In this document: positions 1 to 64,000 of the stretch, piece by piece
Layout of the letters: every line of letters starts with the position of its first letter
Position numbering within the stretch: the first letter of the stretch is position 1
Source: Gemmatimonadales bacterium
GTDB lineage: Bacteria > Gemmatimonadota > Gemmatimonadetes > Gemmatimonadales > GWC2-71-9
Direction: 5' to 3'
Length of the DNA stretch: 64,000 bases
Assembly: GCA_035691925.1 (NCBI GenBank)
Contig: DASSIL010000178.1
Span: 31,638-95,637, forward strand
The notes under the pieces: model-generated
Told to the model about the DNA's origin: nothing
Database searches by the model: none
Seen by the model: the letters and a program-made list of their open reading frames with translations, nothing else
Made by a program: the position numbers and the translations under genes

Positions 1-1334
1 TCGAGCGTGAACGTCTGGTTGGTGAGTTCGGCGAAATAACCGCCGTTCCCTCCGAACACGACCATCCGGTCGCGTGCCTCATCGTAGACCGCCGAATGGC
101 CCTCGAGGGGCCCGGGATAGGTTCCGGGGAACCCGAGCGGACCATTCCACAGGTTGGCTCCGGTCGAGCCGATCCACGTGGCCCCATTGGGCCCGGAGTC
201 CAGCCCACCGCTCGGCGCGCGGCCGCCGAACACCACGACGCGGCCCGGGGTGGGATCGAAGATCACGCTGCTCTCGATGAACTGTGGGGGTTCGGGATCG
301 GCGGGCAGCACGTTGCTCCACCCGCTGCCGGGGGACAGCGCGATCGCACTCGCCATCGCCCCGCCGCCATCTCTGGCGGTTCCTCCGTACGCGAGCATCC
401 GTGACCGCACCGGATCGTGCACGAGCGAATGGGCGGTTCGATATCCTCCCGGGCCGAGCGCCCAGGGCTGGGATCCCGAGACCGCAACGGACCACGTGGA
501 CGAGAACGTGTCGCCGCCGTATTCGTAGTCTCCGCCGTCGACGACCAGCAGGTCCCGGCCGGGGTCGTAGGCCGCGGCGTATCCAGGCTGGATCTCCGAG
601 GGTGTCCCGCCGGGTGGCACGATCCCCGTCCATTGCAACGTGTCACCGAGCGACAGCGCCCACAGATCCGCGGCGACGGTGTTGTCGATGGTGGCTCCGA
701 ACACCACCATCCGATCGCGCACGGGGTCGTAGATCGCGGCGTGTCCTTCTCGCGGCGAAGGGGGCGTGCCAACGGGGACCAGTTCCTGCCACGCCGGCGA
801 TCCGCTCAGGTTGAGCGCCCACACGTCGTTCTCGAGCGCACCATCATTGCCACCGAACACGATCACACGATCCCGAACCGGATCGTAGATCATGCTCGTT
901 CGGGACCGCGGCGAGGGGGGCGTGCCGGACGGGAGAATCGGATGCCAGGCGGGCGCGCCCGACAGCGAGAGTTCCCAGACATCGTTGTGCAGCGCGCCGT
1001 CGACGCCACCGAACACGATCATCCCGTCGCGAACCGGGTCGTAGATCGCGTTGGCGAGCGCTCGAGCGGGCGCTCCCTGCCCTGCGGGCACGAGCAGCTG
1101 CCACGAGGGATCGCCGACGAGGCTGAGAGCCCACACTTCGCCGCGCAGCCCGCCCCCACCGACCCCGCCGAACACGAGCATCCGGTCGCGGATCGGGTCA
1201 TAGACCGCCGCGTGGTTCATGCGGGCGGGAGGCGCCAGCTCGGTCCAGACGCCATCGGCCGGAAACGCTGCTCGTGTCGCGGTCAACGCAATCGACGAAC
1301 AGGCCGCGAGTGAGATCCACGAGCGTCCTCGCAT
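1..1334 (-). CDS. Kelch-repeat (galactose-oxidase-like beta-propeller) exported protein; C-terminus runs off the window
   Basis: Own translation of the minus strand; absent from the ORF track because there is no stop inside the window. ATG at 1334-1332 is preceded by GGAGGAG. N-terminus MRGRSWISLAACSSIALTA is signal-like. It carries repeated units of the form AA(I/V)YDPxRDRM(V/I)VFGG...D(V/L)WxLSL. Confidence 0.8.
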   Translation of the reverse strand, partial: MRGRSWISLAACSSIALTATRAAFPADGVWTELAPPARMNHAAVYDPIRDRMLVFGGVGGGGLRGEVWALSLVGDPSWQLLVPAGQGAPARALANAIYDPVRDGMIVFGGVDGALHNDVWELSLSGAPAWHPILPSGTPPSPRSRTSMIYDPVRDRVIVFGGNDGALENDVWALNLSGSPAWQELVPVGTPPSPREGHAAIYDPVRDRMVVFGATIDNTVAADLWALSLGDTLQWTGIVPPGGTPSEIQPGYAAAYDPGRDLLVVDGGDYEYGGDTFSSTWSVAVSGSQPWALGPGGYRTAHSLVHDPVRSRMLAYGGTARDGGGAMASAIALSPGSGWSNVLPADPEPPQFIESSVIFDPTPGRVVVFGGRAPSGGLDSGPNGATWIGSTGANLWNGPLGFPGTYPGPLEGHSAVYDEARDRMVVFGGNGGYFAELTNQTFTL

Positions 1335-1679
1335 GGACTCCTCCTGCCTCGACTTGCTACCGACATCAGGCTAGGCGCCCACGGATCGCTCCACAAGACC
1401 TTTCACGGGGACGGCGCTCCGGGTGGAGCGCGCCGGGGGGTTGAATCCCCGCGATGGTCACGCATGCCAGGCCCGGAGGCGCTCGAGGTGCCGACGATGC
1501 GGATCGGGCGCGTCGCCCCGTCGCCCAGGACGGGCGGCGTCCGAGCGGTTCAGCAGATCGAATCTGGAAGGATGGGCGGGTGATTCGGTGAACCACCAGA
1601 CCGTCGCCTGGCCGCGCGTGCACCGTGTGGTTGTTGTTGGGTCGCCAAGGCGTCGGCTTGTTGTCGCAGCGTGGCGGGT

Positions 1680-1899
1680 CGGCGGGCCACCGCCAGGACT
1701 TCTCGTGGATTCGCGTTCCCGGCGTGCCGGGCGCAAACGGCGCGCCGTATCAGCGCCAGGGCGTGTCCCCGGTGCCCGGCGTCTACTTCGTCGGATTGCA
1801 TCGCATGTGGGAGGCCGGCAGCGGCACGCTGCTCGGCTGCGGCTTGGCGCGACGAACGTCGCGGAGCACGTCGCCGCCCGCAAGCTGGCGAGCGGCTGA
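1680..1899 (+). pseudogene. Remnant of the C-terminus of an FAD-dependent (flavin-monooxygenase/CzcO-like) oxidoreductase, frameshifted and N-terminally truncated
   Basis: One + frame reads ..HRQDFSWIRVPG..GVSPVPGVYFVGLHRMWEAGSGTLLG. After a frame change near 1842 a second + frame reads GATNVAEHVAARKLASG-stop at 1899. The VPG(L/V)YFxGL ... G..DAxHVA..I pattern is typical of this family's C-terminal end. No Rossmann/N-terminal part lies upstream. Confidence 0.4.
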
Positions 1900-1912
1900 A
1901 CTGACCGGGCGC

Positions 1913-2707
1913 TCACGGCCGCGCGCCGCGCAGCGAATCGCACCACGCCAGCACGGCATCCGGCAGCGGACCGTGCTGCGTGCCGGCGACGACGCGCACC
2001 GGCTGCGGCCGGAATCCGTGACTCCGGGCGTCGTTGAGCGCGAGCGCGGTCTGCTGATCGGTGAACCGCAGCAGCGCGGGATCCGCCGTGGCGCACCGCA
2101 GCGGCTGGATCGGCAAGGTCGCCCGATCCGCGTTGCGCGAGAATGCCGCGGGTGCGAGCCCGCGCCGCTGGTAGTTGGGGGTGACCGGCGCGACGCCGCG
2201 CCAGCGCTCGGGATGCCGCAGCGCCAGCGCCCATACCGTGTGGCCCCCCGCCTCCCAGCCGGTGAGGAATGCGCGCGCTTCGCCGTTCCAGTGCCCGTGC
2301 ACGTCCGACAACACCGCCGCGACGCCCGCCTCGTCGAATGCGAAGTCGTCCCCGCCCCCGAGCCGCGCCCATTCCGCCGGCGTGTAGGCATACTGATCGG
2401 CCGTTCGCGTACGCGCGCCGCCGCAGCTCAGCACCTCGGGCGCGACGAGGATGTAGGGCCGTGCGCCGCGCGCGGCCACGAAGCGCGCCAGGTTGGCCTC
2501 GAACTCGCGCTTGGCATCCGGCACGACGACCAGCACCGGCCACGCGTGTCGCGCGCTCCAACCGACCGGCAGCGCCAGGTGATAGCGCATCACATGGGTG
2601 GTGGCCTGATGCGTCGAGATCGGCGTCGACTCCGCGCCCGCCACCGAGGCCACCGCGATCGCGGCGAGCGCCATCACCGCCAGCGGCGGGCGCGAACTCG
2701 TGAGCAT
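1913..2707 (-). CDS. Secreted alpha/beta-hydrolase-fold protein (esterase/PHB-depolymerase-like)
   Basis: 264-aa ORF with signal peptide MLTSSRPPLAVMALAAIAVASVAGA. It has PVLVVVPD...YILVAPE and FLTGWEAGGHTVWALALRHPERW blocks arranged like the esterase family. The nucleophile elbow reads GWEAG, not GxSxG. Confidence 0.7.
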   Translation of the reverse strand: MLTSSRPPLAVMALAAIAVASVAGAESTPISTHQATTHVMRYHLALPVGWSARHAWPVLVVVPDAKREFEANLARFVAARGARPYILVAPEVLSCGGARTRTADQYAYTPAEWARLGGGDDFAFDEAGVAAVLSDVHGHWNGEARAFLTGWEAGGHTVWALALRHPERWRGVAPVTPNYQRRGLAPAAFSRNADRATLPIQPLRCATADPALLRFTDQQTALALNDARSHGFRPQPVRVVAGTQHGPLPDAVLAWCDSLRGARP

Positions 2708-2905
2708 GCCCGCAGGCTAGCAGCGGGCACGCGCGCCGCGCGCCGATCCGGCTCAGCGCGGCGAGGGCGGATACGAGTGCGGAATCGCGCCCCGAGCGCG
2801 GCCGTTTCCGCTCGTTCGCGCAACTCGGGATCGCCCGGCGCCGTATGCGTATGGGTGAGGGGCCAAGGCTCCAACCGCCAGGCCACGCCGGCTGGGAGAG
2901 CCGCA

Positions 2906-3670
2906 ATGGGCCAGGTCATGACGCCGCAACCCGTACGAGGGGTGTCGATGTCCTCGAGTGCCGTGCCCGCTGCCGTTCCGCGCATCGAACCGGTCGCGCC
3001 GTGGTGGCATACGCTGCTGGTGATGGCGCCGATCGCGGTCGGATCGATCGCCAGTGGCCATCAGCACGGCTACCCCAACGCCAACCTTCCGGGCATGGGC
3101 CCCCGCCTTTCGAGCTACCTCACCGTGCTGGCGATCGAATGGGTTCCCGTGCTGCTGATCTGGCTGGCGCTCCGAGAGCGAGGACTCTCGTTGGGGACGT
3201 TGGTGTCCGGTCGCTGGCGCGGACCCCGCGACTTCTTTCGCGATCTGGGCCTGGGCGTCGCGTTCCTGGGGATCGCGGTCGTGGTGATCGATCCGTTGGG
3301 CGCCCTCCTCGGTGCCAAGGCGCTGGAAGGCTCGCTCGCCCACGTCGCACCCCGCACGGTTCCCGAGCTGGTGGTGTACCTGGTCATGGCGCTCAGCGCC
3401 GGCTTCTGTGAGGAGCTGATCTTCCGCGGGTACCTGACGCGACAGTTCAGCGCGTGGACGGGCAGCGTGGCCGCCGGAATCCTGCTGCAGGGAATCGCAT
3501 TCGGTCTGGGCCACGGGTACTACCGCTGGGTCATGGTCGCGGTCACCGTCCTGGCGTGGCTCCTTGGCCTGCTCGCTCGCTGGCGCAAGAGCCTGCTACC
3601 CGGCATGTTGTTCCACGCGGTGCAGGACGTTCTCGGCGGCGTGGTCGCATTCGTGACCGGGCATCCCTGA
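2906..3670 (+). CDS. CPBP family intramembrane glutamic endopeptidase (CAAX protease/Abi-like)
   Basis: This is the C-terminal part of track ORF 1625..3670. ATG 2906 is preceded by GGGAGAG. It has multiple TM segments and the family motifs EELIFRGY, FGLGH and FHAVQD. Confidence 0.85.
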   Translation: MGQVMTPQPVRGVSMSSSAVPAAVPRIEPVAPWWHTLLVMAPIAVGSIASGHQHGYPNANLPGMGPRLSSYLTVLAIEWVPVLLIWLALRERGLSLGTLVSGRWRGPRDFFRDLGLGVAFLGIAVVVIDPLGALLGAKALEGSLAHVAPRTVPELVVYLVMALSAGFCEELIFRGYLTRQFSAWTGSVAAGILLQGIAFGLGHGYYRWVMVAVTVLAWLLGLLARWRKSLLPGMLFHAVQDVLGGVVAFVTGHP

Positions 3671-3850
3671 TTCTGGTCGCTCGCGGGAGCGGGAGCGGCG
3701 GCCGCGGCATGGAGTGAACGACGCGGCAGCCGCGAGCAATCGTCGCCGACCACATGCTGGTCGCCGGCGGGGACGGCCGGCACTACCCCCGGCGCTGCAC
3801 ACGCCCACCCCGTGCACCGACCGCGACGTCGGCAGGCACGAGGCTCCGGA

Positions 3851-5506
3851 TCACTTCAGCCTGATCACGCGGCGCGACAGCTCGAGCCCGGGGGCGGTGA
3901 CGCGCAGGAAGTAGATTCCTGCGTCCGCCGGCCGACCGGCATGGGTCCTGCCATCCCAGCGGAGCTGGTGCGCTCCTCCGGCCAGGGCGACGGATCCGAG
4001 ATCGCGCACCGTCCTGCCGGCGACGTCCACCACCGTCTCGCGCACCCGCGCCGGAGAGGGCAGGGCGAAGTCGAGCTGGACGCGATCCGAGAACGGATTC
4101 GGCCACGCTTCGAGACGCGCCGTGGTTCCGTCCGACCCCGGCACCGCCAGCGTCGAGCCGGCGGGACTCACGCGCTGGAGGTAGATGTCGTAGTTCGTGC
4201 CACTGCGGTGATCCTGCCACGCGACGAACGCGCCGCCCGCGCCGTCGGTGGCGATGGTCGGGTATTCCTGGGCACCCGTGGCGGCGCACAGCGGAATGCC
4301 GTCCGCGATCCACTGGGCCGCGCTGGTCGCATCGAGGTGCTGGGCGTAGATGTCGGCGCCGGTGGCGTTGGAGAAGCGGTAGTCGAACCAGGTGATGATC
4401 GAACCATTGCTGCCGTCGGAAACGATCTGGGGCAGGTTCTGATCCTGCGTAGCCGTGCAAACGGCTGCGCCGTTCGTGCCCCACAGCTGTACGCCGTCGT
4501 TCCGCAATCGCTGCACGTAGACGTTGTAGTTCGTGGTGCTGCGGAAGTCCTGCCACACGGCCGTCGCTCCCCCGGTGCCATCGCCCAACAGGTTGGTCAT
4601 GTTGCCGCCTGACGAGAGCAGGACTCCCGTGCTGGTCGGGTTCCACTCCTTGGTCCCGAGCGAGCTCACCCGCTGCGCGTAGCTTCCGCCGCCGCCCCAG
4701 CCGATGATCGCCCCACCGGTGCCATCGGGCACGATCGACAGCCCCATGTTGTTCGCGGTCGTGCTGAGCGGGGTGCGCGACCACGCTCCCACGCCATTCG
4801 ACTTGAAACCCATGGCCCGCACGCCACCGGCGCTGGTGACCCAGGCCAGGACCGCCCCACCGGCTCCGTCGGAGACGATGGCCGGCAGCGTTTCATTGTC
4901 GGTCAGGGTCTCCAGCGCCTGCCCGCCCGGGTTCCACTGCAGAACGCCGGTGGAGCTCACCTTTTGCCCGAAGATGTCGGAGCTCGCGGCATTGTCCTGA
5001 CGCCAGGCCACGAGGATGTCGCCCCCGCCCCCGAAGTCGCGCGCGATGGTCAGCTCGCGCGCCGCGGTCGTCGCGGACGACAGCGTGAGGCCGTCCGCGC
5101 CCCACTGCGGCACCCCCGCGGAGTTGATCCACTGCAACCGCGGCGCGGAGCCCTGGCCGCCGAAGGCGACGTACGCGCCGCCGCCCCCGTCGCCGACAGC
5201 GACGGGATCGTTCACGTCGCCCGTGGTGCACAGCGCGACGCCGTCGAGGGTCCACACCGGCGCTCCCGCGGCGTTCACGCGCTGCGCGTAGCACAGGCCG
5301 CCCGCAGGCGAGCCAGGACGCTCGTCGTGCCAGACCACGACCGCCCCTCCCTGCGCGTCGGAGACGGTGACCGGCCGGAGCTGGTCGCCCGCCGCGGTGC
5401 ACACCGGGACACCATTGGGATCGGCGGCTGCAACGGACGGATGGCAGGCAAACGACGCCGCGATCGCGGCGCAAGCGAGGAGACGGAACGCGGGAGCGCG
5501 GCGCAT
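3851..5506 (-). CDS. Exported 8x-repeat protein (DGxGGAxVxW...YAQR units) with FlgD/T9SS-type-A-like C-terminal domain
   Basis: Start re-set to ATG 5506 (MRRAPAFRLLACAAIAASFA signal). It carries 8 units of about 50 aa, e.g. IVSDGAGGAVLAW, IATDGAGGAFVAWQDHRSGTNYDIYLQRV. The C-terminus reads NPFSDRVQLDFALP...VVDVAGRTVRDL...GIYFLRV...VIRLK. Confidence 0.85.
   Translation of the reverse strand: MRRAPAFRLLACAAIAASFACHPSVAAADPNGVPVCTAAGDQLRPVTVSDAQGGAVVVWHDERPGSPAGGLCYAQRVNAAGAPVWTLDGVALCTTGDVNDPVAVGDGGGGAYVAFGGQGSAPRLQWINSAGVPQWGADGLTLSSATTAARELTIARDFGGGGDILVAWRQDNAASSDIFGQKVSSTGVLQWNPGGQALETLTDNETLPAIVSDGAGGAVLAWVTSAGGVRAMGFKSNGVGAWSRTPLSTTANNMGLSIVPDGTGGAIIGWGGGGSYAQRVSSLGTKEWNPTSTGVLLSSGGNMTNLLGDGTGGATAVWQDFRSTTNYNVYVQRLRNDGVQLWGTNGAAVCTATQDQNLPQIVSDGSNGSIITWFDYRFSNATGADIYAQHLDATSAAQWIADGIPLCAATGAQEYPTIATDGAGGAFVAWQDHRSGTNYDIYLQRVSPAGSTLAVPGSDGTTARLEAWPNPFSDRVQLDFALPSPARVRETVVDVAGRTVRDLGSVALAGGAHQLRWDGRTHAGRPADAGIYFLRVTAPGLELSRRVIRLK
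4118..5392 (-). repeat. Array of 8 protein-level repeats (~50 aa) inside CDS 3851..5506; approximate bounds
   Basis: Periodic recurrence of the D-G-x-G-G-A-x-(V/I)-x-W ... (Y/F)-(A/V/G)-Q-(R/K/H)-(V/I/L) ... W pattern in the translation. Confidence 0.7.
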
Positions 5507-5867
5507 GACCACCTCGGGGCAAGGGCGAGGAGCAATCGTTCGCGGATGGACCGCCGGCAATTCTAGCCCATTCGAGGCAGGGAACGTCCGCGATTTATGC
5601 GTGCGGGCCCATGGTTCCGACATGATGCGAGCGGGGCGGCTCGAGGGGCTGGATCCGCCCCGCGGACGACGAGCGGCGGGATGACCGGCCGGAACGGAAC
5701 GCCATCGATGGCGCCGCGACGACCATGGATCGTTCGCCGCCATCGCCCCGACCGGGCGCCAGCGGCGGAACGGGGCGTCACCTCGGCGGCGCGGGAGGCG
5801 ACGGCGTCCCTCATTCGTTGCCTCGCCGGCCTTGCCAGTCCCCGCAATCGAAGCGCATCGTGCGCCC

Positions 5868-6386
5868 ATGGGACCCGAGCGACGGCTGCTCCGGCACTTC
5901 CTCGCGACCCTGGCCTACCGCACGCAGAAGGCGCTGCGCGACGCGCCTCCGGAGTTCGCGGGCCATCGAGTCGCACCGGGAACGCGCACACCGCACGAGC
6001 TGGTTCGCCACATGAGCGGAGTGCTCAATTACGCGCTGGGCCTCGTCACGACCCCCCGCCCGTTGCTCGAGACATTGCCCACGTTCGACGAGGAGATCCG
6101 GCGTTTCCACGCGCTGCTCGAAACCCTCGCCGTCCGGTTGGCGGAAGAGTTCGAGTTCCCGATCGAGCTGGCCGAACGTCTGCTGCAGGGCCCGCTCGCG
6201 GACGCCATGACGCACGCCGGCCAGCTGACGATGCTGCGACGCCTCGCCGGCAGTCCCGTGCCTCCGGAGGACTTCTTCCTCGCTCATGTGAGCGCGGAGA
6301 ACGTCGGTCCCGCGCAGTCCCTGCCCGTGAGCCCGGATCGCGAGTGGCCCGAAGCCCCCGCGGGCTGGAGCGCGCCCACGGGCTAG
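5868..6386 (+). CDS. DinB-like (DinB_2/DUF664-type) four-helix-bundle protein
   Basis: Track ORF 5832..6386, started at ATG 5868. It reads LLRHFLATLAYRTQKAL ... ELVRHMSGVL ... MTHAGQLTMLRR, the His-containing helix pattern of the DinB superfamily. Confidence 0.7.
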   Translation: MGPERRLLRHFLATLAYRTQKALRDAPPEFAGHRVAPGTRTPHELVRHMSGVLNYALGLVTTPRPLLETLPTFDEEIRRFHALLETLAVRLAEEFEFPIELAERLLQGPLADAMTHAGQLTMLRRLAGSPVPPEDFFLAHVSAENVGPAQSLPVSPDREWPEAPAGWSAPTG

Positions 6387-6397
6387 GGCCGGCCCCG

Positions 6398-7774
6398 TCA
6401 CTCCTTCACGACCTCGTCCGACCACGCGCGCAGCGCCTGCACGACGCGGTCGTCGAACGGGGCGCCGGGCTGGCCCCACGTGGCGAAGCTCCCGGCCTGC
6501 GTGGCTTCGCGGCGGAACGCGTGGTCGATGCCGTCGATCGCCTGGAACCGCGCGTGACCCGGGTGCGCCTGGTTCACGATGCGCGCGATCAGCGCGTGGT
6601 CCTCCTCGCCCGAGAGGAAATCGGAGCGACCGTAGAGCGACAGCACGTAGCCCGGATAGCGGGCCCACGCGGCGGCGAGATTCTTCGCCGCCAGCTGCTG
6701 GAAGAACCGGTAGTGGCAGCCGGCGTAGTATGTGGCGTTCGTCATCGACGAGTCGACCCACGGGGCGAGTTCGGGGTGCCGCTCCGACATCTCGCGCGGA
6801 GACAGGCCCTCGGACCACAGGTAGTTGCAGACGCGCGCCTCGAGCTTGAGCGTGCTGTCGATCGCCGCCGCCGACTGCCCGCCCAGCGCCCCCTGGCGGC
6901 GATCGTTCTCGAGCAGGTACTCGGTCCAGGTGCGTACGAGCGTCCCGTAGACGGCGATCCCGCGAACCGGCAGCTCGTCCGCCAGCAGTGGCGCCCACGC
7001 TCCGCCCATGCTGTGCCCGAACACGAGGATCCGACCGGGATCCACGCCCGGGTCCGAACGCAGCATCGCGAGCGCGGCGCGGAACCCGTCGAGCTGCGTT
7101 TCGAAATCGACGTCGCGCAGCGGACCGCCCTCGCTGTCGCCGCAGCCCGGCTTGTCCACGCGCATCGTCACGAACCCGCGGCTGGCGAAGTCGCGCACGA
7201 TGGCGCCGTAGCCGTCCACGCCCATCAGCGGCGTCTCCACCGTGAACGTGCCGATTCCCTGGATCAACATCAACGCCGGATGCCGCCCGGGCGTGCGCGG
7301 GCGCGTGACGAGGGTGCGCAGCCATCCGGCGCGCGAGGCCACCTGGCCGTATTCGACGTCCCAGCCGTCGCCCTGCTCGCGCGGCTGCGGCGCGAGCGCC
7401 AGCGTGCGCTCGAGCGGCCGCCCCGCGTGCCGCCACCGCAGCGTGGCGCGTTCGCCGCCGTGGCGGCGCGCCATCGCCTGCGTGAGCTGCACCGGCGTGC
7501 GCACGGCGAGCGTGTCGAGCGCGACGATCACGTCGCCACCCGCGATCCCGGCACGCTCGGCAGTCGAACCGGGCAGGACGCGTTGTACCAGCACACCCGG
7601 ATCACCGGGCGCGAGGTGCGCGGCGGCACGCGCGGCGGAATCCGCGGGCGCGAGCACGACGCCGAGGAACGCGCGCCGCGGCAACGGAGCCGGCGCCGCG
7701 GACGACTCGCCGCGGGTCGCGGGCACGGACAGCGTGGCCAACAGGAGCGCGGCCCGTATGACGAGTCGGCGCAT
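6398..7774 (-). CDS. Secreted PDZ-domain / alpha/beta-hydrolase fusion
   Basis: Start re-set to MRRLVIRAALLLATLSV (7774). PDZ-like block: GVLVQRVLPGSTAERAGIAGGDVIVAL. Hydrolase block: ALMLIQG...VFGHSMGG (GxSxG elbow)...DH. Confidence 0.8.
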   Translation of the reverse strand: MRRLVIRAALLLATLSVPATRGESSAAPAPLPRRAFLGVVLAPADSAARAAAHLAPGDPGVLVQRVLPGSTAERAGIAGGDVIVALDTLAVRTPVQLTQAMARRHGGERATLRWRHAGRPLERTLALAPQPREQGDGWDVEYGQVASRAGWLRTLVTRPRTPGRHPALMLIQGIGTFTVETPLMGVDGYGAIVRDFASRGFVTMRVDKPGCGDSEGGPLRDVDFETQLDGFRAALAMLRSDPGVDPGRILVFGHSMGGAWAPLLADELPVRGIAVYGTLVRTWTEYLLENDRRQGALGGQSAAAIDSTLKLEARVCNYLWSEGLSPREMSERHPELAPWVDSSMTNATYYAGCHYRFFQQLAAKNLAAAWARYPGYVLSLYGRSDFLSGEEDHALIARIVNQAHPGHARFQAIDGIDHAFRREATQAGSFATWGQPGAPFDDRVVQALRAWSDEVVKE

Positions 7775-7933
7775 GCAACCTCCGCCATGGTCGATCTGGA
7801 TGCGAGGATCGAGCGTCTGCCACTGAAGCCTGCTTCGCGGCATGCCGGGGGTCAACCCTGCGACACATGTGCGCGGAAGTTCGGGCGACGGACGCTGGCT
7901 CGCGGCTGACCCGGGCGGGCGGGCGGGTCGAGG

Positions 7934-8452
7934 CTAGAACACGACGTAGCGGGCGATGGCCATGCACAGCACGGCGATCGCACCCTGGATCGCGCCGGCC
8001 CGCGCGCTGGCCTTGAGTCGCGCGCCCAGCGCCTGCGCCTGCGCCATCTGCGTGGCGCCGGGCGGGCCGCCGGCCGATTCGATCGCGGACATGAGCCGGT
8101 CGAGCTTCGAGACCAGCATCGCCGAGCGGATGCCGACGACCAGCGCGCCGATGCCCGCCAGCGCCCCGATCGAGATCACGATCCCCATCGGCCCGCCGAA
8201 CCAGGCCGGCAGGAATCCGTTCGAGTCGATCCACACGAGCCAGACGCCGGCGAGCACGGTCACGGTCCCGGTGATGACCATGGCGCGCGTCAGCCCGCGT
8301 TCGAGCGCCAGCCGGCGCATGAATCGCATGCCGTCCGGACCGGATGCCGCCGCGGTCGGCATCACGAACGCCGACACGGTGAACAGCGATCCGATCCAGA
8401 ACACGCCGGAGAAGATGTGCAGGAAGCGAAGAACGACGGTCAGCCAGCTCAC
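7934..8452 (-). CDS. Small integral membrane protein, unknown function
   Basis: GTG 8452 is preceded by GGAGGG. It has about 4 predicted TM helices (WLTVVLRFLHIFSGVFWIGSLF.., VITGTVTVLAGVWLVWI..). It lies 22 nt downstream of the CPBP gene on the same strand. Confidence 0.6.
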   Translation of the reverse strand: MSWLTVVLRFLHIFSGVFWIGSLFTVSAFVMPTAAASGPDGMRFMRRLALERGLTRAMVITGTVTVLAGVWLVWIDSNGFLPAWFGGPMGIVISIGALAGIGALVVGIRSAMLVSKLDRLMSAIESAGGPPGATQMAQAQALGARLKASARAGAIQGAIAVLCMAIARYVVF

Positions 8453-8474
8453 GGTCCCTCCGGCGCGCCCGCGC

Positions 8475-9167
8475 TCATGTGGCGACCCCCCAGGCCCGCG
8501 CGATCGCGTACAACCAGCCTCCCGAAAGCATGTCCATCCCCGCATGGGCGACGATGGACGGGCCGAGGGCGTGGGTTCTGACCACCGGCACCGCCAGCAA
8601 TGCTCCGAGCGCCGTGGCGCGCAGCATCGACAACCACCCCTGGTACCCGTGAGCCAACCCGAAGCTCACGGTCACCAGCAGGACGGCCACGGGCATCGAA
8701 CGCGTCATGGACGTGAGCGTCCCCAGGCAGAACCCCCGCATCACGTATTCCTCGACCACTCCCGCGAGCAGCGAGATGCCGACGAACGCCAGGCGTTCGT
8801 TCGCGGTCCGCGGCAGCATCGCAACCACGAGCGGATCCATGGCCTGGTGGGTGGCCCGTCGGTACAGCAGCAGCGCGAGCGAAACGGCGACGCATGCTGC
8901 CAGCGTGACGCCCGACCACGCCAGAAACGACCCCGCTGGGATCCTGGCCGCCAGCGCGCGAATTCCGACCCGTGGTCCCAGCAGGTCGACCACGAGTGTT
9001 ATCACACCCAATGCCAGCAGTCCCCTCGCCGTACTCGCATAGGCCTGTGCGGGCGTCGGATGCATGCTGGCAAGGAGGCGCCGCGTCACGACGGCCTGAA
9101 GTGGAACGACGATGATGATGATCGCCGTCCAGATGATCGGGATCACACGATTCAAGGCCGCGTTCAT
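8475..9167 (-). CDS. CPBP family intramembrane endopeptidase (Abi-like)
   Basis: 230-aa multi-TM ORF with EEYVMRGF, FGLAHGY and HAGMD motifs. Its ATG overlaps the TetR stop (ATGA at 9164-9167). Confidence 0.85.
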   Translation of the reverse strand: MNAALNRVIPIIWTAIIIIVVPLQAVVTRRLLASMHPTPAQAYASTARGLLALGVITLVVDLLGPRVGIRALAARIPAGSFLAWSGVTLAACVAVSLALLLYRRATHQAMDPLVVAMLPRTANERLAFVGISLLAGVVEEYVMRGFCLGTLTSMTRSMPVAVLLVTVSFGLAHGYQGWLSMLRATALGALLAVPVVRTHALGPSIVAHAGMDMLSGGWLYAIARAWGVAT

Positions 9168-9895
9168 TCGTCACTCCCCAGGTGCGCTCGTGAGGCCCGG
9201 CGATCGGCTCGCTGCCGGAGCGCTCTTACGGAGGTGTGCGCCCTGCGGCGATCGCGTGACGGCAGTCCCAGGCGTGCCAGCGCGAGCCCCGTCAGTTCGC
9301 GCGTCAGCTCGCGATCGCTCAACTGAAGGCGCGGCGAGCGATTCTCGCTGAACAGGATGACGTCCTTGGTCGTCGCCTCGATCATCACCAGCATGCTGCG
9401 CACGGCACGATCGGGATCGACCACCCGCACGCCGCCATCTCCGGTGAACAGCAGCTCCCGCAGGCGCTCGTACACCAGCGTTCCGAATGGCGCCGCCTCG
9501 GAACGGAACACGGCGTCCGGGCGTGTCTGGGCATAGAGCACCAATGCCCGCAGCAGGGAACGATTCCGCCGGTAATGTGCGACCCGCTGACGCACCAGGG
9601 CCGCCACGATCTCGGCGGCGGGCCGCCCCGCCCATGAACGTGGAAAGGAATGGTCGAACCGCGCCGCGCTGCGCGCGAAGTACCGATCGTAGAACGCACG
9701 CAGCAGCGCTTCCTTGTCGACGAACCGGCCGTAGAACGTGCCGACACCGACACCCGCCCTGCGACAGATGTCGACGACCGAGATCTCGGAGATGCCTCGC
9801 TCCGCGAACAGCGCCTGTGCGGCCGTCAGCAGACGGTCGACGGTGCGGCGACTGCGCACCTGAAGGGCCGGGAACGCGCGAACGGGCGGTGGCAT
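9164..9895 (-). CDS. TetR/AcrR family transcriptional regulator
   Basis: The N-terminal HTH block reads TVDRLLTAAQALFAERGISEISVVDICRRAGVGVGTFYGRFVDKEALL. Start is uncertain: ATG 9895 chosen, while the track begins at TTG 9955. Confidence 0.85.
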   Translation of the reverse strand: MPPPVRAFPALQVRSRRTVDRLLTAAQALFAERGISEISVVDICRRAGVGVGTFYGRFVDKEALLRAFYDRYFARSAARFDHSFPRSWAGRPAAEIVAALVRQRVAHYRRNRSLLRALVLYAQTRPDAVFRSEAAPFGTLVYERLRELLFTGDGGVRVVDPDRAVRSMLVMIEATTKDVILFSENRSPRLQLSDRELTRELTGLALARLGLPSRDRRRAHTSVRALRQRADRRASRAHLGSDE

Positions 9896-9900
9896 CGTTG

Positions 9901-9922
9901 AATCCGAACGTGAATTCGGATT
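9901..9922. promoter_or_regulatory. Candidate TetR operator palindrome
   Basis: AATCCGAA-cgtgaa-TTCGGATT is a perfect 8-bp inverted repeat. It sits in a conspicuously AT-richer patch immediately upstream of the TetR ATG (9895) and downstream of a TTGACA hexamer (minus strand, 9955-9950). Confidence 0.5.
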
Positions 9923-10012
9923 TACAATGTGCATCGTTGACGCGGATGGTGTCAAGGCCTTTGAGGGCTCATGCGGCTCGGTTCGCGCGAACGCTGGGAG
10001 GCGCGGAGCCCA

Positions 10013-13000
10013 CTACTTGTCGGTGTTCGCCATCGCCTCGACGTGGCGCCAGCGGCGGATCAGGCCGTCCACCTCGGCGGCGCAGGCGCGGACGGCGTCC
10101 TTCATCCCCTGCGTCGGAGCGGCATCGGCGGCCTCGAGCTCGCGCACCAGGCCGGCGAGGTTGCCGGTCGCGGCACGCAGACCACCGCCGCCGGCGCCGG
10201 CCAGCGCGCGCAGGGAATCCGCGATCGCGTTCCGATCCGCGCCACGCGGGTCTTGCATCCGGCCGATGTCCCGGGACGCCTCCATCCCGCGCTTCATGGC
10301 GGCGATCGCGGCCCGCGTCACCTCCAGCTGCCCGCGCAACGCCGCCTCCGACACGCGCACGCGTGGATCGAGGCGCACGGTGAGCGGGCGCGAGGACGAG
10401 ACGCCGTTCGCGGACAACGTCACGGTGTAGCGGCCGGGCAGCACGAACGGGCCCTGCGGCTCGATCGGCGTGCCTTCCGCCCGCACGGCGGCGATCGTGT
10501 AGGAGTACGCCGGCGCCCACGGCCGGGCGTAGCGCAGATCCCACACGAAGCGATGCATGCCGGGCGTGGCGGCGAGCGCGCGCGGGGCGCGGGTCCACTC
10601 GCGCTCGAAGTAGCGCCGCGCGCCGAGCGATTCCGGCGGATCGGCGCTGGTGAAGCGACGCACGATCGCGCCGGCGGCATCGGTGATGGTCAGCGTCACC
10701 GCCTCGTGCGCCGCGTCCGCCAGCCAGTAGTCGAGCACCGCGCCGGTGGGCGGGTTCTCCCCCAGCGCCGTCTCCGGCGGCCAGGGCGTGTCGTGATTCT
10801 CGCTGCTCCGCAGCCGCACGGCCGGCGCCGGCTGGAACAGATGGACCGGCCGCTGCGCGATCGCCGCCGAGGCTTCCCGCAGCGGCGTGACGTCGTCCAG
10901 CACCCAGATGCCGCGGCCCTGGGTCGCGACGATCACATCGTCCCCGTGCGGCAGCAGGTCCCGCACCCACGTGGTCGGCAGGTTCTGCGACAGCGGCTGC
11001 CAGGAATCACCGTCGTCGAACGACACGTACACGCCGCGATCGGTTCCCGCGTACAGCAGGCCCGGGCGCCCGAGATCGCCGCGCACCACGCTCGTGCACT
11101 CGTCCGCCGGTATGCCGCGCACGATCCGTTGCCACGTGCGCCCGGAATCCGTGGTGCGCAGCAGCAGCGGCTCGCGCCGGTCGATGCGGTGGAGGTCGAC
11201 GGCCGCGTACGCCACGCGCGCGTCGAAGCGCGAGGGATCGATCGCGAACACGACGCCCCATGCCGGCAGCGAGGGTGGCGTGACGTCGCGCCAGGTCCTG
11301 CCGCCGTCGCGCGTGAGCTGGATCAGCCCGTCGTCCGTGCCGACCCACACCAGGTCCGCGGCCAGCGGCGAGGGCGCGATCGCCGAGATCACGCCGAAGC
11401 CGCACTCGCGCGCCGCCGCGGGATCGGGGTCGTCGCACGGCGCGGCATCGGCGCGCTTGCCGCTCAAATCGGGGCTCACGACATCCCAGTGATCGCCACG
11501 GTCGCGGGAGCGGAACAGGTATTGCGAGCCCGTGTAGATCGCGTGCGGCGGCATGGGCGAGATCGCGAGCGGCGTGATCCAGCCGTAGTGGTAGCGCACC
11601 GTGCCGGGCCTGGCGCCGTAGCTACCGATCGGCCACGGCGACACGTTGACGGACTGACGCGTGTCCTCGTCGAAGCGCGACACCCCGCCACCCAGCCCGC
11701 TGCCGAACACGGTGTGGGGATCGCCCGTCATCGGCACCATGTAGTCCCGCTCGTCGCCGCCCACCGGATGCCAGTCGCGGCCGTCGACCACGCCATAGGG
11801 ACCGCGGCTCGCGATCTCGACCGTGCCGTTGTCCTGCTGGCCGCTGTAGACGTGATACGGGAACTGGTCGTCGGCCGCGACGTGGTAGAACTGGCCCGTC
11901 GGCTGGTTGTACCAGCTCGACCACGTGGCGCCGCCGTCGAGGCTGACGGCGGCGCCCTGATCCGAGCCTGCGATCATCGCGCGCGGATCGCGGGGATCGA
12001 TCCACAGCTGATGATAGTCGTCGCCGCCCGGCGAGCCACGCATCACCTCGAAGTGACGGCCGCCGTCGCGCGAGCGCTGGATCGACTGCCCCATCACGAA
12101 CACCGTGTTGGCGTCGTCGGGCGCCACCGTCAGCCGGCCGAAGTAGCTGCTGCCGAGCGACGGGTCGGCATTCACCTGCTCCCAATGCGCCCCGCCATCG
12201 CTCGTGCGATAGAGCCCGCCGCGGCGCGCCACGCCGGCCGTGTCGGCGCCGCGCGCGCGCCCCGCGTCCACGGCGATCGCGGCGTAGGCGATGCGCCCGC
12301 CGCTCCCGCCGGCGACGGCGAGCCCGATGCGCCCGACGCGGCCCTGCGGGAGACCGCCCGCGAGCCGCGTCCAGTGGGCGCCGCCATCCGAGCTGCGATA
12401 CACGCCGGAGCCCGGCCCGCCCTGCGGCTGGAAGTAGTCCAGCCACGGATGCATGCGCATCTGCCACATCGCGGCGTAGACGATGCGCGGCTGCGTCGGA
12501 TCGCATGCCAGATCGACCGCGCCCACCGAGTCGCCCGCCTGGAGCACGGGCTGCCAACGCCGGCCGCCGTCGGTCGTCAGGTACACGCCGCGCTCGGGGT
12601 TGGGCCCGAACGCGTGGCCGATGGCGGCGACCAGCACCCGATCCTTGTCGCGCGGATCGACCAGGATCGCGCCGATCTCGCGCGTGGCCTCGAGCCCGAC
12701 GTGTGTCCACGTCTCGCCGCCATCGTTGGACCGGTAGACGCCCTCGCCCGACATCAGGTCGTAGCGCGTCCCCTCCTGACCGGTGCCGACGTACACCACG
12801 CGCGGGTTGGATGGCGCGATCGCGAGCGCGCCCACCGCCGCGGCGCGCTCGTGCTGCATCAGCGGCTGCCAGGTTCGCCCGGCGTCGCGCGTGCGCCACA
12901 CGCCGCCTCCGGCGGCGCCGAAGTAGTACGTGAGCGGATCCCCCGCCACTCCGGCCACGCTCGTGGCCCAGCCGGCGCGGAACGGGCCGAGCTGGCGCCA

Positions 13001-13129
13001 GCGCAGCTCGCGATACAGCGCGGGCGGGACGGGCTGCGCGCTGGACGGCGCCGCACCGTGCGCCGGCGTCACGCCGAACGCGAGGCTCGCGACCACGAAT
13101 GCCACCAGGATTCGTCGGGGACCGACCAT
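10013..13129 (-). CDS. Secreted BNR/Asp-box repeat protein (sortilin/Vps10- or GH74-like double propeller)
   Basis: Start re-set to MVGPRRILVAFVVASLAFG (13129). It has at least 9 Asp-boxes (SNDGGETW, TTDGGRRW, SSDGGAHW, TSDGGAHW, SRDGGRHF, SLDGGATW, TRDGGRTW, TTDSGRTW, SFDDGDSW). Confidence 0.85.
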   Translation of the reverse strand: MVGPRRILVAFVVASLAFGVTPAHGAAPSSAQPVPPALYRELRWRQLGPFRAGWATSVAGVAGDPLTYYFGAAGGGVWRTRDAGRTWQPLMQHERAAAVGALAIAPSNPRVVYVGTGQEGTRYDLMSGEGVYRSNDGGETWTHVGLEATREIGAILVDPRDKDRVLVAAIGHAFGPNPERGVYLTTDGGRRWQPVLQAGDSVGAVDLACDPTQPRIVYAAMWQMRMHPWLDYFQPQGGPGSGVYRSSDGGAHWTRLAGGLPQGRVGRIGLAVAGGSGGRIAYAAIAVDAGRARGADTAGVARRGGLYRTSDGGAHWEQVNADPSLGSSYFGRLTVAPDDANTVFVMGQSIQRSRDGGRHFEVMRGSPGGDDYHQLWIDPRDPRAMIAGSDQGAAVSLDGGATWSSWYNQPTGQFYHVAADDQFPYHVYSGQQDNGTVEIASRGPYGVVDGRDWHPVGGDERDYMVPMTGDPHTVFGSGLGGGVSRFDEDTRQSVNVSPWPIGSYGARPGTVRYHYGWITPLAISPMPPHAIYTGSQYLFRSRDRGDHWDVVSPDLSGKRADAAPCDDPDPAAARECGFGVISAIAPSPLAADLVWVGTDDGLIQLTRDGGRTWRDVTPPSLPAWGVVFAIDPSRFDARVAYAAVDLHRIDRREPLLLRTTDSGRTWQRIVRGIPADECTSVVRGDLGRPGLLYAGTDRGVYVSFDDGDSWQPLSQNLPTTWVRDLLPHGDDVIVATQGRGIWVLDDVTPLREASAAIAQRPVHLFQPAPAVRLRSSENHDTPWPPETALGENPPTGAVLDYWLADAAHEAVTLTITDAAGAIVRRFTSADPPESLGARRYFEREWTRAPRALAATPGMHRFVWDLRYARPWAPAYSYTIAAVRAEGTPIEPQGPFVLPGRYTVTLSANGVSSSRPLTVRLDPRVRVSEAALRGQLEVTRAAIAAMKRGMEASRDIGRMQDPRGADRNAIADSLRALAGAGGGGLRAATGNLAGLVRELEAADAAPTQGMKDAVRACAAEVDGLIRRWRHVEAMANTDK

Positions 13130-13229
13130 GGCGCGGCGGATGGTACACGAGCTGTTCGACCGTGGCATCGAACGCCTCCGGGTGGTTTAATCACCTCGAT
13201 CGGCGCCCCACCGCATCCCGGAGACCACC

Positions 13230-14033
13230 GTGAGACAGCGCGACCGGATGTCGATCGTTCCCGCCCTTCCCCTGCTCATCGTGATGGCCACGCTGGCGCC
13301 GTGGCGCGCGACGCCGCACGCGTCCCAGACCCGCATGCCCATGCCCATGAGCGAGGCCGCGATGAAGCAGCGCGCGGATCGCTGGTGGGCGACCCATCCT
13401 CGTGTCGGGAAGCAATCCAGCGCAGCGGCGACCGTCACGGTCAACGTCGTGAACTATCAGTTCAACGCGGACGGCAATCCCTTGACCCCCGTCGACACGG
13501 TGAAGATCCACGTCGGCGATACGGTGATGTGGCAGTGGGTGCAGGGAACCCATACCGTCACCAATGGCACCGGCAGCCTCGATCCATCGTCGGGCACGAT
13601 CTTCAACGTCCCGATGGACTCGACGGACCCCACGTTCTCGTACGAGTTCGGCACCCCCGGACTCTACCCGTACTACTGCGTCATCCACGAAGGCACGATG
13701 GCGGGCTACGTCCAGGTTCAGACGGCGGCCGGGGTCGGGCCCGCGCCCGGTGCCAGGCTCGGGTTCACCCGCGATCCCCATCCCAATCCCGCCCGGCGGG
13801 GCGTGAGCTTTTCCTTCGGCCTGCCCCGCGCGGAACGGGCGCGGGTGGAGGTGTTCGATGCCGATGGCCGGCGCGTCGCAATCCCGATCGACCTCGAGCT
13901 CGGCGCCGGCGCTCACGATGGAGCGTGGGATGGACGCCGTGCCGACGGCGGATTCGCCCGCGCGGGGATCTACTACCTGCGGCTCACCCTGCCGGGATGC
14001 CGGGAGAGCCGGCGCGTGACGCTGACGCGGTGA
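13230..14033 (+). CDS. Exported cupredoxin (type-1 blue-copper-like) fused to FlgD/T9SS-type-A-like C-terminal domain
   Basis: GTG 13230 is preceded by GGAGA (alternative ATG 13248). Candidate Cu ligands are H in QGTHTV and C/H/M in YYCVIHEGTMAGY. The C-terminus reads NPARRGVSFSFGLP..VEVFDADGRRV..GIYYLRL..VTLTR. Confidence 0.8.
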   Translation: MRQRDRMSIVPALPLLIVMATLAPWRATPHASQTRMPMPMSEAAMKQRADRWWATHPRVGKQSSAAATVTVNVVNYQFNADGNPLTPVDTVKIHVGDTVMWQWVQGTHTVTNGTGSLDPSSGTIFNVPMDSTDPTFSYEFGTPGLYPYYCVIHEGTMAGYVQVQTAAGVGPAPGARLGFTRDPHPNPARRGVSFSFGLPRAERARVEVFDADGRRVAIPIDLELGAGAHDGAWDGRRADGGFARAGIYYLRLTLPGCRESRRVTLTR

Positions 14034-14061
14034 CGCGGGGGACGGCGAACGGGCGCCCGGC

Positions 14062-16446
14062 TCACAACCGCGCCGGGTAGGGACGCGCCGCGCCTTTGAT
14101 CGTGCGCCACAGGATGCGGTTGAAGAGCTGTGCATCCGCGCGGTCTTCGCCGCTCAGGTCGAGGTGGCGCGACATGATCGCGCTCGTGGTGTGGTCCGGA
14201 TTGCGCTCCGACATCGACACGCCGGGCACGATCGCCGTGAACGGCGAGAGATCCGCCGTTCGCGCGAACGTCAGCGCACGGGCGTGGCGATCGAACTTGG
14301 ACAGGGCCCCGAGCCCGAGCACGCGGTCGATCGTGGCCACGACGTCGGTCGTGTTGGTGAAGCGGTGGACGACTCCGGGGTGGTTGTAGGGCGAGATCGC
14401 CAGCAGCACCGAGCGGTGCGAGTCGACGTGATCGGGGCCGTCCTGGGCGTCGTCTTCGATCACCAGCACGAGCGTGGTGCCCCACAGCCGTGAGTGGGTG
14501 ATCGCCTCGACCACGCGTCCCAGCGCCAGGTCGTTGTCGGCGGCGTACGCGCGCGGCGTCCGCGCGCCGGCCCGTGCTCCCGCCGTATGGTCGTTCGGGA
14601 GCCACAGGATCGTCAGCGCCGGCATCGAATCGCCAGCCGCCTGCCGGTGGAACGCGGTGATCCAGCGGTTCGCCCGCGCGGTGTCCGCCACGTCCAGATC
14701 GAAGCCCGGGTAATCCGGATCCGTGCTCATGGCCAGCCATGGCTTCAACCCCACCCATCTCCCACCCCGGTGCTGGGTGAACTCGCCGTAGTCGCGCAGC
14801 GAGACGCGGGCGCGGTGCGCGAGATCCCACAGGTATCCCTGCGATGGATCGTCCACGTCGTCCGCCGGCACGGGAATGGTGTCGCTCGGCGTGCGCAGAC
14901 GGTGCGAGTAGTAGCTCGGGACCGTCTTCTCCACGTAATCGGGCACGTAGGCGCCCATCGCCCACACGTGACCGTCGCCGCTCACCTCGCCATTGGTGAA
15001 GAAGCGGTCATAGACACCGAACCGCTCGGCCAGCGCGTGTGCGTTGGGGGTGACGGCGCGCGGGAAGTAGACGAGCGAGGAGTCGGCGTCGGCGCCGGCG
15101 AGATCGCCCAGCACCTGATCGAACGAGCGATTCTCGCGAATCACGTAGACCACGTGCCGGAACGGGGGCGGCGCGGGCTCGGCGCGATGGCGCTCCCAGT
15201 GGTTCGCCATCGCGACGCGCAGCGACAGCACGGGAAGGTCATCCGCCCGCGGCGCCGCCAGCAGGCTGAGCGAGCCATGGGTCTGGCCCAGCGTGTACTG
15301 CGAGACCTCGCGCGGTCCCCGGCGGTCGGGCTGACTGAGCCCGGGGTTGGCCGCGGTTCCCCCGCCCTTGCCGTTCAGCGCCCACAGCGAGTCGCCGCGC
15401 GTGAGCACGGCCTCGGGGTACCACTCCACCGGGATACGGCCGAGCAGGGAATCGCGTTCGGCGGCGCCGGCAACGTTCGAGCTGGCCGCGCCCAACGCGA
15501 ACACGGCGACCGAGTTGTTGTCCGCTTCGGCCACGTACAGCGTCCGGCCATCGGGCGACAAGGCGAGCCCGTTGGGAGTGCTGCCCTCGTGCGGGCTGTC
15601 CGGGATCGCATCGTCGAGCACGGCCACCGTCGAGTCCTGCCTGGTATCGACGATCGCGATGCGATCGCTCGCGGCGCAGGTGGTGTAGAGCCGGGCTCCC
15701 GCGCGATCGAGCAGCAGCGCCGAGGGATGGCGGCCCACGGCGATCCTCGCGCCCGGAGACAGCCCGTGCGCGCCGGGTGTGAACGTGGCGATCCACCCAT
15801 CGCCCCACGCGGACACGTACACGCGACCATCGGCGCGCACGGCGACGCCATACGGATATCGCCCGGTCGCCAGGCGCTCGACCACGCGCGCGGTGGCGAG
15901 GTCGATGACCGCGAGCGAGTCCACCAGGTTCTCGGCCACGTACAGCCACCTGCCATCCGGCGAGCACGCCAGGCCGGCGGGATAGACCTGGACGCGCTCC
16001 GGACCGGGAGGAGGACCGAGCGCGATGCTGTCCGCCAGCGACGCGGAGTCCCCGCGCCACGCGTACGTGTACACCCGGTTGCGGCCGCCACCCGACACGT
16101 ACAGCGCGTGGCCGTCGGGCGCGAATGCCGCGCCGACGAAGGCCGAGGGTTGGACCACGGTCTGGACGACCCGGCGCCCAGCCGGGTCGATCACCTGAAT
16201 GCCCTGCTCGCGGTAGCCGGACAGCACCGCGACGATGCGGCTCGAGTCCGGCGAGAACGTCATGGCGACCGGCATGGAGCCCAGGTCGATGGAGCTGCCG
16301 GCGGGATCGAGCCGCGCGCCGGTCGGAAGCCAGCGGCCGCGGTCACCACCGAAGCGGCAACCCGCACACACGAGCGCCAGACAGATCGCCACTCGTAGCC
16401 CAGGAACGTGCGGCGGCATGGGGCGGGATGTTGGCATCTGCCCCAC
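14062..16446 (-). CDS. YVTN/YncE-type beta-propeller fused to phosphoesterase (PLC/acid-phosphatase AcpA family) domain
   Basis: N-terminal propeller units read SPDGRWLYVAEN..SLAVIDL, RYPYGVAVRADGRVYVS and SPDGRTLYVAEADNNSVAVF. The C-terminal block reads VVYVIRENRSFDQVLGDL...GDGHVW...WLPNDHT...EDDAQDGPDHVDSHRS. Start is uncertain (16446 or MPPHV.. at 16419, with a lipobox-like LVCAGC). Confidence 0.85.
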   Translation of the reverse strand: MGQMPTSRPMPPHVPGLRVAICLALVCAGCRFGGDRGRWLPTGARLDPAGSSIDLGSMPVAMTFSPDSSRIVAVLSGYREQGIQVIDPAGRRVVQTVVQPSAFVGAAFAPDGHALYVSGGGRNRVYTYAWRGDSASLADSIALGPPPGPERVQVYPAGLACSPDGRWLYVAENLVDSLAVIDLATARVVERLATGRYPYGVAVRADGRVYVSAWGDGWIATFTPGAHGLSPGARIAVGRHPSALLLDRAGARLYTTCAASDRIAIVDTRQDSTVAVLDDAIPDSPHEGSTPNGLALSPDGRTLYVAEADNNSVAVFALGAASSNVAGAAERDSLLGRIPVEWYPEAVLTRGDSLWALNGKGGGTAANPGLSQPDRRGPREVSQYTLGQTHGSLSLLAAPRADDLPVLSLRVAMANHWERHRAEPAPPPFRHVVYVIRENRSFDQVLGDLAGADADSSLVYFPRAVTPNAHALAERFGVYDRFFTNGEVSGDGHVWAMGAYVPDYVEKTVPSYYSHRLRTPSDTIPVPADDVDDPSQGYLWDLAHRARVSLRDYGEFTQHRGGRWVGLKPWLAMSTDPDYPGFDLDVADTARANRWITAFHRQAAGDSMPALTILWLPNDHTAGARAGARTPRAYAADNDLALGRVVEAITHSRLWGTTLVLVIEDDAQDGPDHVDSHRSVLLAISPYNHPGVVHRFTNTTDVVATIDRVLGLGALSKFDRHARALTFARTADLSPFTAIVPGVSMSERNPDHTTSAIMSRHLDLSGEDRADAQLFNRILWRTIKGAARPYPARL

Positions 16447-16479
16447 CCCCGTGCAAAGCCGGATGTTCCCGGGCTGCGA

Positions 16480-19266
16480 TCAGCGCCCGGACAGCACGGT
16501 GACGCGTGTGACCTGTTCGTTCGCGCCCTGCCGCAATCGCACGAAGTAGAGACCGGGCCCGACGCGCGCGCCGGCGGCGAGATCGATCGTGTGCGCGCCG
16601 ATCCCGAGCGAGCCGACTTCGCGCGCGGCCGCGATGCGGCCGGTCACGTCCAGCAGCTCGATCCGCGCGGGCGCGGTCACGGGAAGCGTGAAGCGCACGG
16701 CGAGCTCGCGACTGGTGACCGGGTTCGGTCGCACGCCATCGAGGGCGAACGCCAGCGGTGGCACGCCGATCGTGACCTGATCGGGCGACAGCATGGCGCA
16801 TGGGCTCTCGTTGCCGTTCCGATCCACGGCCGAGAGCTTGTACCAGCCGCCGCGCGGCGCGACGTCGGAGTACGTCGTTCCAGGCGTGGACGCGACCAAG
16901 GTCTGCGGGCCGGGCGCGAACTCGGCGCTCGGTCCGCGGTAGACCCGGTACGCCGACACGTCGGGGGCCGCGCTCGGATCCCACTGTAGATTCGTGGCGC
17001 CGACCGCATACTGCGCTGCGAATCCCGTGGGGGGAGGCGGGGTGAGGTTGTCGATCGAGTAGCCATATTCGACCGCCGAATCGATGTAGGTGAGCGGATC
17101 GGCGGTGAGCGCGCGAACGAAATAGGCGTTGTCGTAGATGCTGGTCGCGCTCGTGTAGTTGGCCGCCGTGGGCACGATCACGCTGTACTCCGACTCGCCG
17201 TGGGCCGGGAACGAGCCGACGAAGGTCCATCCCGTCACGTCGATCGCGGCCGGGTCGGCGCCCGGCGCCGGTGAACCGACCCACGCCGGCCCCGGCGTCG
17301 GATCGTTGCGGCGGTAGACGGCGTAGCTCGTGATCGTCATGCCCGTGCCCGCGGCATCCTCCGCGCTCCCGCTGATGCGCAACTGCACCCTGCTTCCCTG
17401 ATCGTTGCCGACGTCCGAGACGGCGACGATCCGCGGCTGCGGCGGCGCGAACTTCCACATGAACGCGTTCGTGACGTCCATCGCGTACAGATTCCCGGTG
17501 GCGTCGATCGCCATCCCCGCGGCCGTATAGCTTCCGAACGGGCCCGATGTCGCGAACTGGGTCACGTACGTTCCGGCACCGGTGAACACCTGGATGCGGC
17601 CGTTGCCCCCGTCGGCGACGTAGACGTAGCCCTGGGCATCCACGGTGATTCCCTGCGGACTCGAGAACTGCCCATTGGCGCTGCCGCTCGAGCCCCACTG
17701 TCCGAGATAGGTCCCGGCGCTGTTGAACTTCTGGACGTTGTTGTTGTTGGCGTCGACGACGTAGACGTTGCCGCTGCCATCCACGGCGATATCCGCCGGG
17801 AAGCCGAACTGCCCGGCGCCCAGGCCGTTCGAACCCCACTTCGTCACGAACGTGCCCGTGCTGGTGAACTTCTGCACGCGGAAATTGCTGAAATCGACCA
17901 CGTACACGTTGCCGGTCGCATCGATCGCGATCGCGCGCGGGTTGCTGAACTGACCGTTGGCGGAACCGGCGGTGCCCCATTGGGTGATGTAGGCGCCGGT
18001 GGACGTGAACTTCTGGATCCGGTTGTTGTTCGTGTCGGCGACGTACACGTTGCCCGCGGCGTCGGTGGCCACGTCGTAGGGCTGCGACAACTGCCCGGTA
18101 CCGCTCCCCGGCGTTCCGAACAGGCTCATGTATCCGCCGATGCTGTTGAACAGCTCGATCCGGTTGTTCGGCGTGTCCGCGGCGTACACCTGGCCCTGTG
18201 CGCCGATCGCGACGCCGTAGCCGAGCCCCAACTGCCCGGGCCCGGTGCCGTAGGTGCCGGTGTGCCACACCGGCTGATCGGGATGCGGGGACGCGGGCGC
18301 GACCAACGACGCTCCCGCGCCGCTGAACTTCTGCACCCGGTCCGGACCGAACCACTCGCTCACGTACGCGTTCCCGGCGGCGTCCACCGACACGCCCCAC
18401 GGGCCCGTCAACTGGCCGGGGGCGGTGCCGACCGCTCCAAATTGCGCCAGGTAGTTTCCCGACCCATCGAACTTCTGCACCCGGTTGTTGCCGTAGTCGG
18501 CGACATAGAGATTGCCGACCGCGTCGAACGCGAGCTGTCCGGGCTCGTTCATCTGGCCATTGCCCGTCCCGAGCGTCCCCCACTGGGACACGTACACGCC
18601 CGCGCTCGTGAACTTCTGGATCCGGGGGTTGTTGAACTCGTCGACGTAGACGTTGCCCGCGCGGTCGATGGCGATGCCCTCGGGCCCGTTGAACTGCCCG
18701 TTGCCCGCGCCGCTCGTCCCCCACTGCGACACGTACACGCCCGCGCTCGTGAACTTCTGCACGCGGTTGTTGTTGTAGTCGCCGACGTACACGTTGCCCG
18801 CCTGGTCGATCGCCAGGCCCTCGGCGCCGTTGAACTGCCCCGGTCCCGCGCCGCCGGTGCCCCACTGCGCCAGGTACACGCCCGCGCTCGTGAACTTCTG
18901 CACGCGGTTGTTGAAGTAATCGGAGACGTAGACGTTGCCCTGGCGGTCCAGGGCCAGGAAATCGGGATAGCTGAACTGTCCGTTGCCGCTTCCCCCCGAT
19001 CCCCACTGCAGCAGCAGATTCCCGAACGGATCGAACTTCTGGATCCGCTGATTCTGGCTGTCGGCGACGTACACGTCGCCATGCGCGTCCACGACCACGC
19101 CGTAGGCGCCCCTGAACTGGCCGGGCCCCGTACCGTCGCCGCCCCATCCCAGCTCGTAGGTCGGCGCCACCGGCGCGGTGGCGGCGTGCGCGGCGACCGT
19201 CACGAACGGCGCGCACGCGATCGCGACGGCCAACAGCGAAGCGATGAAAGACGAACGGGCGCACAT
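16480..19266 (-). CDS. Exported double six-bladed NHL-repeat protein with Ig-like/FN3-like/FlgD-like C-terminal cassette
   Basis: Start re-set to MCARSSFIASLLAVAIACA (19266), with AAGGAG 8 nt upstream. It carries 12 NHL units (G.GxGQFxxPxGxAxDxxGNVYVxDxxNNRVQKFTSxG). The C-terminus reads ..RPNPVTSRELAVRFTLP..LLDVTGR..GLYFVRL..VTVLSGR. Confidence 0.9.
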   Translation of the reverse strand: MCARSSFIASLLAVAIACAPFVTVAAHAATAPVAPTYELGWGGDGTGPGQFRGAYGVVVDAHGDVYVADSQNQRIQKFDPFGNLLLQWGSGGSGNGQFSYPDFLALDRQGNVYVSDYFNNRVQKFTSAGVYLAQWGTGGAGPGQFNGAEGLAIDQAGNVYVGDYNNNRVQKFTSAGVYVSQWGTSGAGNGQFNGPEGIAIDRAGNVYVDEFNNPRIQKFTSAGVYVSQWGTLGTGNGQMNEPGQLAFDAVGNLYVADYGNNRVQKFDGSGNYLAQFGAVGTAPGQLTGPWGVSVDAAGNAYVSEWFGPDRVQKFSGAGASLVAPASPHPDQPVWHTGTYGTGPGQLGLGYGVAIGAQGQVYAADTPNNRIELFNSIGGYMSLFGTPGSGTGQLSQPYDVATDAAGNVYVADTNNNRIQKFTSTGAYITQWGTAGSANGQFSNPRAIAIDATGNVYVVDFSNFRVQKFTSTGTFVTKWGSNGLGAGQFGFPADIAVDGSGNVYVVDANNNNVQKFNSAGTYLGQWGSSGSANGQFSSPQGITVDAQGYVYVADGGNGRIQVFTGAGTYVTQFATSGPFGSYTAAGMAIDATGNLYAMDVTNAFMWKFAPPQPRIVAVSDVGNDQGSRVQLRISGSAEDAAGTGMTITSYAVYRRNDPTPGPAWVGSPAPGADPAAIDVTGWTFVGSFPAHGESEYSVIVPTAANYTSATSIYDNAYFVRALTADPLTYIDSAVEYGYSIDNLTPPPPTGFAAQYAVGATNLQWDPSAAPDVSAYRVYRGPSAEFAPGPQTLVASTPGTTYSDVAPRGGWYKLSAVDRNGNESPCAMLSPDQVTIGVPPLAFALDGVRPNPVTSRELAVRFTLPVTAPARIELLDVTGRIAAAREVGSLGIGAHTIDLAAGARVGPGLYFVRLRQGANEQVTRVTVLSGR
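17446..19131 (-). repeat. 12 tandem NHL repeats (two 6-blade sets); approximate bounds
   Basis: A periodic ~47-aa unit is seen in the translation of CDS 16480..19266. Confidence 0.8.
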
Positions 19267-19352
19267 GAGGCGGGCTCCTTGATTTCCGCGAACACCGCGG
19301 GGGCGCGAAGGCGAGGCCGACGACGTGACGGGCGCGTAAGCGGGGCGCCGAA

Positions 19353-22109
19353 TCATCGCAGCACCGTCACGCGCGCCATGCGCTCATGGGCGCTCTGCGT
19401 CAGTCGCACGAAATAGAGTCCGGGGCGCACCGGCGAGCGTTCCGCCAGGTTCACCTCGTGCGGTCCGGCTCCGAGACCACCCACGTCGCGAACGGCCACG
19501 CGCCGGCCCGATATGTCCAGCAGCTCGAGCGAGGCGGGACCGCGGATCGGCAGCACGAACCGCACTGTCAGATCGCGGGCCGTGGCGGGGTTCGGGCGCG
19601 CGCCTTCGAGCGCCAGCGCGAACACCGCCTCGCCGGGCACGGCGCTCGTCTGCGCGGGACCGAGCACGGCGTACGGGCTCTCGTTGCCGTTGAAGTCGAC
19701 GGCCGAGAGCTTGTACCAGTTGGCCACGGCCACATCCACGTAGCCCGTGTCGGTGGTCGTGGCGATCAGGTTGCCGGAACCGGGCGTGAAGCTCGCGCTC
19801 GACCCGCGATACAGCTTGAACGTGGCGAAATCGGACGCCGCGCTCGAGCCCCAGTGCAGATGCGTGGCCGGGGCCACGAACGCCGCCGTGAATGGATTCG
19901 GCGTCCCCGGCGGAATGTTGTCGATCGAGTAGCCGTTCTCGGCGGGTGAATCGAAGTACGTGAGCGGATTGGACGTCACCGCGCGCACCAGGAACGCGGA
20001 GTAGTACGCGTTCGAGGCGCTCGCGTTCTCGAGCGTCGGCGCGACCGCGGTGTACTCCGCCTCGCCATTGGCCGGGAACGAGCCGACGTAGGTCCAGCCC
20101 GCGAGCTCGATGCGCTCCGGTCCAGCCGATGGACTGGACGACGCCGAAGGCCGCGATTCGGCCGCGAGCAGGTCGTTGCGCCGATAGATCTCGTAGCCCG
20201 TGATGGTGACCGCGCTGCCCGCGGCGTCGTACGGGCTCGGGAGCACGCGCAGCGACGCGAGCCCGCCCTGGTCGCTGCCGGCGTCGGACACCAGGGCGAC
20301 GGTCGGCCCCGGGGGCGCCATGCGATCGATGGTATAGGCCGTGCCGTCGGTCACCAGGATGTTTCCGAACAGGTCGGAGGCCACCTGGAACGCGTTCGTC
20401 ACGCTCCACTCGGTGACGTAGACGCCGGCGCCCGTGAACTTCTGCAGCCGCTGGTTCAGATCGGACACGTAGACGAATCCCGCCGGGTCGACGCACATGC
20501 CTTCGATCGGACCGAAGTTCCCGGCGCCGCCTCCGGGCTGCCCCCACTGCGTGAGGTAGGTGCCCGCGCTGGAGTACTTCTCGATCCGCTGCAGGTAATC
20601 CGCGACGAACACGTTGCCCGCGGCGTCGACCGCCACCGCGACCGGCCCCTGCAACTGCCCGGGATTGACGCCCGCGCTGCCGAACTGCGCGAGCCAGGCG
20701 CCGGACGGATCGAACTTCTGCACGCGCTTGTTGTCGTAGTCCGCCACGTACACGTTGCCGGCTGCATCCGTGGCGATGGCGTCCGGATGACCGAACTGGC
20801 CGTTGGCGATTCCGGTGTTGCCCCACGTCAGCAGGTACGTCCCCGAGCGGCTGAACTTCTGCACGCGATTGAGGTTCTTGTCCACGACGTAGACGTTGCC
20901 GGCCGCGTCGGTCGCGGCCCCGACCGGATTCGAGAACTGCCCGGGCCCCGAGCCGCTGCTGCCCCACGAACCCAGATAGTTGCCAACGCTGTTGAACCAC
21001 TGCACGCGCTCGTTGGCGGGATCCACCCCGTACACTTCGCCGAAGGGATTCGCGGCCACGCCCACCGGGAAGGTGAACTGGCCGGCGCCGGAGCCAAATC
21101 CTCCCATGGTCGCGACCTTCACGTACGGCACGGCCGGCGAGGGCGGCGCCAGCGCGACGCCGGCGCCGCTGAACCTCTGGATCCGGTTGTTGTTCATGTC
21201 CGGCACGTAGCCGTTGCCGGCGGCGTCCACGGCGATGTCGATCGGCCGGTTGAACTGGCCGTTGCCGCCGCCCGGCACGCCCCACTGCGTCAGGTAGGTG
21301 CCATCGTTGGCGAACTTCTGCACGCGGTTGTTGTTGTATTCGGTCACGTACACGTTGCCGAGCGCATCGCTCGAGATGCCGTTGGGGTTGCTCAACTGAC
21401 CGTTGCCGGAACCGGTCGAGCCCCACTGGCTCACGTACGTGCCGGTGTTGGTGAACTTCTGAATGCGGTTGTTCTGGTCGTCAACGAACACGTTCCCGAA
21501 CGGGTCGGCGGTGACGCCCGAGGGATTCTGGAACTGGCCGGGGCCGCTGCCGGTCGAGCCCCACTTGGTCACGTACACGCCGGCGCCCGTGAACTTCTGC
21601 ACGCGATTGCCGTTCCACTCGGTCACGTAGACGTTGCCCGCGGCATCCGTGGCGATGGCGTAGGGATTGTTGAACTGCCCGTTGCCCGAGCCGGCGGTTC
21701 CCCACTGCAGCACGAACGTCCCCGCGCTCGTGAACTTCTCGACGCGGTTGTTGCCGGAATCCGTCACGTAGACGTTGCCGGTCGCGTCGGTGGCGATGAA
21801 CGAGGGCGCGTTGAATTGGCCGGTGCCGCTGCCGGTCGAGCCCCACTGCGCCAGGAAGGTGCCGTGGAAGTCGAATTTCTGAACCCGATTCCCGCCACGC
21901 TCGATCACGTACAGGTTGCCTTGCGGATCGACCGCGGCCCCGAACGGAAGATTGAACTGGCCCGGACCGGAGCCGCCGCTGCCCCATGTGTAGGTGAACA
22001 CCGGGGTGGTGGACGCCAGGCTGGCGCCGGCCCGAGGCACGATGCCGGTCATCGACAGCGCGGAGAGAAGCAGCGGCAAGGATGCGGAACAACGCAACGT
22101 CAGCGGCAT
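19353..22109 (-). CDS. Exported double NHL-repeat protein, tandem paralogue of 16480..19266
   Basis: Start re-set to MPLTLRCSASLPLLLSALS (22109), with AGGAG upstream. It has the same architecture (12 NHL units plus a 320-aa C-terminal cassette ending GLYFVRLTQSAHERMARVTVLR). Confidence 0.9.
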   Translation of the reverse strand: MPLTLRCSASLPLLLSALSMTGIVPRAGASLASTTPVFTYTWGSGGSGPGQFNLPFGAAVDPQGNLYVIERGGNRVQKFDFHGTFLAQWGSTGSGTGQFNAPSFIATDATGNVYVTDSGNNRVEKFTSAGTFVLQWGTAGSGNGQFNNPYAIATDAAGNVYVTEWNGNRVQKFTGAGVYVTKWGSTGSGPGQFQNPSGVTADPFGNVFVDDQNNRIQKFTNTGTYVSQWGSTGSGNGQLSNPNGISSDALGNVYVTEYNNNRVQKFANDGTYLTQWGVPGGGNGQFNRPIDIAVDAAGNGYVPDMNNNRIQRFSGAGVALAPPSPAVPYVKVATMGGFGSGAGQFTFPVGVAANPFGEVYGVDPANERVQWFNSVGNYLGSWGSSGSGPGQFSNPVGAATDAAGNVYVVDKNLNRVQKFSRSGTYLLTWGNTGIANGQFGHPDAIATDAAGNVYVADYDNKRVQKFDPSGAWLAQFGSAGVNPGQLQGPVAVAVDAAGNVFVADYLQRIEKYSSAGTYLTQWGQPGGGAGNFGPIEGMCVDPAGFVYVSDLNQRLQKFTGAGVYVTEWSVTNAFQVASDLFGNILVTDGTAYTIDRMAPPGPTVALVSDAGSDQGGLASLRVLPSPYDAAGSAVTITGYEIYRRNDLLAAESRPSASSSPSAGPERIELAGWTYVGSFPANGEAEYTAVAPTLENASASNAYYSAFLVRAVTSNPLTYFDSPAENGYSIDNIPPGTPNPFTAAFVAPATHLHWGSSAASDFATFKLYRGSSASFTPGSGNLIATTTDTGYVDVAVANWYKLSAVDFNGNESPYAVLGPAQTSAVPGEAVFALALEGARPNPATARDLTVRFVLPIRGPASLELLDISGRRVAVRDVGGLGAGPHEVNLAERSPVRPGLYFVRLTQSAHERMARVTVLR
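20316..21970 (-). repeat. 12 tandem NHL repeats; approximate bounds
   Basis: A periodic ~47-aa unit (GSGxGQFxxPxxxAxDAAGNVYVxDxxNNRVQKF) is seen in the translation of CDS 19353..22109. Confidence 0.8.
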
Positions 22110-22271
22110 CGGTGTGGCTCCTACGCTGTTGTTCGAGGGGTGCGGCCGCGGCGAGAGCATGAGGAATGTCCGCCGGGCGGGTTCACGGCCGGGCAATGGT
22201 GCACCATCGGAAGGCGCCTGCGTTACAGCTTTCTTCGTCCGCCAACGCTGAACGTACGTGGATACTTGCAC

Positions 22272-22296
22272 CCGTGTTCAGTCCGGCTGAACAGGG
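22272..22296 (-). terminator. Candidate hairpin downstream of the methyltransferase operon
   Basis: CCGTGTTCAG-tccgg-CTGAACAGGG forms 7 perfect bp, one mismatch and 2 more bp. It lies about 80 nt after the stop at 22378 and has no U-tract. Confidence 0.3.
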
Positions 22297-22377
22297 CAGG
22301 CGAATTCCCCGTGATTCCAGCCGCGAACCGGCGGGACGGGTACGGTGTCGCGTGTGACCTGCGCGCTCGCGCCCGGT

Positions 22378-23250
22378 CTAGCCCGCCGCCCAGCCCAGCG
22401 CCTGAACGTAGACCACGAATGCGAACAGGTCGTTGCGTTCCGCGAGCGCGCCCGCCTCGCGGTGCAGCGCATCGAGCTCGGATGGGGTGGCCCAGCCCTG
22501 CTCGAGGATCGTTTCGCGGAACACGCGCTCGCGCAGCTGATTCTGCATCACGAATGGAAGCAGCTGCGAGCCCGCCTCGGAGCCGGCCGGCGTCTCGGTC
22601 CCCGCCTCCGCCACCGTGCGCTCGAATCCGGCCTCGAGCAGATACGCGCGCAGATCCGCAGCATAGGCCACGCTGGCGCCGATGCGGGCGCGCACCTTCG
22701 CCGTCAGCTCCTCGAAGCGGACGATGGTGGGGATGCGCGGCCGCAGGGTGAACGCCGGATAGTACGGATCCTTGACGGCCGCGATCCCGCCCGGTTTCAA
22801 CACGCGCCGCATCTCGCGCAACGCACGCAGCGGGTCGCTCACGTGCTCGATCACGAAGTGCGCGACCGCCACGTCGAAGCTCGCGTCGGCGAACGGCAAC
22901 TCGTAGATCGACGCGCTCTCGAAGCGAAGGTTGGGGACGCCACGTTCGGCGGCCAGCTGTCGGGCGCTGTCGAGCTGACGCGGCTCGACGTCCACGCCCA
23001 CCACGTCTCCCGGGGCGACCGCCTCGGCCAGTCCGATCGTGATCGAGCCGGGCCCGCAGCCACAGTCGAGGATCGTCATGCCGGGTCGCAGGTGCGGCAT
23101 CAGGAACGCCAGCTCACGCGCGGCCGTACGCTTGGACATCCACTCCTTCGTCCACTCCTCGTAACCGTGCAGGTAGCGCTCGGATGGTCTTCTCGTGGCC
23201 GCCAGATGGAGCCTCCGTTCGATGGGTGACGTGGACGACGATCCAGACAT
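22378..23250 (-). CDS. Class I SAM-dependent methyltransferase
   Basis: Motif I reads ILDCGCGPGSITIGLA, followed by VVGVDVEP, FDVAVAHFVIEHV and LKPGG. Its ATG shares one base with the upstream gene's stop (TGATG at 23250). Confidence 0.85.
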   Translation of the reverse strand: MSGSSSTSPIERRLHLAATRRPSERYLHGYEEWTKEWMSKRTAARELAFLMPHLRPGMTILDCGCGPGSITIGLAEAVAPGDVVGVDVEPRQLDSARQLAAERGVPNLRFESASIYELPFADASFDVAVAHFVIEHVSDPLRALREMRRVLKPGGIAAVKDPYYPAFTLRPRIPTIVRFEELTAKVRARIGASVAYAADLRAYLLEAGFERTVAEAGTETPAGSEAGSQLLPFVMQNQLRERVFRETILEQGWATPSELDALHREAGALAERNDLFAFVVYVQALGWAAG

Positions 23251-23564
23251 CAGGCGAGATCGCGCAACGTCACGATCACCCTGCGTTGTGTCCCGTGCGA
23301 CTGCAGGAGCAGCGGCACGCGGTCGCCGACCGGCCTGCGGCGCATCTTCTCGCGCACTTCGGGCAGGTCGATCAAGTGCGCGAGGCCGAGGAACGCGACG
23401 GCCAGGAACAGCAGCGATGGAGAGCCCAGGACCCGGCCAGAGCCGAACGTCACGCCGGCCGCCGCCAGGTACATGCAGGCCACCATGACCCCGATCGGCG
23501 CCATCCAGGCCGGGAGTCCCGCGGTGTAGGCCAGCCCACGAATGGCGACGAACACGCGGCTCAT
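23250..23564 (-). CDS. Small membrane protein, unknown function
   Basis: 104-aa ORF with 3 hydrophobic segments. It is translationally coupled to the methyltransferase and lies 15 nt after the upstream 94-aa gene. Confidence 0.55.
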   Translation of the reverse strand: MSRVFVAIRGLAYTAGLPAWMAPIGVMVACMYLAAAGVTFGSGRVLGSPSLLFLAVAFLGLAHLIDLPEVREKMRRRPVGDRVPLLLQSHGTQRRVIVTLRDLA

Positions 23565-23579
23565 GGCAGGCGGCGCGAG

Positions 23580-23864
23580 CTAGACGACCCTGTCTTCGAC
23601 ACGCTCGGCGATGCGGGCGCGCGGGCCCTGCATCACGCTCCTGCCGGGACCAGCCCAGATCGATTCCATCCTGCGCACGAACGCCTCGGCCTGCCCCGAC
23701 GTGGCGAACTCCAGGTCCACCATCACGAAGCGCGGGTCGTCCGCCGAACGGAGGATCTGATAGCGGAGCACGCCGGACCCCTTGCGATCGGCGGGGTCGC
23801 GGTCGAAGGCCTGCTTCCAGCGCTCAAAATCGGGTACCGCGTGCTCGATTCGCACGATCGTCAC
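23580..23864 (-). CDS. Small cytoplasmic protein, unknown function (dimeric alpha/beta-barrel-like by size and pattern)
   Basis: 94-aa ORF MTIVRIEHAVPDFERWKQAFDRDPADRKG... with non-repetitive, balanced composition. It is the first gene of a 3-gene same-strand cluster. Confidence 0.6.
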   Translation of the reverse strand: MTIVRIEHAVPDFERWKQAFDRDPADRKGSGVLRYQILRSADDPRFVMVDLEFATSGQAEAFVRRMESIWAGPGRSVMQGPRARIAERVEDRVV

Positions 23865-24166
23865 GAATGCCTCTCATCGACCCCTGGGCTCAAGCTTTGG
23901 GGCTCACCGCGGGCCGGGCGCGCCCGCCTGCCACCGAAAGCGTACAGTGTACATGCGCAGGCCCGTTGGAACGCTCCCCGCCCGTCATCCCCGCGGTCCG
24001 CGCTCGACCGCCGATTCGCCACGCTCGTCGTCTGCCCGCGACGCGTCTGGTGCCCATCCACCGCGTGCGCGGCCCGAATCTTCTAATCTCCCCCCGCAGC
24101 CCCCGCGCGCGCGGCGCGTGCACCGCGGCGCTTCGCCAGCTCCATCCGCAGTCGCAGGAGATCATC

Positions 24167-27100
24167 GTGAATCGATCCCGCCCGCTCGCCTCGTGGTTCG
24201 GACTCGTGGCCGTGCTGTGCCTGTTCACCATTCCCGCCGACTCCGGGCTGACGGCCGATCGCGCGCTGTGGCTGCGCTACCCGGCGATCTCGCCCGACGG
24301 CAAGACCATCGCGTTCGAATACCGCGGCAATCTCTGGAAGGTGTCGTCGGAGGGCGGCGTCGCGACGCCGCTCACCGTCGGGGAGTCCTACAACTCGATG
24401 CCGGTGTGGTCGCCGGACGGCGGCAAGATCGCGTTCGCGTCCGATCGCAACGGCAACCTCGACGTGTACGTGATGCCCTCCGGGGGCGGGCGCGCGACGC
24501 GGCTCACGTATCATTCGGCCGACGAGATCCCCACCAGCTTCACGCCCAACGGCAAGTCGGTGCTGTTCTCGGCGTCGATCATGCACTCGGCCACCAGCGC
24601 GGGGTTCCCCACCGCGGCGCGCCCGGAGCTGTACCGCGTGGATCTCGACGGCCACATGCCCGTGCAGGTGCTGACCACGACGGCGCTGTACGCGGTCTAC
24701 GACCACGACATGAAGCGCCTGCTCTACTCGGATCAGCGGGGCTACGAGATGGAGTGGCGCAAGCACGACCATTCGTCGTTCGCCCGCGACGTGTGGATCG
24801 AGGACGTTGCCACCAGCAAGTTCACGCGCCTCACCGGGTACGGCTACGACGACCGCCAGCCGGTGTGGGGTGCGGACGAACACTCGATCTTCTATCTGTC
24901 GGAGAAGAGCGGATCGTTCAACGTCTGGACGATGAAGCTCTCCGATCCGGAGCATCCGACGCAGCTGACGGCGCACACCGGCGGCCCGGTGCGGTTCCTG
25001 TCCGCCTCGCGCGCGGGCGACCTGTGCTACGCCTACGATGGCGAGCTGTGGGTGCGGCCGGCCGGCGCGAGCGACAGCCGGCGCCTGGCGGTGAGCACCG
25101 AGGCCGACGATGCGGGCCGCGCGGTCAAGCCCACCGACGTGTCATCGCAGATCACCGAGTTCGACGTCTCGCCGGACGGCAGCGAGGTCGCCTTCATCGC
25201 GCGCGGCGAGGTGTTCGTGGCCTCGACCGAGCACGGCGACACGCGTCGCATCACGAACACGCCCGAGCAGGAGCGCTCGGTGAGCTTCTCGCCCGACGGC
25301 CGGACGCTGCTGTACGCCGCCGAACGCGGGCAGAGCTGGAAGATCTTCCGCACCGATCTCACCGACAAGAACGAACCGAATTTCTTCAACGCCACGGGCT
25401 TCAAGGAGACGCCGGTGGTCGAGGGGTCGGCCGAGGAGTTCCAGCCGAGCTTCTCGCCGGATGGTCGCGAGATCGCCTATCTCGAGGAGCGCACCACGCT
25501 CAAGGTCCTCGATCTCGCCACCGGCAAGTCGCGCGTGGTGCTGCCCGGCAAGATGAATTACTCGTACGAGGACGGCGATCAGGCCTACGCGTGGTCCCCG
25601 GACGGGCGTTGGCTGGCGGTGCAGTTCCTGAGCCCGGGCCGCTGGTCGAACGAGGTCGGCGTGGTTTCGGCTGCGGGGGATCAGAAGGTCATCAACATCA
25701 CCCAGAGCGGTTACGAGGACGAGGACCCGCGCTGGTCGCGCAAGGGCGAGGTGCTCTACTGGCGCACCGACCGCCAGGGCCTGCGCACGCAGTCGGGCAA
25801 CGGCCGCGAATCCGACGTCTATGCCGCCTACCTCACGCACGGGGCGTGGGACCGCTATCAGCTCGACCCGGCGTCCTACGACCAGCTGATCGCGAAAGAG
25901 AAGGAGAGCGAGAAGGATCAGAGCGGATCGAAGGACGCAGCCAGGGACAAGTCCGCGAGGCCCGCGCAGCAGGGGCCGAAGCCGGCCGAAGCGGTCACGA
26001 TGGACTTCGACCACGTCGAGGATCGCGTGGCGCGCCTGTCGTTCAGCTCATCCGATCTCGGCGATGCGGCGTTGTCGGGGGACGGCGAGGACCTCTATTT
26101 CATGGCGCGCTACGACAAGGGCTACGACCTGTGGAAGTACGTGCCGCGCAAGAAGGAGATCAAGCAGGTCGCGGCGTTCGGCGCGCAGCACAGCGAGCTC
26201 AAACTCGGCGCCAAGGGCAAGAAGGCGTTCGTGCTCCACGACGGCAAGCTGGCGGTCGTGGACCTCGACTCCGGCAAGATGAGCCCCGTGGGCCTGTCCG
26301 CGAGGATGGACCTCGATCCGGCCCAGGAGCGCGCCTACATGTTCGAGCACATCTGGCGCCAGACGCTGGAGAAGTTCCTCGACACGAAGATGCACGGCGT
26401 GGACTGGCAGGCGATGAAGACCGAATACGGGCGGTTCCTTCCCTACATCGACAACGACCGTGACTTCGCCGAGCTGTGCTCGGAGATGCAGGGCGAGCTC
26501 AATGCCTCGCACACGGGCTGCCGCTATCGGCCCACGCGCACCGACGGCGACGAGACCGCCGCGCTCGGCTTCTTCCCCGACCCGCGCCACACCGGGCCCG
26601 GCATCGGCGTGCTCGATGTGCTCGAGGGCGGACCGCTGCAGAAATCCGGGACGAAGATCAGGGCCGGCGTCGTGATCACCGCCATGGACGGCGCTCCGAT
26701 CGCCGCGGGCGACAACTGGTACCGGCTGCTCAATCGCAAGGCTGGCACACCCGTGCGCCTGTCACTGTTCGATCCGCACGGGAGTGCGCGCTGGGACGAG
26801 ACCGTCAAGCCGATCACGTGGGCCGAGCAGTCGCTGCTCCTCTACAAGCGCTGGGCGCGCGCCAATTACGACCAGGTCGTGAAGCTTTCGGGCGGGCGGC
26901 TCGGCTACGCCCACATCCGCGGCATGAGCGACGGCCCGTATCGCGAGGTGTTCCAGGACATCTTCGGCCGCGACACCGGAAAGGATGCCATCGTGCTCGA
27001 CACGCGCTTCAACGGCGGCGGCAACCTGGACGAGGCGCTCACCACCTTCCTGAGCGGGCGCGTGTTCATGCGCAGCGTCCCGCGCGGCCAGTATCTGGGC

Positions 27101-27454
27101 GACGACCCCTCGAACCGCTGGACCAAGCCTTCCATCGTGGTGATGAACGAGGGCAACTACTCGGACGCGCACTGCTTCCCGACGGCCTACACCGAGCTCG
27201 GTCTGGGCCAGACGGTGGGCATGCCGGTGCCCGGCACCTGCAGTTCCGTGTGGTGGGAGCGGCTGCAGGACCCGGACCTCGTGTTCGGCATCCCCGAGGT
27301 CGCGATCTACGACATCGCGGGTGACGTGCTGGAGAACAAGCAGCTCGACCCCACCTACCTCGTCGTTCCGGACCCGGCGCAGGAGGCGGCCGGCCACGAC
27401 CAGCAGCTCGAAAAAGCCGTCGAAGTGCTGCTCGACAAGGTGGCGAAGAAATAG
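24167..27454 (+). CDS. Tricorn-protease-like secreted peptidase (TolB-type propellers + PDZ + S41 C-terminal peptidase domain)
   Basis: GTG 24167 is preceded by AGGAG, and the signal is NRSRPLASWFGLVAVLCLFTIPA. N-terminus reads LRYPAISPDGKTIAFEYRGNLWKV..SPDGGKIAFASDR. The C-terminus reads YAHIRGM...DTRFNGGGN and NEGNYSDAHCF, typical of the tricorn/S41 core. Confidence 0.85.
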   Translation: MNRSRPLASWFGLVAVLCLFTIPADSGLTADRALWLRYPAISPDGKTIAFEYRGNLWKVSSEGGVATPLTVGESYNSMPVWSPDGGKIAFASDRNGNLDVYVMPSGGGRATRLTYHSADEIPTSFTPNGKSVLFSASIMHSATSAGFPTAARPELYRVDLDGHMPVQVLTTTALYAVYDHDMKRLLYSDQRGYEMEWRKHDHSSFARDVWIEDVATSKFTRLTGYGYDDRQPVWGADEHSIFYLSEKSGSFNVWTMKLSDPEHPTQLTAHTGGPVRFLSASRAGDLCYAYDGELWVRPAGASDSRRLAVSTEADDAGRAVKPTDVSSQITEFDVSPDGSEVAFIARGEVFVASTEHGDTRRITNTPEQERSVSFSPDGRTLLYAAERGQSWKIFRTDLTDKNEPNFFNATGFKETPVVEGSAEEFQPSFSPDGREIAYLEERTTLKVLDLATGKSRVVLPGKMNYSYEDGDQAYAWSPDGRWLAVQFLSPGRWSNEVGVVSAAGDQKVINITQSGYEDEDPRWSRKGEVLYWRTDRQGLRTQSGNGRESDVYAAYLTHGAWDRYQLDPASYDQLIAKEKESEKDQSGSKDAARDKSARPAQQGPKPAEAVTMDFDHVEDRVARLSFSSSDLGDAALSGDGEDLYFMARYDKGYDLWKYVPRKKEIKQVAAFGAQHSELKLGAKGKKAFVLHDGKLAVVDLDSGKMSPVGLSARMDLDPAQERAYMFEHIWRQTLEKFLDTKMHGVDWQAMKTEYGRFLPYIDNDRDFAELCSEMQGELNASHTGCRYRPTRTDGDETAALGFFPDPRHTGPGIGVLDVLEGGPLQKSGTKIRAGVVITAMDGAPIAAGDNWYRLLNRKAGTPVRLSLFDPHGSARWDETVKPITWAEQSLLLYKRWARANYDQVVKLSGGRLGYAHIRGMSDGPYREVFQDIFGRDTGKDAIVLDTRFNGGGNLDEALTTFLSGRVFMRSVPRGQYLGDDPSNRWTKPSIVVMNEGNYSDAHCFPTAYTELGLGQTVGMPVPGTCSSVWWERLQDPDLVFGIPEVAIYDIAGDVLENKQLDPTYLVVPDPAQEAAGHDQQLEKAVEVLLDKVAKK

Positions 27455-27739
27455 GCGACCCCTCCCCGGCGTCCCCAGGCTCGCAACAGACAGCTCGGCT
27501 GCAGGGCTGTCGTCTTACGACGAGGCTGCAGAGGCGGGTGAAGTCTCCGCCGCCTGCGAGCGTTGCCTCGATCGTCATCGTTGAACGCGGCGCCCGCGGA
27601 GTTTTCGACGAATTCATCCATCGGGCATCCCCGATGGCGGTAGGCTCCCGGGCGACCGCTCTGCCGGCCACGATGGCCGGCGGGCTCGCTCCAGGGATGT
27701 CGCGGGGTCGTGTGATCGGAACGTCGAAGGAGACCCGTC

Positions 27740-28219
27740 ATGGCCAAAGCGAAGAGTCCTGTCCCCGAGGGACAGCACACCGTCTCCATCCACCTCAACT
27801 GCAAGGGCGCCGCGCAGGCGATCGACTTCTACACCCGGGCGTTCGGCGCAACGGAAGTCAGCCGCTTCCCCGGCCCGGACGGCAGCATCATGCACGCCAC
27901 GCTCAAGCTCGGCGACTCGCTGTTCTTCCTGAACGACGAGATGCACGGCCGCAGCAAGTCCCCCACCACGCTGGGCGGCACGCCGGTGACGATCAATCTC
28001 TACGTTCCCGACTGCGACCGGACCTTCCGCCAGGCGATCTCCGCCGGCGGCAAGGAGACCATGCCGATGGAGGATCAGTTCTGGGGCGATCGGTACGGGA
28101 TGATCACGGATCCGTTCGGCCATCTGTGGGCGATCGCGACGCGCAAGGAGGACTTGACCGAGCGGGAGATGGCGCAGCGCGGGCAGGAGTTCTTCCAGCG
28201 CATGCAGCAGCAGCACTGA
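27740..28219 (+). CDS. VOC (glyoxalase/PhnB-like) family protein
   Basis: 159 aa. The pattern is AIDFYTRAFGA...GSIMHATLKLGDSLFFLND...MEDQFWGDRYGMITDPFGHLWAI. Confidence 0.8.
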   Translation: MAKAKSPVPEGQHTVSIHLNCKGAAQAIDFYTRAFGATEVSRFPGPDGSIMHATLKLGDSLFFLNDEMHGRSKSPTTLGGTPVTINLYVPDCDRTFRQAISAGGKETMPMEDQFWGDRYGMITDPFGHLWAIATRKEDLTEREMAQRGQEFFQRMQQQH

Positions 28220-28276
28220 CCACGAGGCGCGAGGAGGCGGCGGAGTGTACGACGCCGCCTCCTCGATGCGTCGTGG
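28220..28276. terminator. Strong GC-rich hairpin between convergent genes (candidate bidirectional terminator)
   Basis: The perfect 13-bp stem is CGAGGAGGCGGCG (28230-28242) / CGCCGCCTCCTCG (28253-28265) with a 10-nt loop. It is flanked by the outer pair CCACGA (28220-28225) / TCGTGG (28271-28276). It sits between the stops at 28219 and 28283. Confidence 0.55.
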
Positions 28277-28282
28277 CGCCGT

Positions 28283-30745
28283 CTACTTCAGCCGGAGCAC
28301 GTGGGCGGTGAGGTCCAGCGCGCCGGCGCGCACGCGGGCGAAGTAGAGCCCGGGCGCCACCGGGCGACCGGACGCGTCGCGACCGTCCCAGCTCATGCGC
28401 CGGTCGCCGGCCGCGAAGTCGCCGCGCGCCAGCACCCGCACGCGACGGCCCGCGAGATCGTAGATCGCGACCTCCCCCGCAGCGGCGGCCGGCATGCGGA
28501 AGCGCAAACTGGCCGCACCACGCGACGGATTGGGCGCGATCTCGAGCTGCGCGATCGGCGCGCGGGTCACGGGCGCGACGCCGGCCGTGCCGTCCGTGAA
28601 CACTGCCACGTGCGCGAATGGCCGGTTGCCAATCGTGGTGAACACGCCACCGACCGACACCAGCCCCCCGCCGGCCGTGAGCGCGTCCACGGTCCCGGGG
28701 GCGTTCGCATCCCACGCGGTGGCGGCACCCGTCCCGGCATTCAGCGCGGCCACGCGATTGCGTATCAGGGCGTTGGTCCCGATCGAGGTGAACGTGCCGC
28801 CCACGTAGATCGTGCCGCCATCGGCCGCGATGGTTTTGATCTCGTTGCTGGGATTGGGATTCCATCCGGTCGCGAGGCCGGTCACGAGATCCAGCGCGGA
28901 CAGGTCCTTGCGCGACTGCCCGCCGATGCTCGAATAGATCCCTCCGACATAGAGCAATCCGCCGCTCGCGGCCAGCGCGTTGACGAACGAACCCGCGCCG
29001 CTCAGGTTCGGGTTCCAGGGCAGCACGGCTCCGCTGGAAGCGTCGATCGCGGCCAGCTCGAGTCGAGCCGAATCGCCGACCGCGCTCGTGGGGCCCGGTC
29101 CGATCGTGGTGAACGTTCCCCCCGCGTACATGACGCCGGCGTCGAGTGCCAGCGCGAACACGGCGCTGTTCGTGGCCGGGTGCCACGCGGTCGGAACGCC
29201 AGTGCTCGTGTCGATGGCCGCCAGCCGGTAGCGCGACAGTCCGCCCACGGTCGTGAACCCGCCGCCGATGTACAGCACGCTGCCGCTCTGGACCATCGCG
29301 TGCACATCGGCGCCGATGACGGTCGGATTCCAGGCCGTGGCCGCGCCGGTCACCTGATCGAGCGCCGCCAGATAATTGCGGTGCTGGCCGCCGATGTTCT
29401 GGAACCCTCCTCCTGCATAGACCAGCCCTCCGCTCACCACCAGCGATTCCACGAGATTGTCGGCGCCCGGATTCCAGCTGGTGACGTCGCCGGTGGTGAG
29501 GTCGATGGCGGCGATGTTGTTGCGGACCACGCCACCATTGCTCGTGAACAGGCCGCCGGCGCAGATGGTCGGACCGACGCCGATCGCGTCCACCTCGTCG
29601 TTGGGCTGCGGCGCCCACGGCGTGGCGAGGCCCGTGAGCGTATCGAGCGCCGCCATGTGCAACCGGGCCTGGCCGCCGATCTGGGTGAACTTGCCGCCCG
29701 CGTACATCGTGCCGCCCGCGAGCGCCAGCGCCCGCACGTACCCGTTCGCGTTCGGATTTGGATTCCAGCCCGTGGCGAGCCCGGTCGCGCTGTCGATCGC
29801 GGCCAGGTAGTTCCGCAGCTGCCCGCCGGCCGTGGTGAAGAACCCGCCGGCGTAAACGATCCCGCGCGCGGTCGCGATGGCGTAAACGACACTGTTGGCG
29901 CCAGGGTTCCAGCTCGTCACCGTGCCCGTCGAAGGGTCCGCGGCGGCGATGTAGCTGCGGCCGGTGGCGCCGTTGAGCGTGGTGAACGAGCCGCCCAGAT
30001 AGACGGTTCCGCCGCTCACCGCGATCGAGTAGACGATTCCGTTGGAATTGGGATTCCACGGAAGGACGGCGCCCGTGGTGTCGAACGCGGCCGCGCGGCT
30101 GCGCCCCACGATCCCGGCGCCACTGAACGCGCCCCCCGCATAGATCGTGAGCCCGGGCGCGCTGCTCGCAGCCAGGCAGTAGACCGCGCCGCCGGTGGCC
30201 ACCGGGTTCCACGCCTTCACCACGCCACCCGTGTCCACGGCCGCCAGCCCGTTGCGGGCGATGCCGCTGACCAGCGTGAAGCCGCCGCCCACGTAGATCG
30301 TGGCGCCCAGCTTCAGCAGGGCGTTCACCGGCCCATTGGCGTTGGGATTCCACGCGGTCACCCTGCTGTGCGCGTCCAGGTGGGCAAGGTTGTTGCGGGG
30401 CTGCCCCTGCACGGTGGTGAAGCTCCCCCCGATGTACCAGCCGCCCGCGCCATCGGCGGCCACCGCATTCACGTTGCCCGCCACGGCCGGCCACGGGACC
30501 AGCGCCTCGGCGGTGTACGGGTCGTACAGCAGCGCGCTGCCGGTCGCCGGCCCCACGCGGCTGAAGAACCCGCCGACGTAGAGCGTGTCGGCGTCGCGCG
30601 TCATGCCGTACACGGGTCCATCCGTGATCCAGATGTCGTGCGCCACCTGGGCGATCGCCGATGACGGCAGCGCCGATGCGACGGCGAGTGCGATGAGGGT
30701 GACGAGCCGGTTGGCGGGAGCGATGGTGCGACGCTGGGTGGGCAT
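28283..30745 (-). CDS. Exported multi-blade beta-propeller-like repeat protein (~15 x 47 aa) with FlgD/T9SS-type-A-like C-terminal domain
   Basis: Start re-set to MPTQRRTIAPANRLVTLIALAVASALPSSA (30745). The unit reads V(Y/N)ALxxxGxxxYxGGxFTxxGGQxRNxLAAxDxxTGxxTxWNPxxN. The C-terminus reads APNPSRGAASLRFRMP..IYDLAGRRVRVL..GLYFARV..VLRLK. Confidence 0.85.
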   Translation of the reverse strand: MPTQRRTIAPANRLVTLIALAVASALPSSAIAQVAHDIWITDGPVYGMTRDADTLYVGGFFSRVGPATGSALLYDPYTAEALVPWPAVAGNVNAVAADGAGGWYIGGSFTTVQGQPRNNLAHLDAHSRVTAWNPNANGPVNALLKLGATIYVGGGFTLVSGIARNGLAAVDTGGVVKAWNPVATGGAVYCLAASSAPGLTIYAGGAFSGAGIVGRSRAAAFDTTGAVLPWNPNSNGIVYSIAVSGGTVYLGGSFTTLNGATGRSYIAAADPSTGTVTSWNPGANSVVYAIATARGIVYAGGFFTTAGGQLRNYLAAIDSATGLATGWNPNPNANGYVRALALAGGTMYAGGKFTQIGGQARLHMAALDTLTGLATPWAPQPNDEVDAIGVGPTICAGGLFTSNGGVVRNNIAAIDLTTGDVTSWNPGADNLVESLVVSGGLVYAGGGFQNIGGQHRNYLAALDQVTGAATAWNPTVIGADVHAMVQSGSVLYIGGGFTTVGGLSRYRLAAIDTSTGVPTAWHPATNSAVFALALDAGVMYAGGTFTTIGPGPTSAVGDSARLELAAIDASSGAVLPWNPNLSGAGSFVNALAASGGLLYVGGIYSSIGGQSRKDLSALDLVTGLATGWNPNPSNEIKTIAADGGTIYVGGTFTSIGTNALIRNRVAALNAGTGAATAWDANAPGTVDALTAGGGLVSVGGVFTTIGNRPFAHVAVFTDGTAGVAPVTRAPIAQLEIAPNPSRGAASLRFRMPAAAAGEVAIYDLAGRRVRVLARGDFAAGDRRMSWDGRDASGRPVAPGLYFARVRAGALDLTAHVLRLK
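28550..30628 (-). repeat. About 15 tandem ~47-aa protein repeats; approximate bounds
   Basis: YxGGxFT...RNxLAAxD...WNP recurs periodically in the translation of CDS 28283..30745. Confidence 0.7.
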
Positions 30746-30882
30746 GGCCGGAGCCCTCGAAGGGGAGGAGGTGCGAGTCCCGTGGCCCGATGAGGGTAGC
30801 CGAGCCCTGCCCGCACGGCACCCGGTTTCGGCGCCGGGGGCAGAACGGCCTGTCGCTGTCCGGCGGGCGCCCGCGCGCCGGA

Positions 30883-31494
30883 TCACGCGGCGCGCGATGA
30901 CCCGCGCTGGACTCCCCATCCCAGCCAGCACCAGCCCGTCCCCAGCACGGCGTTGCCCGCGATCGCTCCCCATCTCCCGAACGCGGCGCCGAGCGGCGGG
31001 ATCGCGCACAGGCCGGCGATCACGAGCCAGGCGGCGGGCCGTGGCAGGACGTGGGCGCGCAGGGTGGCGAACGCGAGCCCCAGCCAGCCGAGCGTGAAGG
31101 TGGCGAGCGCGATCATGGCGCCGAGATCGTCACGATGCAGCCCACGACCGTCCTCCAGCGCGTTCAGCGCATCGGGGGCCCGCCGGGCGAGGTCGGTGAT
31201 CACGAACACTTCGTTCCATTCCGTCGCCAGCAGCAGGGCGCTGCCCAGCAGCGCGAGCGCGAACGTGACGGCGCCGAACCGTCCCGAGCGCCCAGCTTGC
31301 GCCAGGTGGACCCCGACCGCGCCCAGCAGCAGGCATGCTGCCGCCGCGGCCGAGGCGCCCTGCCGCCACAGGAACACCCACGACGACGCGCTGTGCGCGA
31401 ACGGAACGTGGGCCGGCAGCAGCGGCGTCAAGGTGATGTTGACGAGGATGGTGAGCGCGCCGCCGCAGGCGAGCGCGACACCGGTCCAGCGCAT
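30883..31494 (-). CDS. Integral membrane protein, unknown function
   Basis: 203-aa ORF with about 6 hydrophobic helices (..GALTILVNITLTPLL.., ..AAACLLLGAVGVHL.., ..ALALLGSALLLATEW..). Confidence 0.65.
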   Translation of the reverse strand: MRWTGVALACGGALTILVNITLTPLLPAHVPFAHSASSWVFLWRQGASAAAAACLLLGAVGVHLAQAGRSGRFGAVTFALALLGSALLLATEWNEVFVITDLARRAPDALNALEDGRGLHRDDLGAMIALATFTLGWLGLAFATLRAHVLPRPAAWLVIAGLCAIPPLGAAFGRWGAIAGNAVLGTGWCWLGWGVQRGSSRAA

Positions 31495-31659
31495 GGCAGT
31501 CTTCTCCCGCGACTCGAACGAGGCTCCCGGATCACTCTACGCAACCCGGCAGGCGCCAGTTGCGTGGATGCCGACGCAATCCGGGCTGTTGCGGCAGGCG
31601 GGCGGTTGTTAGGCTTGAAAGACGCATCCCTGCCCGACACCCCCCGGAGACCGCTTGCC

Positions 31660-33186
31660 ATGCGTCGCCTCGTCGCGCTCGCCCTGCTGCTCGCCATCAC
31701 CCTCGGCGCGGGCGCGGTCCCGCGCGCCCGCGCCGCGACGCCGCGGCCGCTCGGCCTTTACGTGCTCGACAACGCCGCCAACCTCAACCCGACGACCCAG
31801 ATGTACCCGTCCAACCTGTTCTCGGACTCGACCTATCTGCGCCACGTCGCCGGGCACGCGATCTTCTGCCCGATCGCGAAGATCGTGGACAGCGTCGCAA
31901 CGTGGGGACAGTTCCACTACCACTGGAGCGTGCTCGACACGCTGGTCCAGCTCGCGCTGACGCACGGCAAGAGCTTCTCGATCGAGCTCGAAACCGGGTT
32001 CGAGAGCTCGAGCGATACCTACCGGCAGGCGCTGCCGGCGGGCTTCAGCGCCACGTGCGGGGGCAACTGCGCGCCGCTGTTCGACGTGTGGGCGACGGGC
32101 GGCTCGGGCGGCAGCTGCACCAGCTCGTACGTGCTGCTGCCGTGGGTGCCGAACGTGCAGCAGTTCTGGAGCGTGACCGCGGAATCGCTGGCCGCGCACC
32201 TGCACGACATCGGCGCCTACGGCGCGCTCACGCTGGTGCACATTCCGGGCGTCAGCGTGTACGACGAGGAGCTGCGGATGCCGACCGGCGCGCCGAGCCC
32301 AAGCCCCTCCGACACGCTGCCGTGCCCCGACGGCCGACCCGCCTATCCCACGGTGATGAGCGACGCCTCGCAGCAGAACTGGCAGACGTACGGCTACTCC
32401 GACTCGGCCGTGATCGCGGGCTTCCGCGCCATCACCTCCGCGTTCGCGCAGTCGTTCCCCGACCGCGTGCTGGGGTTGAGCATGTTCCCGCACGGCTCGG
32501 CGCCGGGCATCGCGTTCCCGAACTTCACCGGCGACTCCGCCGGCTACGTGAGCGCGCAGCTCGTGCGGGCCGCGGCGCAGATCGCCCCCGGGCGCATCCA
32601 GATCCAGTCCGACAACCTGGATTCGGCCGTGATCGTGCCGTCGGTGATCAGCCTGGCGCGCGAGAACGCGGCGTTCATCGGCTGGCAATCGAACAAGCAC
32701 GGCGGGACGGGCGCCGGGTGCGGCGGTGGCGGCGCGAACTCGTGCCTGCCCGACTCGCCGAGCGGGCACTTCTACAACCTGCTGGCCTACGGCGCCGCGC
32801 AAGGCGCGCACTACTTCGAGATCTGGCCGCACGACGTGATCGCCTATCCCGAGGCGGTCGCGGCATCGGATGCGGCGGGGCTCTATTCCAGCGCCGCAGT
32901 CCCGCACGTGCCGCCCGATGCGGTCGCGCTCGAGCTGGCGCAGAACGTCCCCAACCCGTTCGGCCGCCGCACCACGATCCGCTTCGCCCTCGGCCGCGAG
33001 GCGCGCGTGCGGCTCGAGGTGTTCGATCTGGCCGGCCGGCGGGTCGGCGTGCTCGTGAACGGCCCCGAGGGCGCCGGCGAGCACGACGTCGGCTACGACG
33101 CGCTCGGGCTGCCGGACGGCGTGTACGACTACCGGCTCGAAGCCAACGGCGCCACGGTAACGCGCTGGTTCGTGGTGCTGCACTGA
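31660..33186 (+). CDS. Exported protein of unknown catalytic type with FlgD/T9SS-type-A-like C-terminal domain
   Basis: ATG 31660 is preceded by GGAGA, and the signal is MRRLVALALLLAITLGAGAVPRARA. The ~420-aa N-terminal domain is one I do not recognise. The C-terminus reads VPNPFGRRTTIRFAL..LEVFDLAGRRVGVL..GVYDYRL..FVVLH. Confidence 0.8.
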   Translation: MRRLVALALLLAITLGAGAVPRARAATPRPLGLYVLDNAANLNPTTQMYPSNLFSDSTYLRHVAGHAIFCPIAKIVDSVATWGQFHYHWSVLDTLVQLALTHGKSFSIELETGFESSSDTYRQALPAGFSATCGGNCAPLFDVWATGGSGGSCTSSYVLLPWVPNVQQFWSVTAESLAAHLHDIGAYGALTLVHIPGVSVYDEELRMPTGAPSPSPSDTLPCPDGRPAYPTVMSDASQQNWQTYGYSDSAVIAGFRAITSAFAQSFPDRVLGLSMFPHGSAPGIAFPNFTGDSAGYVSAQLVRAAAQIAPGRIQIQSDNLDSAVIVPSVISLARENAAFIGWQSNKHGGTGAGCGGGGANSCLPDSPSGHFYNLLAYGAAQGAHYFEIWPHDVIAYPEAVAASDAAGLYSSAAVPHVPPDAVALELAQNVPNPFGRRTTIRFALGREARVRLEVFDLAGRRVGVLVNGPEGAGEHDVGYDALGLPDGVYDYRLEANGATVTRWFVVLH

Positions 33187-33410
33187 CGGCACCCGCCGCC
33201 ATGCGGCGTCCCGGGCCTCACGTGGTGAATCCGATCCTCCGCAGCCGCGACGATGCGGCAGGGACCGAGGTGCGCGCCCGCAACGAGTGCCATGCTGCCA
33301 ATCTACCGCACTCCGCGGGGCGGTGATGGCCGGCGCCGACGACGATTCTGGCCCGTGTGCTAGCGTTCCGCGCATCGAACGCACGATCCCGCCCGCCCGG
33401 AGACGCGAGC

Positions 33411-34148
33411 ATGAACGACCGACCGATCCCGACACCGGCGCTGGTCCCGGCGGTCCTCGTCATGGTCGGCCTGCTGGGGGCCGCGGCGCTGATCTCGGGC
33501 GGCATCCAGCGCTTTCGGCTGGCCGACCGCTACGTGACGGTGAAGGGCGTGGCGGAACGCGACATCACGGCGGACGTCGGCATCTGGCCGCTGCGCTTCA
33601 CGTCCGCGGACAACGATCTCGACCGCGCGCGCCGGGGGATCGAAGCCGACCGGCACCGCGTGATGGCGTTCTTCGCGCGGCACGGCATCGATTCGACCCA
33701 GGTCGAGCTCCAGGGCCTCGAGGTTACCGACAATCAGGCCAATCCCTATCGCCCCGGAGGCCAGGACGTGAGCCGGTTCATCCTCACGATGACGCTGGTG
33801 GCCCGCTCCCGCGATCCGCAGCGCATCGCGGTGGCGAGCCAGGCGGTCGGCGAGCTGGTGGCGGGCGGGGTCGTGCTGTCCAGCGGTCCGTTCGGCGGCG
33901 GCCCCACCTACCTGTTCACCCGACTCAACGCTCTCAAGCCCCAGATGCTCGCCGAGGCGACCCGCAACGCGCGCCAGGCAGCCGCCGAGTTCGCGCGCGA
34001 ATCGGGCGCGCACGTGGGGTCGATCCGGCGCGCGACGCAGGGCGTGTTCGAGATCCTGCCACGCGACCAGGCGCCCGGCATCAACGAGGGCAACCAGATC
34101 CAGAAGACGCTGCGCGTCGTGGCGACCATGGACTACGACCTGAAGTAG
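33411..34148 (+). CDS. SIMPL (DUF541) domain protein, membrane-anchored
   Basis: Start at MNDRP, with N-terminal TM ALVPAVLVMVGLLGAAALI. It then reads VTVKGVAERDITAD...ARQAAAEFARESGAHVGSIRRA..GVFEI, typical of the SIMPL family. Confidence 0.75.
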   Translation: MNDRPIPTPALVPAVLVMVGLLGAAALISGGIQRFRLADRYVTVKGVAERDITADVGIWPLRFTSADNDLDRARRGIEADRHRVMAFFARHGIDSTQVELQGLEVTDNQANPYRPGGQDVSRFILTMTLVARSRDPQRIAVASQAVGELVAGGVVLSSGPFGGGPTYLFTRLNALKPQMLAEATRNARQAAAEFARESGAHVGSIRRATQGVFEILPRDQAPGINEGNQIQKTLRVVATMDYDLK

Positions 34149-34389
34149 CAGCCTCGCCGCGCCGGATCGAAGTCAGGCGCCCGTCGGGGAAGCGGGCTTC
34201 CGAGGGAATTCCGGCCCGCTCCGTGCCCTGCCAGTACGGCGCCGGGGCGTTGCCAGACTGTCACCGCGCGGCGAGCTCGGCATGAGAGGCCAGGACCGCA
34301 ACCGCAACGCGCGCATGCGCCCGCGCTCCAAGGCCACGGGCTCCTGTGCGGCATGGGCCATGCGAGAGGTCCGGCGGGAGGTATCGACC

Positions 34390-35646
34390 ATGGCTCTCAC
34401 TCTTCAGTCTCACGCCCTGGAAGTCTCGCACGCACCGCACCCCGATGGCTTCGCCCGCCGGCCGGTCGAACGCATGCGGGCGGCGTTGCGACGCCACGTC
34501 GAACATGGTTGGGCACCTGGCCTCGTCACGTACGTGAACCACCGTGGCCGGGAGCACGTGGAAGCCATGGGCACCATGGCGTTCGACGGCGAGTTGCCCA
34601 TGGCACGCGACACGATCTTTCGACTCGCCTCGATGTCGAAGCCGATCACGGCCGTCGGCGCGATGACCCTGGTCGAAGAATGCCGGATCAGGCTGGACGA
34701 TCCCATCGACGAATGGTTGCCGGAGCTGAAGGATCGCAGGGTCCTGCGGAACCTCGACAGCGCGCTCGACGACACAGTGCCTGCCAAGCGCCGGTTGACG
34801 GTCCGCGACCTGTTCACGTTCCGATCGGGCTACGGAGAAGTGGCGTTCACCGCGCCCACGTGTCCATTGCAGCGGGCCATGGCGGAGGCGCGCCTGCCGC
34901 TGACGGAATGGATCTTCCCCGGCACGCCGGACGAGTTCATGAAACGGCTGGGCGCCCTGCCGCTCGCATTTCAACCGGGCGAGCGATGGCAGTACCACAT
35001 GAGCACCGAGATCCTGGGGGTGCTGATCAGCCGCGTCACCGGCACGCCGCTCGGCCAATTCCTTCGGGAACGCGTCTTCGAGCCGCTCGGCATGAAGGAC
35101 ACCGGTTTCAACGTGCCCGAAGCGAAGCTCGACCGGCTTCCGCCATGCTACGGAACGGACATGGTCACCGGACAGCTCGTGGTCCTCGACCAGGCTCGCG
35201 GCGGCCAGGTGTCCCGACCGCCCATGTTCGAAGCCGGGGCCGGCGGGATCGTTTCGACGATCGACGACATGGCCGCCTTCGGTGTGATGATGTTGAACCA
35301 GGGTGCCTGGCAGCGCGAACGCATCCTGTCACGACGATCGATCGAGCTGATGACCATGGATCATCTCACTGCCGAACAGAAGGAGCGCTCGCCCTTTTTC
35401 CCGGACTTCTGGAGCACGCGCGGCTGGGGCCTCGGGCTGGGAGTGACGACCGGACGAAGAGATCTCGCCGACACGCCGGGGGGCTTTGGCTGGGACGGGG
35501 CGTTCGGAACATCGTGGTTCGTCGATCCGCGCGAACGACTGGTCGGCGTTCTCATGATCCAGCGTCGCCCGGACGTGCTCGACATTCCAACGATCACCCG
35601 CGACTTCTGGACCTCGGCCTACGCAATGCTCGACGAGCGCGGGTGA
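34390..35646 (+). CDS. Beta-lactamase-fold serine hydrolase
   Basis: ATG 34390 is preceded by GGGAGG. The SxxK motif is in FRLASMSKPITAVGAM, followed by YHMSTEILG and GGIVSTIDDMAAF. Confidence 0.85.
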   Translation: MALTLQSHALEVSHAPHPDGFARRPVERMRAALRRHVEHGWAPGLVTYVNHRGREHVEAMGTMAFDGELPMARDTIFRLASMSKPITAVGAMTLVEECRIRLDDPIDEWLPELKDRRVLRNLDSALDDTVPAKRRLTVRDLFTFRSGYGEVAFTAPTCPLQRAMAEARLPLTEWIFPGTPDEFMKRLGALPLAFQPGERWQYHMSTEILGVLISRVTGTPLGQFLRERVFEPLGMKDTGFNVPEAKLDRLPPCYGTDMVTGQLVVLDQARGGQVSRPPMFEAGAGGIVSTIDDMAAFGVMMLNQGAWQRERILSRRSIELMTMDHLTAEQKERSPFFPDFWSTRGWGLGLGVTTGRRDLADTPGGFGWDGAFGTSWFVDPRERLVGVLMIQRRPDVLDIPTITRDFWTSAYAMLDERG

Positions 35647-35687
35647 CGGGGCGACGACCGGAATCCGAGCCCTGTCGGAACACACGC

Positions 35688-36839
35688 TCAACGCAGCACC
35701 ACGCAGCGGGAGGTGCGGACGTCGCGCCCGCTCGTCAGCCGCAGGAAGTAGACGCCGTCCGGGATTCGCGTCGCATCGAGCCGCGCGGTGTGCCAGCCGC
35801 CAGCGGCGCGGCCCTGTGCCAGCACCACCCGGCGGGCCCCCGCCACGTCGTAGAGCGTGAGCGTGACCTCCGCCTCGCTCGGCAGGCCGTAGCGGACGAC
35901 GGCTTCCCCGCGCAGCGGGTGCGGCGCCGGCGCTGAGAGCTGCAGCGTCGCGGGGCGCCCCGAGATGGCGATCGGACCCACGGCGCTCGTTCCCGATGGC
36001 CCGGCCAGCGTCCACAGGCCGGCGTCGGGGATGGACAGCGAATCGATCGCGGGATCGAGGCCGTTGTCGGTGAGCCGGACGCCGGGCTGCGCCACCCACG
36101 TGCTCCCGAGCCATCGGTACGCGATCGCGCTCGTCGGCTGACCGATCGAGCGATCGAACGATGGCCCTTGTTCGCTCGCGTTCCATTGAATGGAGGCGTG
36201 CGTCGGTCCGTTGCCGGAGGGCTGGTTCCGTGCGATCGCCCACGCGCGGGTGAGCGCCGTGGCGGCGGAGATCCCCTGCGGCGGCACGGCGTCGAGCACC
36301 GCCACACGAACTGTGTCAGCGCCGGACCCGGTGCGTAGCGACACCGGATCGTAGTGGCTGTCGCCGATCGGGAAGTACGCGATCGAGCCGGCGTCCGCCG
36401 GACGCGCCAGTCGCCCGAGGGAATCGGGGGTGACCACGTAGCTCTGCGCCGAACCGCCGGCCACGACCGGCGCGAACAGGTCGTGACCCGAGAGCGACAG
36501 CCAGCCGGATTGCAGGAACAACGTGTCGGACAGCGCCGTCGCCTGCGCGAGCGAGCCCATGCCGTGCAGCGCGAGCACGAGCGATGCCAGCGACGGCACG
36601 CCGGCCAGCGCGGGCGAGCCGTAGCCCGCCAGCACCAGCATGCTGCCCGGGCCCGGGACGAAGGCACCGCCCGCGAGCAGGTCGCCTTCCAGTACGAGCG
36701 AGGTCGCACGGTCGAGCGTGACGGTGGTGCCGCCGTCGATCACGAACATCGGAGCGCCGGCCCGTGCCGGCGCCACCTGTATCGCACACGCCACCGCGAT
36801 CGTCGCCGTGAGCGTCCGCACCGCGATCCGCGGGGTCAT
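35688..36839 (-). CDS. Exported protein of unknown function with FlgD/T9SS-type-A-like C-terminal domain
   Basis: Start re-set to MTPRIAVRTLTATIAVACAIQVAPARA (36839). Its ATG overlaps the upstream stop (ATGA at 36836-36839). The C-terminus reads ..APHPLRGEAVVRYGLP..LTLYDVAGARRVVL..GVYFLRL..CVVLR. Confidence 0.8.
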   Translation of the reverse strand: MTPRIAVRTLTATIAVACAIQVAPARAGAPMFVIDGGTTVTLDRATSLVLEGDLLAGGAFVPGPGSMLVLAGYGSPALAGVPSLASLVLALHGMGSLAQATALSDTLFLQSGWLSLSGHDLFAPVVAGGSAQSYVVTPDSLGRLARPADAGSIAYFPIGDSHYDPVSLRTGSGADTVRVAVLDAVPPQGISAATALTRAWAIARNQPSGNGPTHASIQWNASEQGPSFDRSIGQPTSAIAYRWLGSTWVAQPGVRLTDNGLDPAIDSLSIPDAGLWTLAGPSGTSAVGPIAISGRPATLQLSAPAPHPLRGEAVVRYGLPSEAEVTLTLYDVAGARRVVLAQGRAAGGWHTARLDATRIPDGVYFLRLTSGRDVRTSRCVVLR

Positions 36840-38335
36840 TGTGGAACCACCTGCACCGTCATCGAGTTGCCGCTGACGGAGCCGACGTCGCCGAACTGGA
36901 TCGTCTTGCTGCCGCTGATCGTGAATCCCGCCACCGTGATGGTATGTGTCCCCGACGGAATGTTGATGCCGTCGGTGAAGGAAATCAGCTCGCGGGCGCC
37001 GTTTTCGACCTGATGGGAGTACACACGCACGTCGACGCCATCGAGTCGCAGACTCACCTGCGCCATCGAGGAGCCGCACCCGAAGCAGCCGGGATCGATG
37101 ACCACGACATTGACGCTCACGATCGCCTTCCCCGTCGCGGACAGCGTGACGCTCTTCGTCAGGTCCGGCAGGGTTGCGCCGGTGTGATCGGTGAGCGAGA
37201 CCGTGTTCCCAGAGTCGATGATGGTGACGTTGGCGTTCTCCGCGCTCGTCGCCGACACCCACGTCGCCGCGCTCGCGGACCCGTTGGAACGCAGGATCTG
37301 CCCGGCGGCGCCGGTATTGCCGTTCACCGCCAGCGCCCCGGTCGGCTTCACGGCGAAACGCTCGTTGAACGTTCCCGCCTGGTCGTAGCCCATCGCCACG
37401 TCGGCGTTGGGATTGTCGGCATAGATCTGGAGCCGGTTGCCCGCGACCGCGAAGCCGACGTCGCCGGTGGCGCCCGGATACAGCGTGATCTTCTTGCCGA
37501 GCGCGGGCGGGAAGCCGAGCGGCGCGTCAGGCGTGTCGGTGCCGATGCCGGCGTGGCCGGTCGCGCCGTTCACGTAGAAGACCTTGCTGCCCTGCGTGCC
37601 GAGCGCGAGCGTGTTGTATGCGCCGTTCGTGCCCTGTTCCATGATCGTCGCGGCGCCGCTCGTTCCGCCGCTGGTCGTGACGCCGAGCTTGAGCCGCACG
37701 GCGCTCGTGCCGACGCGCACGTCCCCTTCGGTCGCGGCCAGGTCGCCGTTGCCGCCTGCCACATCGAGGTGCACGGCCGGGTTCGGGGCGCCGATGCCGA
37801 CATTGCCGTTCTCGAGGATCGAGAACCGGCCGCCCGCGATGAACGGTGCATCCACGTAGAACGCGCCCAGCCCGCCGAAGCTCGCCACCACGCTGCCCGC
37901 GTTGTCCGTCTGGACCCGCAATCCATCCAATGGGTCCTCGACCGAGAGGCGATGGATGGGATTGGGGATCCCGACACCGACGTCGCCGTTGTCGTAGTAC
38001 AACGTCGAGCCGTTCGCGAGCCAGGGATTGGCGGGGACCGACGTGTTGTCGATCAACACCTTCCAGTTGGGCGCGACCGGCGTGCCCGCGTTGATCCACA
38101 CGCCTGGCGTGCCATCGGTCTGGTAGACCTCGAGCCCCGTGGCGGGGAGCGGGATCGCGGCGCGTTGCGCGGCGGTCATGCGCGGCGGAAGGAAGCCCTT
38201 CACCGTGGACGAGAGATCCAGCAGCGCGGACGTGTCGGCCCGCGCCGCGCTGGAGTTGATGCCCACACCCTGGGACCAGGCGGCGGGGGGCGCGATGCAC
38301 GCCGCCACCACCACGCACATGACGAAACGGCGCAT
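36836..38335 (-). CDS. Secreted tail-fibre-like / beta-helical surface protein
   Basis: Start re-set to MRRFVMCVVVAACIAPPAAWSQG (38335), with AGGAG upstream. It reads GINSSAARADTSALLDLSSTVKGFLPPRMTAAQRAAIPLPATGLEVYQTD, with repeated G(D/N)VG(V/I)G.PNP..(H/R)L.V motifs as in tail-fibre-domain proteins. The Gly/Thr/Ser/Asn-rich body resembles a beta-helix. Confidence 0.75.
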   Translation of the reverse strand: MRRFVMCVVVAACIAPPAAWSQGVGINSSAARADTSALLDLSSTVKGFLPPRMTAAQRAAIPLPATGLEVYQTDGTPGVWINAGTPVAPNWKVLIDNTSVPANPWLANGSTLYYDNGDVGVGIPNPIHRLSVEDPLDGLRVQTDNAGSVVASFGGLGAFYVDAPFIAGGRFSILENGNVGIGAPNPAVHLDVAGGNGDLAATEGDVRVGTSAVRLKLGVTTSGGTSGAATIMEQGTNGAYNTLALGTQGSKVFYVNGATGHAGIGTDTPDAPLGFPPALGKKITLYPGATGDVGFAVAGNRLQIYADNPNADVAMGYDQAGTFNERFAVKPTGALAVNGNTGAAGQILRSNGSASAATWVSATSAENANVTIIDSGNTVSLTDHTGATLPDLTKSVTLSATGKAIVSVNVVVIDPGCFGCGSSMAQVSLRLDGVDVRVYSHQVENGARELISFTDGINIPSGTHTITVAGFTISGSKTIQFGDVGSVSGNSMTVQVVPQ

Positions 38336-38456
38336 AGGGTCTCCTGGCTCGAATGCCGGAAACGGATATCGGATGTTCCAAGGGTGCACACACGGTATAA
38401 CGCTGGAACGGCCGCTCCGCCAGAGCCAATCGAGGCCGGACGCCCCGCGATCGCCC

Positions 38457-38819
38457 TCACCAATCCCGCGAGGCGCTATCGCACGCGCTCGCCTTCTTCA
38501 TCACGAACCGGACCTGCTCCAGCGTCGCGATGTCGCGCGTGGGATCGCCGGCGACCGCCACGAGGTCGGCGAGGTAGCCTGGGGCAATACGCCCGAGGCG
38601 GTCGTCCAGCCGGAACACCTTCGCGTTCACGCAGGCGCGCCATTCGACCGTCCCTTGCCAGTAGGCGGCGGGGCTCTTGGCATCGTAGAACCACGCGGCC
38701 CGTGCGTGACTCATGCTCGTGAAACTCGCCGGCAGCGACGGAGCTCCCGGCGCAGCCGAGCAGTCGCGAATGCTGCCGTGGATGCGACTCTCCGACGTCG
38801 CACCCGGGGCCAGCGTCAT
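38457..38819 (-). CDS. Amidohydrolase-family C-terminal fragment (possible gene remnant, possibly still translated)
   Basis: The 120 aa from [10 protein letters not shown].. end with [35 protein letters not shown], the typical last strand and helix of metal-dependent amidohydrolases. The metal-binding N-terminal 300 aa is absent. Its ATG overlaps the upstream stop (ATGA at 38816-38819). Confidence 0.45.
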
Positions 38820-39271
38820 GCACCCCCACACGCTGACGCGCCTGCCCACGAGCGCGCGGCCCCACGTGAGCATGTAGGGACGTCGAGAAGCGTGTAGCGC
38901 CTGGTCTCGGCCACGATCGCTCCGGGCGATGTCGCCGTCGCCGAGAGCGCATCCAGACGGTGACGCAGCACCCGTTCGAGGCACGGGTGCACGCCCGAAC
39001 GCGCGTTCTGGCAATTGTTGCGTTGCCTCACGAATGGCGCTTCCGTGTCGACGAGCGCCTCCCGGTTGCGGCCGGTCAGGACTCGCTCCAGTCGCGCGGT
39101 CTGTTCGTCGATCCTGGCCGTGAGCCGCGCCAGTTCAGGTGATGCGCAAGTCTCACGCTCGGCGAGGGTGAGGCGCCGGCTGCCGCAATCGACGACGGCT
39201 CGAACCGTCTGGCCCATCGTCTGCGACGGAAGCAGCAACGCCGCGGCGACCATCACCCGCCCGCACGACAT
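38816..39271 (-). CDS. Secreted LprI-like (DUF1311-type) protein
   Basis: Signal is [20 protein letters not shown]. It then reads C-x..[26 protein letters not shown]...VRQRNNC...[15 protein letters not shown], which has the Cys spacing and helical pattern of lysozyme-inhibitor LprI-like domains. The Ala/Gly-rich C-terminal ~35 aa is less convincing. Confidence 0.55.
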
Positions 39272-39453
39272 CGCCGCGCGGCGATCCCGCGGGGCCGCCG
39301 GCCGCGCGCGAACCGCCTGCTCGCCCCCCAGCGCGCGTCACCGTCATTCAGCTCGCCTCGCCTCGAACCGCCCACGCGCGTGCCATGACCCGTCGTGCCG
39401 CGCGGAGGCTCGTGGGACTCGCTCCGCTCGTCAAGCCGTAACCCGCCAACGGG

Positions 39454-40347
39454 TCATTCCGGGCGGCCGCCGCCAACGGCGCCGGGTGCGTTCCAGCCCG
39501 GCCATGCCGTCGCGCGCTGCGGCGCGCGCAGCCAGCGCACGCACGCGAATCCGAACACTACGAACAGGGCGATGCACAGCGCGCTGCCTTCGGGCCCCAC
39601 GGGACCGCCGGTCAGCCACGCCGGGGCGGTCGTGGGGATTCGCGCGGTGAACAGATGCCCGGGCGCGGCGGCGTGTCCGCTGTCGGCGACACCGAACAGC
39701 CAGGTCTCCCCCCAGTCCCACGCGGCGTGGAAGCCGATCGCCAGCCACAGGCTGCCCGTGCGCCGCAGCGTCAGGCACGCCACCAGGCCGAACAGCCCGA
39801 CATTGAGGAGCCCGATCACGTTCTCACCGCCGTTCGCGTGCGTCGTGACGAACCAGGCCGTCGTCGCGACCGCCGCGGGCCAGAACCCGGCCACTTGGGC
39901 GAGCTGGAATTGCCCGTAGCCGCGGTACAGGAACTCCTCGCGCACGGCGAGCAGCAGGAACACCACGGCATACGCCAGTCCGAAGCCCGCTGCAGCGAAG
40001 GCGGACGTCGCGGGCGGCCCGAGTGCGAGCGCTCCCACGGCGCACAGCGCCAGCACGAGCGCGGCGAGCGAGCCGATGCCGATGAGCGCGCCGATCCAGA
40101 ATCGCCCGCGTAGCGCTTCGCGCCATGGCAGGCCGAAGCTCGCGAACGGTCGCTTCTCGATCGCCGCCGCGATCGCGCCGAATATCAGGATCGCGACCAG
40201 CTGGATCGAATGGCCGACGAGATAGTCCACGATCCCGTCCGCGCCGCGAAGCGCGTGGGAGAGCCAGCGGCCGAGAACGGGAAACGCGCCGAACACGAGC
40301 AGCGCGTACGCCGCCACGCCCCGAAGCGCGCCCATGCGGGGGTTCAT
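39454..40347 (-). CDS. CPBP family intramembrane endopeptidase (Abi-like), third copy in window
   Basis: 297-aa multi-TM ORF with REEFLYRGY, a H/N-containing helix (TTHANGGEN) and the FHAAWD motif. Confidence 0.85.
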   Translation of the reverse strand: MNPRMGALRGVAAYALLVFGAFPVLGRWLSHALRGADGIVDYLVGHSIQLVAILIFGAIAAAIEKRPFASFGLPWREALRGRFWIGALIGIGSLAALVLALCAVGALALGPPATSAFAAAGFGLAYAVVFLLLAVREEFLYRGYGQFQLAQVAGFWPAAVATTAWFVTTHANGGENVIGLLNVGLFGLVACLTLRRTGSLWLAIGFHAAWDWGETWLFGVADSGHAAAPGHLFTARIPTTAPAWLTGGPVGPEGSALCIALFVVFGFACVRWLRAPQRATAWPGWNAPGAVGGGRPE

Positions 40348-40492
40348 GGCTTCAACTACGGCGGCGCGCCGCGCCCGGTTTCAGCCGGCCGCCCGGAACG
40401 TGCGCAGCGCGGTTCGAGAACGACCCGGTCGGCCGGCCTGCGTGCCGCATCCGGGTCGTGAGACGGCAGGTACAGCAGCGGGTGCTCGCGGG

Positions 40493-40516
40493 CGAACGAC
40501 AGAATCCGATCGTTCG
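40493..40516. promoter_or_regulatory. Inverted repeat in divergent intergenic region (CPBP / beta-lactamase-fold gene)
   Basis: CGAACGA-N10-TCGTTCG is a perfect 7-bp inverted repeat, about 95 nt upstream of ATG 40612. Confidence 0.3.
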
Positions 40517-40611
40517 TGCGTCGCGTCACGCGGGGATCGGGACACGCGCTTTCGAAGCCTGCGGCCGATGCGTTTGCCGGTTCTGCGCCCCACCGTTAGC
40601 CTCGCGCGGCC

Positions 40612-42462
40612 ATGGGAACCCCCGCGCGCGTGCAATGGGCTCGTTCCGTCGTGACGCTGCTCGCCGCCGCCTGGCTCGCGATCTTCGTCCAAGCTGGTTT
40701 CGCCGCGCAGCCGCAGGCGGGGCTCTGGATCGCCAAGCTCGATCTCGGACCCGAGGTTCGCGGCGAGCTTCGGGTCACCCGGAATCACGGCGTGTGGCAG
40801 GCCGACATCGCGGGGCGCCTCGCGAGCGTGGCCGTCGACGGCGATTCGGTGCGCTTCCAGCTCCCGCACGGGCTGGGCGAGTTCCGTGGAACGTGGGGTG
40901 CCGGTCGCGCCTCGATCTCCGGTTTCTGGATCCAGCCGCCGGGCGCGCCGCTCGACCCGCGCGATCCCGGCAGCGCCGATCCGGCGTACGCCTCGCCGCT
41001 CGTCCTGCGACGCTCGGGGCCTGATCGTTGGGGCGGCGACGTGGTGCCGCTCGACCACCGCTTCACGCTCTACCTCGACATCGAACGCAGCACCGCGGGC
41101 GCGTGGGTCGCCGCGTTTCGCAACCCCGAGCGCAACTCGACCGGCGGCGCCTCGCTGTTCCAGGTGACGCGCGTGGGCGACTCGCTGTGGTTCGGCGCCC
41201 GGCCCGACACGAGCGAGCCCGCGATCCGCATCGGCGCCGCCTTCGACCGCTCGTCCGGTGGGCTGCGGATCGACTGGCCGGACCTCGGCCGCAGCCTCGA
41301 CATGCGGCGCTGCCGGCCGGCGGAAGCGGCGGCGTTCCATCCGCGCGCGGCGCGCGACACCGCCTACGTGTACCGCGCGCCGCGCGCGACCGGCGATGGC
41401 TGGCGGACGGCGCGCGCCCGCGAGGTGGGCATGGACGAAACCGTGCTCGCCCGGCTCGTGCAGCGGCTGCTGCGCGTGGATCCCTCGCGCCCGCGCCCGC
41501 CGCTCGTGCACTCGCTGCTCGTCGCTCGCCGGGGAAAGCTCGTGCTCGAGGAATACTTCCACGGCTACGACCGCGAGCGGCCGCACGACCTGCGTTCGGC
41601 GGGCAAGACGTTCGCCTCGGTCATGCTGGGCGCGGCGATGATGCGCGGCGTGCCGATCGGACCTGATTCGTCCATCTACCGGCTGGTCGCGGCGCGCGGA
41701 CCGTTTGCCAATCCCGATCCGAGAAAGGCCGACGTCACGCTCGCCCAGCTCATGACGCACACTTCCGGGCTCGCGTGCGACGACAACGACGACCGCTCGC
41801 CGGGGAACGAAGCCGTGATGCAGCGCCAGCGGCAGCAGCCGGACTGGTGGAAGTACACGCTCGACCTGCCCATGGTCCACGATCCCGGCACGCGTTACGC
41901 ATACGCATCGGCCGGCATGAACCTGGTGGGCGCCGCGCTGACCACCACCACCCGCACCTGGCTGCCGGCGTGGTTCGAGCGCACGATCGCCCGGCCGCTG
42001 CAGTTCGGCCGCCACTACTGGAACGTGATGCCGAACGGCGAGGGCTATCTGGGCGGCGGCGCGTTCGTGCGGCCGCGCGATCTGCTGAAGCTGGGCCAGG
42101 TCTACCTCGATGACGGGCAGTGGCGCGGAACGCGGATCGTGGACTCGTCGTGGGTGACGCGCTCGACCGCCGCCCGCGTGCACATCTCGCCCACGACCAC
42201 CGGGCTCTCGCCGGACGAGTTCGGGAACTTCTACCTGGAAGCCGACGACGGTCTGGCCTGGCATCTGTCACAGCTGCACGCGAACGGGCGCGAGTACCGC
42301 AGCTACGGAGCGACCGGCAACGGCGGGCAGCTGCTGATCGTGGTGCCCGAGCTGCAGCTGGTCGTGGTGTTCACCGCCGGCAATTACAGCCAGGGCGGGA
42401 TCTGGCTGCGGTTCCGCAGCGAGATCGTGCCCCGCGAGATCATCCCCGCGATCGTGGATTGA
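40612..42462 (+). CDS. Secreted beta-lactamase-fold serine hydrolase with N-terminal extra domain
   Basis: 616 aa, with signal-like VVTLLAAAWLAIFVQAGFA. The SxxK motif is in DLRSAGKTFASVMLGAAM, followed by LMTHTSGL and YAYASAGMNLVG. Confidence 0.85.
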   Translation: MGTPARVQWARSVVTLLAAAWLAIFVQAGFAAQPQAGLWIAKLDLGPEVRGELRVTRNHGVWQADIAGRLASVAVDGDSVRFQLPHGLGEFRGTWGAGRASISGFWIQPPGAPLDPRDPGSADPAYASPLVLRRSGPDRWGGDVVPLDHRFTLYLDIERSTAGAWVAAFRNPERNSTGGASLFQVTRVGDSLWFGARPDTSEPAIRIGAAFDRSSGGLRIDWPDLGRSLDMRRCRPAEAAAFHPRAARDTAYVYRAPRATGDGWRTARAREVGMDETVLARLVQRLLRVDPSRPRPPLVHSLLVARRGKLVLEEYFHGYDRERPHDLRSAGKTFASVMLGAAMMRGVPIGPDSSIYRLVAARGPFANPDPRKADVTLAQLMTHTSGLACDDNDDRSPGNEAVMQRQRQQPDWWKYTLDLPMVHDPGTRYAYASAGMNLVGAALTTTTRTWLPAWFERTIARPLQFGRHYWNVMPNGEGYLGGGAFVRPRDLLKLGQVYLDDGQWRGTRIVDSSWVTRSTAARVHISPTTTGLSPDEFGNFYLEADDGLAWHLSQLHANGREYRSYGATGNGGQLLIVVPELQLVVVFTAGNYSQGGIWLRFRSEIVPREIIPAIVD

Positions 42463-42657
42463 CGCCCGCGCGTGGCTGCCAGCCGCGCAGGCGGTTCGCC
42501 GGGGCAAACGAGCGACCTGGGCACGAATTTCGTTTGTCGCGCGAGAACGGCGCTATATCCTTCCCGTGCTGCACGCCTTCCCCCGGACCCTCGGGCCGCG
42601 TTCGCTCCCCGGATCCGACACCTCGGCGCAGCTCCAACCGCAGGGAGAACTTGCCCC

Positions 42658-43572
42658 ATGAGACGTGTCGCCCCGCACGTGTGCTTCTCCGTCGCCATCG
42701 CCCTGGGCGTCTGGGCCTCCAGTTCCACCGCCCAGACGGTCTCCACGTTCGTCGCGGGGCTCACGCGCCCGTGCGGCGTCGCCGGAGGTCCCGCGGGACA
42801 GGTGTTCGTCTGCACCCGCGCGCCGGACGCCAAGGTCTATCGCTACACGCCTCCGAGCCCGCTCGCCACGCTGGTCGCGAGCGGCTTCGTGGATCCCACC
42901 GACGTGAAGGCGGACGCGCTGGGCAACGTGTACGTCGCCGACTATGGCGCGGGGATGGTGTTCCAGCTGCCCCCGTCCGGGCCGCCGGTCGCGCTGGCGG
43001 TGATCGCCAATCCGTACGGCCTCGCCCTCGACAACGCGGGCTTCCTCTACATCAGTGAATCGCTGAATCGCCGCGTGGACCGGGTCCTCACCACCGGCGG
43101 CATTCCCACGATCTACACCAGCGTGCTCGGTGCGCCCACGGACCAGCTCGGGCCGCTGTTCGTCGATCCCGCCGGCACCCTGTACGCGGGCATGCTGACG
43201 GGCACGATCTTCAAGATCGGCCCCGGCGGCTCGCCGATCTCGCCGTTCGCCACGCTGCCGGCGTGCACCGCGATCATCCCGAACGGCGCGGGCGGCTTCT
43301 TCGCGGCCACGGGACCCAACGATGCCATCGATGCAATCGGGGCGTTGGGCGCTCCGATCACGCTGTTCGCGGGCATTCCCGGATCGCCCGGCCACGTGGA
43401 CGGCAGCCTGCTGTCGGCGCAGTTCAACGGCCTGCGCGGCATGGGCGACGTGGGGCCCAACCAGGACATCTACGTGGCCGAGGAGGGCAACGGCGACGTC
43501 CGCGTGATCTCCCAGCTCGCCACCCCCGCGCGCTCCACCACCTGGGGCCGGATCCAGGCGCTGTATCGCTGA
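42658..43572 (+). CDS. Secreted NHL/SMP-30-like beta-propeller protein
   Basis: Start re-set to MRRVAPHVCFSVAIALGVWASSSTA, with GGGAGA upstream. Blade-like units are DALGNVYVADYGAGMVFQL, DNAGFLYISESLNRRVDRV and NQDIYVAEEGNGDVRVI. It lacks the FlgD-like domain and ends ..TTWGRIQALYR. Confidence 0.75.
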   Translation: MRRVAPHVCFSVAIALGVWASSSTAQTVSTFVAGLTRPCGVAGGPAGQVFVCTRAPDAKVYRYTPPSPLATLVASGFVDPTDVKADALGNVYVADYGAGMVFQLPPSGPPVALAVIANPYGLALDNAGFLYISESLNRRVDRVLTTGGIPTIYTSVLGAPTDQLGPLFVDPAGTLYAGMLTGTIFKIGPGGSPISPFATLPACTAIIPNGAGGFFAATGPNDAIDAIGALGAPITLFAGIPGSPGHVDGSLLSAQFNGLRGMGDVGPNQDIYVAEEGNGDVRVISQLATPARSTTWGRIQALYR

Positions 43573-44883
43573 TCACCCCGCCCTGCGCGCGACGTCGGCC
43601 ATCAGCCGCGCGATCGTGCGCAGGTTGGATTCGCGATTCTCGGGCGTGCCGATCGCCTGCGCGGCCGCGCGCGCCCGCGCGAGCGCACGTCGCGCCGCGG
43701 CCGGCTGCTTCATGCCGAGCCACGCCCGCGCCTCCAGCTCGCACAGCCACGTGCGCACGATCGGGCCGCGCGCCCTGCGCAGCCCGCGTGCGCACGCCGC
43801 CCGCGCGTCGGGGTAACGTTCGGCCGCGAGCTCGGCCTGCGCCAGCCGCACCGCAGCGACGTCGCTGCCGGGCATGGCGCGCTCGGAGGCGGCGAGCGCC
43901 GGGATCACGCGCTCGGCCGAGCGGCGATCCCACACCATCTCGATGCGCGCGATGTCGAGCGCCGTGCGCTCGTCCTGGCTGCGCGGCGTGATGCGATCGA
44001 TCTCGTCGAGGGCGCGGGTCCCCCACCCGGCGACCTCGAGCGTGTCGCCGCGCAGCTGGGCGCTGCCCATCAGCACGCCATACAGCAGGAACCGATCGTC
44101 GCGGCGGATGTCGGTGCGGCCCAGGGCCTCCGCCGCGAGCGGAGCGAGGGTGCGTCGCGCCGCCAGAGCCGCGTCGCCAGAATCCCGGTTGGCGCACGCG
44201 AGCCCCGCGTACACCACGCGCGCGAACCGCTGGCCGCGCGCCATCCGCGGCGCCTCGGCCACCGCGGTCGAAGCGCACGCCCGCCACTCGCCCGCCGACG
44301 TCAGCGCCCACGCGAGCTGCGACAGCGCAGTCTCGCGCTCTCGCCAGTCGGGGCTCGCCGCCGCCAGCGCGGCGCGGTACGCCGACGCCGCATCGGTCAC
44401 CCGGCCGACGCCGAGCAGCGCGTCTCCGCGCGCCAGCAGCGAATCGGCCGCCGAGCCACCGGCGCGCGCATAGCCGCGCGCGCCCTGGTCCAGGAACTCC
44501 AGCAGCTCACCCGCGGGCATGCCCCCGAAGTGACACGCCAGCGCGCGCTCGTCCGCGGGATCGAGCACGAACAGGCTGGGCGTGAATCTCACCCGATGGC
44601 GCGCGAAGAACTGCCTGTTGGCGGGACGGTCGAAGTTCAGCTCGAGCCAGACGAACCGTCCGGCCTGCCTCGCGAGGGTGGGATCGGCCAGCGTCACCCG
44701 CATGAGGCGACACGACGATCACCACGGCGCCCACACGTCCACGAACATCGGCACGTGCCGGGCCTTCGCTTCGGCGCGCGCCCGCGCCACGTCGTCGGAG
44801 ATGAACGGCAACGGTCCCGGCATGGCCGAGACGACGGCGGGCGGCACGAGGCCGATGAGCAGCATCAGGGCGCGGAGCTTCAT
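43573..44883 (-). CDS. Exported thioredoxin-fold + TPR-like helical-repeat protein with in-frame TGA at the redox motif (candidate selenoprotein, W-U-S-S-C) or recently inactivated gene
   Basis: ATG 44883 is preceded by GGGAGA, and the signal is MKLRALMLLIGLVPPAVVSA. The sequence ..ARHVPMFVDVWAPW is followed by TGA (44721-44719) and then SSCRLM, continuous in frame with track ORF 43573..44703 (RVTLADP..FVWLELNFD..FTPSLFVLDP). The upstream 54 codons are missing from the track because they are too short to be listed. Confidence 0.6.
44687..44716 (-). promoter_or_regulatory. Candidate SECIS-like hairpin immediately 3' of the in-frame UGA
   Basis: mRNA nt +6 to +35 from the U of UGA read GUC-GUGUCGCC-[UCAUGCG]-GGUGACGC-U(bulge)-GGC. 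That gives 11 bp (including G-U pairs), one bulged U and a 7-nt apical loop containing G residues at +21/+23. Confidence 0.35.
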
Positions 44884-45013
44884 CTGGGATCTCCCTGGGT
44901 CTGGCGGACAGTCGAATGCGGCCGCGAATCGAATCCGGCTGGAACGCTAGTGGCGATTCGGTATGATTTCCAGAGCCGATCAGGGCCAGACAATCGGACC
45001 ATTGGAGACCCGC

Positions 45014-46465
45014 ATGCGAAGATCGCGTGGAGCCCTGCTGCCACCCGTTCCGGACCAGCGCGTGCGCGGCCGCAGCCTGTATCGCACGCTGCGCGACGCG
45101 CTGCTCGCGGGGGCACTCGCGCCCGGAGAGCGGCTGCCCTCCTCCCGACAGGCCGCCGCCGACTACCGCGTGTCGCGCGGCATGGTCGAGCAAGTGTACG
45201 GCCAGCTCGGCGAGGAGGGCTTCCTCGAGCGCGGGATCGGCCGCGGCACGTTCGTCGCGGCGCCCGCCGCCCGGCCGGGCGTGGCCGGCATGGCGCCGGC
45301 AGCGGAGCGCCGCCTCGCGCCCGGACGCCGTGGCCGCCGGCTGGCCGCGAGCGCGGCATGTCGCGAGCCCGAGCGCCCGCGCGCGTTCGACGCCGGCGTC
45401 GCCGACACGCGCGAGTTCCCGTGGCGCACGTGGCTGCGGCTCCAGTCGCGCGCCTGTCGCACGCTGGCGGGCGAGGCGATGAACCTGGCCGACCCGCGCG
45501 GCGTGCCGGCGCTGCGCACTGCCATTGCCCGACACCTGGCCGGCGCGCGCGGGATTCGGTGCCAGCCGGGTCAGGTGGTGGTGTTCAGCAGCTCCCAGCA
45601 GGCGCTGCTGGCCGCCACGCTGCTGCTGCTCGAGCGCGGCGACGGGGTGTGGCTCGAGGACCCATGCTATCCGGGCGCGCGCGCGGCGCTGGAGCTGGCT
45701 GGCGCCGCGATCGCGCCGATCCCGGTGGACGCGCACGGCCTGCGCGTGGAGGTCGGGCTGCGGGTCGCGCCGCGCGCGCGGCTCGCCTACGTCACGCCAT
45801 CGCATCAGTATCCGACCGGCGCGATGTTGAGTCTCGAGCGGCGGAGGGCGCTGCTGGCGTGGGCGAACCGGCGCGGCGCGTGGATCGTGGAGGACGACTA
45901 CGACGGCGAGTTCCGCTACGCCGGACAGCCGCTGACGCCGCTCGTGGCGCTCGATCCGGATGCGCGCGTCATCTACCTCGGCACGTTCAGCAAGGCCACG
46001 TTCGTGTCGCTGCGGCTGGCGTACCTGGTGCTCCCCGAGCCGCTGGTCGAGCCGCTCGCCAACCTGCGCACCCAGCTCGACGGTTTCACGCCCGCGATTC
46101 CGCAGCTCACCATGAGCGCGTTCATGGACGACGGCCACTTCGCGCCGCACCTGCGACGCATGCGGGCCATCTACGGCGAGAAGCACGCGCAGCTCGTGGC
46201 CGGACTCCGGCCGCTCGCCCAGCGGGGCTGGAGCTGGTCACCCAACCCGGCCGGCCTTCACCTGCTGGTGCGCCACCCTTCGGCGGAACTCGTGCGCCGG
46301 GTCGTCGCCACCTCGGGGCTGGCGCTGGCGCGGTTGAGCGCCTATCGACTGCGCCCCGCCCGCGACGACGGGCTGCTGCTGCGCTACGGCGGATTGGACC
46401 TCGAGGACGTGTGCGCCGGGGCCGCCCAGCTCGCGCACGCCGTGGCCCGGGCCACGGACCCCTGA
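45014..46465 (+). CDS. MocR/GabR/PdxR-type regulator (GntR HTH fused to aminotransferase class I/II-like domain)
   Basis: Start re-set to MRRSRGALL. The HTH reads LYRTLRDALLAGALAPGERLPSSRQAAADYRVSRGMVEQVYGQLGEEGFL. The AAT-like domain reads TPSHQYPTG and YLGTFSKAT (PLP-Lys context). It is divergent from the thioredoxin-fold gene. Confidence 0.85.
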   Translation: MRRSRGALLPPVPDQRVRGRSLYRTLRDALLAGALAPGERLPSSRQAAADYRVSRGMVEQVYGQLGEEGFLERGIGRGTFVAAPAARPGVAGMAPAAERRLAPGRRGRRLAASAACREPERPRAFDAGVADTREFPWRTWLRLQSRACRTLAGEAMNLADPRGVPALRTAIARHLAGARGIRCQPGQVVVFSSSQQALLAATLLLLERGDGVWLEDPCYPGARAALELAGAAIAPIPVDAHGLRVEVGLRVAPRARLAYVTPSHQYPTGAMLSLERRRALLAWANRRGAWIVEDDYDGEFRYAGQPLTPLVALDPDARVIYLGTFSKATFVSLRLAYLVLPEPLVEPLANLRTQLDGFTPAIPQLTMSAFMDDGHFAPHLRRMRAIYGEKHAQLVAGLRPLAQRGWSWSPNPAGLHLLVRHPSAELVRRVVATSGLALARLSAYRLRPARDDGLLLRYGGLDLEDVCAGAAQLAHAVARATDP

Positions 46466-46517
46466 CATCGGCTCGCCTCACCGCTTCGGGTCCATGTCCT
46501 GACGGCGCATTCGGCCA

Positions 46518-46547
46518 TTGACCACCCGTGGGACGGCCGTCAAGATT
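46518..46547 (+). promoter_or_regulatory. Weak sigma70-like promoter candidate upstream of 46637
   Basis: TTGACC-N18-AAGATT sits in a local AT-richer patch about 90 nt upstream of the ATG. The -10 match is poor. Confidence 0.2.
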
Positions 46548-46636
46548 TTGCGCTCCATCCCTCGGCCAGCGCGGCCAGGTGGCGCGCGCTGCCGCGACCG
46601 GAACCCGCACCGACATCATGCCCAGGAGATCCCGGA

Positions 46637-49075
46637 ATGCGTCCCCCGCGCCTGCTCGCCTCGATGGCCGTTCCCGCGCTGCTGTGCCTCGCGTCCGTCG
46701 CGCACGCCGCCTGGCCCTACGACCCGACAGTCAATCTGCAGCTCTGCAATGCCGGCAACGAGCAGCGCAACCCCGCCGCGATCTCCGACGGCGCCGGCGG
46801 GGCGATCGTCGTGTGGGAGGATCAGCGGCTGAACGCGAACATCAACATCTTCGCGCAGCGCATCTCGGCCGGCGGGGCTCCGCTGTGGGGCAACCTGGCG
46901 GCCGGCCTCGCGGTGTGCAACGCGACGGGCACCCAACAGCAGCCGGTGATCTGCAGCGATGGCTCGGGCGGCGCGATCGTCGCGTGGGCCGACGACCGTT
47001 CCGGCACCTGGGCGCTGTACGCGCAGCGCATCAGCGCCGCTGGGAGCGCGCAATGGGCGGCGAACGGCGTGTCGATCTCGAGCACGTTGACCGCGCCCAG
47101 CTTCGGGTCCCTCGACTACAACATCGCGACCGACACGCAGGGCGGCGCGTATCTGGCGTGGACGACATCCGCCAACGAATTCCGAATTCAGCGCGTGAAC
47201 GGCTCGGGCACGGCGCTGTTCGCCGCCGGCGGCGTGCTGCTCGACAACACGCACCAGTTCCCGAACGACGTCGGCATCGTTCCCGACGGCTTCGGCGGCG
47301 CGATCGCGTGCTGGTCCGGTTTCTCGGGCTCCTACGACATCCTGGCGCAGCGGGTCAACGCCTCGGGCACGGCGTTGTGGGCGTTCGGCGGCGTGGGCGT
47401 GTGCACCGACCCCGGCAGCCAGCAGGGTCCGCTGCTGGCCTCCGACGGCCAGGGCGGCGCGATCTTCGCGTGGACCGACTCGCGCGCGGTGCCGCCCAAG
47501 GCGTTCGCGCAGCACATCGGTCCGGGCGGCGCCGCGCTATGGACCGGCAACGGCATCCCGATCGAGAGCTCGACGTACAACACGACGCCGCTCGCCATGG
47601 TGGGCGACGGCACGGGCGGCGCGATCGTTGCGTTCGACCAGACCGACATCAACGCCTCGACCACCTCCCTCTACGCGCAGCGCATCAACGATTCGGGGTT
47701 GGTCCAGTGGGGCAGCCTGGGCGAACAGGTGGTGGCGCCCTCGCAGTACCAGAGCAACGGAGAGCTGATCTCCGATGGCGCCGGCGGGGCCGTCCTGGCG
47801 TGGATGGACCGACGCAACGGGAGCTTCGACATCTACGCGCAGCGCCTCAACCCGTCCGGCGGCTTCCTGTGGAGCTTCGACGACGTCGCCGTGTGCACTC
47901 AGCCCGCGGGCCAGAGCCTGCCCGAGGAGGACGGCATGGCTCCCACGCTGGCCCCCGATGGCGGCGGCGGCGCGATCGTGGCGTGGGAGGACTCGCGCAA
48001 CGATGCCGGCGACATCTACGCCCAGCGCGTCGAGCGCTTCGGCCGGCTCGGCAATCCCGAGCCCGTCATCACCAAGGCGAGCGACGTGCTCGCCGACCAG
48101 GGTGGCGAGGTGTCGCTGCAGTGGACGGCCAGCTACCTGGACGTGTCGCCGACGTTCGAGATCGCAGACTATTCGATCTGGCGCGAGGCGCCGGCCGCGG
48201 CCGCACAGGCCGCGCTGCGCTCGGGCGCGCGGCTGCTCGGAGCCGGGGATCCCCGGCCTCGCGACGCGGCGGGCGCCCACCTGATCCGCGCGCTGCCCGG
48301 CGCGAGCGGCACGAGTTACTGGGAGTATCTGGTCTCGGTCCCGGCCCGCGCGCTGCCCGGATACAGCCACGTCACGCCCACCACCACCGACTCCACCGGG
48401 ACCTCGAACCTGCTCACCAGCTTCATGGTCATGGCCGAGGACAACGGCGGGATCCCGTTCTGGGCCTCCGCTCCCGACTCGGGCTACTCGGTGGACAACC
48501 TGCCGCCCGTGGCGCCGGCGCCATTCACGGGCGCTTACCTCGCAGGGGCCACCCATCTGCATTGGGGCGCCAACATGGAACCCGATCTGGCGGGTTACCG
48601 CCTGTACCGGGGCACGACGTCGGGATTCCTGCCCGGCCCCGGCAACCTGATCTCCTCGCAGCCCGACACGGGCTACGCGGACGCCGGCCCGGCCGGCAGC
48701 TACTACAAGCTCTCGGCGGTGGACGTTCATGGCAACGAGAGCGCCTATTCGCTGCTCTCGCCGGCGGCCACGCTGGACGCGGTGCGCGAGGCGCCGCACG
48801 CGCTGACGCTCGCCGCGCCATCTCCCAATCCCGCCCGTGGACACACCGTGATGGCGTTCGGCCTGCCCACGGCCGGAGCCGTTCAGCTCTCCGTGTACGA
48901 CGTGGATGGCCGCCTGGTGCGCACGCTCGTCAGCGGATGGCTCGACGCGGGCCAGTTCTCGATGCCGTTCGACCTGCGGGACGACGCCGGGAGCGCGTTG
49001 CCGGGTGGGCTCTACTTCGCACGCCTGCGGGGCGAGGGACGCACGCTCGTGCGCCGGTTCGCCATCGCGAGATAG
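46637..49075 (+). CDS. Exported 8x-repeat protein (same repeat as 3851..5506) with Ig-like/FN3-like/FlgD-like C-terminal cassette
   Basis: 812 aa, with signal MRPPRLLASMAVPALLCLASVAHA. It carries 8 units such as ISDGAGGAIVVWEDQR..NIFAQRI and ISDGAGGAVLAWMDRRNGSFDIYAQRL. The C-terminal 339 aa are collinear with the cassette of the two NHL proteins and end GGLYFARL..RRFAIAR. Confidence 0.9.
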   Translation: MRPPRLLASMAVPALLCLASVAHAAWPYDPTVNLQLCNAGNEQRNPAAISDGAGGAIVVWEDQRLNANINIFAQRISAGGAPLWGNLAAGLAVCNATGTQQQPVICSDGSGGAIVAWADDRSGTWALYAQRISAAGSAQWAANGVSISSTLTAPSFGSLDYNIATDTQGGAYLAWTTSANEFRIQRVNGSGTALFAAGGVLLDNTHQFPNDVGIVPDGFGGAIACWSGFSGSYDILAQRVNASGTALWAFGGVGVCTDPGSQQGPLLASDGQGGAIFAWTDSRAVPPKAFAQHIGPGGAALWTGNGIPIESSTYNTTPLAMVGDGTGGAIVAFDQTDINASTTSLYAQRINDSGLVQWGSLGEQVVAPSQYQSNGELISDGAGGAVLAWMDRRNGSFDIYAQRLNPSGGFLWSFDDVAVCTQPAGQSLPEEDGMAPTLAPDGGGGAIVAWEDSRNDAGDIYAQRVERFGRLGNPEPVITKASDVLADQGGEVSLQWTASYLDVSPTFEIADYSIWREAPAAAAQAALRSGARLLGAGDPRPRDAAGAHLIRALPGASGTSYWEYLVSVPARALPGYSHVTPTTTDSTGTSNLLTSFMVMAEDNGGIPFWASAPDSGYSVDNLPPVAPAPFTGAYLAGATHLHWGANMEPDLAGYRLYRGTTSGFLPGPGNLISSQPDTGYADAGPAGSYYKLSAVDVHGNESAYSLLSPAATLDAVREAPHALTLAAPSPNPARGHTVMAFGLPTAGAVQLSVYDVDGRLVRTLVSGWLDAGQFSMPFDLRDDAGSALPGGLYFARLRGEGRTLVRRFAIAR
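46748..48055 (+). repeat. Array of 8 protein-level repeats (~52 aa); approximate bounds
   Basis: SDGxGGAI(V/F)AW.D.R....(I/L)(Y/F)AQR(I/V/L)...G...W recurs periodically. Confidence 0.75.
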
Positions 49076-49264
49076 GCTCCCGCCACGGTTCGCATTCATT
49101 CGTCCGCGACGACGACCCCCGTTCCTCGCTGGTAGCCGTCGGGAGCGTCGTTCGTCGGCTTGGCAGAAATCGTGGCCTTGTTGTCATGGGCATTCGACCC
49201 CGAGCACCACAATGTGTGGCGGATGGAGGTCATCGCCGCTGCTCGCCTGCGATCGGGGGACCCG

Positions 49265-49789
49265 ATGGACTGGAAATCGAAGCTTCACCGGCGGACGCGC
49301 CTCGCCTCGTTGGTGGCCATGTCTGCTTCGCTGGTGCTCCTGACGGCGGCCCATCGGAACGACGCCGGGCCTGGCGGCAGAATGGCCGACGGGTCCTCGG
49401 CCGGCGCCGATCGGGTCACCATCTCGGATCCGTGGGCTCGGGAGACGCCGGCGGGCGCCCACATGGGATCGGTCTATCTGACGATCGTCAGCGCGGCAGG
49501 CGATCGCCTGCTGCGGGCGTCCGTCCCGCGCTCGGTGGCCGCGCGTACGCAGATCCACGAGACCATCGTGCGGCAGCAGGCTGACGGCGGTGGAGAGTCG
49601 ATGACGATGCGGCGGGTCCCGTTCCTCGAGCTGCCGCCGGGACAGGAGGTCGAGCTCGAGCCGGGTGGGTTTCACCTGATGTTGATCGATCTCAGGCGTC
49701 CCCTGAAGGCTGGCGACAAGCTGGCCGTCACGCTGCGATTCGAGAAGGCCGGCACGCGCACCGTGACGGCCGACGTCCGTGGTCTGTGA
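49265..49789 (+). CDS. Copper chaperone PCu(A)C (DUF461)
   Basis: Start re-set to MDWKSKLHRRTRLASLVAMSASLVLL. It reads ISDPWARETPAGAHMGSVYLTI...IHET...MRRV..LELPPGQEVELEPGGFHLMLIDLRRPLKAGDKLAVTLRFEKAG, with the H..M and HxM-type Cu(I) motifs of the family. Confidence 0.85.
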   Translation: MDWKSKLHRRTRLASLVAMSASLVLLTAAHRNDAGPGGRMADGSSAGADRVTISDPWARETPAGAHMGSVYLTIVSAAGDRLLRASVPRSVAARTQIHETIVRQQADGGGESMTMRRVPFLELPPGQEVELEPGGFHLMLIDLRRPLKAGDKLAVTLRFEKAGTRTVTADVRGL

Positions 49790-49802
49790 CCACCCCGCGG
49801 GC

Positions 49803-50450
49803 ATGGCGACAGGGCCGGCCCGAACGTGTGCCCGGGTGGGGGCTGACGCCCGGCTCGCCGTCATCCTCGTCTCGCTGTGGTGGGTCGCGGGTTGCGGGCG
49901 GGGCGCAGCGCACGTCCCGCTCGGCGGACGGGTTCCGGGATCCGCCGCGCCCGTGGGAGGGCTCGTGCTGCCCGAGGTTCGCGCCGATCGCAGTGGCGTG
50001 CCGTTCCGGCTGCGGCCGTCACCCGGACAGCTGCTGATCGTCTACTTCGGATACACGACGTGCCCGGACGTTTGCCCGACGACGCTCGGCGACCTGCATC
50101 GCGCACTCTCCCGGCTGGGAGGCGACGCGCGTCACGTGGAGGTCGCGTTCATCACCGTGGACCCGGACCGGGATACGCCCGACGTTCTCGCCCCGTACCT
50201 CGCCGGTTTCGTCGCCGATGGCCATCCGCTGCGTCCGGCGAGCCCGTCCCAGTTGGCGGCGGCCGAACATGCGTTCGGGGCGACGTCGTCGGTGACCCGC
50301 AATCCAGACGGCGAGATCGAGGTGAGCCACAGCGGCACGATGTACGTCGTGGACGACCGTGGCAGGATCGTGGACGAATGGCCGTTCGGCAGCACGGCCA
50401 GCCTCATGGCCCACGATCTGCGGATCCTGCTCCCCGCTTCGCAACGCTGA
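49803..50450 (+). CDS. SCO1/SenC family copper chaperone / thiol-disulfide oxidoreductase (lipoprotein-like)
   Basis: The CxxxC motif is in YFGYTTCPDVCPTTL, with the conserved downstream H in VSHSGTMYVVD. The N-terminus has a lipobox-like LWWVAGC. The alternative GTG 49779 overlaps the PCuAC gene. Confidence 0.85.
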   Translation: MATGPARTCARVGADARLAVILVSLWWVAGCGRGAAHVPLGGRVPGSAAPVGGLVLPEVRADRSGVPFRLRPSPGQLLIVYFGYTTCPDVCPTTLGDLHRALSRLGGDARHVEVAFITVDPDRDTPDVLAPYLAGFVADGHPLRPASPSQLAAAEHAFGATSSVTRNPDGEIEVSHSGTMYVVDDRGRIVDEWPFGSTASLMAHDLRILLPASQR

Positions 50451-50606
50451 CCGCTTGGGATGGCGCCGCCTCCGGCTCGCTGCATCGCCGGCCCGGCCAG
50501 ACCGCCGTGCGCTGCGAAAACGCTTTGACGGCCGGCCGCAAACGGTGGACCGTGTCGGCTCGCATCGGACCGGAACGCCACCATCCATCCCCGGACCTCG
50601 CCGATC

Positions 50607-51368
50607 ATGACCGCCCCCCCGCCCGATCGACCGCCCGATCCGACCTCGGCCGCTCCGCGCTGGACCGCGCTCGCCCCGAATCCGCGCCGCGTGCTCGGCG
50701 TGTTGATCGAAAAGGCCAAGACCACGCCCGCCGGTTACCCGATGACCGTCAACGCGATCGTCACCGGCTGCAATCAGAAGAACAACCGCGATCCGGTGAC
50801 GGCGCTCGACACGCTGGAGGTGGAACGCGCGATCGAGGATCTGCGCGCCGCGGGCGCCGTCAGCGAGATCGACTGGCTGGGGCGCGCCGCCAAGTTCAAG
50901 CACCACGCGTACGAGTGGCTGGGCGTCAACCGGCAGGAGCTGGCGGTGATGGCCGAGCTGCTGCTGCGCGGTCCGCAGACGCTGGGCGAGCTGCGCGCCC
51001 GCGCGGCGCGAATGGAGCCGATCGCCGACCTGGCCGCGCTCAAGTCGATCGTGGACGGGCTGCTCGCGCGCAACCTGATAATCGAGCTGACGCCGCCCGG
51101 CCGCGGACAGCTGGTGTCGCACAACCTGTACCTGCCTCCGGAGCGGGAGCAGCTGCGATCGCAGGTCGCTCCGGCGCACGCGGCGGGCGCGGGCGATCGC
51201 GATGCGCCCCCGCCCCCCACGACGACCACTCCCGGCCCGTCCGCGCCGGACCGGGCGGACGACACCGTGGCCATGCTGCACGCGATCGCCGAGCTGCGCG
51301 CCGAAATCGCACGGCTGGAGCAGCGGGTGCAGGAGCTCGAACGCCGGTACGCGATGCCGAGCGACTGA
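50607..51368 (+). CDS. DUF480 (YceH-like) winged-helix family protein
   Basis: It reads RVLGVLIEKAKTTPAGYPMTVNAIVTGCNQKNNRDPV..L and ELAVMAELLLRGPQTLGELRARAARM, the duplicated wHTH pattern of YceH. The C-terminal part is coiled-coil. Confidence 0.75.
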   Translation: MTAPPPDRPPDPTSAAPRWTALAPNPRRVLGVLIEKAKTTPAGYPMTVNAIVTGCNQKNNRDPVTALDTLEVERAIEDLRAAGAVSEIDWLGRAAKFKHHAYEWLGVNRQELAVMAELLLRGPQTLGELRARAARMEPIADLAALKSIVDGLLARNLIIELTPPGRGQLVSHNLYLPPEREQLRSQVAPAHAAGAGDRDAPPPPTTTTPGPSAPDRADDTVAMLHAIAELRAEIARLEQRVQELERRYAMPSD

Positions 51369-51433
51369 TCGCGCGGGCGCTCGCGCGCGATCCGCAGCCG
51401 CTGGGCGCAGGTTCCGTTGTCAGGAGGAACAGC

Positions 51434-52741
51434 ATGGCCGTCGCCGACGTGAAGGAATCCGCCGCGCGCCAGCGCATCCCGCTCCGCCACGTGATGGCCG
51501 TGTACGTGGGAAACGGGCTCGAATTCTACGACTTCCTCACGTTCTCCTACTTCGCCGTCTACATCTCGCGCACGTTCTATCCCGGCGGCAATCCCTCCAC
51601 CGCGCTGCTCGCGACCCTGGCCACGTTCGGGGCCGGGTTCCTGACGCGCCCGATCGGCGCGATCGTGATCGGCGGCATGGGCGACCGCATCGGGCGCAAG
51701 CCGGCGATGGTGTTCTCGTTCACGCTGATGGGGGTCGCCATCGTGGGGCTGGCGCTGACGCCGTCGTACGCGACGATCGGGCCTTGGGCGCCGGCGATCG
51801 TGCTGCTGTTCCGACTGGTGCAGGGATTCGCGCTGGGCGGCGAAGTCGGCCCGACCACGGCGTTCATGGCCGAGGCGGCGCCGCCGCACCGACGCGGCCT
51901 GTATCTGTCCATGCAATACGCCACGCAGGACTTCGCCGTGCTGACGGCCGGCATCGTCGGCACGTCGCTGGCCGCAGTGCTCAACGAGCAGCAGCTCCAG
52001 CACTGGGGCTGGCGACTGGCGCTGCTGCTCGGCGCCAGCATCGTCCCGTTCGGGATCATGCTGCGGCGCACGCTGCCGGAAACGCTGGAGCGGCCCGTCG
52101 CCCAGGCGACAGCCGTCGCGCGCGATCTTCGCCCGCGCCGCGAGCGCATGCGGCCCTACCTGGCCATCGTCGTGTTCGGACTGATGATGCTGACCGCGGG
52201 CACGATCGGCAGCTACACGTTGAGCTACATGACCACCTACGCGCTCGACACGCTGCGGCTGCCCGCCACGATCTCGTTCAGCCTGATCATCCTGAACGGT
52301 GGCCTGTCGGTGGTCTTCGAGGCGACGAGCGGCCTGCTGTCGGACCGATTCGGCCGCAAGCCGGTGATGATCGTGCCCGGCGTGCTGCTGGCGCTGTCGA
52401 TCCTCCCGTGCTTCTGGGTGATCGATCACGTGCGCAGCGTGTGGGCGCTGTACGGCGCCGAGAGCGTGATGGTGATGTTCGCCGCGGTGTCGTCCGTGCC
52501 CGTCATCGTGACCATCACCGAGACGCTGCCGGCCCACATTCGCTCGGGCGCGGTGGCCACGATCTACGCGTTCGCGATCTCGATCTTCGGGGGCTCGACC
52601 CAGTTCGTCATCAAGTGGCTGATCGACCGCACGCACAACCCGCTGGCGCCCGCTTATTACTGGACGTGCGCGGCGGTGCTCGGGCTGATCGCCATGGCGC
52701 TCGTCGCCGAGTCCGCGCCCCGGAAGCGCCGCCAGGGCTAG
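51434..52741 (+). CDS. MFS transporter (metabolite:H+ symporter-like)
   Basis: ATG 51434 is preceded by AGGAGG. It has 12 predicted TM segments, with GGMGDRIGRKP and SDRFGRKP loop motifs. Confidence 0.85.
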   Translation: MAVADVKESAARQRIPLRHVMAVYVGNGLEFYDFLTFSYFAVYISRTFYPGGNPSTALLATLATFGAGFLTRPIGAIVIGGMGDRIGRKPAMVFSFTLMGVAIVGLALTPSYATIGPWAPAIVLLFRLVQGFALGGEVGPTTAFMAEAAPPHRRGLYLSMQYATQDFAVLTAGIVGTSLAAVLNEQQLQHWGWRLALLLGASIVPFGIMLRRTLPETLERPVAQATAVARDLRPRRERMRPYLAIVVFGLMMLTAGTIGSYTLSYMTTYALDTLRLPATISFSLIILNGGLSVVFEATSGLLSDRFGRKPVMIVPGVLLALSILPCFWVIDHVRSVWALYGAESVMVMFAAVSSVPVIVTITETLPAHIRSGAVATIYAFAISIFGGSTQFVIKWLIDRTHNPLAPAYYWTCAAVLGLIAMALVAESAPRKRRQG

Positions 52742-52792
52742 CAGCCGCGAACGCGCCGCCCGCGGCGGTCGATCCCGCTGCCTCGTCGCCGG

Positions 52793-53230
52793 TCAGGGCA
52801 TGATCGAGTCCGGCACGGGATACGCGGAGGCCCCTTTCCAATCGGCCGGCAGCAGCTCGAAGTTGAGCAGGCGCACGGGTTCCTTGCCCTCGTTGCGAGC
52901 CAGGTGCTGAACCGCCCCGCTCTCGTAGAAGCAGTCGCCCGCCCTGTAAATCGTGGTATGCCCGGCCTGCACATACGTCAGCACACCGGATTCCACGAAC
53001 CGCAACCCCGGCCCGGCGTGGTGATGGACGCCGATCATCCCGCCGCGCGCGTATGTGCTCTCACTCAGCCGCAGCTTGTAGCGACCGTTCAGCTCCGTGA
53101 GATGGCCGCTGACAACCTGCTCCATGATCATCCGGCTGGTCATACCGCGCTTCGCGACCTCCGCCGGGAGGTTCGAATGCGCGATCGGAACGCACGCCAA
53201 CCCCATCACACCGAGAACGATCTTGAACAT
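52793..53230 (-). CDS. Exported cupin-domain protein
   Basis: Signal is MFKIVLGVMGLACVPIAHS. The cupin motifs are GVHHHAGPGLRFVESG and GDCFYESGAVQHLARN. Confidence 0.75.
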   Translation of the reverse strand: MFKIVLGVMGLACVPIAHSNLPAEVAKRGMTSRMIMEQVVSGHLTELNGRYKLRLSESTYARGGMIGVHHHAGPGLRFVESGVLTYVQAGHTTIYRAGDCFYESGAVQHLARNEGKEPVRLLNFELLPADWKGASAYPVPDSIMP

Positions 53231-53269
53231 GACGCTCCCTTCTCGCCGAACGCGTAGAACGGCTGCGCG

Positions 53270-53740
53270 CTACACCTGTTCGACCAGCTCGCGCAGCAGC
53301 TGCCGCAGCTGGTCGAACCGCTGGGCGCCGAGCCTCGCCCTCCATTCCCGCTCGATCTCGCCGACGGCCTGACGCATGACGCGCCCGGCCGCGACGCCGC
53401 GACGCGTGAGCATCACGCGCTTCGAGCGCACATCGTCCGGATCCGGCCGGCGCTCGAGATAGCCGAGCCGCTCGAGCTGGCCGAGCAGGTAGTTCAACGA
53501 CTGCTTGCTCACCCGCAGCCGGGCGGCCAGCTCGGTGGGGCGCGCGCCGTGCGGACCCGGAAACAGGAACACGGTCAGGTGCGGAACGTCCAGGTCGTCG
53601 AACCCGCGCGCGTGCAGGCGCTCGAGCATGCGCCGTCGCACGGCCTCCCACGGAAGCCGCAGCAACGCCCCGATCAGCGGCGGCCCGAGCGGACCGGGGG
53701 CGTGTTGAGTAAAATGACTTGACCGTACGGGGGCGCGCAT
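53270..53740 (-). CDS. MarR family transcriptional regulator
   Basis: The wHTH block reads RPTELAARLRVSKQSLNYLLGQLERLGYLERRPDPDDVRSKRVMLTRRG. Confidence 0.85.
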   Translation of the reverse strand: MRAPVRSSHFTQHAPGPLGPPLIGALLRLPWEAVRRRMLERLHARGFDDLDVPHLTVFLFPGPHGARPTELAARLRVSKQSLNYLLGQLERLGYLERRPDPDDVRSKRVMLTRRGVAAGRVMRQAVGEIEREWRARLGAQRFDQLRQLLRELVEQV

Positions 53741-53750
53741 GTATGGTCAA
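53719..53750. promoter_or_regulatory. Candidate MarR operator overlapping a sigma70-like promoter for the downstream cupin gene
   Basis: The inverted repeat is TTGACCGTAC-N12-GTATGGTCAA (9/10 complementary). Read on the + strand it gives TTGACC-N17-TATGGT, about 35 nt upstream of ATG 53786. Confidence 0.45.
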
Positions 53751-53785
53751 GCCACTTTACCATCCACTTCCAACGGAGGCCAGCC

Positions 53786-54223
53786 ATGTTGCAGACGCGC
53801 GAAGACATCCGCATCGGTTCGATGGCGATCCGGTTCCTGCTCGAGGGCGGCGACACCCACGGGTCGCTGGCGATGTTCGAGTTCGACGTCCCGGCGGGGA
53901 TCAAGGTGCCGATCCCCCACAGCCACGACGCCTACGAGGAGACGATCTACGGCCTGGCCGGCGTGCTGACCTGGACGCTGGAGGGGCGGCGGGTCGAGAT
54001 CGGGCCGGGCCAGGTGCTGCACATCCCGCGCGGGGCGGTGCACCACTTCGACAACGTCCACGGCACGGACGCTCGGATGCTCGCGGTCGTGACGCCGGGC
54101 GTGCTCGGCCCCGCCTACTTCCGCGAGATGGGCGCGGTCGTGGAGGCCGCGGCCGGCGGGCCGCCCGACCCGGCGGCGATGGCCGAGGTGATGCGCCGCC
54201 ACGGGCTCACGCCCCGGCCGTGA
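53786..54223 (+). CDS. Cupin-domain protein
   Basis: 145 aa. It reads PIPHSHDAYEETIYGLAGVL...GQVLHIPRGAVHHFDN. Confidence 0.8.
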   Translation: MLQTREDIRIGSMAIRFLLEGGDTHGSLAMFEFDVPAGIKVPIPHSHDAYEETIYGLAGVLTWTLEGRRVEIGPGQVLHIPRGAVHHFDNVHGTDARMLAVVTPGVLGPAYFREMGAVVEAAAGGPPDPAAMAEVMRRHGLTPRP

Positions 54224-54241
54224 CGAACGGGCCGGGCCGCA

Positions 54242-55384
54242 TCACGGCGTCGCGGACGCCTCCTCGGCCACCACCTGCGGCAGGTCGGAGGGCTCCGTCA
54301 CCAGCCGCCCGTTGACGAGGAACGTGGGCGTGCCGGTGACCCCGGCCGCGATTCCTTCGCGGATGTCCTGGTCCACCTTCCGGTCGGGATCGGCCGACGA
54401 TTGGCACGCCACGAACGTCGCGCGGTCGATGCCGACCTGCTCCGCCCAGCCCGCGAAATCCGGATGCGCCAGGTCGCCCTGGTGCGCGAACAGCAGGTCG
54501 TGGTACGCGGCGTAGCGTCCCAGCGTCGCCGCGCACATCGAGGCCACCGCCGCCGGCCGCGCGTACTTGTGCGTCGGCAGCGGGTAGTTGAGATAGAACA
54601 GCGCGAGCTTGTCGCCGTACTGCCGCCGCAGCTGCGCCAGCGTCATTTCGGCCTCGAGGCAGTACGGGCACTCGAAGTCGGTGAACACCACGATCCGGAT
54701 CGGCGCGTTGGGAGGTCCCACCACCGGCGCGCCGGCGGTCGACACCACCACGCGCGGCGGGGAGAGCCGCGACTGGAACCCGGCGCGCGCCCGCACGGAG
54801 TCGATCACCGCCGCGCGCGCCTGGGCGATGCGCGCGCTGCGGATCGCGGCTTCGATGCGCTGCTCGCCGGGCGGCACGGTGGCGGTCGCCTCCTGCTTGC
54901 CCGCCTCGTACGCCTTGATGAATTCGATGTCGTGCGGCGTGACGGGCGCCGTGCGGGCCGTGAGCGCGCGCGTCAGCTGCTCCGGCGACATGCCGCGCGC
55001 GCGGGCGGCGGCTTCGAACATCTGGTTCTCGACCATGCCGTCCAGCGCGGCGCGCTCCATCTCGTACACCTGCTCGCGCTGCTGGTGGATGCGGTTGCGG
55101 AGGTTGGGATCGAACTTGTCGAGATCGCTCGCCACCGACCGCGCATAGATGGAATCCGCCGGCACGTGCTGCGCCACCGCCTCGCGCTCCACCGCCTTGC
55201 GGCCCAGCAGATCGCGCACGGCCGCGTGCTCGGCATCCTGCAGGTCCGCGAGCGCGTCGTGGTACGCCTGCCGCTGATTCTCGTTCAGGGCGCGCTCCAG
55301 ATCGGCGCGCGTGATCGGCTTTCCATTGATCGTCGCGACGACCTCGGCCGCCACCGCCGCCGCAACTGCCACGAGCACGAACAT
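54242..55384 (-). CDS. Membrane-anchored DsbA-family thiol:disulfide oxidoreductase with SurA-N-like chaperone region
   Basis: ATG 55384 is preceded by GGGAGA (the track starts one codon earlier at GTG). The N-terminal TM reads FVLVAVAAAVAA. The CPYC active site is in VVFTDFECPYCLEAE, followed by GVTGTPTFLVNG. Confidence 0.85.
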   Translation of the reverse strand: MFVLVAVAAAVAAEVVATINGKPITRADLERALNENQRQAYHDALADLQDAEHAAVRDLLGRKAVEREAVAQHVPADSIYARSVASDLDKFDPNLRNRIHQQREQVYEMERAALDGMVENQMFEAAARARGMSPEQLTRALTARTAPVTPHDIEFIKAYEAGKQEATATVPPGEQRIEAAIRSARIAQARAAVIDSVRARAGFQSRLSPPRVVVSTAGAPVVGPPNAPIRIVVFTDFECPYCLEAEMTLAQLRRQYGDKLALFYLNYPLPTHKYARPAAVASMCAATLGRYAAYHDLLFAHQGDLAHPDFAGWAEQVGIDRATFVACQSSADPDRKVDQDIREGIAAGVTGTPTFLVNGRLVTEPSDLPQVVAEEASATP

Positions 55385-55452
55385 CACACTCTCCCGAAAA
55401 TGAACGAGGGCGGCTCACGGGCCGCCCTCGCTGGATCCAGAGTGAACGACCG

Positions 55453-56379
55453 TTACGGCGTCACGCAGCCGCGCGGCCAGCCGGCCAACGCGTTGGAGTA
55501 TTCCGGCTGCACCCACGCCCCGCCGGTCTGCTGATACAGATTGTGCCACGCGCACTTGTCATCGGCTTCGTAGCCGGACGACGACTCCCACCACGCGTTC
55601 ACCGGATCGGTGATCGCCTCGCGGATCTCGTGCGAGGTCACGATCGTCTCCATGTTCACGACCGTCTTCCCGCTCAGCGAGCAGCCGCTGCAGTCCGCGT
55701 AGGGGAACACCGCGTACAGGATCGTCATGCCGTTGTACGTGTAGCTGCTGTGATAACCGCAGTAGCTCGTGCACGACCGCGCCGAACCGAGCGTGGACGT
55801 GGTGCCCTGCGGCAGGTACACGCCGTACACGGTGTTCGGGTTGGCGGAGATGCGGCCGCCGTTGAACAGACCGGTCAGATACGACTGGATCCCGGAATCG
55901 GAGATGCGGCGCGGAGCGGACTGATTGTCGACGAGATCGGCGGTGTGCCCGAGCGACGCCGAGATCGTGAACCCGCTCTTGCTGTACTGCGTGACGACCT
56001 TCATGCCGGGATCGGAGTTGGTGAAGTTGGTGACGAACCCGTCCACGCCGCTCTGCAGCGCCGAGGCCGTCGCGGCGTTGAAGAAGATCGGCAGGAACGC
56101 GGCGTTCGCCACCACCGCGCCACCGTGATCGCTCAACAGCCCGGGGTTGGCGCCGTAGCTGGGCGCGAACACCGAATAGCCGTTCATGTGCTCGGCCGGC
56201 GGCTGGATGCCGAAGCGGTGCTCGAACGCCTCGGCCGCCGCCGGGGGCGGAAGCACGTGGACGATCTCGCCGTTGTCGCCGCGCACGCGCCACACGCCGT
56301 CTTCCATCTGCTGGGCGAATGCCGGGATGGCGCTGGCGACGAATGCCACCGCCGTGAGCAAGGTTGCGGTCTTCCGCAT
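55453..56379 (-). CDS. Secreted Cys-rich protein, unknown function (weak resemblance to the PHI-1/EXORDIUM-like family)
   Basis: Start re-set to MRKTATLLTAVAFVASAIPAFA. Conserved-looking Cys contexts are SCTSYCGYHSS, YADCSGCS, DDKCAWHN and GCVTP. It also carries a SHEIREAITDP motif. Confidence 0.7.
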   Translation of the reverse strand: MRKTATLLTAVAFVASAIPAFAQQMEDGVWRVRGDNGEIVHVLPPPAAAEAFEHRFGIQPPAEHMNGYSVFAPSYGANPGLLSDHGGAVVANAAFLPIFFNAATASALQSGVDGFVTNFTNSDPGMKVVTQYSKSGFTISASLGHTADLVDNQSAPRRISDSGIQSYLTGLFNGGRISANPNTVYGVYLPQGTTSTLGSARSCTSYCGYHSSYTYNGMTILYAVFPYADCSGCSLSGKTVVNMETIVTSHEIREAITDPVNAWWESSSGYEADDKCAWHNLYQQTGGAWVQPEYSNALAGWPRGCVTP

Positions 56380-56623
56380 GTGCACTCCTCTCGAAAGTGC
56401 AGGTTCAAGGGGGGATGGCCTGGGTTCCGGATCTCTCCGGCTGGCCGGGGACAAGAACCGCGCGTGAGATTAGTCGCAGCCGTGGAAGGCGGAAAGAGAA
56501 AATTCCGCCATGCGACCGTCTCGCCGTTCTCCCCGTCGTCCGGGCTCCCGAACCAGGGCACGATCGATGGGCGCCCGGCGGGTGGCTGCCGGGCTCAGCC
56601 GGGAACGCTGCTAGGATGCGGCC

Positions 56624-57601
56624 ATGGCCGTCATCGAATCCCACGCACTGCGCAAGGAATTTGGCCGGCGCGTGGCCGTGGAGGGACTCGACCTCACGAT
56701 CGAGCGCGGCGAGGTGTTCGGTTTGCTGGGACCAAACGGCGCCGGCAAGACCACTACCCTCATGATGCTCGTTACGCTGCTGCCGCCGAGTTCCGGCACG
56801 GCGCGGGTGAACGGCTGGGACGTGGTATCGGAGGCCGATCGGGTGCGGCAGTCGATCGGCATCGTGTTCCAGGACCAGACCCTCGACACGCTGCTCACCG
56901 GACGCGAGAACCTGGAGCTGCACGCACGGCTGTACGGCGTGCCCGCCGACGTGCGCGGGCCCCGCATGCGCGAGCTGCTGGCGCTCGTCGATCTCGAGGA
57001 TCGCGCCGACGAGCAGGTGAAGAAGTACAGCGGCGGCATGCGCCGCCGGCTCGAGATCGCGCGCGGCTTGCTGCACCGTCCGGCGGCGCTGTTCCTGGAC
57101 GAGCCGACGCTGGGCCTCGATCCCCAGACGCGCGACCGCACCTGGAGCTACATCCGGCGCGTGGTGCGCGACGAGGGCACGACCGTGGTGCTGACCACGC
57201 ACTACATGGACGAGGCCGATCTGATGTGCGACCGCGTCGGCATCATCGATCGCGGCCGCATCGTGGCGCTCGAGCGCCCGGCCGCGCTCAAGGCGGCGCT
57301 CGGCGGCGCGGTGGTGCGGCTGCGGGCGGCGCACGCGGACCTGGACGCGGTGCGCGCCGTGGCGGGCGTGGCGGGGGTCGAGTCGCGCGACCGGGCCATC
57401 GAGGTGTCGCTGCGCGAGCCCCACCTGCACCTGGCGGCGCTGCTGGCCGCCGTGCCCCAGGTCGAATCCGTCGAAGTCCACGAGCCCACCCTGAACGACG
57501 TATTCCTCAAGTACACCGGGCGCGAGCTGCGGCGGGAGTCCGAAGGCGAGGGCGAAGGGTGGATGGAGACCGCCTTGCGCGCCAACCAGGGCGGGCGGTG
57601 A
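56624..57601 (+). CDS. ABC transporter ATP-binding protein (DrrA/ABC-2 type)
   Basis: Walker A is GLLGPNGAGKTT, the signature is YSGGMRRRLEIA and Walker B is LFLDEPTLGLD. Confidence 0.9.
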   Translation: MAVIESHALRKEFGRRVAVEGLDLTIERGEVFGLLGPNGAGKTTTLMMLVTLLPPSSGTARVNGWDVVSEADRVRQSIGIVFQDQTLDTLLTGRENLELHARLYGVPADVRGPRMRELLALVDLEDRADEQVKKYSGGMRRRLEIARGLLHRPAALFLDEPTLGLDPQTRDRTWSYIRRVVRDEGTTVVLTTHYMDEADLMCDRVGIIDRGRIVALERPAALKAALGGAVVRLRAAHADLDAVRAVAGVAGVESRDRAIEVSLREPHLHLAALLAAVPQVESVEVHEPTLNDVFLKYTGRELRRESEGEGEGWMETALRANQGGR

Positions 57602-58392
57602 TGCGAGCGTTGGGTGGCGCGCTGGCGGTGTGGCTGCGCGAGTTCACGGTGTTCAAGCGCGAAACCTCGCGCGTGATCTCGGCGGTGCTGCAGCCGCTGA
57701 TGTGGATCCTGCTGTTCGGCGGCGGCCTGGGCGGAAGCGTCGGGCGCGGCGCGTCGGTGGCGCTGCCAGCCGGCATCGACTACCAGCAGTACATCTTCCC
57801 CGGCATCCTGATGATGTCGGTGCTGTTCTCGTCGGTGTTCTACGGCATGTACCTGGTGTGGGACCGCAAGATCGACGTGCTGAAGGCGGTGCTGGTGTCC
57901 CCGGTGCCGCGCCCGGCGATCTTCCTCGGCAAGGTGCTGGGCGGCTGCACCGACGTGCTGATCCAGTCCGCGATCCTGCTGGTGGTGGGGGCGGTGATCC
58001 TGCGGCTTCCGCTGGGGCGCTACGCGCTCGCGATCCTGCCCTCGCTCGGCGTGATCCTGCTCGCGGCGATGGGCACCGTCTCGATCGGGCTCACGATCGG
58101 TTCGCGGTTCGAGAGCATGGAAGGGTTCCAGGTGGTGGGCACGTTCGTGAACTTCCCGCTGTTCTTCCTGTCGGGCGCGCTGTTCCCGCTGGGCGCCGCG
58201 CTGCGCGCCTCCCAGCCGCTGCTGTTCCATCTCGCGCACGCCGATCCCATCACCTACCCGGTGGATGCGCTGCGCGGAATCCTGTTCGGCGCGAACCTGT
58301 TCCCCATGGCGCTCGACCTGGCGGTGATGGTCGGATTCGCGGCGGTGATGGTCGCGATCGGCGGATTCGCGTTCGGCCGCATGAGGCTGTGA
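57601..58392 (+). CDS. ABC-2 type transporter permease
   Basis: Its ATG shares one base with the ATPase stop (GTGATG). It has 6 predicted TM segments, in frame with the tail of track ORF 55543..58392. Confidence 0.85.
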   Translation: MRALGGALAVWLREFTVFKRETSRVISAVLQPLMWILLFGGGLGGSVGRGASVALPAGIDYQQYIFPGILMMSVLFSSVFYGMYLVWDRKIDVLKAVLVSPVPRPAIFLGKVLGGCTDVLIQSAILLVVGAVILRLPLGRYALAILPSLGVILLAAMGTVSIGLTIGSRFESMEGFQVVGTFVNFPLFFLSGALFPLGAALRASQPLLFHLAHADPITYPVDALRGILFGANLFPMALDLAVMVGFAAVMVAIGGFAFGRMRL

Positions 58393-58397
58393 GCGCC

Positions 58398-58418
58398 ACG
58401 CGTCCCGGACGGGCGCGT
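58398..58418. terminator. Candidate hairpin between convergent genes
   Basis: ACGCGTCC-cggac-GGGCGCGT forms 8 bp including one G-U. It sits between the permease stop (58392) and the ClC stop (58418-58420) and has no U-tract. Confidence 0.35.
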
Positions 58419-60196
58419 CACTCGCGCGAGAACGGACGCCACAGCTCGGGCGCCGGCAGCCGGATCAGGTTCTCGCGGCGCTGCTCGATCTCGAGCTGGC
58501 GCTCGCGCGCCTTCAGCAGATCACTGCGGGTCACGATCCCGATCACGGCATGCGGCGCCTTGTCCGACACCACCGGCAGGCGCCCCACGCCCTCCTTCGC
58601 CATGCGCTCCGCCACCGCGCGGCACGACTCGTCGGGATGCGCCACCACCGGCTCGCGGCCCAGCAGCGAGGCGACCACGATCCGGCCCAGCTCCTCGGGC
58701 GGCGGCAGATCGAGCAGCTCGCTGCGCGTCACCACGCCCACCAGCCGGCCGGACGCGGTGACCACCGGATAGCCCTGATGCCGGCCGAGCCGCGGATCGA
58801 AGTGGCGCGCCTCCAGCTCTGCCACCGGCAGCGTGGCCTGCACGGTCTGCACGGGATGGCTCATCACCTGCGAGACGAGCAGCGTCTCCAGCGGATCGAC
58901 CGAGTACTCGCGCGATAGATGGTGCCCGCGCCGCGCCACCTTCTCGGTGAGGATCGAGCGCGGCATGACGAGCACCGTCACGGCATAAGCGGCCGCGCAC
59001 GCGATCAGCAACGGCAGCAGCGCGTCCACCTGCTGCGTCAGCTCGAGCGCGAACACGACCGCGGTGAGCGGGCAGCGCATCGTGCCGCTGAGGATCGCCG
59101 ACAGCCCGACCAGCGGCCACCAGGCCGCGCCGCCGGCCGGCAGGATCGGCGCCAGCAGCAGGCCGGCGGCGGCGCCCATCATGAGCAGCGGCGCCAGCAC
59201 GCCGCCGCTCGTCCCCGAGCCGAGCGCGATGCTCCAGATCACGGCCTTGACCACCAGCAGCCGCACCATCGGACCCGCGGGCATGGCGCCGCGCACGAGA
59301 TCGCCGATCACGTCGTAGCCGACGCCGAGCGCGCGCGGCTCGATCAGGCCGCCGATGCCGACCGCGAGCCCGCCCAGCGCCGGCCACCACATCCAATGGA
59401 CCGGCAGCCGCTGGAACGCGTCTTCGGCCGCGTACACGGCGCGCGTCAGCAGCGCCGACAGCACACCGCATGCGACCCCGACGCCGACGCATGCGGCCAG
59501 CCCGGCGCCGTCGATGTGCGCGTGCGCGGGCAACGGGAACAGCGGCCCGTGCCCGAGCAGCATCGGGCGCAGCGCCGCGGCCGTGGCGCTGGCCAACGCC
59601 ACCGGGATGAAGCTGCGCGGCTTCCACTCGAACAGCAGCAATTCCACGGCGAGCAGCACCGCCGCCACCGGCGTGGCGAACGTGGCGGACATGCCGCCGG
59701 CCGCGCCGGCGACCAGCAGCGTCTTGCGCTCGGCGGCGCTGAACTGGAACGTCTGCGCGATCAGCGAGCCGACCGCGCCGCCCGTCATGATGATCGGGCC
59801 CTCGGCCCCGAACGGACCGCCCGAGCCGATCGAGATCGCCGACGAAAGCGGCTTCAGCACCGCCAGCTTGGGCTCCATGCGCGAGCGGCCGATCAGAATC
59901 GCCTCGAGCGCCTCGGGGATCCCGTGGCCCCGGATCTTCTCCGAGCCGAACCGCGCCATCAGCCCGATGATCAGCCCGCCGATCACCGGCACCACGATCG
60001 CCCATGGGCCCAGCGTGTGCGCGGCCGGGCGCGCGTCGGCGAACGACAGCCGCTGGAAGAAGAACAGGTTGGTGAACAGCGCGATCAGCCGGAGCAGGGC
60101 GGCGGCCAGGAACGCGCACAGGCCGCCGATCCCGATCCCGAGCACCGACAGCGCCAGCAGCCGGCGGTCGGCGGTGAAGTCGCCGCGAACGGCCAT
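58418..60196 (-). CDS. ClC family chloride channel / H+-Cl- exchanger with C-terminal CBS pair
   Basis: This is only the 3' 1.8 kb of the 5.5-kb track ORF. ATG 60196 is preceded by AAGGAGGG. The ClC motifs are GSGGPFGAEGP, GMSATFATP and GTSGGVLAPLL, followed by two CBS-like units (VMSHPVQTV.., GRLPVVSD..IGIVTRSDLL). Confidence 0.9.
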   Translation of the reverse strand: MAVRGDFTADRRLLALSVLGIGIGGLCAFLAAALLRLIALFTNLFFFQRLSFADARPAAHTLGPWAIVVPVIGGLIIGLMARFGSEKIRGHGIPEALEAILIGRSRMEPKLAVLKPLSSAISIGSGGPFGAEGPIIMTGGAVGSLIAQTFQFSAAERKTLLVAGAAGGMSATFATPVAAVLLAVELLLFEWKPRSFIPVALASATAAALRPMLLGHGPLFPLPAHAHIDGAGLAACVGVGVACGVLSALLTRAVYAAEDAFQRLPVHWMWWPALGGLAVGIGGLIEPRALGVGYDVIGDLVRGAMPAGPMVRLLVVKAVIWSIALGSGTSGGVLAPLLMMGAAAGLLLAPILPAGGAAWWPLVGLSAILSGTMRCPLTAVVFALELTQQVDALLPLLIACAAAYAVTVLVMPRSILTEKVARRGHHLSREYSVDPLETLLVSQVMSHPVQTVQATLPVAELEARHFDPRLGRHQGYPVVTASGRLVGVVTRSELLDLPPPEELGRIVVASLLGREPVVAHPDESCRAVAERMAKEGVGRLPVVSDKAPHAVIGIVTRSDLLKARERQLEIEQRRENLIRLPAPELWRPFSRE

Positions 60197-60241
60197 GGAC
60201 CCTCCTTGGGATGATCCCGCCGCGCGCAGCCGCGGTCGGGC

Positions 60242-60266
60242 GTCCGATGCGACAACTGTATCGGAC
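60242..60266. promoter_or_regulatory. Inverted repeat in the ClC / MarR divergent intergenic region
   Basis: GTCCGAT-N11-ATCGGAC is a perfect 7-bp inverted repeat 18 nt upstream of the MarR ATG (60284), next to an AT-rich TTCGATATATTTCG patch. Confidence 0.4.
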
Positions 60267-60283
60267 TTCGATATATTTCGCAC

Positions 60284-60724
60284 ATGGCCACCCGCACCGC
60301 TCCGTCCGCCGCCGCGCCCGATCTCACCGACGCCGAATACGCCGCGCTGGCCGGATTCCGTGCGCGGCTGCGCTCGTTCCTGCGTTTCACCGAGCGCGAA
60401 GCCGCGCGCGGCGGGCTCACGCCGCAACAGCACCAGCTGCTGCTCGCGATCCGCGCGCATGCCGGCGGCGCGGCGGGCGTCGGCGAGCTGGCGCAGGCGC
60501 TGCAGCTCCGCCATCACACGGTGGTGGGCCTCGTGGACCGCGTCGCCGCGCTCGGGTTCGTCACGCGCCGGGTGGACCCGGCCGATCGCCGGCGCGTGCG
60601 CGTGACCCTCACGCGCGCCGGCCGGCAGGCGCTGGCCCGGCTGTCGCTCGGGCACCGCCGCGAGCTGCACGCGCTGCGCCGCGCGCTCGATCTGGCGCTG
60701 CTGGACGGCCCACGCCGGAGCTGA
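60284..60724 (+). CDS. MarR family transcriptional regulator
   Basis: It reads LTPQQHQLLLAIRAH..GVGELAQALQLRHHTVVGLVDRVAALGFVTRRVDPADRRRVRVTLTRAG. Confidence 0.85.
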   Translation: MATRTAPSAAAPDLTDAEYAALAGFRARLRSFLRFTEREAARGGLTPQQHQLLLAIRAHAGGAAGVGELAQALQLRHHTVVGLVDRVAALGFVTRRVDPADRRRVRVTLTRAGRQALARLSLGHRRELHALRRALDLALLDGPRRS

Positions 60725-60787
60725 CGGCCGAGGCCAGCGGGGGACCGCCGCCCGGGTTTGCGAATCCGGTATCATCACCCCTTCGCG

Positions 60788-63700
60788 ATGCCCCTCTCCC
60801 ATTTCCATCCGGAGGTCGCGCGCTGGTTCCGGGAGCGCGTCGGCGAGCCGTCGGCCCCACAGGCCGAGGGCTGGCCGCGCATCCGCTCCGGCCACCACAC
60901 GCTGATCGCGGCACCGACCGGCACCGGCAAGACGCTGGCGGCGTTCCTGTGGGCGATCGACGGCCTGCTGCGCCAGGGCGCAGCACTCCCCGACGAGACG
61001 CAGGTGCTGTACGTGTCGCCGCTGCGCGCGCTCGGCAACGACGTGCACAAGAACCTGCAGGGTCCGCTGGCCGAGCTCGAGCGGCGCGACCCGACGTTCC
61101 CGCACGTCCGCGTGCAGGTGCGCAGCGGCGACACTCCGGGCCGCGAGCGCACGGCGATGCGCAAGCGCCCGCCGCACATCCTCGTCACCACGCCCGAATC
61201 GCTCGCGATCCTGCTCACCACCGAAGGCGGCCGCGCGATGCTCGCGACCGTGCGCACCGTGATCGTGGACGAGATCCATTCGGTGGCGGGCAGCAAGCGC
61301 GGCGCGCACCTGGCGCTGTCGCTCGAGCGGCTCGAGGCGCTGGTCGAGACCCACGGCCTCTCCCGCGGCCGCCGCGCGGCGCTGCAGCGGATCGGATTGT
61401 CGGCCACGCAGAAGCCGATCGAGGACGTCGGCCACCTGCTGGTGGGCGTGGATCGCGCATGCGAACGCGTCGACGTCGGGCACCGTCGCGATCTGGACCT
61501 CGCGATCGAGCTGCCCGACGGGCCGCTCGAGACCGTGTGCTCGCACGAGACGTGGGAGACGATCGTCAAGCGCATGGCGGAGCTGATCCGTGCGCACCGC
61601 ACCACGCTGGTGTTCGTCAACACCCGCAAGCTCGCCGAGCGCGTGGCGGCGCGGCTGACGGACGCGCTCGGGCCCGAGCACGTGACGAGCCATCATGGCA
61701 GCCTGTCGCGCGAGCGGCGGCTGGACGCCGAGGCCCGGCTCAAGGCCGGCACGCTGCGCGCGCTGGTCGCCACCTCTTCGCTCGAACTGGGCATCGACAT
61801 CGGCGACGTGGACCTCGTGATCCAGGCCGGCGTCACCGCCTCGATCGCCACGCTGCTGCAGCGCGTCGGCCGCAGCGGCCACGCGCTGGCGCGCACGCCG
61901 CGGGGCCGCATCTTCCCGCTCACCGAGGACGACCTCGTCACCGCCACGGCGCTGGTGGACGCGATCCGGCGCGGCGAGCTGGATCGCACGCCGCAGCCCG
62001 GGCAGCCACTCGACATCCTGATGCAGCAGGCGGTGTCCGCGTGCGTGCCCGAGACCTGGGACGAGGGACGGCTGTACGACACGTTCCGGCGCGCGTGGCC
62101 GTATCGCGCGCTCACGCGCGAGGCGTTCGACGGCGCGCTGGCGCTGCTGACCGAGGGCCGGCACGCGCTGCTGCATCGGGACGGCGTGCACGGCCGGCTG
62201 CGCGCGACCAAGCGCGCGCGCATCACCGCGCTCACCGCCGGCGGCGCCATTCCCGACACCGGCCAGTACCGCGTCGAGCTCGAGCCCGACGGCACGCTGG
62301 TCGGCATGCTGGACGAGGACTTCGCGGTCGAATCGAACGGCGGCGACATCTTCCAGCTCGGGAACGCCTCGTGGCGCATCCTGCGCGTCGAGCCCGGGGT
62401 GGTGCGCGTCGCCGACGCGAAAGGCGCGCCGCCGTCGGTGCCGTTCTGGTTCGGCGAGGCCCCGGCGCGCACGAGCGAGCTGTCGGGCGCGATCGCGCGC
62501 ATCCGGGAGCGCGGCCGCGACCGCGACTGGCTGATGCGCGAGGTCGGGCTGTCCGAGGCCGCTGCCACGCAGCTGTCGGAATACCTGCGCGAGGGCGAGC
62601 GCACGCTGGGCGCGATCCCCACTCCCGCGCGCATCGTGCTCGAGCGGTTCTTCGACGAATCCGGCGGCATGCAGCTCGTGGTGCACGCGCCGCTCGGCGG
62701 CCGCATCAATCGCGCGTGGGGGCTCGCGCTGCGCAAGCGGTTCTGCGTCGGGTTCGGGTTCGAGCTGCAGGCGGCGGCCAACGAGGAGGCGATCGTCATC
62801 TCGCTCGGGCCCCAGCACAGCTTCCCGCTGGCGGACGTGTTCGGGTTCCTGAAGCCCGAGAGCGCGCGCGACGTGCTGGTGCAGGCGGTGTTGGGCGCAC
62901 CGATGTTCGGCACGCGCTGGCGCTGGAACGTGACGCGCGCGCTGCTGCTGCCGCGCACGCAGCACGGCGGCCGCCGGGTGCCGACGCCGCTGCTGCGCAT
63001 GCGCGCCGAGGACCTGCTGGTGCGCGCGTTCCCGCAGGTGCTGGCGTGCCCTGAGACGCTGCCGCCGGGCGAGCTGCCGGTGCCGTGGGAACACCCGATG
63101 GTGCGCCAGACGCTGGAGGACTGCCTGACCGAGGCGATGGACGTCGACGGCTTCCTCGCCGTGCTGCGCGACCTGCGCGCCGGGCACATCGAGACGGTGG
63201 CGGTGGACAACGCCACGCCGTCGCGGTTCGCGCAGGGCATCCTGAACGCGATGCCGTACGCGTTCCTCGACGACGCGCCGCTCGAGGAGCGCCGCACGCA
63301 GGCGGTGATGTCGCGCCGCGGGCTCGACGCCAAGGTCGCCGACACGCTGGGGGCGCTCGATCCCGACGCGGTGGCGCGCGTGCGCGACGAGGCGTGGCCG
63401 GAGCCCGAGAACGCCGAGGAGCTGCACGAGGCGCTGCTGTGGATGGGCTACGCCACCGCGCGCGAGGCGGAGGCGTGCGGCTGGCGCGCGGCGCTGGCCG
63501 AGCTGGCCGCCGCGGGCCGCGTGTCGCTCGAGCCGGGCGACGAGGGCGGGCACTGGATGGCGGCCGAGAGCCCGCGCGATCGCGCGAGCGTGGTGCGCGG
63601 GCGGCTCGAGGCGCTGGGTCCGGTGGTGGTGGCGGACGCGTCGGATCGCATGCCCCCGGCGGGCGACCCGGCCCTCGCGGCGCTCGCCACGATGGCCGCG

Positions 63701-64000
63701 GACGAGCTGCCCGCGCTGCTCGAGCTCGAGGCGCGCGGGTTCGTGCTGCGCTGCCGGATCGCGGGGCGCGATGCATGGTGCGAGCGCCGGCTGCTGGCGC
63801 GCATCCACCGCTACACGCTCGAGCGCCTGCGGCGCGAGATCGAGCCCGCCACCGCCGCCGAGCTGTGGCGGTCCATCGCGTGCTGGCAGCACGCCGATCC
63901 CGCGTTCCGGCTGGACGGCCCGCGCGGGGTGCACGAGATCGCGCGCAAGCTGGCGGGGTTCGAGATCCCGGCAGCGGAATGGGAGCAGGGCGTGCTGCGC
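60788..64000 (+). CDS. lhr: Lhr-type large ATP-dependent DEAH-box helicase, 3' end beyond window
   Basis: Own translation; absent from the track because it has no stop in the window. MPLSHFHPEVARWF.. is followed by Walker A AAPTGTGKT, DEIH box VIVDEIHSV, SAT (GLSATQ), HHGSLS and QRVGRSGH. The downstream region is collinear with the Lhr core. It is open to base 64000 in frame. Confidence 0.9.
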   Translation, partial: MPLSHFHPEVARWFRERVGEPSAPQAEGWPRIRSGHHTLIAAPTGTGKTLAAFLWAIDGLLRQGAALPDETQVLYVSPLRALGNDVHKNLQGPLAELERRDPTFPHVRVQVRSGDTPGRERTAMRKRPPHILVTTPESLAILLTTEGGRAMLATVRTVIVDEIHSVAGSKRGAHLALSLERLEALVETHGLSRGRRAALQRIGLSATQKPIEDVGHLLVGVDRACERVDVGHRRDLDLAIELPDGPLETVCSHETWETIVKRMAELIRAHRTTLVFVNTRKLAERVAARLTDALGPEHVTSHHGSLSRERRLDAEARLKAGTLRALVATSSLELGIDIGDVDLVIQAGVTASIATLLQRVGRSGHALARTPRGRIFPLTEDDLVTATALVDAIRRGELDRTPQPGQPLDILMQQAVSACVPETWDEGRLYDTFRRAWPYRALTREAFDGALALLTEGRHALLHRDGVHGRLRATKRARITALTAGGAIPDTGQYRVELEPDGTLVGMLDEDFAVESNGGDIFQLGNASWRILRVEPGVVRVADAKGAPPSVPFWFGEAPARTSELSGAIARIRERGRDRDWLMREVGLSEAAATQLSEYLREGERTLGAIPTPARIVLERFFDESGGMQLVVHAPLGGRINRAWGLALRKRFCVGFGFELQAAANEEAIVISLGPQHSFPLADVFGFLKPESARDVLVQAVLGAPMFGTRWRWNVTRALLLPRTQHGGRRVPTPLLRMRAEDLLVRAFPQVLACPETLPPGELPVPWEHPMVRQTLEDCLTEAMDVDGFLAVLRDLRAGHIETVAVDNATPSRFAQGILNAMPYAFLDDAPLEERRTQAVMSRRGLDAKVADTLGALDPDAVARVRDEAWPEPENAEELHEALLWMGYATAREAEACGWRAALAELAAAGRVSLEPGDEGGHWMAAESPRDRASVVRGRLEALGPVVVADASDRMPPAGDPALAALATMAADELPALLELEARGFVLRCRIAGRDAWCERRLLARIHRYTLERLRREIEPATAAELWRSIACWQHADPAFRLDGPRGVHEIARKLAGFEIPAAEWEQGVLR

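Follow-up and report, generated by a model that had tools for sequence, protein, structure and literature searches.

Thioredoxin-fold proteins with selenocysteine (Sec) in a UxxC motif have been predicted under the name 'thiol:disulfide interchange protein' and are assigned to PF13098, Thioredoxin_2 (PMC13188914, Table 1; PMC12013277, Data S1, supplement file 3). Examples are WP_011366075.1 and a 439-aa protein of a candidate division LCP-89 bacterium (PMC13188914; PMC12013277). The sole Thioredoxin_7-type selenoprotein in the 2026 inventory is the Trx7/PDZ (seleno)protein NF041199. For the RNA signals that direct Sec insertion in bacteria (SECIS elements), the bSECIS consensus model sets rules for loop, stem, and energy and places the loop 16–37 nt from the UGA (PMC13188914, Fig. 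2 legend). Acidobacteriota are documented users of Sec (PMC12013277). In the literature, we found nothing specific on a thioredoxin–TPR selenoprotein or on the use of Sec by Gemmatimonadota.

A gene within a 64,000-nt stretch of Gemmatimonadales DNA (hereafter the window, meaning the whole stretch that was analyzed) very probably encodes an exported selenoprotein in which an in-frame UGA is decoded as Sec. On the minus strand, the frame that opens at ATG 44883–44881 and runs to 43573 is continuous but for a single internal TGA (44721–44719), which falls at the nucleophilic position of a thioredoxin-fold UxxC center and yields W-U-S-S-C. The frame reads MKLRALMLLIGLVPPAVVSA...VDVWAPW before this codon and resumes as SSCRLMRVTLADPTLARQAGRFVWLELNFD... 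after it with no frame change. The following features can be recognized:

43573..44883, minus strand: predicted complete selenoprotein coding sequence, 436 codons with Sec at codon 55, plus a TGA stop (43575–43573); homologues are collinear on both sides of the internal TGA
44890..44895, minus strand: Shine-Dalgarno-like GGGAGA, 6 nt upstream of the ATG, as seen in the sequence
44824..44883, minus strand: predicted signal peptide MKLRALMLLIGLVPPAVVSA, with a basic n-region, a hydrophobic core, and a VSA cleavage-type end, judged by eye
44719..44721, minus strand: in-frame UGA, probably read as selenocysteine, at the nucleophilic first residue of the U-S-S-C redox motif
44485..44796, minus strand: predicted Thioredoxin_7/DsbD-gamma-like fold, approximately residues 30–133, with UxxC and a T-P cis-proline motif (FTPS)
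43576..44466, minus strand: predicted all-alpha TPR-like superhelix, approximately residues 140–436, with weak Pfam TPR matches

Re-reading of the minus strand reproduced the frame, the GGGAGA element, and the in-frame TGA at 44721–44719 that had been claimed in an earlier note on this DNA. The same note gave the annotated start as Met 44703, and the public entry (P0001) is indeed a 376-aa product, 'hypothetical protein VFI79_10000 [Gemmatimonadales bacterium]'. The same sequence over 401 nt, TGA included, is present in an independent Logan assembly of run SRR25158202.

Elsewhere in the window, TGA acts as the ordinary stop that the earlier note took it to be. By a composition-based reading, ∼21 of the 29 likely genes end in TGA, among them those at all four positions cited (36836, 43572, 49789, and 57601), and because of this count TGA cannot be globally reassigned. 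A genome-wide reading of UGA as Trp or Gly (genetic codes 4 and 25) can draw on the in-frame TGA itself and on nothing further, whereas TGA closes about two-thirds of likely window genes at positions that fit their Pfam domains, and no second gene in the window calls for a TGA within its frame. The sole other coding-like pair of frames joined by a TGA, at 60722–60724, represents two separate genes, one for MarR and the next for an Lhr helicase. Reassignment is already refuted by the stop-codon usage of the window, and we give it negligible probability.

With Cys placed at the TGA, the protein matches the Pfam profile Thioredoxin_7 (PF13899) over residues 30–109 with 37.2 bits against a cut-off of 27 (E = 3.4e-9). 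Along with this score, the protein has a CxxC-type motif at the N terminus of helix 1 and a cis-Pro loop. The Cys-form homologue P0051 was modeled with AF2 to stand in for the window protein (pLDDT 93.6). This model, the cis-Pro motif, and the score above the gathering threshold all agree with the thioredoxin fold first proposed. The proposal of a TPR-like helical C-terminal part held as well, given the weak Pfam TPR matches, the helices at residues 156–454 of the P0051 model, and the best Foldseek matches to its helical part, which are the TPR domains of CTPR, LGN, and OGT. A similar hydrophobic N terminus is found in every homologue for which upstream DNA is available; in P0051, from Myxococcus, a lipobox (LVAC) takes its place.

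Of 74 homologous loci, 71 have TGA at the corresponding codon and the other three have TGC, a frequency that places the in-frame TGA far beyond chance. These loci come from Acidobacteriota, Gemmatimonadota, Eisenbacteria, Myxococcota, and other groups. A scan aimed at Cys forms brought the unique sequences to 65 with TGA and 45 with TGC or TGT, and in the latter the first Cys of WAPWC[HA][TSP]C occupies the UGA column. The alignment column that the earlier note wanted checked is therefore occupied by TGA (Sec forms) or by Cys (WCHTC). Of the 242 proteins of the family that were retrieved, 129 have a called start immediately past the UGA codon and 60 have CxxC, which is CHTC in 47; in this set, Sec forms outnumber Cys forms about twofold.

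The DNA preceding the TGA also behaves as part of a gene. Across the 30 codons upstream of the UGA, pairwise differences are 0.28, 0.20, and 0.47 at codon positions 1, 2, and 3, and no stop codon occurs in this interval in 65 sequences. This pattern indicates that these codons evolve as coding sequence. Two relatives from other samples, with 85–86% identity, keep the TGA and show only one or two substitutions in the 90 nt around it, compared with ∼24–29% of codons differing over the whole gene. The UGA is conserved in orthologues, Cys homologues align to it, and both flanks are conserved, and every sequence-level test proposed beforehand came out in favor of the selenoprotein reading.

A recent nonsense mutation, a pseudogene, or a sequencing or assembly error in a Cys-type thioredoxin gene could also place a TGA at this position. 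Only a single base need change to convert TGC or TGT to TGA, the source is a metagenome-assembled genome, and Sec machinery is not seen in the 64-kb window. However, an accident of this kind would not recur in 71 of 74 loci across phyla and in two relatives from other samples, nor in a second, identical assembly. Moreover, the sequence flanking the codon is free of decay on both sides, and the window sequence itself carries the RNA elements specific to TGA forms that are described below. The comparative data have effectively refuted such an origin already, and we regard it as extremely improbable. The alternative named in the earlier note, a very recent mutation or a sequencing error, is thus countered by the 71 TGA loci and the second assembly.

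As an outcome that would speak against its reading, the note named homologues that all start at the equivalent of Met 44703 and lack the N-terminal half of the thioredoxin domain. The first part is true of the starts given in databases, and the second is not, since DNA just upstream of the called starts encodes a conserved in-frame signal peptide and beta1 strand followed by the TGA. Gene callers assign this upstream piece in homologues to a separate ORF of 51–54 aa. Two real genes might therefore be considered, one for a 54-aa secreted peptide with a genuine TGA stop and one for a 376-aa cytoplasmic TPR protein beginning at Met 44703. All gene callers produce this split, and a Met lies five codons past the TGA in most members. 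Nevertheless, the thioredoxin fold would be cut between beta1 and the active-site helix, and the two pieces invariably share one frame and are separated by 15 nt. Conservation of the Met is just as high in Cys forms (R-S-M or R-F-M), which need no restart; in loci L006 and L016 the Met gives way to Leu, and for the proteins P0008 and P0027 the called start is a later Met. Two RNA hairpins, H1 and H2, accompany the TGA and are lacking in Cys forms. Two separate genes are accordingly very unlikely, and a single selenoprotein gene is the reading that we carry forward.

Taken by itself, the window sequence does not yield a significant RNA fold. The 81 nt after the UGA fold at −36.4 kcal/mol, yet this value is unexceptional against shuffled sequences (z = −0.39), and folding is no better than that of synonymously recoded versions (z = +0.63). 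A hairpin located directly at the UGA in the single-sequence fold was dropped as not conserved, and we therefore turned to comparative RNA analysis. Default RNAalifold on subfamily 2 gave only one weak long-range helix without covariation, and the structure for this subfamily was derived from individual folds and then tested. Two hairpins were identified:

44664..44711, minus strand: H1, a long hairpin that begins 7 nt after the UGA, with a lower stem GUCGCCUC/GAGGC.GGC followed by GCG.GGGUG/CACCC.CGC
44647..44663, minus strand: H2, a nearly invariant 17-nt hairpin, CCGGACG-GUU-CGUCUGG, with 7 bp and a GUU loop (−8.4 kcal/mol)

In the helix columns of H1 (14–26/51–62 of alignment A2), 92.9% of cells are paired, compared with 23%–41% when partners are slid, and none of 500 shuffles reached the observed pairing or covariation. 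The pair 21–54 occurs as GC (15), CG (6), and UA (1), with both sides at synonymous positions. The helix is contained in the window's own 75-nt minimum free energy (MFE) structure (−31.6 kcal/mol). In the subfamily-2 register, the paired fraction is 0.85 in Sec forms versus 0.50 in Cys forms. The stability of H1 is about −26 kcal/mol, and its loop is not conserved.

H2 is encoded by the codons for A-G-R-F-V-W, and its loop lies 62 nt after the UGA in the window and 62–65 nt after it across the family. The inner 4 bp and the GUU loop are present in 64 of 65 TGA forms versus 7 of 45 Cys forms (Fisher p = 3e-21). Synonymous sites are frozen within the hairpin (Arg is CGG in 58 of 58 sequences, Val is GTC in 65 of 65, and Gly is GGA or GGG but never GGC), whereas codons at other conserved residues are free to vary. 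The sole variation in H2 is compensatory, with CGG>CAG accompanied by TTC>TTT in six of seven cases. Only two occurrences of the motif were found outside the family site in 1.37 Mb. For the region spanning both hairpins, Sec forms have an MFE z score of −2.33 relative to synonymous recoding, compared with −0.72 for Cys forms (p = 4e-10). The expectation of RNA structure in mRNA 44725..44660 was thus upheld as regards conservation with compensatory synonymous changes, but not as regards the significance of the single-sequence fold. The most conserved part of the signal sits beyond this stretch, which was the one first named.

Like a canonical bacterial SECIS, H1 and H2 are located within the coding sequence directly 3′ of the UGA; unlike it, this family has a stable hairpin, H1, that fills the gap between the UGA and H2. 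H2 agrees with the loop, stem, and energy rules of the bSECIS model (7 bp, a 3-nt loop starting with G-U, and −8.4 kcal/mol), but its position 62–65 nt from the UGA falls outside the 16–37 nt that the model allows. H1 is at the right distance, but its apical loops satisfy the loop rules in only 26 of 65 sequences. The SECIS of E. coli fdhF has a GGUC loop and requires a spacing of 11 nt. With its closing pair opened, H2 presents a GGUUC loop that resembles the fdhF loop. When H1 is closed, ∼7–11 unpaired nucleotides separate the UGA from H2 in 59 of 65 sequences, which is close to the fdhF spacing. We tentatively raise the possibility, on which we would not rely as yet, of a two-part SECIS of a kind not described before, in which H2 binds SelB and H1 is a folded spacer. 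If this were true, current search rules of 16–37 nt would systematically miss such elements, and the A-G-R-F-V-W motif (beta2 strand) would be dictated by RNA and not by the needs of the protein.

The window was searched for Sec decoding machinery by Pfam scans of ∼30 genes, by Rfam at gathering thresholds, and with ARAGORN. Neither selA, selB, selD, nor tRNA-Sec was found in the 64 kb, and Rfam and ARAGORN revealed no known RNA or tRNA genes there. Searches by tblastn with E. coli SelD and SelB sequences gave no match in the window or in any homologous locus. In one locus (L057), a tRNA-Sec lies 8 kb from the homologue on the same contig, as detected by ARAGORN and by Rfam (RF01852, 71.1 bits vs. 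47). Its neighbors encode TonB, ExbD, peptidases, and DUF72, with no sel genes among them.

A strong hairpin shortly after a stop codon can promote read-through. On this basis, the UGA might be bypassed without selenium by programmed read-through, in which the downstream hairpin aids a near-cognate tRNA (Trp, Cys, or Arg) independently of SelB. The misfit between H2 spacing and the canonical SECIS model and the lack of visible Sec machinery in the 64-kb window are both compatible with this scheme. In contrast, the recoded site is the catalytic Cys of a CxxC motif with Cys homologues, a classical Sec/Cys signature, and the G-U loop and stem of H2 are of the kind usual in hairpins that bind SelB. 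A tRNA-Sec is present on the contig of one family member, and the phyla of the family include documented Sec users. We consider selenium-free read-through unlikely, and Sec insertion is the preferred reading of the UGA.

The region upstream of the gene contains two further features:

44963..46465, plus strand: MocR-type regulator (GntR HTH and class I/II aminotransferase-like domain, Pfam), divergently transcribed
44971..45002, strand not assigned: operator-like repeats ATGGTCCGATT ... ATCGGCTCTGG, conserved between the regulator and the selenoprotein gene (MAFFT, 18 intergenic regions)

The real start of the regulator is probably near 45011. About 20 subfamily-1 loci share the divergent MocR neighbor (59%–72% identity), and no subfamily-2 locus does. 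The repeats may serve as operators, and expression in this subfamily would probably be under the control of the divergent regulator. Clustering of neighboring genes, which is polluted by antisense ORFs of high-GC DNA, returned only a housekeeping lptB-rpoN-hprK cluster for subfamily 2 and no functional lead.

Taken together, these data suggest how the gene product may be made and used. SelB carrying Sec-tRNA(Sec) would bind the downstream RNA signal and insert selenocysteine at UGA 44721–44719, and the 436-aa product would be exported by means of its predicted signal peptide. Judging from fold and architecture, the DsbD-gamma-like domain would work in the periplasm as a selenol/thiol-disulfide oxidoreductase, with reduction or isomerization as the likeliest activity. 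Cys58 would resolve a selenenylsulfide formed transiently with the substrate, and the TPR superhelix may hold a protein client or partner.

On comparative sequence grounds, the window protein belongs to a large selenoprotein family of soil bacteria whose members are routinely split in two by gene callers. At least 129 public sequence clusters are truncated to 'TPR repeat' or 'hypothetical' entries from which the signal peptide and redox center are lost. The family has no NCBIfam model that could rescue truncated members, and it does not appear among the 119 families listed in 2026. Its distribution indicates that abundant aerobic soil lineages (Acidobacteriota, Gemmatimonadota, Eisenbacteria, Myxococcota) may use selenium in an extracytoplasmic redox enzyme. 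The strict coupling of the UGA to H2 at 62–65 nt, behind a putative spacer hairpin, offers a testable SECIS case that breaks the distance rule of prediction programs, and H2 would provide a clear example of an RNA constraint that fixes an amino-acid motif. The conserved MocR partner offers a way into the regulation and physiological role of the protein.

Among known selenoproteins, the 'thiol:disulfide interchange protein' family likewise has Sec first in UxxC and the same N-terminal helix and beta1 strand before the motif, and its LCP-89 member shares a signal peptide and a long TPR-like tail with the window protein. Comparison of profiles by hhalign was significant, with 89% probability for this member (E = 2e-6, 333 columns) and 94% for WP_011366075.1 (E = 1.3e-7, 101 columns). 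However, identity is only ∼20%, pairwise BLASTP is marginal (E = 0.002 and 0.009), and the window protein scores 23.1 against PF13098, below the cut-off of 27, whereas PF13899 passes. The motif WAPWU[YSH][ST]C occurs in none of the sequences listed in the source paper. We read the window protein as a probable remote relative of these selenoproteins and not as a clear member. The Trx7/PDZ protein NF041199 is also an exported-type redox protein with a partner-binding domain, but it combines CxxU with PDZ where the window protein combines UxxC with TPR. The window protein does not match this model, and P0051 scores 20.4 against a cut-off of 300.

The thioredoxin domain of the P0051 model superposes on DsbD gamma (1uc7_A; Foldseek TM 0.72, rmsd 2.8 Å, 116 columns), a periplasmic domain with a W-C-x-x-C type center, as predicted for the window protein. 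The window protein differs in having Sec for Cys and a fused TPR superhelix. It is not part of a membrane protein as in DsbD; only the gamma-like domain matches, and the score for NCBIfam NF001419 is 21.7 against a cut-off of 330. E. coli YbbN/CnoX (3qou; Foldseek E = 1e-4) has the same order of an N-terminal thioredoxin fold followed by TPR, and several proteins of the family bear the JGI name 'thioredoxin-like negative regulator of GroEL'. In contrast to the cytoplasmic YbbN/CnoX chaperedoxin, the window protein has a predicted signal peptide, a TPR part that is about twice as long, and a different thioredoxin subtype and active-site motif, and superposition on 3qou is poor (TM 0.20, rmsd 25.8 Å). 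We take CnoX, with its thioredoxin domain and client-binding TPR, as a working analogy for how the exported selenoprotein might function, and not as a statement of family membership.

The candidate selenoprotein frame lies on the minus strand and begins at ATG 44883, with GGGAGA six bases ahead. Its translation opens with a typical signal peptide and runs to ...FVDVWAPW, where a TGA codon at 44721-44719 interrupts it; SSCRLMRVTLADPTLARQAGRFVWLELNFD... resumes in the same frame. The earlier note had reported both this in-frame TGA and a gene call starting at Met 44703, and both observations are correct: the annotated piece (P0001, "hypothetical protein VFI79_10000" of a Gemmatimonadales bacterium MAG) comprises only the 376 codons from that Met. 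With Cys substituted at the TGA, residues 30-109 match Pfam Thioredoxin_7 (37.2 bits versus a threshold of 27), which bears out the proposed thioredoxin fold, and the C-terminal two thirds gives weak Pfam TPR matches. The features discussed below are:

44883 to 43575-43573, minus strand: candidate selenoprotein frame, ATG to stop, read from the sequence
44711-44664, minus strand: hairpin H1, from the comparative alignment
44663-44647, minus strand: hairpin H2, conserved and directly 3' of H1
44971-45002, in a region reaching to about 45011: operator-like repeats ATGGTCCGATT ... ATCGGCTCTGG ... GACCGAT, between the regulator and selenoprotein genes

In a composition-based reading, about two thirds of the likely genes in the window end in TGA. 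The genetic code is therefore standard, TGA is otherwise an ordinary stop, as had been claimed, and global recoding of UGA is excluded by this stop-codon usage. A second TGA (60722-60724, joining frames 60215-60724 and 60725-64000) was considered as another selenoprotein site and rejected: a MarR-like regulator ends there, and the same frame continues as a separate gene for an Lhr-type helicase, starting MPLSHFHPE....

A protein search recovered some forty close homologues (42-86% identity), each with its called start at the residue right after the TGA and none covering more than 86% of the full query; more distant matches of 425-500 aa have complete thioredoxin domains. In the DNA of three orthologues (50-57% identity), the called start is preceded, 15 nt ahead, by another ORF call (51-54 aa) that ends in TGA, and continuous reading gives ...VWAPW-TGA-[YF]SCRLMR.... 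The possibility raised earlier, that homologues begin at the equivalent of Met 44703 and lack the N-terminal thioredoxin half, thus holds for the called starts but not for the DNA of these three orthologues, where that half is present upstream.

Scanning one genome per species yielded 75 loci, which span Acidobacteriota (Terriglobia, Thermoanaerobaculia, Vicinamibacteria), Candidatus Eisenbacteria, Methylomirabilota, Myxococcota (Archangium, Hyalangium, Anaeromyxobacteraceae) and others. The column in question holds either TGA or Cys: among 74 readable loci, window included, 71 have TGA and 3 have TGC at the redox codon, which aligns with the first Cys of WAPWC[HA][TSP]C. The window belongs to subfamily 1, with the motif U-[YFS][ST]C-RLMR; subfamily 2 carries U-H[TS]C-RSMR. 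We retrieved 242 family proteins from two independent protein libraries. The called start lies 10-16 residues ahead of the GRFVW motif in 129 of them, which are therefore cut at the Sec codon, and 60 carry CxxC (CHTC in 47). These comparative data exclude a recent nonsense mutation or sequencing error, the alternative named in the earlier note. A second assembly of run SRR25158202 is identical to the window over 401 nt including the TGA, and the codon is retained in two relatives that come from other samples (85-86% protein identity).

As read from the sequences, the halves on either side of the UGA appear to be translated in one frame. Over the 30 codons before the UGA, 65 unique TGA sequences contain no stops and differ pairwise by a mean of 0.28 at first, 0.20 at second and 0.47 at third codon positions. 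In the upstream 54 codons, one of the two 85-86% relatives has 6 synonymous and 6 non-synonymous changes, and the other 2 and 6. The 90 nt around the UGA have only 1-2 substitutions in these relatives, whereas ∼24-29% of codons differ gene-wide.

The folding check proposed earlier gave a divided result. Taken alone, the window sequence (z −0.39, or +0.63 versus synonymous recoding) is uninformative in DNA of 70% G+C, whereas comparative pairing, covariation and the contrast with Cys forms are clear. All 65 TGA sequences form one long hairpin, H1, after the UGA (mean −26 kcal/mol), and the family helix is contained in the window's own minimum-energy fold. In alignment A2 (subfamily 1, 28 sequences), 92.9% of cells in helix columns 14-26/51-62 are paired, compared with 23-41% for slid partners, and none of 500 shuffles reaches the pairing or the covariation observed. 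Pair 21-54 joins a Leu codon and an Ala codon at their third positions and is G-C in 15 sequences, C-G in 6 and U-A in 1. In subfamily 2, 84% of H1 is paired, and pair 27-51 (G-C 22, C-G 4, A-U 2) again joins third codon positions on both sides.

Directly beyond H1 lies H2, CCGGACG-GUU-CGUCUGG (7 bp, −8.4 kcal/mol), which encodes A-G-R-F-V-W. The synonymous positions in this hairpin stay frozen from phylum to phylum: 58 of 58 sequences write Arg as CGG, 65 of 65 write Val as GTC, and Gly is GGA or GGG, with GGC absent. Codon choice is free at other residues conserved just as strongly (Pro, Asp, Asn, Val). What variation H2 does show keeps the pairing: A-to-G opposite U gives a wobble pair, and Arg-to-Gln (CGG to CAG) is coupled with TTC to TTT in six of seven cases. 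The motif occurs 84 times in the 1.37 Mb examined, all but two at the family site.

Cys-form DNA taken from metagenomes served as a control. The inner four H2 base pairs and GUU loop are present in 64/65 unique TGA sequences but in only 7/45 with TGC or TGT (Fisher p = 3e-21). Pairing at H1 positions is 0.85 in TGA forms versus 0.50 in Cys forms (p = 7e-12), and the gain in stability over synonymous recodings is much larger in Sec than in Cys forms (z −2.33 versus −0.72; p = 4e-10). The seven H2-bearing Cys loci (L033, L082, L083, L097, L107, L114 and L133, of which at least the first three are Myxococcota-type) appear to have switched from Sec to Cys only recently, with the RNA element still in place. 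Archangium includes both TGA species (L035, L039, L042, L043) and a TGC species (L033).

That the TGA separates two genes, as annotated, is very improbable. Such an arrangement would split the thioredoxin fold at its active site, and it does not account for Cys forms conserving the downstream Met equally well, for the absence of this Met from some members, or for the way in which H1 and H2 go with the TGA. With a conserved TGA, Cys counterparts and TGA-specific hairpins, we regard the selenoprotein interpretation as highly probable.

Neither tRNA-Sec nor any known RNA was found in the 64-kb window (ARAGORN, Rfam), no sel genes were found among the ∼30 window genes scanned with Pfam, and tblastn with E. 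coli SelD and SelB gave no match there. On a 563-kb Acidobacteriota contig (L057), the family gene is followed 8 kb downstream by a tRNA-Sec (ARAGORN, 19312-19408; Rfam 71.1 bits versus 47). The neighbours of this tRNA gene are TonB, ExbD, M28 peptidase, prepilin peptidase and DUF72 genes, with no selA or selB among them. Sec-using test organisms include Acidobacteriota (PMC12013277). Selenium-independent read-through of the UGA is disfavoured by this linkage, by the Sec/Cys pairing at the catalytic Cys, and by the SelB-type loop of H2.

The window and ∼20 subfamily-1 loci pair the selenoprotein gene divergently with a MocR-type regulator (GntR HTH plus aminotransferase-like domain), absent from subfamily 2 loci. 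The regulator is 59-72% identical between loci, above the selenoprotein's own conservation, and the intergenic repeats are conserved from Gemmatimonadales to Acidobacteriota. This arrangement suggests effector-dependent control of the selenoprotein gene. Aligned to orthologues by tblastn, the regulator matches only from residue 16-18 onwards, so its true start is probably near 45011 rather than at ATG 44963.

Several other observations concern gene surroundings. A close relative (P0002, L081 461-1822) lacks the normal stop, perhaps through genuine mutation and perhaps through misassembly, and its call extends 77 residues into the antisense of the convergent NHL-repeat gene. Within subfamily 2, the Eisenbacteria-like group has the housekeeping lptB-rpoN-hprK cluster next to the gene on the opposite strand (upstream flanks of L045, L047, L058-L060, L063, L066, L068, L070, L074-L076 and L078), which is synteny by descent with no obvious functional link. 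Many window genes look extracytoplasmic. Those nearby with a redox or metal-handling character are a SCO1/SenC gene overlapped by one for a PCuAC copper chaperone (49160-50447) and a fusion of a DsbA-like thioredoxin with a SurA_N-like domain (54245-55387); neither is kept beside the selenoprotein in other loci. A FlgD_ig-like domain ends four large proteins (3854-5869, 13230-14030, 28286-31009, 46637-49072), and two adjacent genes at 16483-22271 encode NHL-repeat beta-propellers of ∼960-970 aa each.

The AlphaFold model of a Cys-form homologue (P0051, Myxococcus landrumensis; pLDDT 93.6, pTM 0.89) has a thioredoxin fold and then a continuous TPR-like superhelix, which agrees with the TPR-like part described earlier. 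The former matches DsbD-gamma (1uc7_A; TM 0.72, 2.8 Å), and the latter designed CTPR proteins, LGN and the OGT TPR domain. Members carry signal peptides, or a lipobox in Myxococcus, and the protein is thus predicted to act outside the cytoplasm. Most economically, it would be a selenol/thiol-disulfide oxidoreductase of the periplasm with a client-binding TPR domain. This logic would be analogous to that of E. coli YbbN/CnoX (3qou), which shares the two-domain layout but superposes poorly and, unlike the predicted state of this protein, is not exported.

The bacterial SECIS model specifies a loop of 3-9 nt with G in its two leading positions, a stem of 4-16 bp, an energy of at most −7.5 kcal/mol and a UGA-to-loop distance of 16-37 nt (PMC13188914). 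H2 agrees in loop, stem and energy but lies at 62 nt (subfamily 1) or 65 nt (subfamily 2). H1 fits the distance, but its loop is unconserved and satisfies the loop rules in only 26/65 sequences. With H1 folded, 7, 9 or 11 unpaired nt separate the UGA from H2 in 59/65 sequences. We therefore hypothesize that a putative SelB would dock on H2, with folded H1 bridging the UGA and H2 as a structural spacer.

NCBIfam release 20 has no model for this family; of its selenoprotein models, seleno_TsoB (cut-off 805) and trx7_PDZ_seleno (cut-off 300) come nearest, at 20-27 bits. Among the 119 prokaryotic selenoprotein families inventoried in 2026, there is no thioredoxin_7-plus-TPR UxxC entry. The "thiol:disulfide interchange protein" family (PF13098, UxxC; PMC13188914 Table 1, PMC12013277 Data S1) appears from profile comparison to be a remote relative. 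Its 439-aa member from candidate division LCP-89 shares the layout of signal peptide, UxxC thioredoxin and TPR-like part and aligns to our profile of the family at 89% probability (333 columns, E 2e-6, 20% identity); WP_011366075.1 reaches 94% probability across the thioredoxin domain. Because pairwise BLAST is marginal and PF13098 falls below threshold for the window protein, we place the gene among thioredoxin-fold UxxC selenoproteins, a kind already known, where it represents a new family or deep subfamily not yet catalogued. What sets it apart is the size and soil-wide spread of a systematically mis-annotated family, the predominance of Sec over Cys forms, and an invariant element of the recoding signal well beyond the accepted distance window.

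Follow-up and report, generated by a model that had tools for sequence, protein, structure and literature searches.

The 64-kb window, by which we mean the whole stretch of DNA that was analysed (64,000 nucleotides of a Gemmatimonadales contig), encodes two paralogous proteins, here called A and B, that share ~31% identity and are each dominated by an array of eight repeat units. Protein A is 100% identical to the database protein HET7250170.1 (P0001; ‘hypothetical protein VFI79_10015’, from a Gemmatimonadales bacterium MAG). Both open reading frames had been described in a first-pass annotation of the window and exist as described, A at 46637-49075 on the + strand and B at 3851-5506 on the - strand, and both peptides that it quoted as examples are found in protein A. 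The reading frame of B stays open further upstream, to position 5869; we prefer the start at 5506 (MRRAPAFRLLAC...), because a recognizable signal peptide follows only that start. The genes around A, named by eye from their translations, include a MocR-like regulator and PCuAC/SCO1-like genes, and those around B a CPBP protease and a DinB-like gene; judging from these translations, the neighbors look unrelated to A and B. Secreted propeller enzymes are also encoded elsewhere in the window. The features of the two genes are as follows.

46637..49075, + strand: protein A coding sequence (812 aa; open reading frame; GC3 0.90)
46637..46708, + strand: A, predicted Sec signal peptide (residues 1-24, read from the sequence as ...LASVAHA with putative cleavage before AW)
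46709..46726, + strand: A, N-terminal cap motif AWPYDP (family consensus AWPHDP), outside the repeat
46727..46897, + strand: A, blade/unit 1 (residues 31-87)
46898..47062, + strand: A, blade/unit 2 (residues 88-142)
47063..47227, + strand: A, blade/unit 3 (residues 143-197), degenerate, with a TDTQGG core and lacking the D-x-R turn
47228..47386, + strand: A, blade/unit 4 (residues 198-250)
47387..47548, + strand: A, blade/unit 5 (residues 251-304)
47549..47716, + strand: A, blade/unit 6 (residues 305-360)
47717..47878, + strand: A, blade/unit 7 (residues 361-414)
47879..48043, + strand: A, blade/unit 8 (residues 415-469), ending in the unique linker motif ERFGRLGNPEP and not in G..QW
48065..48496, + strand: A, beta-sandwich domain with helical insert (residues 477-620; AF2 secondary structure)
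48509..48772, + strand: A, FN3-like domain (residues 625-712; LHW...GYRLYRG...YKLSAVD.HGNES; beta sandwich in AF2)
48824..49072, + strand: A, C-terminal FlgD-Ig-like / T9SS type-A sorting-type domain (residues 730-812)
3851..5506, - strand: protein B coding sequence (551 aa; GC3 0.84), paralogue of A lacking the stalk domains
5423..5506, - strand: B, predicted signal peptide (residues 1-28, read from the sequence as ...HPSVAAA with putative cleavage before DP)
4151..5416, - strand: B, eight-unit propeller array (residues 31-452; from the units and the unit HMM)
5249-5416, 5096-5248, 4928-5095, 4784-4927, 4640-4783, 4475-4639, 4304-4474 and 4151-4303, - strand: B, blades
3854..4123, - strand: B, C-terminal FlgD-Ig-like / T9SS-type domain (residues 462-551)

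We located the repeats by anchoring each unit on the D of the (S/P/G)DGxGG motif. As the first-pass annotation had claimed, each protein carries eight consecutive units with this core, at a period of 48-61 aa (anchors at residues 51, 108, 166, 217, 270, 324, 380 and 441 of A and at residues 50, 106, 157, 213, 261, 309, 364 and 421 of B), and the ranges it gave, 46748-48055 (residues 38-473 of A) and 4118-5392 (residues 39-463 of B), bracket the arrays. A repeat HMM built from the 16 units, eight from each protein, recovered A at E = 3.5e-157 with eight domains and B at E = 7e-136 with nine domain matches spanning the eight units, a periodicity far beyond chance, and in a six-frame translation of the 64-kb window it found nothing better than E = 0.2 besides A and B. 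What stands of the earlier suggestion of an expanded family in this organism is the presence of two copies in this window. No DNA-level tandem repeat of ~160 bp is present, so the array is ancient and repetitive at the protein level. Across the family the unit is ~54 aa long, with the consensus NGVALCTA...Q..P.I.SDGAGGAIVTW.D.R.G...DIYAQRV.A.G..QW.

The proposal that the array forms an eight-bladed propeller is supported by structure prediction. The AF2 model of the propeller of A alone, the one protein modeled, was computed from a 101-sequence alignment and has a pLDDT of 92.6, a pTM of 0.92 and 32 strands, or 8 x 4; the full-length model (pLDDT 91.3, pTM 0.78) agrees with it. The predicted head of A consists of eight four-stranded antiparallel sheets arranged round a central axis. 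In the signal-peptide region AF2 places a helix at residues 6-17 with low pLDDT, and the family consensus there ends AxA-AWPHDP. W26 in the cap motif is invariant in A1 and A3, and its conservation in A2 is 90% or higher; the motif may have a role in closing the ring. Between the propeller and the C-terminal domain, the beta-sandwich domain of A shows family-wide conservation (DQGG.V.V.W ... YYWEY ... SAPDSGYSVDN), and Pfam contains no model matching its family consensus; the adjoining FN3-like assignment is consistent with a match of family profile positions 631-711 to the FN3 region of PDB 5z06 (E = 3.5e-4).

We compared the predicted fold with known structures using Foldseek. The best PDB matches of the propeller-only model include the repeat-rich seven-bladed bacterial lectins CV39L (6gxs) and, from Photorhabdus, PLL2, PLL3, PLL5 and PHL, together with enzymes: the PL25 ulvan lyase 5uas, the PL42 rhamnose-glucuronate lyase 7esn, the PL24 structure 6byt, the GH145 structures 5mvh and 5mum, the tetrathionate hydrolase 6l8a and S9 peptidase propellers. 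At a TM of ~0.5 and 10-14% identity, these matches to a predicted model reflect generic propeller similarity only. CV39L, PLL and PHL lectins are propellers without enzymatic activity, as is proposed below for A and B; they have seven blades that are highly similar to one another, are soluble and are not known to carry a stalk or a sorting domain. Taking as criteria for this lectin type seven blades, sugar sites between the blades, and sequence or close structural similarity, A and B are not members: the lectins align to the A model over ~400 columns at a query-normalised TM of 0.47-0.51 and 11-14% identity, PDB sequence searches with A and with the family profile returned no match to them, and the likeness lies in a possible mode of action only. 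The second-best Foldseek match of the full-length A model is PorZ of Porphyromonas gingivalis (5m11), and PorZ and PorU (6za2) share with A and B a plan in which a signal peptide is followed by one or more beta-propellers and an Ig-like C-terminal sorting domain, although their propellers are unrelated in sequence to that of A and B. A phmmer search of the PDB with A gave a weak match to the designed propeller nvBagel4 (8prs, E = 0.12) over D.Y.....G...W; we dropped a PQQ-like or designed-propeller link because the family profile fails to recover nvBagel4 and finds only relatives of the C-terminal and FN3 domains.

The first-pass annotation could not assign the repeat to a named family and named a confident HMM match to an existing repeat family as what would refute it; at the level of the family, such a match exists, and this part of the annotation is not supported. 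The NCBIfam model TIGR04275 (beta_prop_Msarc, ‘beta-propeller repeat protein’), a repeat-type model of 40 positions with a curated whole-protein cutoff of 85 bits, matches 57 of 57 homologues (best E = 9.6e-25) in a constant register, with profile positions 2-35 lying on LCTA..Q..P.I.SDGxGGAIV.W.D.R.G...DIY. Homologues with 16 units, or two propellers, exceed the cutoff (P0023, 113.9 bits; P0113, 129.9; P0072, 139.6), and reversed and shuffled versions of P0072 gave no match at E<=1. Single-propeller members typically score 35-66 bits, and A (41.0 bits, E = 1.1e-10) and B (20.2 bits, E = 3.7e-4) also fall below 85 bits, so that under NCBI's cutoff rule neither is a TIGR04275 member. The match is nevertheless significant, consistent in register and not compositional, and at the sequence level the repeat of A and B is a divergent form of the TIGR04275 repeat. 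The comparison was made with the model itself, which spans 40 of the ~54 unit positions, leaves out the AQR...G..QW part and carries no assigned function.

The earlier exclusion of other propeller repeats was supported by Pfam: NHL, Kelch, WD40, PQQ, BNR and FG-GAP gave no match in A or B, in the 57 members (E<=0.01) or in the family consensus (E<=10). SBBP (PF06739) was likewise absent from all of these (E<=10 on the consensus array), as were the PD40/TolB Pfam repeats, and NCBIfam TolB models gave weak E values only, in 3/57 and 1/57 members. As a positive control, the SBBP and NHL models do match other proteins of the window, SBBP the NHL proteins at 16480-19356 and 19353-22160. SBBP, PQQ-like, NHL and the A/B repeat belong to the same fold class, each being a strand-turn repeat with a final aromatic residue. 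The repeat has no Pfam model, and the family is among the larger protein families in that position.

Clustering at 50% identity divides the family into at least 5,757 clusters with E<=1e-30, or 18,309 with E<=1e-3. Its hosts are almost all uncultured, being MAGs of Eisenbacteria, Krumholzibacteriota, Latescibacteria, Ignavibacteriota, Gemmatimonadota and Bacteroidota (mostly FCB group) and some archaea. Unit counts are almost always 8 or 16; across 80 loci nearly all open reading frames carry 8, and two carry 16 and 15. Many genomes hold several divergent paralogues in tandem (55-70% identity), with arrays of three or four at five loci of other genomes (L016, L028, L037, L047 and L048), and giant multi-propeller members reach 5,506 aa. 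What longer homologues add is limited to stalk- or adhesin-like modules (FN3, Big_12, CARDB, CarboxypepD_reg or beta-helix) and the C-terminal sorting domain, with no catalytic domain found among them, and the 80 loci revealed no conserved gene neighbor other than further family members and their shadow ORFs. Literature searches on TIGR04275/SBBP, PDIAV, eight-bladed propellers and Eisenbacteria/FlgD/propellers returned nothing on this repeat family; one paper on eight-bladed design was set aside as irrelevant since it uses WD40 templates. This is a large uncharacterised family whose repeat is already catalogued, as TIGR04275, and not a new kind of protein, and A, B and their relatives demonstrate no new biological principle.

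Both ends of A and B point to export. Signal peptides are visible by eye in both sequences, and the C-terminal domain of each passes the gathering cutoff of FlgD_ig (PF13860, 27 bits), with 28.6 bits for A (residues 745-793) and 36.9 bits for B (residues 475-538); 54/57 homologues match the same model. Against TIGR04183, the T9SS type A C-terminal sorting domain, A lies just above the 23-bit cutoff (23.4) and B just below it (21.7), with matches in 53/57 homologues at E<=0.01, and against PF18962 both fall under the 27-bit cutoff (16.9 and 14.6). Set beside PorZ and PorU, the tail of A and B thus scores better as FlgD_ig than as Por_Secre_tail. In the PDB the family profile finds FlgD (7eh9 at E = 5e-7, also 7bhq and 3osv) and the C-terminal region of PorU (6za2, E = 0.011). 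Domains of the FlgD-Ig-like type serve as T9SS type A sorting and anchoring signals in the FCB superphylum. By analogy, the tail would be a putative T9SS signal in Gemmatimonadota, and the sequences are consistent with crossing of the outer membrane by a T9SS-like route followed by display on the cell surface. According to PMC11285876, Gemmatimonadetes and other FCB phyla may have a T9SS; none of its core genes occurs among the ORFs scanned in the 64-kb window.

By sequence, all eight blades are equivalent. The per-blade consensus lines are identical for the eight blades, with no blade-specific conserved column, and identity between different proteins is as high for different blades (0.53) as for the same blade (0.54). 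In every blade ~13 of the unit's 55 positions vary and the remainder are fixed. Because the same conserved residues recur in all eight blades and none is a blade's own, the propeller probably presents at most eight equivalent sites, or one symmetric face.

We propose, with a confidence only a little better than even, that A and B are putative Sec-exported, surface-displayed, non-enzymatic binding heads that are probably multivalent. Each protein would leave the cytoplasm through the Sec pathway by means of its N-terminal signal peptide, and its FlgD-Ig-like C-terminus would then act in sorting and anchoring, taking it across the outer membrane to the surface, where the eight-bladed head of A, with four strands per blade, would be raised on a stalk of beta-sandwich and FN3-like domains. 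The propeller would serve as a non-catalytic binding module, like a multivalent propeller lectin or adhesin, and its equivalent sites, eight at most, or its single symmetric face would engage a repetitive ligand, for example a polysaccharide or the surface of another cell. In favor of a non-enzymatic head we count, besides the equivalence of the blades, the absence of catalytic domains from longer homologues and of recurring neighbors from the 80 loci, and the presence of CV39L, PLL2/3/5 and PHL lectins among the best Foldseek matches. The structural matches, drawn from a predicted model, count against a lectin-like reading too, since they are generic and place enzymes (PL25, PL42, GH145, S9 peptidases) beside the lectins, and the conservation shared by all blades might have structural reasons alone, as it does in the WD40 repeat, and would then carry no information on binding.

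Several other readings have to be weighed against a binding head. A window of 70.6% G+C, crowded with long spurious ORFs in all frames, might suggest that the periodicity is a by-product of Gly/Ala-rich composition and that the ORFs are not real genes, but this reading is already refuted and we give it virtually no credence: the A and B frames have a GC3 of 0.84-0.90 with normal GC2, thousands of homologues exist, some of them in MAGs of low GC from Ignavibacteriota and Bacteroidota, AF2 predicts the fold with confidence, and the TIGR04275 match is lost in the shuffled and reversed controls. We regard it as quite improbable that the propeller is a secreted enzyme, for example of polysaccharide lyase or glycosidase type, degrading a polymer at an active site in the central channel. 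The structural matches to 5uas, 7esn, 6byt, 5mvh/5mum, 6l8a and the S9 peptidase propellers lend it some support, as does the company of other secreted propeller enzymes in the same window; however, those matches are generic (TM ~0.5, <=14% identity), no blade has a conserved residue of its own from which one asymmetric active site could be built, the Pfam and NCBIfam models of catalytic domains, CAZy-type and peptidase ones included, do not match the propeller, and no operon partner (SusC/D or a transporter, for instance) is conserved across the 80 loci.

The recurrence of every conserved position in each blade, which is what one would expect of structural residues, also suits a surface protein whose role is architectural only, for instance as a coat, a spacer or an S-layer-like element, with the propeller as a rigid block in which those residues serve only folding and blade packing, and so do the extreme abundance of the family, its giant proteins of up to 5,506 aa and the stalk-like FN3/Ig modules alongside the propeller. 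We nevertheless consider such a role unlikely, given that many genomes carry divergent tandem paralogues (55-70% identity), which fit diversified specificities better than one structural coat, though the findings do not divide it sharply from a binding head. The same paralogues raise the prospect of a diversified recognition repertoire, in which a rigid eight-fold scaffold with ~13 hypervariable loop positions per blade would recognize prey, phage, host or kin, with the paralogue arrays supplying many specificities. The variable positions found in every blade among otherwise fixed ones and the tandem arrays of three or four paralogues at the five loci named above agree with this idea, as do dN/dS values between tandem paralogues of ~0.4-2.6 at variable and 0.1-0.3 at conserved positions; but most pairs are saturated in dS, the positions were picked for their variability, and a dN/dS near 1 therefore fits a plain lack of constraint equally well; moreover, no diversity-generating retroelement or recombination system lies beside the genes at the 80 loci. 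We hold this account to be doubtful, and we are similarly skeptical of its broadest form, in which the family would be a very large, previously unrecognised surface-recognition repertoire of uncultured FCB-group bacteria and some archaea, a natural scaffold of almost perfect eight-fold symmetry with a few hypervariable loop positions per blade diversified among tandem paralogues to yield many binding specificities. As for the binding head that we favor, its strict eight-blade count and the full equivalence of its blades place the propeller beside designed symmetric propellers as their natural counterpart and make it a candidate for multivalent binding at the surface.

The more immediate consequence of these findings concerns annotation. 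Single-propeller members miss the whole-protein cutoff of TIGR04275, which is the sole curated model, and are left as ‘hypothetical’, as A is because the proteins of this window score under it, or receive wrong names where weak matches to unrelated Pfam families add up. A model at domain level, covering either the whole 54-aa unit or the eight-blade domain, would mend the annotation of thousands of proteins. Another NCBIfam model, NF053835 (‘PDIAV motif-containing lipoprotein’, a 458-position equivalog about as long as a signal peptide plus eight units), matches at least one unit in 27/57 homologues (best E = 6e-10), all of them sub-threshold at 18-39 bits against a cutoff of 90, with no match to A at E<=1 and one to B at E = 0.097 only. 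Lipoprotein_15 (PF03640; COG4315, ‘Yx(FWY)xxD lipoprotein’, a 47-aa repeat) matches 19/57 members at E<=0.01 and neither A nor B at E<=1; P0005, P0022 and the consensus score above its gathering threshold over the whole protein, although in P0005 and P0022 no single stretch passes E = 1e-4 and the consensus has two stretches only (E<=10). We judged the matches to Lipoprotein_15, DUF1491, Mtf2_C and DUF4114 to be sums of weak repeat matches, and the Lipoprotein_15 match is the likely source of the name that P0023 carries at JGI.

Proteins A and B are encoded on opposite strands of a window with 70.6% G+C, in which long ORFs occur in every frame, and both reading frames show the codon-position bias typical of real genes (GC3 0.90 for A, 0.84 for B):

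46637-49075, plus strand: protein A, 812 aa
3851-5506, minus strand: protein B, 551 aa

The frame of B is open to position 5869, and the Met at 5506 is the start that is followed by a signal peptide. A database protein identical to A, HET7250170.1, comes from a Gemmatimonadales MAG. With the Asp of the (S/P/G)DGxGG core as anchor, eight units were delimited in A and eight in B, spaced 48–61 residues apart, and a profile HMM built from these 16 units and run on the six-frame translation of the window recovered A (E = 3.5e-157, 8 domains) and B (E = 7e-136), with no third match better than E 0.2. The first-pass annotation, which had described eight consecutive regular units in both proteins, is thus borne out at the coordinates that it gave, and the two example peptides that it quoted are both present in A. 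A and B are ~31% identical, and no tandem repeat of unit length was found at the DNA level, which points to an old array whose maintenance acts on the protein. A compositional artefact was excluded as the source of the periodicity. Within the signal-peptide coding region of A, Tandem Repeats Finder reported a 28-bp unit (46645-46698, 2.0 copies, 78% matches), probably a chance feature of GC-rich sequence.

Pfam detected only a C-terminal FlgD_ig domain in A and B. The Pfam models SBBP, PQQ, NHL, Kelch, WD40, FG-GAP and BNR found no match in 57 family members or the consensus array (E ≤ 10), and the repeat models were working, since SBBP and NHL strongly matched two other window proteins in the same run. 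The earlier exclusion of NHL, Kelch, WD40, PQQ, BNR and FG-GAP therefore holds, but the accompanying statement that the repeat could not be assigned to a named family does not: TIGR04275 (NCBIfam 'beta_prop_Msarc', whose product name is 'beta-propeller repeat protein'), a repeat model of 40 positions with its cutoff set at 85 bits, matches at family level, the kind of match to an existing repeat family that the annotation had itself set against its statement. A (41 bits, E = 1e-10) and B (20 bits) score below the cutoff, as eight divergent units cannot reach this whole-protein threshold. All 57 homologues were matched (best E = 9.6e-25) in a constant register, profile positions 2-35 aligning with LCTA..Q..P.I.SDGxGGAIV.W.D.R.G...DIY, and the cutoff was exceeded in the two-propeller, 16-unit homologues P0023 (113.9 bits), P0113 (129.9 bits) and P0072 (139.6 bits in 10 stretches), while P0072 reversed or shuffled in 54-residue windows gave no match at E ≤ 1. 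Taken together, these sequence comparisons identify the repeat as a divergent TIGR04275-type repeat, and A and B as sub-threshold members of an already catalogued family.

Other names appearing on the family were the Pfam entries Lipoprotein_15, DUF1491, Mtf2_C and DUF4114. Lipoprotein_15 (PF03640) passed its whole-protein gathering score in homologues P0005 and P0022 with no single stretch passing E 1e-4, and found only two stretches of the family consensus (E ≤ 10); PF07372 (DUF1491) and PF14061 (Mtf2_C) likewise exceeded gathering scores among P0005, P0022 and P0023, again with no stretch passing E 1e-4. We treat all these as sums of weak repeat matches, which likely lie behind the JGI name of P0023, 'predicted lipoprotein with Yx(FWY)xxD motif'. 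The curated model NF053835 ('PDIAV motif-containing lipoprotein') gave sub-threshold matches in 27 of the 57 members.

The family is very large, and correcting its annotation is one useful outcome of this analysis. A word-indexed search returned >7,850 clusters at 90% identity, named only 'hypothetical', 'T9SS type A sorting domain-containing protein' or 'FlgD Ig-like', and exhaustive phmmer searching of the A propeller against 1.84 billion cluster representatives returned 18,309 matches at E ≤ 1e-3, 12,383 at 1e-10 and 5,757 at 1e-30, among them giant proteins, the longest of 5,506 aa and the richest with 19 matched stretches. The 15-19 matched stretches in P0121 (4506 aa), P0122 (4286 aa) and P0123 (5506 aa) indicate several propellers per chain. 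Relatives are encoded in >527 stretches of species-representative genomes, from which we took 80 loci, mostly of Eisenbacteria, Krumholzibacteriota, Latescibacteria, Ignavibacteriota, Bacteroidota and Calditrichia MAGs, with scattered bins labelled Brocadia, Chloroflexota, Planctomycetota and Promethearchaeota. Members in bins far from the FCB group, Promethearchaeota CR_4 (L052, L055) and Candidatus Brocadia (L010, L019, L066), could reflect mis-binning or lateral transfer. Across the 80 loci, ORFs almost always carried 8 units (two had 16 and 15), tandem arrays of 2-4 paralogues were common, and no gene family recurred beside the propeller genes. This TIGR04275-type propeller family is without a Pfam model, solved structure, literature or known function.

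We modelled A at full length (pLDDT 91.3, pTM 0.78) and as the propeller alone (residues 22-480; pLDDT 92.6, pTM 0.92), each with an alignment of ~100 homologues. The 32 strands of the propeller model fall into eight groups of four, as the eight-bladed propeller suggested in the first-pass annotation would require. The model of A comprises:

N-terminal part: signal-peptide helix
strands within residues 34-465: propeller
residues 477-620: beta-sandwich domain with a helical insert
residues ~625-712: FN3-like domain
residues 737-810: C-terminal beta sandwich

Two conserved elements lie outside the repeats: an AWPHDP motif at the N-terminus, in which W26 does not vary in family alignments A1 and A3 and reaches at least 90% conservation in A2, and ERFG.LGNPEP after blade 8; we infer that they seal the propeller ring.

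A blade alignment of 800 units from 100 proteins showed conserved positions alike in every blade (nGValCtA...Q..P.i.sDGaGGAIvtW.D.R.G...DIYAQRv.a.G..qW), the variable positions being alike too, and no column conserved in one blade only. Between proteins, core identity was 0.54 for the same blade and 0.53 for different blades; within one protein, it was 0.56 for different blades. The blades therefore lack individuality, making this a natural case of a propeller that is strictly eight-fold and whose blades are equivalent.

The composite reading towards which we lean, if only slightly, is that export takes A and B to the surface, where they are displayed, and that the propeller is a non-catalytic putative binding head, which would act like a propeller lectin or adhesin and, the blades being equivalent, would probably be multivalent. 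Within this reading, structure and export stand on much firmer ground than binding. Both proteins have a signal peptide followed by a predicted eight-bladed TIGR04275-type propeller, with stalk domains in A, and a FlgD-Ig-like C-terminal domain that scores above the Pfam threshold in both and at the TIGR04183 cutoff. C-terminal Ig-like domains of this type send cargo, in the FCB superphylum, via the type IX secretion system onto the cell surface. Gemmatimonadetes are regarded as likely to have this system (PMC11285876). The additional modules of longer homologues are FN3, Big_12, CARDB, CarboxypepD_reg or beta-helix, followed by a FlgD_ig or Por_Secre_tail end; no catalytic domain was found in them.

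PDB sequences gave no match to the propeller, even with the family profile, all matches falling in C-terminal parts (FlgD, the C-terminal region of PorU and an FN3 region). Foldseek matched the propeller model to PDB propellers (TM ~0.45-0.52 on the query, 10-14% identity), led by lectins (CV39L, Photorhabdus PLL and PHL) and enzymes (polysaccharide lyases PL25, PL42 and PL24, GH145 and S9 peptidase propellers), a generic propeller likeness in both cases. That the propeller is itself an enzyme appears very unlikely, as blade equivalence argues against a single asymmetric active site. The same equivalence is compatible with conservation for purely structural reasons as well as with eight functional sites that are equivalent, and we give a small probability to A and B being a purely architectural coat or spacer protein. 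A diversified recognition repertoire has a similarly low probability: dN/dS among tandem paralogues was ~0.4-2.6 at family-variable positions versus 0.1-0.3 at conserved positions, but dS is saturated, so these values cannot tell diversifying selection apart from a lack of constraint.

The window also encodes:

10013-13165, minus strand: Sortilin/Vps10 match with BNR/Asp-box repeats, ~1050 aa, with a very weak FlgD_ig match
14062-16434, minus strand: fusion of a lactonase/SGL-type beta-propeller (N-terminal half) and a PF04185 phosphoesterase-family domain (residues 451-708)
16480-19356 and 19353-22160, both minus strand: adjacent NHL proteins, ~958 and 935 aa, 10-11 NHL repeats each
23489-27451, plus strand: tricorn-like protease with PD40 repeats, Tricorn_C1, Tricorn PDZ and Peptidase_S41 domains
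28283-31129, minus strand: third FlgD_ig-tailed protein, 948 aa, its body with only a weak DUF5122 propeller match
30901-33183, plus strand: ORF of 761 aa overlapping the preceding gene, no Pfam match
42463-43572, plus strand: small secreted protein (GNVYVADYGAGMVFQL and similar), by eye of NHL or SMP-30-type propeller look
60725-63997, plus strand, running off the window end: Lhr-type large helicase (DEAD, Helicase_C, WH_Lhr, DEAD_assoc)

The adjacent NHL proteins, which have SGL and SBBP co-matches and a weak Por_Secre_tail match at both C-termini, represent secreted NHL propellers encoded in tandem. The ORF at 30901-33183 may owe its high GC3 to shadowing of the gene at 28283-31129 on the minus strand, and a long high-GC3 shadow ORF (58418-64000) lies opposite the helicase.
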